DNA of 24,937 nucleotides from Promethearchaeota archaeon Loki_b31 (GTDB lineage Archaea > Asgardarchaeota > Lokiarchaeia > Sigyniarchaeales > SOKP01): assembly GCA_005222975.1 (NCBI GenBank), contig NJBI01000051.1:1-24937 (forward strand), given 5' to 3'. Of this stretch, positions 1 through 24,937 are shown piece by piece. Position 1 is the stretch's first letter. Every line of letters begins with the position of its first letter. The position numbers were made by a program, and so were the translations under genes. The notes beneath the pieces were generated by a model, which was not told the origin of the DNA, made no database searches, and was given only the letters and a program-made list of their open reading frames with translations.

Positions 1-1
1 T

Positions 2-1375
2 AGTGGTGAAATCCCTAATAATATTGAGTCAACAGAAGTAAATTTAACGATATTTGATCCCGAAGGAAATCAGTGGTATTCAGAAGTGAATTCACCCTTG
101 TCAAATGGAACGGTTTTCTTTTCAGAAATTACGCTCTCTGCTTTAAACACGACAGGCGGTCAATTTGAATATACATTATTCTGGAGTAATGGAATAGCGT
201 TAGGTGGCCTTAAATCGAGTTTTATTGTAAATCACCAGAGCCAAATTAAATTGTTAAAACCTGACGATGCGAAAATTGACCTGAGAACTGATGGTTTTGT
301 GGGAAATATCATTCCTATAAGAGTTATTTTAACTGATCCAGAAAATAATTTACCAATTTCAGGTGCTATAGTTTCATATACTTGGCCGGGAGGAACCACT
401 CACAACTTTACTGAAGTTGCTATTGGCATCTATGAGACAACTCTTGATACTACTGACTTATCCTCGAGAGGATTATACAAGATTTTAATAAGCTCATCAA
501 AATTAGGATTTCTAGAAAGTAACCTTACGCTTGAAATTAATTTAGGTGAGGAATTTGATTTGATTTGGATTATAATACTAATTTCAGCTCTGATTATTAG
601 TGCTTTAGGCATACTTAGCTTGAGATCCTATGTGATATTGCCAAGAAGGAGAAAAAAAGAAGCAGAATTATTAGCTAGAACTCAACGATTTAAGGATGTA
701 GAAAATATTCAAGCAATCGTTGCGATTCATAGAGATAGCGGAATTCCACTCTATTCTAAAAGCTATTCAATTCTAGAAAAGCATAAGAAGGAACTTTTTT
801 CTGGTTTTATTCAAGCCATAATAACAGTTGGAAAAGAAATGGTAGGAAGAAAAGGTGAGGATTTAGTCGAATTTGACGAGGAAGATGGCGGTCGAACAAT
901 CTTAGAACTGGATTTTAAATACTTTTATTGTTTGATCTGTGACCGCCAAGATTTACGAGTCATTTTTATTCTTACAGAAAGAGCTTCTGACAGAATGAAA
1001 AGGCAGATTTCTGATTTGTCTTTAGGAGCAATGTTGGAACTTTCAGAACAAATAGAGAATTGGGATGGCGCTATCCATGAATTTGAATCCAAGTTCCCCC
1101 CAATTATCAATAATTACATAGATTTATACATTAAAGAGCCATTTACCATAAATAACGCAGAATTTATCGCTAAACTAAGAAAAGAGGGTGAATTAAATTC
1201 GATGGAAACCCGTATTTTAAATGTTCTTTATTCGATTGCTAAGAGTAAAAGAGAATTTTACTTGAAGACTATATTTGAAATTATACACGAAAAAAATAGA
1301 GATATTGTTATAGATGGCATAGAAGGATTGATAAAGAAGCAAGTTATTATACCTACCATCAACACAATAAATTAA
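2..1375 (+). CDS. 5'-truncated single-pass membrane protein: extracellular beta-rich (Ig-like) region, TM helix, cytoplasmic longin/roadblock-like domain, C-terminal winged-helix-like tail
   Basis: The frame is open from base 2 (SGEIPNNIESTEVNLTIFDPEGNQWYSEV) into the 86..1375 ORF, so the real start lies upstream of the window. A Thr/Ser-rich beta region is followed by TM LIWIIILISALIISALGILSL, basic RRRKK, then IQAIVAIHRDSGIPLYSKSY...LFSGFIQAI, a pattern typical of Asgard longin-like domains. Confidence 0.75.
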   Translation, partial: SGEIPNNIESTEVNLTIFDPEGNQWYSEVNSPLSNGTVFFSEITLSALNTTGGQFEYTLFWSNGIALGGLKSSFIVNHQSQIKLLKPDDAKIDLRTDGFVGNIIPIRVILTDPENNLPISGAIVSYTWPGGTTHNFTEVAIGIYETTLDTTDLSSRGLYKILISSSKLGFLESNLTLEINLGEEFDLIWIIILISALIISALGILSLRSYVILPRRRKKEAELLARTQRFKDVENIQAIVAIHRDSGIPLYSKSYSILEKHKKELFSGFIQAIITVGKEMVGRKGEDLVEFDEEDGGRTILELDFKYFYCLICDRQDLRVIFILTERASDRMKRQISDLSLGAMLELSEQIENWDGAIHEFESKFPPIINNYIDLYIKEPFTINNAEFIAKLRKEGELNSMETRILNVLYSIAKSKREFYLKTIFEIIHEKNRDIVIDGIEGLIKKQVIIPTINTIN

Positions 1376-1410
1376 TAGCTATTTTTTATTTATTTTTTCT
1401 TAAATTAATT

Positions 1411-2028
1411 ATGAATAATACAAATGATTTAAGGTTAAGATTTGAATGCGTACATTGTGGTAAATGTTGTACTGATTTAGATACATTAGTTAACATCACT
1501 TATTCAGATATTATTCGCATCAAAAATGGTTTAAACTTAAATTTAGACGAAATAATCGAAATTTTAGGGTTCTATGTATTTGATAAAAAACCTACTACAA
1601 AGGAAATTAGTAGGATGGTTGTTCCACCTATTGAAACGGAACGAGGTTTAGCGTTTGTGGGGCTTAAAAAAAGAAATGGTCAATGTTACTTTTACGATGA
1701 GACAAAAAAGAGGTGCTCAATTTACGATTTTAGACCTAACTTTTGTAGGACATTTCCATTTACCTTCAAACTCTTAATTGATAAAGAAAATCCAAAAAAA
1801 AGCGAGATAGAAATATTCTACACCGAAAAAGGACTTAAATATTGTCAAGGAATAGGAGAAAGCGCTCCATTTATTGATAATGACAACTGGATTCAAATAG
1901 GTCAAAGGGTCATCCAAGATTTAACCAAAAATAATGTACTAATTAAAGAATGGAATAAGGGAGTAAAAGAAAATAAAATATCTCCTTCAGTTAGAAATTT
2001 TATATTAACAATTTTTAATTTAGAGTAA
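1411..2028 (+). CDS. YkgJ family (CxxCxxCC) Zn/Fe-S cysteine-cluster protein
   Basis: Motifs FECVHCGKCC, CYFYD...CSIYDFRPNFCRTFPF and distal CQGIG. Confidence 0.9.
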   Translation: MNNTNDLRLRFECVHCGKCCTDLDTLVNITYSDIIRIKNGLNLNLDEIIEILGFYVFDKKPTTKEISRMVVPPIETERGLAFVGLKKRNGQCYFYDETKKRCSIYDFRPNFCRTFPFTFKLLIDKENPKKSEIEIFYTEKGLKYCQGIGESAPFIDNDNWIQIGQRVIQDLTKNNVLIKEWNKGVKENKISPSVRNFILTIFNLE

Positions 2029-2048
2029 CGAAATCTACCGTTAATTTT

Positions 2049-3611
2049 TTAAACATATTGCGAGAGTGCTATCATTGCCCAAAAAAGCATACGGAGCTCA
2101 ATTTTAAGCGCTAACTTAACAGTTTTCCAATTAAAATTATTAGTGTCGAGCGTATTTTTAAATACACTTAAATTTTGATTTAAGAAATTTAATAAATTGG
2201 AAATAGAATTTAACTCCGTGTCGTTTGAGTTTAACATTCTAAAAATTAATAACGCTCTAGCCGAGTCAGTAATGCTGCCATTAATGGAGCCGTTACGTAG
2301 CATCCTTTGTTTTAATTCGTCTAGATAAAAATCTTTCAAATTACTAAAATCTACCCCAGAATCTAATAATCTCAATAGTGCTAAATAGAAAAATATATCT
2401 GAAGATGGTTTAAATTCGTCTAAATTGAATAGATCAAGATTAACTAACGGTTTAATCAAATAACTTTTGTCAGTTATAATCCCTCCGTTATTTTCTAACA
2501 ATCTTAAACCTAAAACAGTAAAAAAATTTAAAGCCAACTTTTCAGGCATGAATTTATTTAGTTCGTTTTCGAGAAACATCTCCACGTCTAATAAGTCAAT
2601 TATATCAGAATTATTCAATAAATCTATTTCAGTTAAAATAGACAATCCATAAAATATACTAACTGGATTTGGGATATGGTACTTTCCTGTACTAAAAACT
2701 CTTCCATTAACAAATTCACTTACAATATTTATAATATCATTAGCTTCAAGAGGACTTTCTACGCCTAACATTTTAAAAATACTAATGGTATAAAACAGAT
2801 TTTCCAAATCTAAAAGTTCTTGAGAATATTTTAAAATCTCACTTAATTGGTTTATATCGATTCCAATTTTTTCAACAATAGATTGACTTATTTTAGGGAA
2901 GGTTACAAAATAATCTAAAAAGGATTGTTTTTGTTCTTGAATTCGATTTACAGGTTGTTTTAAAGCGTCTATGTTATCCATACGAGCTTCTTGTAGCATT
3001 TTCAATATATTTGTTTCAGACTTTGCGTCCATAGACTCTTTTATCTCGAAACTATTTAATTTAAAAGTTAAGTTTGAGGAATCGAAGTACTTCCATATTT
3101 CGGTAATGAAAAATTTAAAACGGTTTTTATCATCTTCCGATATCTGAATTTCATTTTTGAACTGGTTCAATTTATTAAGAAATTCACGAGGTAATAAATC
3201 GAAAAGATCGAGGTTTTCTATTTTAATTTTATCAATGTTAGTCAAATATTCGATGAAAATAATAAATAGATGCCTATTAACATAATCTTTTAAACTGATT
3301 TGTAAAAAGGAATTATAATTAGAATACTTATTTCTATTTTCTTCAAAACTTTTTCGATATAGCTCGTTATCAGATGAAAGGTTATCTGTAGAAACGCCTA
3401 TAGTAGTTAATGCGGAATTTGTAGCATTTATCATCGCTATTATAGTTTTTCTTATAATATCTTCCGGTTCAGTATTGATGTTTAACATAACATTAACTTT
3501 TTTTGAAACTATGAAATCAGTAATATATGATGTGCATTTCTCATATGTTTCATAGATTTCGTCTTTCATTTGATCAATAAACTTTTCTAAAATTTTTACA
3601 ATATCATCCAT
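2049..3611 (-). CDS. Hypothetical helical protein (520 aa); C-terminal half may be a degenerate prenyltransferase/squalene-cyclase-type alpha-alpha toroid
   Basis: Long uninterrupted ORF. Repeated helix-turn units such as GRVFSTGKYHIPNPVSIFYGLSIL and NGSINGSITDSARALLIFRML. The fold call is weak. Confidence 0.6.
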   Translation of the reverse strand: MDDIVKILEKFIDQMKDEIYETYEKCTSYITDFIVSKKVNVMLNINTEPEDIIRKTIIAMINATNSALTTIGVSTDNLSSDNELYRKSFEENRNKYSNYNSFLQISLKDYVNRHLFIIFIEYLTNIDKIKIENLDLFDLLPREFLNKLNQFKNEIQISEDDKNRFKFFITEIWKYFDSSNLTFKLNSFEIKESMDAKSETNILKMLQEARMDNIDALKQPVNRIQEQKQSFLDYFVTFPKISQSIVEKIGIDINQLSEILKYSQELLDLENLFYTISIFKMLGVESPLEANDIINIVSEFVNGRVFSTGKYHIPNPVSIFYGLSILTEIDLLNNSDIIDLLDVEMFLENELNKFMPEKLALNFFTVLGLRLLENNGGIITDKSYLIKPLVNLDLFNLDEFKPSSDIFFYLALLRLLDSGVDFSNLKDFYLDELKQRMLRNGSINGSITDSARALLIFRMLNSNDTELNSISNLLNFLNQNLSVFKNTLDTNNFNWKTVKLALKIELRMLFWAMIALSQYV

Positions 3612-3772
3612 ATTTTAATTCGTGTCCAGAAAGCAAATATTATGTTATTGTTTAATTATTTAATTGGATAATTTTTATTTTTTTATATTATTTTTACTTA
3701 AAATTTGAAAAAACCAAAAGCTAAAACAATTAATAAAATTTTTTAAATTAAAAATTAGTAATAATTTAATCG

Positions 3773-4519
3773 ATGGAAAAGGACTTATATAACTTTCTAG
3801 CAAAAGATTATCACAAAAAGAGAAGTAAACCTTGGAAAGATTTAGAAACATTTGTAAAGGAGATAAAAGAAAAAGAAATTTCTTTTACAGGCTACAATAT
3901 TGACTTAGGATGTGCGAATGGTAGAAATTTTAGCGCATTCTTACAACCTAATAATAAATTAATTGGAGTTGATAATTCTTTCGAATTTTTAAAGATTGCA
4001 AGAGATCATCTCAAATCTGATAATAATCTTCCCAAAAATAGTTCTAATTTCATCCAATTAATACTAAGCGATATCTTATTTTTACCAATACGACCTAATG
4101 TTATTCAAAACATTTTTTCAATCGCTACTATACATCATATTAAAGGTAAAACTCAACTTAATTACGCAATTTCGCAATTTAACCGTTTGTTAAGAAATAA
4201 GGGATATTTTTTGTTAACAGTGTGGCGAAAGTACCAAAAGAATTATAGAAGTTATTTTATAAAGGACAAGATAAAAAGGCTATTTAATCCAAAATATAGA
4301 AAAACTCAAATTAATCTTGGATTGAATGAATACGGTGATAAATTCGTCCCATGGACTTTGTCCGCTGAAAAAAAAACCTACAATCGATTTTATCACTTTT
4401 TCTCTAACAATGAAATAAAGAAATTGTTAAACGAATATATTATCCTAGAATTTAAAAAGATGGGTGGTCCAAATAAGAAGGATAACTTCTTCATATTAGC
4501 TCAAAAAGTAATTAAATAA
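3773..4519 (+). CDS. Class I SAM-dependent methyltransferase, Trm9/ALKBH8-like (candidate tRNA wobble-U34 carboxymethyl methyltransferase)
   Basis: RSKPW, motif I IDLGCANGRN, SIATIHHI, DKFVPW, RFYHFF and DNFFILAQK, in the same order as the Trm9/ALKBH8 conserved blocks. Confidence 0.8.
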   Translation: MEKDLYNFLAKDYHKKRSKPWKDLETFVKEIKEKEISFTGYNIDLGCANGRNFSAFLQPNNKLIGVDNSFEFLKIARDHLKSDNNLPKNSSNFIQLILSDILFLPIRPNVIQNIFSIATIHHIKGKTQLNYAISQFNRLLRNKGYFLLTVWRKYQKNYRSYFIKDKIKRLFNPKYRKTQINLGLNEYGDKFVPWTLSAEKKTYNRFYHFFSNNEIKKLLNEYIILEFKKMGGPNKKDNFFILAQKVIK

Positions 4520-4539
4520 AAGCACATGAAATTCCAGAT

Positions 4540-5034
4540 TTATTCATGGCAAATAAACGTGTTATATGATTTAATAACGAACGGTTTGAAATTATCATAA
4601 AATTTATCAATAATATTTGTATGTAGATTAATTAATCGTTCTGTTATATCGCAATAGAAAATTCCGTGAATACATTTTTCTCGGTAGTATCTCTTTCTCA
4701 TCATTTTAGTACGGTGCCCGTACCAAAAAGTAAATTCGTGACTCCTTAACCATGTATTTTCTTTAGAGGTAACCACAAATCCGATTGCATTAAATAACTC
4801 TATTGATTGCTGCACTTCCTTGGCGTAGTAGAATCCATCTCTTTCTTTTTTTTCCCAAAGAATTTCCATTTTAGCATTAGAACCATAAATCTCGTCGTAA
4901 TCGTTTTGAGAGTGGAATGTTAAATTTCCTTCGTTTTTATCGCCATTAAATTCTACTTCTCTAAACCAAATAGGCAACTTAGGAACTAGGATTTTAGCTT
5001 CAAGCTTCTCATAGCTGTAATAATTGTATTCCAT
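4540..5034 (-). CDS. Hypothetical protein (164 aa, aromatic-rich alpha/beta)
   Basis: ATG-start ORF with a GGTGA Shine-Dalgarno-like motif 7 nt upstream. No family recognised. Confidence 0.7.
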   Translation of the reverse strand: MEYNYYSYEKLEAKILVPKLPIWFREVEFNGDKNEGNLTFHSQNDYDEIYGSNAKMEILWEKKERDGFYYAKEVQQSIELFNAIGFVVTSKENTWLRSHEFTFWYGHRTKMMRKRYYREKCIHGIFYCDITERLINLHTNIIDKFYDNFKPFVIKSYNTFICHE

Positions 5035-5041
5035 TCATTCG

Positions 5042-5046
5042 TCACC
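5042..5046 (-). promoter_or_regulatory. Putative ribosome-binding site (GGTGA) for the 4540..5034 gene
   Basis: tcacc on the + strand reads GGTGA on the - strand, 7 nt before the ATG at 5034. Confidence 0.5.
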
Positions 5047-5228
5047 AGGTTATAGATAAATTCTGTAATTTGTTATATAATATTTTGATATACCATCTAA
5101 ATAGTTTTGGTAAATAAAAATCTTTATTTTCCCTATTGAATAAGCATTTAAGAATATTGTATAAAAAAAATTAATTAAAATTTATGGATTTAAAAAGGTG
5201 AAGGCATAGAAGTATATTGCTTTTAGCA

Positions 5229-5528
5229 CTATTTCAACATTTCTTTTCCTTCGTCGCACCATTTACTTAATCTTTCTTCGGAAACTCCTTTGATTAAGGG
5301 TGCTAGTTCTCCTGGATTTTCTTTAATGAGTTCTTCAACACAACTTACTCCAAGTTCCTCTAGTTTTTTAGCAGCAGCAGGCCCCAAACCTGTTAAAGAG
5401 GTCAATTTTGTCTTTTCAAATTTTAACTTTTCTTTCTTCTCTTTCTTTGCGAGTGATAATGCTACTTTTCTACTTTTGGTTTGAAAGGCGTTCTTTTCTT
5501 TTCTTTGAACACATAAGGCTTCTTCTTT
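5229..5528 (-). CDS. Helix-hairpin-helix domain reading frame (HHH_5/DUF4332-like), in the -1 frame relative to L13e; probably the C-terminal part of an L13e-HhH fusion
   Basis: Absent from the ORF track. Manual translation gives ...KVALSLAKKEKKEKLKFEKTKLTSLTGLGPAAAKKLEELGVSCVEELIKENPGELAPLIKGVSEERLSKWCDEGKEMLK*, with the HhH motif LTGLGPAAAKKL. The frame is open from 5528 and overlaps the L13e 3' end. Confidence 0.8.
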   Translation of the reverse strand, partial: KEEALCVQRKEKNAFQTKSRKVALSLAKKEKKEKLKFEKTKLTSLTGLGPAAAKKLEELGVSCVEELIKENPGELAPLIKGVSEERLSKWCDEGKEMLK

Positions 5529-5749
5529 TTAACTTTCTTGCTAACTGGTTTTAATTTTTTTAGCTGTTCAACATTAAGCTCGTGCTTAGATCTCCTAAAA
5601 TAATCAACATTTATGTTTAAAGCTCTTAATAATTCAGGTGTTTTTCCAGCTTCTTTTATTTCTGACAAGGAAAACCCTTTAGCTTCACGTTTATGAGCGT
5701 CTTTTGCGGGAGAAATTACTACTGCCACTGTATTTTTATTATTTACCAT
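5462..5749 (-). CDS. rpl13e: 50S ribosomal protein L13e (eL13) with Lys-rich tail
   Basis: REAKGFSLSEIKEAG...LNINVDYFRRSKHELNVEQLK matches the eL13 consensus RxGRGFSLxELxxAG...VDxRRxSxHxxNVxxL. Confidence 0.88.
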   Translation of the reverse strand: MVNNKNTVAVVISPAKDAHKREAKGFSLSEIKEAGKTPELLRALNINVDYFRRSKHELNVEQLKKLKPVSKKVKKKKPYVFKEKKRTPFKPKVEK

Positions 5750-5904
5750 GATCTAAATACTACTAAATTGATAATAAAGTAATTTAGATAAAAATAGAAA
5801 CCTTTTATTTTTTTCTATTTGAGTGAGGTTTAACTTATTATTTAGTGATAACTCGAAGAAAAACACACTTTTAACTATAAAGAAATTCTATAGAAAAAAA
5901 CTTT

Positions 5905-6546
5905 TTAAATTTTAATTATGTCTAATTGCTCTAATCTTTTTAAAACCTCGTTCACATAGTTCCGCGTTTTACCTAAATCTCTCGCGATTCTTAGCGGTGA
6001 GGCCTTACCAGTGCATTTTAAAGCAACTTGAAAATCATAGTCGTTAATCATTCCCATTGCCAAAATCTTTTCCATAACTTTTTTTACGACAAGCAATTTT
6101 GGAAAAACTTCTGCTATCGTTCCTCCACGGGTCAAATTTTCGATATCAGCAATAATCGTTTGAAATCTAGATTTCTCTGAAGTTGTTCTAAAGATTTTTA
6201 TATCTGATTGGTGTTTTTTCCAAAATCTGTTGGTGATTTTTTTATTTACTTCAATTAATTTATCTACATCATCATCTGCGTCAGAAATTGAACAAAAAAG
6301 AATTCTTGAAAGGGGATGATAAATAATAATAATGGTAGAGTTTTCAGATTCGACAATTCTAGTAATTTCGTTTCCATTTTTTCCCTTAACCATAGCAGCT
6401 TGGATTACATCAATAATATCATTTATTTCTTTGAAGAACCCCGGTATGACACCTTTAGGTATTTTATTTTCTTTTAGTTCTTTAAATGTAGCTTCCATCA
6501 GCACCACACCGCTATCGCTATCAATTAAAAAAATCTTATAGATAAT
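5905..6546 (-). CDS. Longin/roadblock-like domain protein with C-terminal helix-turn-helix; true start probably upstream of the called GTG at 6507
   Basis: The frame extends upstream as IIYKIFLIDSDSGVVLMEATF (longin-like first beta-hairpin). Internal IPGFFKEI and ILFCSISDADDD. C-terminal SPLRIARDLGKTRNYVNEVLKRLEQLDIIKI is a wHTH pattern. Confidence 0.7.
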   Translation of the reverse strand: MIYKIFLIDSDSGVVLMEATFKELKENKIPKGVIPGFFKEINDIIDVIQAAMVKGKNGNEITRIVESENSTIIIIYHPLSRILFCSISDADDDVDKLIEVNKKITNRFWKKHQSDIKIFRTTSEKSRFQTIIADIENLTRGGTIAEVFPKLLVVKKVMEKILAMGMINDYDFQVALKCTGKASPLRIARDLGKTRNYVNEVLKRLEQLDIIKI

Positions 6547-6704
6547 AGTATTTTCCCCTTAACATATTAACAAATTTTTTTAAAAAAATATACTAAATTA
6601 GTAAAAATTCTTTCTTAATAATCTATTTCTTTAGTAAGAATATCATTAAAAATAAAAATAGATAATTTTATACTCTTTATAATAATTCAAAAAAGCAAAT
6701 AGAT

Positions 6705-7919
6705 ATGAAAACTCATAAAATAGCATTTTTATTGTTAACCTTTCTTTTTCCAATGAACTTAATGTCAATTGCTTCAACTGAAGGCATCTCTAATTACGAA
6801 GTTAGTCAAAGCGTTACATATCAAGTAGAACTTGACTATACCTTTACACATACTCAAATATCTCCGCAGACATATTATTTTAAAGTCGCACGATTAAACG
6901 ATCGCCAACCGAATTCGATGGTTACCCAATATTGTCCTCCATATCAAGAATCTAACTTGTTGTACAATTCAATAACGGGAACCGATTCTCTAATTATGGG
7001 TTCGCTAGATAAATTCAATAACACTTATGATTTATTTAACGCTACTCTAAATAGCGTTACTTCTGATACTATTACTTTAAGTCAAAAATATAAAGTAAAA
7101 CTTAGCGAGGTAACATTTGGTACTATCTTAGATTCAGACATCGGAAGTTATAATACTTCTGACGAAATGTTTGATTTATATTGCAACAATACGGAAGAAT
7201 ATTACGAGCGAGACGACCCCGATCTAATTGCTGCGTCAAATAGTATCGTTGATCCTAGTGATAATCCGCTCGAAAAGGCTCAAAAGATTAGCAGCTGGGT
7301 TTCAAATTATCTTACTTACTCTGAAAGCCTTCCTGCTTTAGAGAAAGGCGCATCTTGGGCGTACGACAATCAATTAGGTGATTGTAGCGAATATTCTACT
7401 TTAATGATTACTTTGTTGAGAATTCAAGGGATTCCAGCCAGAAAAGTATCCGGATATTTGATATCAGCAGATTCAAATCTTCAACCGGCAGTCGGGCAAG
7501 TCTTTCACTTTCAAGCTAGTTCAAGTGGAACTTCAAGCATTTTAGGCCATGCTTGGGTCGAGTACTATATTCCCGAAATTGGATGGATTGCTTGCGAACC
7601 ACAAAACCCAAACTACTACAAAAAAAGCGATTATCTAAGGTTAAATTTAAATATCGGCGCTTGGTTTTTTCTGCCGGGGGCATCACCAGGACATGATTAT
7701 ATTTCAGAGTTCCCACCCATTCCGTCACCAGTAGCATACGACCACGACGCTTACACTTTTAATTACGATGTAAAAATAACTGTATTAGAGACAAGTTTTA
7801 ATTCCTTAGATCTTCTAATTATTATAATAATTAGTTCTATATTAGGGGTTGTAATAATCGGGATAGCTCTGTTAATTAGATCAAGCAGAAAAAAGAGAAA
7901 AGAATATCTTACTCATTAA
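6705..7919 (+). CDS. Exported, C-terminally membrane-anchored transglutaminase-like (Cys protease fold) protein
   Basis: N-terminal signal peptide, GDCSEYS (catalytic Cys), GIPARKVSGY, HAWVEYY (His), GWIACEP, and C-terminal TM plus RKKRK. Confidence 0.9.
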   Translation: MKTHKIAFLLLTFLFPMNLMSIASTEGISNYEVSQSVTYQVELDYTFTHTQISPQTYYFKVARLNDRQPNSMVTQYCPPYQESNLLYNSITGTDSLIMGSLDKFNNTYDLFNATLNSVTSDTITLSQKYKVKLSEVTFGTILDSDIGSYNTSDEMFDLYCNNTEEYYERDDPDLIAASNSIVDPSDNPLEKAQKISSWVSNYLTYSESLPALEKGASWAYDNQLGDCSEYSTLMITLLRIQGIPARKVSGYLISADSNLQPAVGQVFHFQASSSGTSSILGHAWVEYYIPEIGWIACEPQNPNYYKKSDYLRLNLNIGAWFFLPGASPGHDYISEFPPIPSPVAYDHDAYTFNYDVKITVLETSFNSLDLLIIIIISSILGVVIIGIALLIRSSRKKRKEYLTH

Positions 7920-7928
7920 TTTTTTTTT
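7919..7928. terminator. Oligo-T tract between convergent genes (possible archaeal terminator)
   Basis: A T9 run follows the 7919 stop within a 19-nt convergent gap. Confidence 0.35.
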
Positions 7929-7938
7929 AATTAAGCTC

Positions 7939-9351
7939 TTATATATAAGTGTGAATTAAATCCTTAAGATTTTTAGAGAATTTTGGTAAATTCTTATCGA
8001 TTTTTTCCAGATTTAAATCTTTTTCCATAAAGAGTAACAAATATAGATTGTACTTTTCAACGGGGATCTTTTTAAATATTATTTTTTTAGATTTGTTTGT
8101 TATTCCTGAAGAAATTAAGAAATCTTGTTTTAGTAACTTAAATTCCTTAAAAGTCTTGTAGAGCGTCTGAAAATGCGGCGCCGAAATTTCAAAAACCTTT
8201 TCGGAAATGCCTGTTCTAGAAAAGTTTGACAAAATTATTCCGTTTTCATTGAGCAGAAGTATTGCGTCAGAATTTATTTTCTTAGCGAAATGCTTCAATT
8301 GGTTTTCGAATAACTCTCTATTTGGACTGAGTTGTGAAAGTCCGTAAGAGTAAGCAGATATCAAAGACCAGTGGTCAAAAATCGAGGTTTCAAAAATTTT
8401 AACGAAAAACCCTCCAGTAATCTTACTAATTTCTTCATTTAAAGTTTTTAGATTATTTTTAATTTCTTTTAACTTCTTTACATCAGGGTCGTATTTATTT
8501 AGACAAACGACGATCGGAGGAAATTCATCTAACTCTAGTAGGGAATCTATTATTTTTTTAAACATTTCTATTGATTCTGTAATCCTTTCGGAATCTTGAA
8601 CGTCTATAAAGTAAAAGAGTAAATCTACGTTATATAAGTAAATCTTGCGTTGTTCGAGAAATTTTTCGCGATATTGCTTTTGCCCGCCTAGATCCCAAAT
8701 TGATATAGTCGAGTTTTGTTCTTCAAATATCTTTTCTTCCGTTCTTGCTACTCCTTTAGTCGGTAACGCTTTAATAATCTCAGAATATCGCTTTTTAACC
8801 GCCAGAAGAAAAACTGTTTTACCTACCTTGTCTAAACCGGTAAATAAAATTTTAATTTGTCGTTTTAAAGAAAAAGGGTCTTTTATTTCACTTGTAAATT
8901 CTAACAATTCTTCTCTTAATTCATTGATGATAACTTCATTTTCTTCTATAGATTTTGCTAATTGAACTTTTGAGGCTGCACTATCGATAATTACTCTTAA
9001 ATATTTCATGTTTTCATAGAAAAAAACCCTGTCTTCCTCGTTTATTAACACAGTTACTGTAGCCGCTTTAGCATTTCCTCTTGCTTCGGGATCATAAATT
9101 AGAAAAAAGTAAGTTAATCCATTAAGTTTTAAATCAGGAAAGGGTAATATTCCAAAATAGTTTATTTCTTCTGTAGATGTACTATTTTGATACACTGAAT
9201 CGCCCATTAATAAGCTAATCGTTTTCATTGCAATTAATAATCGCGAAGATTCGTCCATATTACTTGGCCAATATATCCTTGGAGTTGGACCATCGTCGTC
9301 AAACACACTTAAAACAATTGACTTTATGATCTCCGTTTTTGGTTTCGACAT
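7939..9351 (-). CDS. uDENN/longin-like + Arf/Rag-like small GTPase + roadblock-like fusion protein (470 aa)
   Basis: G1 GLDKVGKT, G2 PTKG, G3 WDLGGQ, G4 NKYD, G5 ETSIFD. N-terminal SIVLSVFDDDGPTPRIYWP. C-terminal DAILLLNENGIILS is roadblock-like. Confidence 0.88.
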   Translation of the reverse strand: MSKPKTEIIKSIVLSVFDDDGPTPRIYWPSNMDESSRLLIAMKTISLLMGDSVYQNSTSTEEINYFGILPFPDLKLNGLTYFFLIYDPEARGNAKAATVTVLINEEDRVFFYENMKYLRVIIDSAASKVQLAKSIEENEVIINELREELLEFTSEIKDPFSLKRQIKILFTGLDKVGKTVFLLAVKKRYSEIIKALPTKGVARTEEKIFEEQNSTISIWDLGGQKQYREKFLEQRKIYLYNVDLLFYFIDVQDSERITESIEMFKKIIDSLLELDEFPPIVVCLNKYDPDVKKLKEIKNNLKTLNEEISKITGGFFVKIFETSIFDHWSLISAYSYGLSQLSPNRELFENQLKHFAKKINSDAILLLNENGIILSNFSRTGISEKVFEISAPHFQTLYKTFKEFKLLKQDFLISSGITNKSKKIIFKKIPVEKYNLYLLLFMEKDLNLEKIDKNLPKFSKNLKDLIHTYI

Positions 9352-9683
9352 AATTCTTTGAAGCTTTTTCGATTATCATCAATATTTAAAAGATTTTAGG
9401 CAAATTAAGGCTACTATTAAATCAAAAGATAAATATTTATTTTTCCTAATTCTTCTAAATCGATTTAAAATAATTTCTATTCTAATATATCAAAAAAGAA
9501 TCCTCTATTAAATGTTTTCAAGATTAACAATAATTTTTCTATAACATACCTTATTCTTAAAAGCTGAGAACCTTAAATAAAAAAAAAATTGTTTTTAACA
9601 AGATTTAATAAAAGATAAATAAAAATTTTTTAAAATAATTACTTTCTTTTAATAATTATTATTTAGACAATTAACTTTTTATT

Positions 9684-10109
9684 ATGTTTGAAAATAAGAT
9701 CATTCATTCCTTACCAGAAGTGTTATACAAGGATAAAGAATCTGGAATAGTAAAAAAAAAAAAGTTTAAACCTATCCGTATATATAATTCGTTACGAAAG
9801 GAAACCGAACTTTCAGAACAAGACGCTGAAAAGATAACTCTTGATGTTTTTCGTTTTATAACCTCATCAAATCTTAAAATTCTTACAGCACCCCTCATAA
9901 GAGAGCTTGTTAGTTATTCTTTATTAAGATTTGGATTTGAAATTGCCCGCCTACAGAATACAAGAATTGGATTTCCTTATAACGATTTAAAGGATAAAAT
10001 ATCTGAATGTAACAATATTCCTGAATTAAAAGATTTTATTTATACTTGGGTTATAGATGAATTCAATGAAGTTAAAAAATTAATCGAGACTTCAAACATT
10101 TCTGAATAA
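9684..10109 (+). CDS. Stand-alone ATP-cone domain protein (resembles the N-terminal cone of archaeal anaerobic RNR NrdD)
   Basis: FKPIRIYNSLRKETELSEQDAEKIT...LKILTAPLIRELVSYSLLRFGFEIARLQNTRIGFPYND. The ORF ends at 141 aa with no catalytic domain. Confidence 0.8.
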   Translation: MFENKIIHSLPEVLYKDKESGIVKKKKFKPIRIYNSLRKETELSEQDAEKITLDVFRFITSSNLKILTAPLIRELVSYSLLRFGFEIARLQNTRIGFPYNDLKDKISECNNIPELKDFIYTWVIDEFNEVKKLIETSNISE

Positions 10110-10272
10110 TATCTCACATTTTTTTTATAAATTTAAAAGCTCCAATTAGCTTTATTTGTCAGATTATTTGTAAACTTATCATCTTCAGCGAGAACATTAA
10201 TTTAATCAGAAATTAATTCTGTTTTTAGTAAAACTTTTTGTTATGAGAAAAGTAGAGATTATTAGATGGTAT

Positions 10273-10509
10273 CTATGGAGTTTTTAATTTATTTATTATT
10301 GTATAGATAATTGAAACTACTAGATAAGTTGGAATTACAAATATAGCAATCAAAAAGAAAAAAGGCTCGTCTCCACCGATCGTCGCATTAAAATAATCAG
10401 AAAAGATAGCATAAACAATATTATGTAGAATAACAGAAGCAATCCAGGCTATAATAATTATTGCTACTTTTTTCCAACTTAATAAAAACCATTTATCAAA
10501 ATTATTCAT
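10273..10509 (-). CDS. Small two-TM membrane protein
   Basis: 78 aa with two hydrophobic helices flanking LHN and EPFFF motifs. Confidence 0.75.
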   Translation of the reverse strand: MNNFDKWFLLSWKKVAIIIIAWIASVILHNIVYAIFSDYFNATIGGDEPFFFLIAIFVIPTYLVVSIIYTIINKLKTP

Positions 10510-10656
10510 TTTTTATACATAATAATCAATCAAATTATTTTTTTAAATTTATGTTTTATTTATCCTATTTTATACCACTTTCTTTACGACACGACACTTT
10601 GATCATTATATCATTACTCTCCTTTCATTATTAAAAGCATCAACTTAATTTGCATT

Positions 10657-11454
10657 ATGTCTAGGGTTTATTCTTCGCCGTTGATAAAGCATTTTTTCTT
10701 AGAGATTTACAACTTATTAAAAGACACGGATTCAGCTGTAACCGAAATATGGTTTGAAATATCAGAAATTGAATTTTTCAAAAATTTTAGCGATTTTGAA
10801 CTCCGCGATTTTTTAGATAAGTTTGATTTTATCTCAATTCAGAAAGGAAACTATGTTCATTACATAGTAGTAAATAAAATCGTGTTTATTACGAGATGTC
10901 TTCAGTTTTTAGAGTTAGACGTTAATCACCTTTCATTTTTATTAAACAGCGACGGTTTTGAAGCTTTAATCAAAGAGATTTTATCTCAAAACAATTATAA
11001 AACAACCAAAAATTTTAGGTTTTCAGATAAATCTGATCTCAAATACGAAACATCTCAAAAAAGGTATGAGATCGATGTAATTGGCATTTATCAAAGTTAT
11101 ATATTGGTAATCGATGCTAAACAGTGGAAACGTAAGGACTCTTACAGCGCAATGAATAAAGCGGCAAATTTACAATATCAACGAGTAATTGCTTTGAAAA
11201 AGAATCCTGAAATTCTATCAAATTTAATACAGAACCTATTAGGAATGAAATTTAACTTTCGAAAAAAGTTACCATTTATCTTAATTCCCGTTATGGTTAC
11301 GTTAGAATCAAATTGGGTCAGAATTAACGAAAATTACATTCCATTAGTAGGAATAGATAATTTTAATTCGTTTTTGCAGGAATTAAGAATCAATTTACAA
11401 CATTTTAAAACTATCGAAGTTGATAAAATTTTCGTTCAAAAGCAGTTAGTATAA
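10657..11454 (+). CDS. PD-(D/E)xK nuclease, Mrr-cat/NERD-like restriction endonuclease family
   Basis: FEALIKEILSQNNY (helix E), YEIDVIG (D) and VIDAKQW (D-x-K). Confidence 0.8.
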   Translation: MSRVYSSPLIKHFFLEIYNLLKDTDSAVTEIWFEISEIEFFKNFSDFELRDFLDKFDFISIQKGNYVHYIVVNKIVFITRCLQFLELDVNHLSFLLNSDGFEALIKEILSQNNYKTTKNFRFSDKSDLKYETSQKRYEIDVIGIYQSYILVIDAKQWKRKDSYSAMNKAANLQYQRVIALKKNPEILSNLIQNLLGMKFNFRKKLPFILIPVMVTLESNWVRINENYIPLVGIDNFNSFLQELRINLQHFKTIEVDKIFVQKQLV

Positions 11455-11472
11455 GATTAGGATAGTGTATCC

Positions 11473-12483
11473 CTATTTTAATAATCCTAAATATTGTTTT
11501 ACTTGTTTTTTTACTATACTAACAGCAAAATATATTATTCCCGATTTAACTCGAGGATGTGAAAGAATTATTAAAATCATGTCATCTCCAAATGATTTTT
11601 TTGAACCAATGGGCGCGAGGTCTAAAACTCCATCAGTTCCCCTTATTGAAATGTTCAGCAAGGTTCCAGCGCTTAAGCCCTTGATTATATCATCTCCAAT
11701 CATGGATAAATTCTGACCAATTGTTGCAAATAAAGTTTCTGAAATTCGTGATGAAATTGCTGAAGCGAGAATCGTACCATCACCCTTAATAATTGCGGAG
11801 GCTTCAATATGTAGGTCCAGCTTCAATAAATCCTTTAAAATTTCGTTCATGCTGGAAGGAGGAATTTTTTCTTCTGTTTTCTCTTGAATAGCTTGCTTTT
11901 GTTTTTCAATAGATTCTAATGGTTTAACTGTTATTTTTTTAGATAAAAATGACAATACCTTTGACATATCTTCTTCTAGTTGCTTTTGCTTTAAAAGCAC
12001 AGATTCCTTTTCAGACGGGGATACGGTTGATTTTTGAGCGAGCCGTGATTTCGTATCAGCACGTTTCCTAACTTGTCGGTGTGGTCCGAAAACTCCTTTC
12101 TCTTCAATAATTGATCCTTTATAAGGTTGAGGCGTAATTTCTTTTAAAATGTCTGTATCTTCTTCTTCATCTTCCAGTTCGCTTTCTACGAACTCTTCGA
12201 CGTCTTCGTATTCGAAGGGGGTTTGGGTTTCAATAAGATCCTCCTCAATTTCGTTTAATTTTTCGGGTTTTGGGATCTCTTGTAGGTCTAAATGATCTGG
12301 TTTAGAAACTTTTTTCTTATCAGGAATTCTTTTCTGAGGTTTAGCTTCTTTTTTCTCCTTTTTACTAGGAGCCATTTTAAGTCTTGGAGTTCTGCGGGAA
12401 GTGGGGAGTAGAGCGCCGCATTTTCTACAAATACGACCGCTCTCCTCGTTATTAGTCGCACCACAATTAGAACAAATGATCAT
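11473..12483 (-). CDS. Zinc-ribbon + low-complexity linker + roadblock/LC7 (MglB/LAMTOR-like) domain protein
   Basis: N-terminal CSNCG...CRKCG, basic then acidic linker, C-terminal IEASAIIKGDGTILASA...ISIRGTDGVL...VKSGII roadblock pattern. Confidence 0.85.
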   Translation of the reverse strand: MIICSNCGATNNEESGRICRKCGALLPTSRRTPRLKMAPSKKEKKEAKPQKRIPDKKKVSKPDHLDLQEIPKPEKLNEIEEDLIETQTPFEYEDVEEFVESELEDEEEDTDILKEITPQPYKGSIIEEKGVFGPHRQVRKRADTKSRLAQKSTVSPSEKESVLLKQKQLEEDMSKVLSFLSKKITVKPLESIEKQKQAIQEKTEEKIPPSSMNEILKDLLKLDLHIEASAIIKGDGTILASAISSRISETLFATIGQNLSMIGDDIIKGLSAGTLLNISIRGTDGVLDLAPIGSKKSFGDDMILIILSHPRVKSGIIYFAVSIVKKQVKQYLGLLK

Positions 12484-12599
12484 TGGGATTATCTCTTTTA
12501 TCAGTTTTTAAAATCAGAAACAATAAGTTTTTATCTATATATAAGTATAAAAATTCAATTTTATTAATGTTAGCTAAAGTAAATTAAAAATAAAAGGAG

Positions 12600-13571
12600 T
12601 TAACTATATAGGATCTCTTTTAATAAATTAGCAAAACAATCAAAATCTTCTTTGTTAATATTTGGATCTTGTTTAAGCATAAGTAAATAATACGGAGAAG
12701 AGTCATCTTTTAAAGAAAGTTGCTTGAAAACGAAATTCTTTCCATACCTTTGCACAACCATGTGATTTTCCTCTTCTTGGCGGCTAGGTTGAGCTTTTGT
12801 AAAAATAAACGAATCGTTAAGGGTCAAAAAATAGGGAGTTGAAGCGCTGAGGAGATTCTTTGTTTCCTCGTCTTTGTAATAACTACCTACGATAAGACTA
12901 TTGTCGTCTAGTAAAACGACACCTTCAGAATAGGTCTTTTTGCCAAATTCTACAATTGTTTTTTCAATTAATTCCGATTTTGGGTATAAGTTTAAAAGAA
13001 TTTCAGACATGGCTTTAATGATACTGGGTAAATCGTAGATTGAAGTATTGTAATAAAAGATTTTCTTATAATCTACCACATTTTTTATTTTTTCTTTTAA
13101 TTCTATTTCAAGGGCCTTCATTTCGTTTAAAGCGTTTCGTCTTAACGCTGGATCATATTTATGGAAAAATACATAGATGCTCGGCTCTATTTCCAGCTTA
13201 TTAAATTGCACTACTACATCTTTAAAATAGCTGATAGCCTCTGGTATTCTTGCGCGATTTTGAACATCTATTACATAAACTGCAATCTCAGTGTCGTCGA
13301 AATACTTTCCGGGATTTTTTAAATAAGCTATTCTATAGCTAAATTGACCTCCAAGGTCCCATTCAGCTATTTCTCGCCCTAGAAATTCAAATATCCTTCT
13401 TTGGGCACCTCTAGTTGGCTTCAGAAACGCGATTTTCGAAAATTCCCTCTGTATTGCATAAATAATTGTTGTCTTGCCTGCGTTATCAAGGCCCGTAAAT
13501 AAAATTTTACTAGGTGACGCTATAGCTTCCTTTTTTACTTTTTTATCTTTTGATAAATATTGAATTGTCAA
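12600..13571 (-). CDS. Arf/Rag-like small GTPase with C-terminal roadblock-like domain (323 aa)
   Basis: G1 GLDNAGKT, G2 PTRG, G3 WDLGGQ, G4 HKYD, G5 TSIYD. C-terminal EGVVLLDDNSLIVGS. TTG start preceded by GTGAGG. Confidence 0.9.
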   Translation of the reverse strand: MTIQYLSKDKKVKKEAIASPSKILFTGLDNAGKTTIIYAIQREFSKIAFLKPTRGAQRRIFEFLGREIAEWDLGGQFSYRIAYLKNPGKYFDDTEIAVYVIDVQNRARIPEAISYFKDVVVQFNKLEIEPSIYVFFHKYDPALRRNALNEMKALEIELKEKIKNVVDYKKIFYYNTSIYDLPSIIKAMSEILLNLYPKSELIEKTIVEFGKKTYSEGVVLLDDNSLIVGSYYKDEETKNLLSASTPYFLTLNDSFIFTKAQPSRQEEENHMVVQRYGKNFVFKQLSLKDDSSPYYLLMLKQDPNINKEDFDCFANLLKEILYS

Positions 13572-13578
13572 TTGAATT

Positions 13579-13584
13579 CCTCAC
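13579..13584 (-). promoter_or_regulatory. Putative ribosome-binding site (GTGAGG) supporting the TTG start at 13571
   Basis: cctcac on the + strand, 7 nt from the TTG. Confidence 0.55.
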
Positions 13585-13720
13585 AACCATATTCTTATGT
13601 AAGATAATATATCAAACATTCTTATAAAATTATCCTTAACTTAAATATTAAAATGTTTAGCATATTTTTTCATTAATAAGGGATATTCTGAAAATATGGT
13701 AATAGTTTTTTTGCTTTTTA

Positions 13721-13990
13721 TTAAAATTCAAATCCCTTTCCGAAAAAATCTGTAATATCGAAATAGAAAGTAATTTCCCGACCATCTTCTAACTTCAATT
13801 CCAAGACATCGTACATTCTTCCACTTTTGTCTTGTAAACTCTGCCTAATTAATTGATAATTACCGAACTTTTTTCGAACTTCAATGTATTCCTGTTCTAC
13901 GCCTTCGATATTACTGCAATCTGAGATTTTTATAGCTTCTTTAAAAGAAAAGCCATCTCCTCCACTAATTTTTACCATTCTTAACACCAT
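13721..13990 (-). CDS. Small hypothetical protein (89 aa)
   Basis: Clean ORF co-oriented with its neighbours, with conserved-looking GGDGFSFKEAI and YDVLELKLEDG...YFDITDFFG. Function not recognised. Confidence 0.75.
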   Translation of the reverse strand: MVLRMVKISGGDGFSFKEAIKISDCSNIEGVEQEYIEVRKKFGNYQLIRQSLQDKSGRMYDVLELKLEDGREITFYFDITDFFGKGFEF

Positions 13991-14033
13991 AAAAATAACT
14001 TATCAAATACTTTATTCACGATCTTAACTTTTT

Positions 14034-14591
14034 TTAAAACTCATTTGGCATGCCATACTTAGTATTAGGTCCTTTTTCAAAAAGTTGGTTTAATTTATCG
14101 ACCGCTTCTTGAGCTGTTTTTGCTCCATATATCGTATCACTCCTTCTATCGTCGATTTTTTTGCCTGCCATTTTAGAGGACCATCCATCTAAACCAGTTA
14201 GTGCGATAATTGGTTTCTCGTATATCCAGGCAAAACATATTTCTGATAGGGTGCCTGCTTTCCCCGCTATCGCGACTACTGCGTCACCACTAAGCACCAC
14301 AACTATATTTCGCGCTTGAGAAAACGGAACTGGGATAACAACATCAACATATTTATTTGCTAAACTTTTATCTTTAAAAGGAATTATTCCTATCGTGAAT
14401 CCCCCTTCTTGTTTCGCTCCTTTGCAAACCGCTTCCATAACTCCAGAAAGCCCTCCGCACGCAACAGCAAAATTGTTTCTAGCGAGCAATCCTCCCAATT
14501 CATTAGCTAATTTCTCCGTTTTTGAATCGATTTGGCTAGTGCCAATTACAGAAACAGTTCCCTTAAATTTATTTTTGAAATTAAAACTCAT
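14034..14591 (-). CDS. LOG/SLOG family Rossmann-fold nucleotide-binding protein (TIGR00725-type)
   Basis: VSVIG, CGGLSGVMEAVCKGAKQEGGFTIGIIP, ARNIVVVLSGD and GKAGTLSEI. Confidence 0.9.
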   Translation of the reverse strand: MSFNFKNKFKGTVSVIGTSQIDSKTEKLANELGGLLARNNFAVACGGLSGVMEAVCKGAKQEGGFTIGIIPFKDKSLANKYVDVVIPVPFSQARNIVVVLSGDAVVAIAGKAGTLSEICFAWIYEKPIIALTGLDGWSSKMAGKKIDDRRSDTIYGAKTAQEAVDKLNQLFEKGPNTKYGMPNEF

Positions 14592-14786
14592 TGTATTTCA
14601 ATATCTTATTTTTTTTATAATTCCTAATATTGTTCGAATATTTTTATTTGTTTAGAAAGTTAGAAAGAAAAGTATCCAATAAATTATTTATTTTCAAAAT
14701 GAACTTATTGATCATCAAATGTTGCAGAATGCTCACTAGATGATCGAAAGCAAAAACCTAAATGTACGGAATCGTAATATTATTAT

Positions 14787-14984
14787 ATGGAAACAAAACA
14801 TAGATTAAAACCTAGTATTTCTATAGCCCCGCATCGAAAGGATTCTTCAATTTACTGCCCAGCTTGTGGACATATCATGGAACAAATTCTTCATACACCT
14901 AAAAATATAAAATAAATTTATCAATGTCCTAGATGTAATACCTTTATTCCGGAACAGATTTATGGACTGTCAGATCTTAAATAA
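14787..14984 (+). pseudogene. Small zinc-ribbon gene interrupted by an in-frame TAA
   Basis: Manual translation METKHRLKPSISIAPHRKDSSIYCPACGHIMEQILHTPKNIK*IYQCPRCNTFIPEQIYGLSDLK*. The two CxxC knuckles are in one frame, separated by TAA at 14913-14915. Confidence 0.6.
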
Positions 14985-15185
14985 AGGCTAATAACGAGAA
15001 TTATCGTTTAATGTGGGATATATAGCGTTTCTCGTAGCTTATTTCTTATCGATTAGATTAAACCTTAAGGACAACATTCTCAACGACATTAAGCATAAAA
15101 GTAAGTGATGTTTAAGAACCAGTTTTATTTGGATTATATCTTAAGAATTCGGGAATACAACCCCCACAGTCAGGATATTAAATCT

Positions 15186-16142
15186 TTAATACGCAATAAC
15201 ATCTAAAGATTCTTTACCATTATTTATTTCTAATCCCGCTTTTTTAATAATTTTTCCAATCAAATTTGCTGACATATCATGGTCTTTAAAAATCTTGATT
15301 ATTTGTTGAGATTTTTCTTCAGGTGCAGTTAAAATATATGAAGTGGTTAAAAACATTTTAATGTAAGTCTCCAAATTATAGCCCTTCTCTATTAATTTTG
15401 GAGGAATTACAATCCTTTCAATATTTATATTCGCGCCAACTTCAGAATATTGCATTAGTTGTAAAATAGTTCCAAACACACCTCCGTTAGATATATCCTT
15501 TGACGAATTGGCAAGATGTTCTTGGGCAATAACATTCATAGATTTTCTTTTATTCAAAACCATTTCAGAATCCTTAAACGTAACTGTATCCCAATGTAAA
15601 ACATTTGCTTTTCCTATTTTTCCGTCAAAATCAACTGCTAAAATGATGTTATCGTTTGGTTGTGCATTTTTTGCAGATATATAATCTTCTTCTTTGATTT
15701 CTCCTATTAATGATGTACTTAGTTCGTAATGCTTTTTCATATTCGTGTGACCCCGAATTATAGGAACATTAAATTTTTTCGAGCCAGCGCACACACCTTC
15801 AATAATTCTTTGCCCAATCTTTTGTTCTTTAAAGGAAATTATCAAGCTTGCCGCTAGTGGCGTCCCTCCACACGCATAAATATCATCTACTCCAACCAAG
15901 ATGGAACTAAAGCCAGCGCCAAATGGAAACTTCTCTATAAAAGTAGTTTTAATCCGATCGGTTGTTACTAACGTGTACATTCCATTATCGTTCTTAATTG
16001 CGGCAGAATCTTCCCCTATGTCTGAAAAAATACGAGAACTTTTAAAAGAATTTAAATGTATGAATTGAACTACGGGATCTATGCTTTTTTTTTCAATTAT
16101 GTTGCTATTATTCTTAATACATTCAGCAATTTTTTTTAACAT
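15186..16142 (-). CDS. AIR synthase/PurM-like superfamily protein, methanogenesis marker 2/sll0787-like
   Basis: IGEDSAAI, SILVGVDDIYACGGTP, IIRGHTN and KDISNGGVFGT...SEVGA. Confidence 0.8.
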   Translation of the reverse strand: MLKKIAECIKNNSNIIEKKSIDPVVQFIHLNSFKSSRIFSDIGEDSAAIKNDNGMYTLVTTDRIKTTFIEKFPFGAGFSSILVGVDDIYACGGTPLAASLIISFKEQKIGQRIIEGVCAGSKKFNVPIIRGHTNMKKHYELSTSLIGEIKEEDYISAKNAQPNDNIILAVDFDGKIGKANVLHWDTVTFKDSEMVLNKRKSMNVIAQEHLANSSKDISNGGVFGTILQLMQYSEVGANINIERIVIPPKLIEKGYNLETYIKMFLTTSYILTAPEEKSQQIIKIFKDHDMSANLIGKIIKKAGLEINNGKESLDVIAY

Positions 16143-16226
16143 TAATGTTCTAGTAAAAAATCTATTATTATTAAATAATTAAGTTTCCTACCTTTATTAT
16201 TAAAAAATAATATTAAAGAAAGTTCA

Positions 16227-17741
16227 ATGTTGGATGATTTAATTGAGTCTTCTATAGTCAAAGGACTAGCGTTTTGCGCCTACGACAAATTAGGTCCTCA
16301 ACCAATTTATATGTTCCCTAAACCAATTAAGGGGAAAGATTTTGAATCTGAAAATAAAGAAAAGAGAGTTGGAAAAGGACTTATAATGTCTTTCACAGAT
16401 TATATGCAAATCTCAATTAAAACCTTAAGCCTTCTCCTCGGGGACGGGACATTATTTAATAAAGACTCCGCTTTGTTAAAGCAATACCAATACTTTGGAG
16501 TTATCCCATTTCCAGATTTTCATTTAACAGCACTTACATTTTTTCATTTTGCTGAAGTAAAATTTGATGAAGCTCCTTTAGCAACTGCTTTCTGCATACT
16601 CGTTGACGAGAATCAACGAGGCTTTTTGTATAACAACATCAATCGACTAAAAAATATTGTTATCGATTTCTTTAACCAGTTTGATAAAATAATTACTGAA
16701 GAGTTCAAACCACAAGAGCAAGTAAAACGTTATTTTGAGAGCCTTATAAAAAAAATAATAACAATTGAAAAAACTCCCGCAACGCCTATTACATCGCAAA
16801 GAAAAATGAAAATTTTATTCGCGGGTCTTGACGATAGCGGGAAGACGAGCTTTTTGCTTTCAATAGATAGAAAATTTTCAAAATTGATTGGATTAAAACC
16901 TACGAGGGGGGCAGATGTAAGTTCAATAGAAGCACTAGGGGCTACAATTTTTCTATGGGACTTAGGTGGTCAAAAAGCATACCACGAAAGATATCTTAAT
17001 AAAGCTCAGATCTATTTATTCGAAGCAGATTTGCTTTTTTATTTCATTGATTTAAAAAACAAAGCCCGGTTTGAAGAAAGTATTGAATACCTTAAAAATA
17101 TTAAAAAAGCATTAGCTCAACTAGAACAGGCAACTCCAATTATCTACATTTTATCGAAAGGAGACCCCGACATAATTGACTCTAAAGTCATTAAAAATAA
17201 CTTAAAAGTAATAAAAAATGAATTAGCTAAAATCTCTTTAAAAAAAAGCCCTGAAATTTACATAACAAGCGTGTTTCAAATTTTTACTATTTTAAGAGCC
17301 TTTTCTTCAGGTATAGCCAAATTAAGTCCAAACAGAGACTTGATCGAACATAACCTTCACACATTTTCATCAAAAACTGACGCGTGTTTGGCGCTCTTGT
17401 TAAGTAACGATGGATTAGTATTAGCTGAATTTTATACTCCTGAGGCAATGGAAATCACAAAAATGCAAAAATCTGAGGACTTATTAAACGTATTTGAGGT
17501 TGTAGCTCCCCAATTTGCCATGTTGTTTAAAATATTCTCAAAATATAAGGCTGCAGAGAAAGACGAAGCGATATTTAAAGTTTCAAACTCAGTTATTTTG
17601 TTTAAGAAAATTAAGGTGTTACATTACGATATGTTCATTCTTTTCTTATTAGACAACGAGAACACAAAAGAAAAAATTAACCAAAATATTCAAGATTTCC
17701 TTGTCCGTACACAAGATTTACTAATAAGGTATATCTCTTAA
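16227..17741 (+). CDS. uDENN/longin-like + Arf/Rag-like small GTPase + roadblock-like fusion protein (504 aa), paralogue of 7939..9351
   Basis: G1 GLDDSGKT, PTRG, WDLGGQ, variant G4 SKGD, G5 ITSVF. Shares KTxSLLxGD, YFGxxPFPD, KLSPNR and FExxAPxF blocks with 7939..9351. Confidence 0.88.
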   Translation: MLDDLIESSIVKGLAFCAYDKLGPQPIYMFPKPIKGKDFESENKEKRVGKGLIMSFTDYMQISIKTLSLLLGDGTLFNKDSALLKQYQYFGVIPFPDFHLTALTFFHFAEVKFDEAPLATAFCILVDENQRGFLYNNINRLKNIVIDFFNQFDKIITEEFKPQEQVKRYFESLIKKIITIEKTPATPITSQRKMKILFAGLDDSGKTSFLLSIDRKFSKLIGLKPTRGADVSSIEALGATIFLWDLGGQKAYHERYLNKAQIYLFEADLLFYFIDLKNKARFEESIEYLKNIKKALAQLEQATPIIYILSKGDPDIIDSKVIKNNLKVIKNELAKISLKKSPEIYITSVFQIFTILRAFSSGIAKLSPNRDLIEHNLHTFSSKTDACLALLLSNDGLVLAEFYTPEAMEITKMQKSEDLLNVFEVVAPQFAMLFKIFSKYKAAEKDEAIFKVSNSVILFKKIKVLHYDMFILFLLDNENTKEKINQNIQDFLVRTQDLLIRYIS

Positions 17742-18652
17742 AATATATGCTTCAATGGTGTCCGATCTGAAATCTTTTTTCGTAAAATTCTTTTTCGATA
17801 ATACGAATTAATTCCTGAAATGAGAGACATGGCGGGAATAATACACTTAGCAAACTTGACCGGACCAAATAGCACAAAATCGCTTCCAGCGTTAACGCAA
17901 TATGCCATTAATGACGCAATACCACCGCATCTAGATGAATCGCCGTATTTTTTAACGAAGTCCCATCCATAAATTGCGTTGGCGGGAGCGAAGCCTACGG
18001 GTAATCCTAATTCAGATTTTACTAACCTCGTTGTCTCAACATTAATTGCAATCGAAGGTAAGTCTAACACTGCGGTATCAATCATGATATTTTCAATGTT
18101 AGCTCTTTGAGCCTTTGATATTAATTCGTTCTTTAGAAAATCTAATTTCTGCTGAGGAAATATGTATCTGTTTCCAAAAGTTAATAAAACCGCGTGCTTT
18201 ACCCCAATTTCTTTTAATTTATTTAAACTCTCTTCGCTTGTAGCGTCGTCGATACTGTTTAAAATAGCTCTATCCAATAAACCAATTTCTTTAAGTCCTT
18301 CCATTGTCGGAATGCGCGAAGCGTCGTTTAATCCGTCAACTAAGAAGGGGTAATCGACGACATCAGCAACATATTCACATTCTTTTAATAAAGCATCTGG
18401 ATAGCCCCCAACTACATCAACTATCCCTTGCATTCCCGTTTCTTCAATAATTTCGGAATATTCGTTCAATTCTTGTTCGACAAGCTTTTTATCGATTTCA
18501 CCTTTTTTTTCGTCTAACAAAGCAGCGTGATTGGCGTAAAAAACGGTGGCAATCATTACAACGGGATTTTCGCCCGGTTGGCCTCCGAGGGTTACACTCC
18601 CAATTTTTGCGATAGTTTGTTCTTTCTCAAAATTTAGCATAATAAACATCAA
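17738..18652 (-). CDS. mtrH: Tetrahydromethanopterin S-methyltransferase subunit H (MtrH)-like pterin methyltransferase
   Basis: FEKEQ...IGSVTLGGQPGENPVVMIATVFY, PFLVD, ILNSI, IDTAVLD, GLPVGFAPANA and GSDFVLFGP. Overlaps the convergent GTPase gene by 4 nt. Confidence 0.9.
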   Translation of the reverse strand: MMFIMLNFEKEQTIAKIGSVTLGGQPGENPVVMIATVFYANHAALLDEKKGEIDKKLVEQELNEYSEIIEETGMQGIVDVVGGYPDALLKECEYVADVVDYPFLVDGLNDASRIPTMEGLKEIGLLDRAILNSIDDATSEESLNKLKEIGVKHAVLLTFGNRYIFPQQKLDFLKNELISKAQRANIENIMIDTAVLDLPSIAINVETTRLVKSELGLPVGFAPANAIYGWDFVKKYGDSSRCGGIASLMAYCVNAGSDFVLFGPVKFAKCIIPAMSLISGINSYYRKRILRKKISDRTPLKHIF

Positions 18653-18684
18653 TTACATTTTATTTATTGAACTAATAAAATATT

Positions 18685-19767
18685 TTAATTATTTTTTACT
18701 TTTTTAGGTTCTTTCAAGAGTTTAAATTTCTTATTAAGTAAAGTGCCAATATATATAATAGATATAATGAATTCAGGCATCCACTTATGTAATAAGAGAA
18801 TAATTATTGCTGCGACAAAAGAACTTGCAGCGCTAATTGAAACATGAATGCTATCCCAAGGATACCCGAGATAATATAACCCTATCTGAATTAACATGCG
18901 AATAATATTTACAACATAAAAGATCAACGACGAAATTAATAGAGATTTAGTTTTTCTCCAGATAATGTCTTTATTTGTTTCTTTATCTTGAGAATGGGGA
19001 GTGCATATAATGATCCCTGCAAAAACACAGATTGCTTGAACTCCCGTACAAAAAGTTTCAAAAGAAATACTACCCAATGGATCGCCAGCGGCATTACCAA
19101 TAAAATCAAAACTCCAATGGTGTATACCTGTTGGCGAATAACTAGCACTTACTCCCATATCAAAAAATAAATTAAGAAGATATATTGTTTGCTTAACTAC
19201 GATTTCATGCAACCAATACTGGGGTTCCGTGTCAAAAAAGAAATATATCAGATAAGCCAATATTGGAGTTCCAACAGCTAAAATTACGAGCGAATTAATT
19301 GAAAATATATACTTTTTGTTTTCAAACTCTATAACGGGTTTATTTGACTTCGTTCCTTCTTCTAATTCTTGTTCATAACTAACATCCTTAACGGTTTTAT
19401 CATATTTGTATTTGTCAGTTATAATATAGCTTAAGACTATAAGTAAAGGCATCATAACTAGGGCAAAATTATATTTTGAAGTAGATTCCATTAAAGAAAT
19501 CGAAAACCCTATAACTACCGAAAAGAATAAGTTAAAAAAATGTTGTAATGAAACTCCAATTTTTTTTCGGTTTTCAAAACCGCCGCTAATAAATTTTAAA
19601 ATGAAAAGCGATTGAAGCAAAAACAGTGCAATTGTTAGGACTAATAACATAACACTATTAATCTCAGGCTTAATTAGTGGTAGTAATAAACCAAAAAGGA
19701 AACCTAATATCAGAAATATTGAAAATACCAACCAGATAACATATTTATTGTAAAAATTTGTTTTCAT
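18685..19767 (-). CDS. Archaeosortase/exosortase family transpeptidase with an extra N-terminal 4-TM domain (probably the Asgard archaeosortase H type)
   Basis: Multi-TM protein with the catalytic Cys-Arg-His pattern FETFCTG, VNIIR and WDSIH. Confidence 0.82.
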   Translation of the reverse strand: MKTNFYNKYVIWLVFSIFLILGFLFGLLLPLIKPEINSVMLLVLTIALFLLQSLFILKFISGGFENRKKIGVSLQHFFNLFFSVVIGFSISLMESTSKYNFALVMMPLLIVLSYIITDKYKYDKTVKDVSYEQELEEGTKSNKPVIEFENKKYIFSINSLVILAVGTPILAYLIYFFFDTEPQYWLHEIVVKQTIYLLNLFFDMGVSASYSPTGIHHWSFDFIGNAAGDPLGSISFETFCTGVQAICVFAGIIICTPHSQDKETNKDIIWRKTKSLLISSLIFYVVNIIRMLIQIGLYYLGYPWDSIHVSISAASSFVAAIIILLLHKWMPEFIISIIYIGTLLNKKFKLLKEPKKVKNN

Positions 19768-19936
19768 AACAACCCGATTCTAAAAATGATTAATACATAT
19801 AATTGATTAGTTCTAAAAAGACTTATTACAAAATTTAAATGTCAATTATATTTAAGATTATTTGTTAATTTCTTTCTGTTCGAGCTTTATATAAGCTTAC
19901 ACGATCGTTAAGAAATTTATTTAAATATAATACTTA

Positions 19937-21181
19937 CTAAAGACATTCTCTAATCATTTTTACGAGATTTCGAGCTTTACTTTCAATATCGACCTGAGTA
20001 CTTGTTATTCCAATGCCGTAAGCTGAGCCAAGTCCCACATCAGAAACACCTACGCTTATATTAATAGCTCTATTAAGTAAATCATCGGTTTGAGGTAACA
20101 TTCCTTTTTCATATTTAATTTGAGGTCCTTTATAAAAAGGGCATTTAAAAGGACAACCTTCATCAGTTACTGTCATCTGACCTAAAAAATGCTCCATGTT
20201 GTTGTAAACATGCCATCCAGATTTAGCTATCGTAGTGCAGTTTAGCTTTTCAGCTAATTTTTCGGCTTTTTCTATGCTTGGCATGAAGAAAGTTAATAAA
20301 GTTCCTACATCGCCTTCTTCGTCTAAAATTTTTCGGAATTTTATTTCTTTGATTTCTGATAAGATTGTTTTCAATTGAGCTTTATTGCTTTTTAGCTTTT
20401 CCTTTATGAAACTGAGTTTTTTAAGTTGAGCCTCAGCCACTGCTGCAGTCAATTCGTTCATTCGAAAATTTAACCCTAAAACAGTTCTTTTACCTTGTTC
20501 TACTCCTTGTCGTAACGGTAGGTGTCCTTGGTCGTGTATAGCAAACGCTCTTTTGTACATATTTTCATCGTTAGTTACCACCATACCACCATCGCCCGCA
20601 GTGATGGTCTTATAAATATTTAAACTAAATGCGCCTATTTGACCAAAAGTTCCAACTGATTTTCCGTGAAACGATGCACCACACGCTTGAGCACAGTCTT
20701 CAATTAAGATAAGATTATGATCTTTTGCTATTTTTGTTATTTCATCTAAATGTCCAGGGTTTCCTAGCATATGCACTAGCATTATAGCTTTTGTGCGCGG
20801 CGTAATTTTTCTTTTAACATCTTCAGGATCGAGGGTTAAAGTTTCATCTATTTCAGCTAAAATTGGAATAGCTTTAGCAAATATTATTGAAGTAATGCTA
20901 GCAATAAAAGTATATCCTGGAACGATAATTTCGTCTCCAGGACCAATTTTCATAGCCCATAACGCTGTTAATAAAGCAGTTGTACCTGAACTTACTGCTA
21001 AGGCGTAATTCGTTCCAATATATTTAGCAAAATCTTGTTCTAAATTCCATACTTTTGCTTTAAAGTTAGGATCTTTTAAATCACCATATCGATATAAATA
21101 TCCAGATTCGATTACTTCTAAAAGAGCTTGCTTTTCTTCTTCTCCAATAATATCCATTCCTGGTCCAGGCATATTCAACAA
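19937..21181 (-). CDS. DegT/DnrJ/EryC1/StrS PLP-dependent sugar aminotransferase (KdnA-like subgroup); start may be the ATG at 21172
   Basis: SSGTTAL, GPGDEIIVPGYTFIAS, IEDCAQACG, SLNIYKTITAGDGG (PLP Lys) and GLNFRMNE. Confidence 0.92.
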   Translation of the reverse strand: MLNMPGPGMDIIGEEEKQALLEVIESGYLYRYGDLKDPNFKAKVWNLEQDFAKYIGTNYALAVSSGTTALLTALWAMKIGPGDEIIVPGYTFIASITSIIFAKAIPILAEIDETLTLDPEDVKRKITPRTKAIMLVHMLGNPGHLDEITKIAKDHNLILIEDCAQACGASFHGKSVGTFGQIGAFSLNIYKTITAGDGGMVVTNDENMYKRAFAIHDQGHLPLRQGVEQGKRTVLGLNFRMNELTAAVAEAQLKKLSFIKEKLKSNKAQLKTILSEIKEIKFRKILDEEGDVGTLLTFFMPSIEKAEKLAEKLNCTTIAKSGWHVYNNMEHFLGQMTVTDEGCPFKCPFYKGPQIKYEKGMLPQTDDLLNRAINISVGVSDVGLGSAYGIGITSTQVDIESKARNLVKMIRECL

Positions 21182-21273
21182 CTATTTAAGTAGTTTTAAG
21201 ATTTCTTTTGAAGGTTAATAAGCATTATAATTTTAAACAATTTTAATAAGTTTTTATTTTTATTTATCAGTAC

Positions 21274-21296
21274 GATTAAATGTTAAGTTTTTTGTA
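21274..21296 (+). repeat. IS terminal inverted repeat (downstream of transposase)
   Basis: GATTAAATGTTAAGTTTTTTGTA, the exact reverse complement of 23042..23064. Confidence 0.92.
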
Positions 21297-21299
21297 TAT

Positions 21300-22954
21300 T
21301 TATGTAACTACTTCATTATCTAAAAACCATTCTACTTTTCCGGATAATTGTGTGTTTAACCTCCCAAGCACTCGTTCCTTCTTTAGGAGGTTGTTTCCGG
21401 ATTCAAAAGGCTCCTTGAACTTTTTATTGTGAAATTCCATGTTTGAATGCTGTGCCTTTGAGAGCCCTGGATTCTGTTTAAAAAATTCTACGAAGCGTAG
21501 GATATCATCTTCGTGCTTTTTAATCGTACGGATTGCCGCATTCAATTTCTTGGAATGTGTGTGGTCTTCCTTGAGGTCTTTAATTTGATGACCGTTAATC
21601 TCACCGGGAGGGAGCCTGCTTATCTCTCCAACCAATAGCGTCATTTCTCGATACTTTTTTAATTCAGAGTGACATGTCAAAAGCGAAGCGAGTTTTTCCT
21701 TACGCTTGAGAGTTACATTTTCCGGTTGAAAAAAGATCACGTGAGAATCGTAGTAGAATTTAATGCTCTCGTCATCAATTGGCTTGCGAAGTTCGAGAAA
21801 AAAGGTTTTTAACTTTTTTAAAAGCTCCTTTTTTACTCGGAGCATGCCCTTCTCAGTGAAGCGTTTTTTAGGCATGACCTTAAGCAATGCATCGGAAAAA
21901 TTGAATTCCGGGTCGCCAGAACCCTCTAGCTCCTTTATAACTTCTTGCAATTCCCGAAAGAACTGGTCTGGAGCGGTTACTTTTAAAAGGTCCATTACTC
22001 TAGAGGTAAGTTTAGCACACTTCGAGCTCGAATCGTGGTCAGATTTAACTTTGGGCGGGTTACCTATAACTTTCAATAGTAATGAGAAATCAAGCCCGTC
22101 TTTGATAAGTTTTTGGATGGAATTGACCCAATTTCGTAATGAACGCAATTCTCGTCTTTCCGCATCGAACCGCTTCTCACGATATTTCTGAAGATCGGCC
22201 TTAATCCCGTTGTTTAATAGCTGCATGACGTGAAAGAGGTCAATTTGGATGACCTCTTTTCCATACACCTGCGATATTGCTCCAAGAAGAATCGGAGAGA
22301 AGTCGCAAGTTATGAGCCCAGGAGAAACGCCTAATTCTTTTAAATAGGTTAAAATCCGAATAGCGTGTTCTAAGATCTCATCTCTGACAATGTGAGTAAG
22401 TAAGTCCCGTTTTTTTGCTTGGTCAGCGATAATGAGACCACAGGCTTTTTTTTTCCAATTACATCTCTTCCGGTGGAAGTATACGTGCCATCAATCGTGA
22501 CTGTCTTAATTGATTCGGGATGTTCTAAGGTCTTTTCTCGATTTACTGATTTTAAATAATCTGTTGAATGGCGTTTTATCCAGGAATTTACCGTATCGAC
22601 AGGTACCTCCACCTCGTGCGAATTTTTGAGCACGTGAGCGATCTTTTTTCCCGAGATGTTGTCTCTAAAATAACGCTCTAATGCATAATGGATAATTGAG
22701 GGAGCATATTCTAATTTGGAGGGATAATCAAGGTGTTTTGGAGAGAATGAATGACCACAGGTTTCACATTCAAAGTAATTTATTTTTATGCGGAGAAAAC
22801 GTTTCTCCCGAGGCGCTCCGAGATCAGGAAGCAATCGCTTATAACTCGAACGTATCTTTAATACTAAAGAGCGACATTCCGGGCATGCTCCGTCAAAATA
22901 CTCTTCAACAGGAATGTCGTGATAAGATGCTTTAACAACCATCTTAAAGTTCAT
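21300..22954 (-). CDS. ISL3-like transposase encoded in two overlapping frames (orfA 22370..22954; orfB frame open from about 22489 to 21300), joined by a -1 shift to give about 551 aa
   Basis: orfA has the Zn finger CPEC...CETC, an HTH and the first Asp (VTIDGT). The -1 frame has ITCDFSP (second Asp), IQIDLFHVMQ (cf. ISL3 DRFHV) and SNMEFHNKKFK (Glu). An A9G run lies at 22445..22454. Confidence 0.88.
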
Positions 22955-23041
22955 ATTTAAGAGGGTGTGTTATCGGGATAATATTAGGGAGTGATATGCT
23001 CGTGATATCTTTCACCAGAAAAATTTTTATTTTTTCACATC

Positions 23042-23064
23042 TACAAAAAACTTAACATTTAATC
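23042..23064 (-). repeat. IS terminal inverted repeat (upstream of transposase)
   Basis: TACAAAAAACTTAACATTTAATC. Confidence 0.92.
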
Positions 23065-23315
23065 CGAATTTGATAAAATTAATTAAGATTAAATATTTTT
23101 TACATTTTTTATTTATTTATTTTTATTTTTTTATATAAAATTCACCAAATTTTATGGTAATTAGAATATAAGTTATTAAAAAACAATCACCAATCTTTAT
23201 CAAATTCAATAAATATTTTTATTTTTACTAAAAAATTTTTAATATGTTAATTACTATAATTTTAATAATATATAGAGTAGTTGTTTGGTGATAATAAATA
23301 ACTGAAAATAAAAAA

Positions 23316-24143
23316 TTGACCAAAGAAATGATCAATTACGAAGAAGAGACTGGAAAAAAAGCTATATGGCGTGGAGATGTTACTGAGGGATTTAAAAGAT
23401 GGCGAGATGGTCAAAAAATCTATGGTGTAGATAAAAAAGGGATAGGAATTTTAGTATCAGAGGAAATCAAAACTAAATGGGAAAAATTTGGTGAAGAAAA
23501 AAATTTTTCTACAATTTCAAGTCTAATTAGACAAGCAGTAAATTTCTATATCGATAATCAACAAGAAATATTGTCTCTAGAAAATTTTTCAACAATTTCT
23601 CGAGAACTAAAAAGACCGCTTACTTCAATAAAAGGATTTGCACAATTCATAATTGATAAGCATAAGAATGAGTTAAGTTGGGATGTAATATTAAAAGTTA
23701 AAGAAATAATTGATAGTAGCATACTACTTGAAAATAAGATTAAAAATCTTTTAGAGCATCAACCTGTCGATAAAGAGCAATGCGAAATATTGATTGTAGA
23801 TGATGATGAATCAACACTTAACTTATTAATTGGTTTTTTTGAGAGTAAGGGGTATAAATGTAAGAAGGTATTTTTAGGAAATGAAGCAATAGAATTTTTG
23901 AAAAATAATTCACCAAAATTGATATTATTGGATATTCTTTTACCGGATATTAGTGGATATGAAATATGTAAAATTATTAAATCGAATACAAATCTAAAGA
24001 ACATACCAGTTTATTATATTACCGCTGTAACTAAAAGTGAAGTTAATGAGAATCTGAAAGAAACAAAAGCAGATGGTTATTTTTTAAAACCTTTTAATTT
24101 AGAAGAATTAAATGTTTTATTTGAATATCTCAAAATAAAATAG
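23316..24143 (+). CDS. Response regulator: N-terminal small domain + ribbon-helix-helix + His-less HisKA-like segment + C-terminal receiver domain
   Basis: RHH GILVSEEIKTKWEKFGEEKNFSTISSLIRQAVNFY. H-box-like ISRELKRPLTSIKGF. REC ILIVDDDE, ILLDILLPDISGYEIC, ITA and FLKPF. Confidence 0.88.
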   Translation: MTKEMINYEEETGKKAIWRGDVTEGFKRWRDGQKIYGVDKKGIGILVSEEIKTKWEKFGEEKNFSTISSLIRQAVNFYIDNQQEILSLENFSTISRELKRPLTSIKGFAQFIIDKHKNELSWDVILKVKEIIDSSILLENKIKNLLEHQPVDKEQCEILIVDDDESTLNLLIGFFESKGYKCKKVFLGNEAIEFLKNNSPKLILLDILLPDISGYEICKIIKSNTNLKNIPVYYITAVTKSEVNENLKETKADGYFLKPFNLEELNVLFEYLKIK

Positions 24144-24171
24144 GTGCTAAAACACTCATTAAATTTAAAAA

Positions 24172-24936
24172 CTAGTTCTTTAAGAGCTCTGTAGTTTTAA
24201 GACCACAAAGCCGTATAAAAAATGTACTTCCTTTATTCCTTCCCTTAGATTTTACAAAAATTTTTCCATTATGCAATTTGACGATTTCTTGTGAAATGAA
24301 TAGTCCTAGACCCGGACCTTCAATATCTACTGCCAACCCCATTCCAGACCTTTCAATCTTTCCAAATTTTTTAAATAAGATCGGTATCTCTTTTTTTGTC
24401 AATCCCACACCAGTATCTTTAATGATTATATCCATGTAATCGTAGTGTTCAAATGTTTTAATAAAAATACTACCACCGGGAGGTGTATTTCTAACAGCGT
24501 TTAATAATATCTCGGAAATTACAAAGCTAATTTTTGATTTATCCACATCAAAATATAATTCTTTGAGAAGCTCTATATTCACAAAAAGATCGCGCTTTTT
24601 TGCTTGAAATATAATATTTTCAATGCAATCTTTAATTATTTGAGTTATATTTTCTCTTTTCAATTCCAGTCTCAATTTATTAGATTCAATACTGTAAGTA
24701 ATAATCAAATTATCAACTAAGTTTTTTAATCTATTACCGCCTCTATGAATTATTTTTAGGTACTTTCGGATTTCCTCATCAATTTTGCCACTACTATAAT
24801 CTAGAAGAAATTGAGATCCGCTAAGAATAGAAAATAATGGTGTTTTTAATTCGTGTGAAATCCTTCTTATTAAATCGCTCCTAATTTGATCGAGTTCTTT
24901 TAATTTTTTAATTTCACTTTTCATCATATTTTCGAT
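24172..24936 (-). CDS. Sensor histidine kinase (HisKA + HATPase_c), probably 5'-truncated by the window edge
   Basis: H-box ISHELKTPL, N-box ILLNAVRNT, G1 DTGVG, F-box LFKKF and G2 GPGLGLFIS. The frame stays open (IENMM...) to the window end. Confidence 0.92.
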   Translation of the reverse strand: MENMMKSEIKKLKELDQIRSDLIRRISHELKTPLFSILSGSQFLLDYSSGKIDEEIRKYLKIIHRGGNRLKNLVDNLIITYSIESNKLRLELKRENITQIIKDCIENIIFQAKKRDLFVNIELLKELYFDVDKSKISFVISEILLNAVRNTPPGGSIFIKTFEHYDYMDIIIKDTGVGLTKKEIPILFKKFGKIERSGMGLAVDIEGPGLGLFISQEIVKLHNGKIFVKSKGRNKGSTFFIRLCGLKTTELLKN

Positions 24937-24937
24937 T

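Follow-up and report, generated by a model that had tools for sequence, protein, structure and literature searches.

The Rag-type GTPases RagA/B-RagC/D and Gtr1-Gtr2 combine a G domain with a C-terminal roadblock domain, and their heterodimers are made of two diverged paralogues retained together, in systems that also comprise a Ragulator/EGO anchor and TOR. The pairs FLCN-FNIP, NPRL2-NPRL3 (GATOR1) and C9orf72-SMCR8 share a longin fold with a GP motif before strand beta2, which is specific to GAP longins (PMC12290439), and carry a conserved arginine in a neighbouring loop of one partner only. In the bacterial and archaeal MglA-MglB system, the small-GTPase gene has beside it a gene for a roadblock GAP. 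As for Asgard archaea, an operon encoding a LAMTOR1-like roadblock, a DENN protein and a Rab-like GTPase has been read as FLCN/Ragulator-like (Liu et al., 10.1101/2020.10.19.343400), LokiRagO, a RagA-like GTPase from Lokiarchaeota, has been crystallised, and, according to Tran et al. 2024 (PMC10933270), Ca. Prometheoarchaeum syntrophicum MK-D1 has longin-GTPase-roadblock and GTPase-roadblock Rag-like GTPases with AF2-predicted roadblock-mediated dimers, its small-GTPase genes generally not sharing an operon with genes for roadblock or longin proteins.

The window analysed here, i.e. 24,937 nucleotides on one contig of Promethearchaeota archaeon Loki_b31, carries three Rag-type GTPase switches (G1, G2 and G3) beside roadblock and longin genes that are candidate partners (Table 1). 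The GTPases of the locus share with the Rag/Gtr GTPases the domain order and the joint retention of diverged paralogues, but only about 16-22% identity, a longin is here fused in cis, and neither a Ragulator/EGO anchor nor TOR belongs to the locus. Like the operon of Liu et al., it is a conserved Asgard neighbourhood of roadblock, longin-family regulator and small GTPase; that operon, however, joins a non-Rag GTPase to a DENN protein, whereas the present locus has Rag-like GTPases, no DENN and no operon. General Pfam scans of the window's open reading frames returned no DENN, DEPDC5-like or LAMTOR1-like component. The MK-D1 proteins agree with G1, G2 and G3 in domain architecture and in their Rag/Arf-like G domain, while the available part of that account describes no such three-paralogue locus, folliculin-type signature or arginine asymmetry.

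Table 1. Genes and motifs of the locus, with positions in the window
Feature	Position	Strand	Basis
G1, longin-GTPase-roadblock Rag-like GTPase, 470 aa	7939..9351	-	Pfam, AF2 model
G1 GP motif G21-P22, loop preceding longin strand beta2	9286..9291	-	
G1 'ARG' motif A90-R91-G92, beta4-beta5 loop	9076..9084	-	
G2, GTPase-roadblock Rag-like GTPase, LokiRagO type, 323 aa	12600..13571	-	Pfam, phmmer
G3, longin-GTPase-roadblock paralogue, 504 aa	16227..17741	+	Pfam, full-length match to G1
G3 GP motif	16293-16298	+	
ZnRB: Zn-ribbon, charged linker and roadblock, 336 aa	11473..12483	-	Pfam, profiles
Longin-winged-HTH (longin-wHTH) protein, 213 aa with revised start	5905..6546	-	AF2, VIA, Pfam
Transglutaminase-core protein (TGase)	6705..7919	+	Pfam Transglut_core
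NERD-domain protein	10657..11454	+	Pfam NERD E 7e-5
AIR-synthase-related protein (AIRS; methanogenesis-marker-2 / sll0787-like)	15186..16142	-	Pfam AIRS + AIRS_C
SLOG / LOG-like protein, TIGR00725 family	14034..14591	-	Pfam LDcluster4 E 2.6e-41
89-aa protein of unknown function, between SLOG and G2	13721..13990	-	
141-aa protein, divergent from G1	9684..10109	+	weak Pfam ATP-cone match
Single-pass membrane protein, cut at contig end	2..1375	+	

Rag-family paralogues and their density

Every open reading frame that a preliminary description of the window had named was found in place, save for the start of the longin-wHTH gene, and its three GTPase-roadblock genes are borne out as Rag/Gtr-family GTPases with a C-terminal roadblock domain. 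Gtr1_RagA (PF04670) is the top Pfam match of each (E 1e-21 to 1e-26; 1.5e-24 for G1, 9.5e-26 for G2 and 2.9e-21 for G3), and their nucleotide-binding motifs are intact. The AF2 model of G1 (pLDDT 75) delimits a longin (~1-158), a G domain (~165-340) and a roadblock (~344-469); the latter two together align by VIA to LokiRagO (Z 23.7) and to RagA/C and Gtr1/2 (Z 20-22 over ~260-290 residues), while residues 344-469 alone align to the RagC CTD (Z 15.5) and to MglB (Z 14.6).

The same description had cautioned that the co-location might be accidental. The genome contains 69 small GTPases, 10-13 of them Rag-like, and 29 roadblock genes; in simulations, three of any of the 69 fall within 8.3 kb with p 0.47, so that general GTPase density is unremarkable, and the genome has two other three-gene GTPase clusters. 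When only the Rag-like subfamily is counted, p drops to 0.0017-0.004, and the clustering of Rag-like genes is unlikely to have arisen by chance. That unrelated GTPase genes of a GTPase-rich genome merely came to lie together is also contradicted by synteny (over 100 genomes share the arrangement) and by kinship, since within the genome G1, G2 and G3 are one another's nearest relatives in the C-domain, and G1 and G3 in the N-domain too; we regard this explanation as extremely improbable.

The longins of G1 and G3

G3 is a paralogue of G1 over its full length (259 bits), and in the Loki_b31 genome the N-terminal longin domain is common to these two proteins only; LokiRagO (8yl2) and LokiRagM (8zla/9m28) do not possess it. 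Residues 4-158 of G1 align to the Loki longin 8yqg (Z 19.1, rmsd 2.0, 141 aa; VIA). The GP motif is kept in 93/93 G1-type sequences having the column and in 41/41 G3-type sequences, and its position in G1 agrees with that of the GAP longins (PMC12290439). A scan of 22 N-domains matched Folliculin (PF11704) in 12 and no other family recurrently; scanned singly, five of five G1 orthologues match, as opposed to none of four G3 sequences and none of two stand-alone longins, the top match (E 2.6e-5, 24.5 bits) being over the cutoff of 23.3. The longins of G1 and G3 are thus of the folliculin/NPRL2/SMCR8 'GP-motif' kind. G1 and G3 both keep GP, like C9orf72 and SMCR8 and unlike FNIP and NPRL3; they differ from all these pairs in having no DENN or C-terminal NPRL domains and in the fusion of the longin to a candidate client GTPase.

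The two paralogues part ways at the beta4-beta5 loop. R91 and G92 stand in every one of the 94 G1-type sequences, which span four families, and the ARG motif falls within the Folliculin-matching stretch in all 12 G1 orthologues tested; in contrast, the loop is variable across 42 G3-type sequences and the conserved arginine is absent. R91 is therefore a candidate arginine finger, which we infer to be equivalent to FLCN R164. The G4 motif of G3 is SKGD (32 of the 42 sequences). Family f4, which has no G3, encodes a stand-alone, arginine-less homologue of the G1 longin 1.5-2 kb from G1.

G2, the Zn-ribbon-roadblock gene and the remaining genes

Nearly all of G2 (residues 10-320) matches chain 8yl2 of the crystallised LokiRagO (phmmer E 6.5e-91), a protein that the PDB title describes as a homotetramer rather than a heterodimer. 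The motifs of G2 are conserved across 70 sequences, and its G4 motif, HKYD, is of an HKxD type that it has in common with the Rag/Gtr GTPases and that also occurs in G1 of other families. ZnRB begins 116 nt downstream on the same strand. The earlier assignment of a Zn ribbon and a roadblock to this gene is upheld by the invariant C4, C7, C19 and C22, by Zn_ribbon_3 (E 2.4e-4) and by a family profile that hits two Robl_LC7 proteins of solved structure, 7f8m (E 1.9e-5) and 7yh1; jackhmmer ties its C-terminal roadblock to 28 further roadblock genes in the genome. ZnRB adjoins G2 in all same-family loci covering both genes and in one genome of another family (G024), and across the Loki_b31 genome roadblock genes lie next to GTPase genes more often than expected (6/25 versus 1.3). 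The pair recalls MglA-MglB in gene order but differs from it in that G2 is Rag-like with its own roadblock, in the Zn ribbon and long charged linker of ZnRB, and probably in separate promoters: each of the two genes has conserved promoter-like blocks and a GGTGA ribosome-binding site of its own upstream.

The longin-wHTH gene, one gene away from G1, was likewise correctly described as to its folds: in the AF2 model (pLDDT 82.6), residues 1-145 align to the longins synbindin, VAMP7 and Sec22b (Z 12-13; VIA), followed by a winged HTH (HTH_24, E 0.002). Foldseek adds low-TM matches to chains of NPRL2/3 (E 3e-4), and the longin has no GP motif. Its true start is probably ATT/ATC at ~6546, not GTG 6507. 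The cytoplasmic longin ascribed to the membrane protein found no confirmation: beyond its one TM segment, the cytoplasmic part gives an hhalign probability of 6% against the longin-wHTH family, and an Atlas search returned unnamed neighbours only, some with wHTH or V4R.

Of the other genes, TGase (E 6e-23) has N- and C-terminal hydrophobic segments and is probably membrane-anchored and extracytoplasmic; it is convergent with G1 across a 19-nt gap, an adjacency held in families f1, f2 and f3 and lost in some f1 genomes, and the NERD gene adjoins G1 in f1 and f2. The AIR-synthase-related gene (TIGR03267, E 2.5e-68, under that model's cutoff) diverges from G3 across 84 nt, and the order of G3, this gene and SLOG, whose TIGR00725 score exceeds its cutoff, is held in f1 and three f2 genera. 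Only some relatives have a protein like the 89-aa one, and where Loki_b31 has the 141-aa gene (ATP-cone E 0.0026, under cutoff), other species of its genus have genes of ~600 aa instead. The conserved block also carries L13e, archaeosortase H, MtrH, a methyltransferase and a CxxCxxCC protein, which have no plausible link to GTPase signalling.

Synteny and functional coupling

Collinearity in 80 same-family genomes (G1 identity 65-95%) extends over the whole 25-kb contig with its unrelated genes, so that synteny within the family has no discriminating power. The distance between G1 and G3 is 7-12 kb in most f1 genomes with both on one contig, across six further genera; in the other-family genome G030 the block is whole, with eleven genes collinear at 29-49% identity. 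Linkage, which the preliminary description had proposed to compare across Lokiarchaeia, is hence conserved throughout the family and, in part, beyond it in the order, but split in other genera: g2 keeps two sub-blocks (G2..SLOG-AIRS<>G3..ArtH and NERD-G1..TGase-MTase), g5 keeps G2-ZnRB-G1-TGase-P5 while its three GTPases are divided between contigs, and 80 kb separate G1 from G2/G3 in a closed genome. In a 400-kb background from a closed other-family genome, only 26% of adjacent gene pairs are still neighbours and only 3/131 blocks reach four genes, one of them belonging to the present locus; since a comparison of these families shows a conserved block of 3-4 genes roughly every 40 kb, the sub-blocks of the locus belong to the upper tail without being unique.

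The unrelated genes within the block imply that its synteny is in part the mark of a frozen region, not of selection for co-function, and the locus might be nothing else, namely old local duplicates in a slowly rearranging region, acting as independent switches with partners encoded elsewhere, the adjoining roadblock and longin genes being coincidental. The collinearity of the contig, the unremarkable density of GTPases at large, the fact that 29 roadblock genes would place one in a given 12-kb stretch an estimated 10% of the time, the splitting of the cluster in g2 and g5 with its genes retained, and a partial distance-correlation whose top pair is G3 and an unrelated 164-aa protein, without singling out the GTPases, all speak for this possibility. 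We nevertheless doubt it, because an arginine that only one paralogue keeps, in four families, is what obligate catalytic/non-catalytic longin pairs show, with f4 keeping an arginine-less longin near G1, because the G2-ZnRB adjacency fits the genome-wide enrichment, and because the block flanks differ between families: in other-family loci, 42 block genes all map to contig C15, and 28 flanking or inserted genes to other contigs.

At the opposite extreme, the six proteins could constitute one integrated proto Rag-Ragulator-GATOR1/FLCN nutrient-sensing network, in which a sensor in the membrane, a scaffold of roadblock proteins, Rag-like heterodimers and longin GAPs would lead to a transcriptional output. 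What the preliminary description had proposed under that name is partly supported: apart from the membrane protein, its folds are right, the folliculin-type longin of G1 with its GP motif and arginine and the LokiRagO homologue G2 add to its case, and neither the linkage nor the density of Rag-like genes tells against it; all eukaryotic fold classes save DENN, DEPDC5 and LAMTOR1 lie within 12-17 kb, and the SLOG and AIR-synthase-like enzymes by G3 could, speculatively, provide small-molecule input. The single network is another matter, and we consider it improbable: the membrane protein is collinear only within f1 and lies outside the cross-family blocks, ZnRB is absent from the locus in three f2 genera, and Asgard archaea have no known TOR-like output (Liu et al. 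preprint). That the genes occupy both strands, mixed with unrelated ones, had been recognised from the outset; they form several transcription units without operon structure, and together with the splits in other genera this leaves 'one switch network' not shown.

The reading we favour, if only just on the side of the probable, is that three paralogous Rag-family switches and two candidate partner genes make up an ancestral cluster, inherited vertically within an unusually stable syntenic island of a Lokiarchaeial (Promethearchaeota) order. G1 and G3 would have been born by duplication and would work as an asymmetric pair, dimerising via their roadblocks, as RagA/RagC and Gtr1/Gtr2 do, and/or via their longins, as in FLCN/FNIP and NPRL2/NPRL3; R91, beside the GP loop and supplied by G1 only, would stimulate GTP hydrolysis, so that G1 would be a GTPase carrying its own GAP platform. 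G2 may act as a homo-oligomer like its crystallised relative, with ZnRB as a possible MglB-like partner, and the longin-wHTH protein might serve as an adaptor or as a transcriptional output. Functional coupling across the whole gene set is unproven, and separate transcription units kept together mainly through descent are the best explanation of the arrangement; within the pairs G1-G3 and G2-ZnRB such coupling is likely, and the locus itself is a real, ancestral paralogue cluster built from known components.

Rag-type GTPases and their longin domains

The preliminary description had proposed three GTPase-roadblock genes, and G1, G2 and G3 bear this out: Gtr1_RagA (PF04670) is the top Pfam match of each, with E values of 1e-21 to 1e-26 that pass the cutoff by a wide margin, and structural and sequence alignments identify roadblock domains at their C-termini. 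All other ORFs claimed at that stage are likewise present in the window. A profile of G1 and G3 matched RagA (E 1e-24) and Gtr1 (E 1e-20), and residues ~165-468 of the AF2 model of G1 (input of 24 orthologues and paralogues, pLDDT 75) align with LokiRagO, a Lokiarchaeial RagA-like protein (8yl2, Z 23.7), and with RagC, RagA, Gtr1 and Gtr2 (Z 20-22 across 250-290 residues), while the roadblock domain alone (344-469) aligns with the RagC CTD (Z 15.5) and MglB (Z 14.6). LokiRagO is a close homologue of G2 (phmmer E 6.5e-91, residues 10-320), the 8yl2 alignment extending to the G2 C-terminus; the PDB, which also holds structures of LokiRagM and one Loki longin, describes 8yl2 in its title as a homotetramer. 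G3 is a paralogue of G1 along its full length (259 bits). The P-loop, the switch-I Thr, DxxGQ and the G4/G5 pair are kept in all three G domains, the G4 motif being HKYD in G2, which is Rag-like, NKYD in G1 of the window and HKxD in G1 of other families, and SKGD in G3. One G1 orthologue from another-family genus (g5) keeps the GP and ARG motifs described below, its switch-I and G3 motifs being degenerate (PNEQN, WDYKPK), and may be a pseudo-GTPase.

G1 and G3 share an N-terminal longin domain. In the G1 model, residues 4-158 align with 8yqg, a Lokiarchaeial longin domain known from its crystal structure (Z 19.1, 141 residues, rmsd 2.0 A), and a profile of the G1/G3 N-domains found 8yqg as its sole match among PDB sequences (E 2.8e-6), FLCN and NPRL2 chains not being reached by this search. 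An alignment of 22 N-domains, drawn from four families, shows G21 without exception and P22 almost without exception (a stand-alone longin has GA); the resulting GP motif occurs in 93/93 G1-type and 41/41 G3-type sequences, and the G1 model, with strands at 9-18 and 21-28, places it in the loop preceding beta2. According to a 2025 survey (PMC12290439), the GP motif is specific to the GAP longins FLCN, NPRL2, SMCR8 and C9orf72 and to one class of Asgard longins; the same survey reported the motif and the arginine in Asgard longins and left the client GTPase open, asking whether it is Arf-like or Rag-like.

Of the 22 N-domains, 12 match Pfam Folliculin (PF11704), and no second family recurs; the best match (E 2.6e-5) reaches 24.5 bits against a cutoff of 23.3, one N-domain passes that cutoff, and the window's own G1 stays under it (18.1 bits, E 0.0025). 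Scanned singly, five of five G1 orthologues match, always from profile position 49 to about 100-110, and none of four G3-type sequences or two stand-alone longins does. Inside the Folliculin-matching stretch of G1 lies an Ala-Arg-Gly motif in the beta4-beta5 loop, and all 94 G1-type sequences share its R91 and G92; across 42 G3-type sequences the corresponding loop is variable and R91 is absent. The strands of a longin sheet follow the order 2-1-5-4-3, with the beta1-beta2 and beta4-beta5 loops side by side, and because of this topology R91 should neighbour the GP loop in G1. In human FLCN a comparable 'LARG' surrounds the catalytic R164, and in NPRL2 the equivalent loop carries R78; on fold topology and sequence, R91 is a candidate counterpart of these residues. 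Pfam scans gave no DENN match in any window ORF, and the G1 longin runs straight into the GTPase and roadblock domains, whereas FLCN and SMCR8 have a C-terminal DENN domain and the NPRLs C-terminal domains of their own.

Proteins of about 345 aa in which a Rab-like GTPase is fused to a GP-motif longin with an Arg-Gly-Gly loop, and which have no roadblock domain, occur 10-13 kb either side of the block (the conserved gene island around G1-G3) on one contig, and similar frames lie near the block in many same-family genomes; the G1 longin, used as query against the window's own genome, found none.

Features of the locus and of related loci (coordinates in the window unless a locus or contig is named)
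Feature	Coordinates	Strand	Description
Membrane protein	2-1375		one TM segment
L13e ORF	5462-5749	minus	95 aa, against open frames of about 200 aa at the same place in relatives
P5	5905-6546	minus	longin-wHTH
P5 conserved N-terminus	6507-6546	minus	in frame, after a TAA stop and a GGGG stretch
TGase	6705-7919	plus	looks like a membrane-anchored extracytoplasmic protein
G1	7939-9351	minus	470 aa, Gtr1_RagA best Pfam family
NERD	10657-11454	plus
ZnRB	11473-12483	minus	Zn-ribbon-roadblock
G2	12600-13571	minus	323 aa, Gtr1_RagA best Pfam family
unk89	13721-13990	minus
SLOG	14034-14591	minus
SLOG-AIRS spacer	14592-15185		594 bp without ORF, Rfam match or tRNA; 20 bp to 3.3 kb in relatives
AIRS	15186-16142	minus	AIR-synthase-like
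G3	16227-17741	plus	504 aa, Gtr1_RagA best Pfam family
Contig end	21300-24936		ISL3-family transposase fragment, HisKA-receiver protein, histidine kinase; outside the conserved block
f4 stand-alone longin	L026:9350-9859, L028:8366-8905		170-180 aa, G1/G3 longin homologue, without Arg
Longin-Rab-like fusions	L126:792-1829, L127:1088-2131		G012, contig C91
G1 orthologue in g5	L023:7797-9161		G024, candidate pseudo-GTPase
Arf-like GTPase in g2	L020:6900-7520, L031:4836-5456		206 aa
Homologue of the Arf-like GTPase in the window's genome	G000, contig C92, 31-35 kb		another small GTPase and a roadblock-family protein of 338 aa lie alongside
Second Rag-like neighbourhood	G000, contig C13, 56-68 kb		402-aa and 347-aa GTPases, three other genes

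Accessory genes and intergenic regions

The gene between NERD and G2, previously read as a Zn-ribbon-roadblock protein (ZnRB), proved to be one: its four-cysteine ribbon is invariant, the family profile matched solved Robl_LC7 proteins through the C-terminal roadblock (7f8m E 1.9e-5, 7yh1 E 8e-4), Pfam Robl_LC7 matched with E 0.0085, and jackhmmer ties it to 28 further roadblock genes in this genome, Pfam having confirmed four of them. ZnRB adjoins G2 on the same strand across a 116-nt gap, as the roadblock gene adjoins and is co-oriented with the GTPase gene in the MglA/MglB arrangement. This adjacency is kept in all same-family loci covering both genes and in G024, and ZnRB is missing beside G2 in three genera of another family (f2); genome-wide, 6 of 25 roadblock genes lie less than 1 kb from a small-GTPase gene against 1.3 expected, G2-ZnRB being one such pair. 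A complex prediction for G2 with ZnRB 155-336 returned 'no answer' in two runs (score 0.00), which counts neither for nor against contact, and Pfam scans recognised no LAMTOR1-like gene among the window's ORFs.

The longin-like/HTH assignment of P5 also held, the AF2 model (pLDDT 82.6) showing a longin domain and, C-terminal to it, a winged HTH (Pfam HTH_24, E 0.002), with longin or roadblock proteins making up nearly all of the top 50 structural matches. P5 does not show the features of a GATOR1 NPRL2/NPRL3-like protein: the longin lacks GP, its best neighbours are TRAPP, SNARE and adaptor longins (synbindin, VAMP7 and Sec22b, Z 12-13), and NPRL2/3 chains align only with TM of 0.17-0.22 and rmsd of 14-16 A. 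P5 orthologues start ~13 residues earlier with a conserved beta-hairpin, and in the window this N-terminus is in frame without any ATG, GTG or TTG, its first conserved residues being encoded by ATT ATC, so that the start is probably a non-canonical ATT or ATC near 6546; several close relatives show the same lack, with gene calls shortened to 162-197 aa. The proposed membrane protein with a cytoplasmic longin stands as regards its single TM segment; the longin is unconfirmed (hhalign probability 6% against the longin-wHTH family), and an Atlas search gave as neighbours only Promethearchaeota clusters without names, some of them wHTH or V4R.

Block genes occupy both strands, as had been described. 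P5 and TGase are divergent (158 nt) and TGase and G1 convergent (19 nt), NERD and ZnRB convergent (18 nt), AIRS and G3 divergent (84 nt), and G3 and MtrH convergent with a 4-nt overlap; the co-oriented genes ZnRB, G2, unk89, SLOG and AIRS are separated by 116, 149, 43 and 594 nt. Footprinting of aligned intergenic regions (20-57 orthologous loci per region) revealed a separate, conserved AT-rich promoter-like block upstream of G2, upstream of ZnRB and in the AIRS-G3 spacer, and a GGTGA site upstream of G2; no shared operator or distinctive palindrome was seen between these regions. Rfam and tRNA scans of the window gave no matches.

Clustering, probable duplication and regional conservation

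The window is a whole contig of 24.9 kb from a 3.5-Mb genome in 99 contigs with about 31% G+C, whose close relatives in public records are Promethearchaeota/Lokiarchaeota MAGs from marine, cold-seep and subsurface sediments. Iterated HMM searches (HMMER) of the genome's ORFs yielded 69 small-GTPase genes, about 10-13 of them Rag-like, and 29 roadblock genes. Whether local density exceeds the genomic expectation depends on the class counted: when the 10-13 Rag-like genes were scattered at random, 0.17-0.4% of simulations had three of them in an 8.3-kb stretch, whereas scattering all 69 GTPase genes gave this in 47%, and the genome has two more three-GTPase clusters. Chance co-location, which the preliminary description had entertained, was rejected on the Rag-like figures together with the synteny of 80 same-family loci. 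G1, G2 and G3 are mutually nearest relatives, their C-domains being closest among themselves, which points to local duplication as judged from sequence; the N-domain is restricted to G1 and G3 in this genome. The second Rag-like neighbourhood of the genome (table) is conserved in another family (L024, G020:C109), where two Rag-like genes are adjacent.

Linkage within the family is extensive. Among 31 relatives, most of those in the genus carry their orthologues of G1, G2 and G3 inside a stretch of 9-15 kb, the G1-G3 distance is 7-12 kb in most family genomes with both on one contig, six further genera included, and 80 further same-family loci (65-95% G1 identity) share one gene order along all 25 kb, its two ends being the membrane protein and archaeosortase H (NCBIfam ArtH, E 3e-96). 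Because unrelated genes (L13e, MtrH, archaeosortase H, methyltransferase, CxxCxxCC protein) share this collinearity, within-family synteny is non-specific for signalling. Mirror-tree partial correlations (22 loci, 10 genes) are equally non-discriminating: 0.44 for G1-G2, 0.33 for G2-G3 and 0.28 for G1-G3, with 0.49 for G3 and the unrelated 164-aa protein (unk164). About one in six same-family genomes has lost the TGase gene at this locus (TGase-related loci listed: L062, L065, L066, L070, L072, L097, L113, L115-L120, L123).

Between families the block persists in part. G030, at 29-49% identity, keeps eleven genes in the order unk164, L13e, P5, TGase, G1, NERD, G2, SLOG, AIRS, G3, ArtH; three genomes of g2 keep the sub-blocks [G2 .. 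SLOG-AIRS<>G3 .. ArtH] and [NERD-G1-x-TGase-MTase-CxxCxxCC] (MTase, methyltransferase), 80 kb apart in one closed genome; g5 retains [G2-ZnRB-G1-TGase-P5-L13e-unk164-MTase] and f3 retains G1-TGase. Family f4 has G1 without G3, and an Arg-less homologue of the G1 longin stands alone 1.5-2 kb off; a DUF1464 gene lies between the two and a pterin-binding protein directly after, and in the window the pterin-dependent MtrH follows G3. In g2 an Arf-like small GTPase sits between G1 and TGase. From the other-family loci, 42/42 block genes map to the window's contig, as against 0/28 of the genes that flank or interrupt the block and have a counterpart in the window's genome.

As a background, 400 kb of the closed g2 genome was compared with the window's genome: 26% of adjacent gene pairs are still neighbours, and 3 of 131 blocks reach four genes, namely an operon of ten genes on a single strand, one block of four genes and [SLOG-AIRS-G3-ArtH], with three-gene blocks, including [TGase-MTase-CxxCxxCC], about every 40 kb. 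The locus therefore ranks in the upper tail of conservation, yet conservation extends to the region as a whole and is not confined to the signalling genes. The expected synteny was thus found across the family and partly across families, with unrelated genes equally collinear, and since linkage here is partly a regional property, synteny alone is no proof of an archaeal nutrient-sensing pathway.

A proposed asymmetric GTPase pair

The cluster is real, ancestral and made of known families. That six of its genes form one network of the Rag-Ragulator-GATOR1/FLCN kind, as first proposed, is only partly supported: folds, clustering and linkage speak for it, and the partly regional nature of the linkage speaks against it. 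The most economical reading would be that a longin-GTPase-roadblock gene was duplicated locally, G1 keeping the arginine and G3 losing it. This pattern resembles the catalytic and non-catalytic longins of the FLCN/FNIP and NPRL2/NPRL3 pairs, as well as the RagA/RagC paralogue pair, and because of both likenesses we favour a model in which G1 and G3 would form an asymmetric dimer that contains its own GAP; this model agrees with f4, where G3 is lacking and an Arg-less longin stands alone next to G1. G2 may form a homo-oligomer like its crystallised relative, ZnRB is a candidate MglB-like partner, and P5 could tie the switch to DNA. It is a rather improbable extension that G1 and G3 are an obligate asymmetric heterodimer, in which two polypeptides would combine a pair of Rag-type GTPases with a pair of longin GAPs of the folliculin/GATOR1 type, one bearing the arginine and the other not, and that with the G2 oligomer, ZnRB and P5 they would make up a prokaryotic precursor, complete in itself, of the Rag-Ragulator-FLCN switch, with a metabolic cue as input and transcription or the cell surface as output.

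A study of MK-D1 (PMC10933270) describes longin-GTPase-roadblock and GTPase-roadblock architectures, and notes that GTPase genes do not, in general, share operons with those for roadblock or longin proteins. Liu et al. (10.1101/2020.10.19.343400) place most eukaryotic signature genes of Asgard archaea outside conserved neighbourhoods, the exceptions that they list including a roadblock-DENN-Rab-like operon with a non-Rag GTPase. In the searchable literature we found no account of this locus with its three paralogues, of its conservation between families or of the asymmetry of G1 and G3 in the arginine. The locus adds a Rosetta-stone link between a longin of candidate folliculin type and a Rag-like GTPase, together with a concrete asymmetric-pair hypothesis and a small set of proteins on which to test it (G1, G3, G2, ZnRB and an R91 mutant). 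In G1 a Rag-like GTPase carries, fused to it, a GP-motif longin whose arginine is invariant, and an Arg-less paralogue is kept nearby across the order; by the Rosetta-stone argument, this suggests that the partnership of Rag GTPases and longin GAPs is older than eukaryotes.
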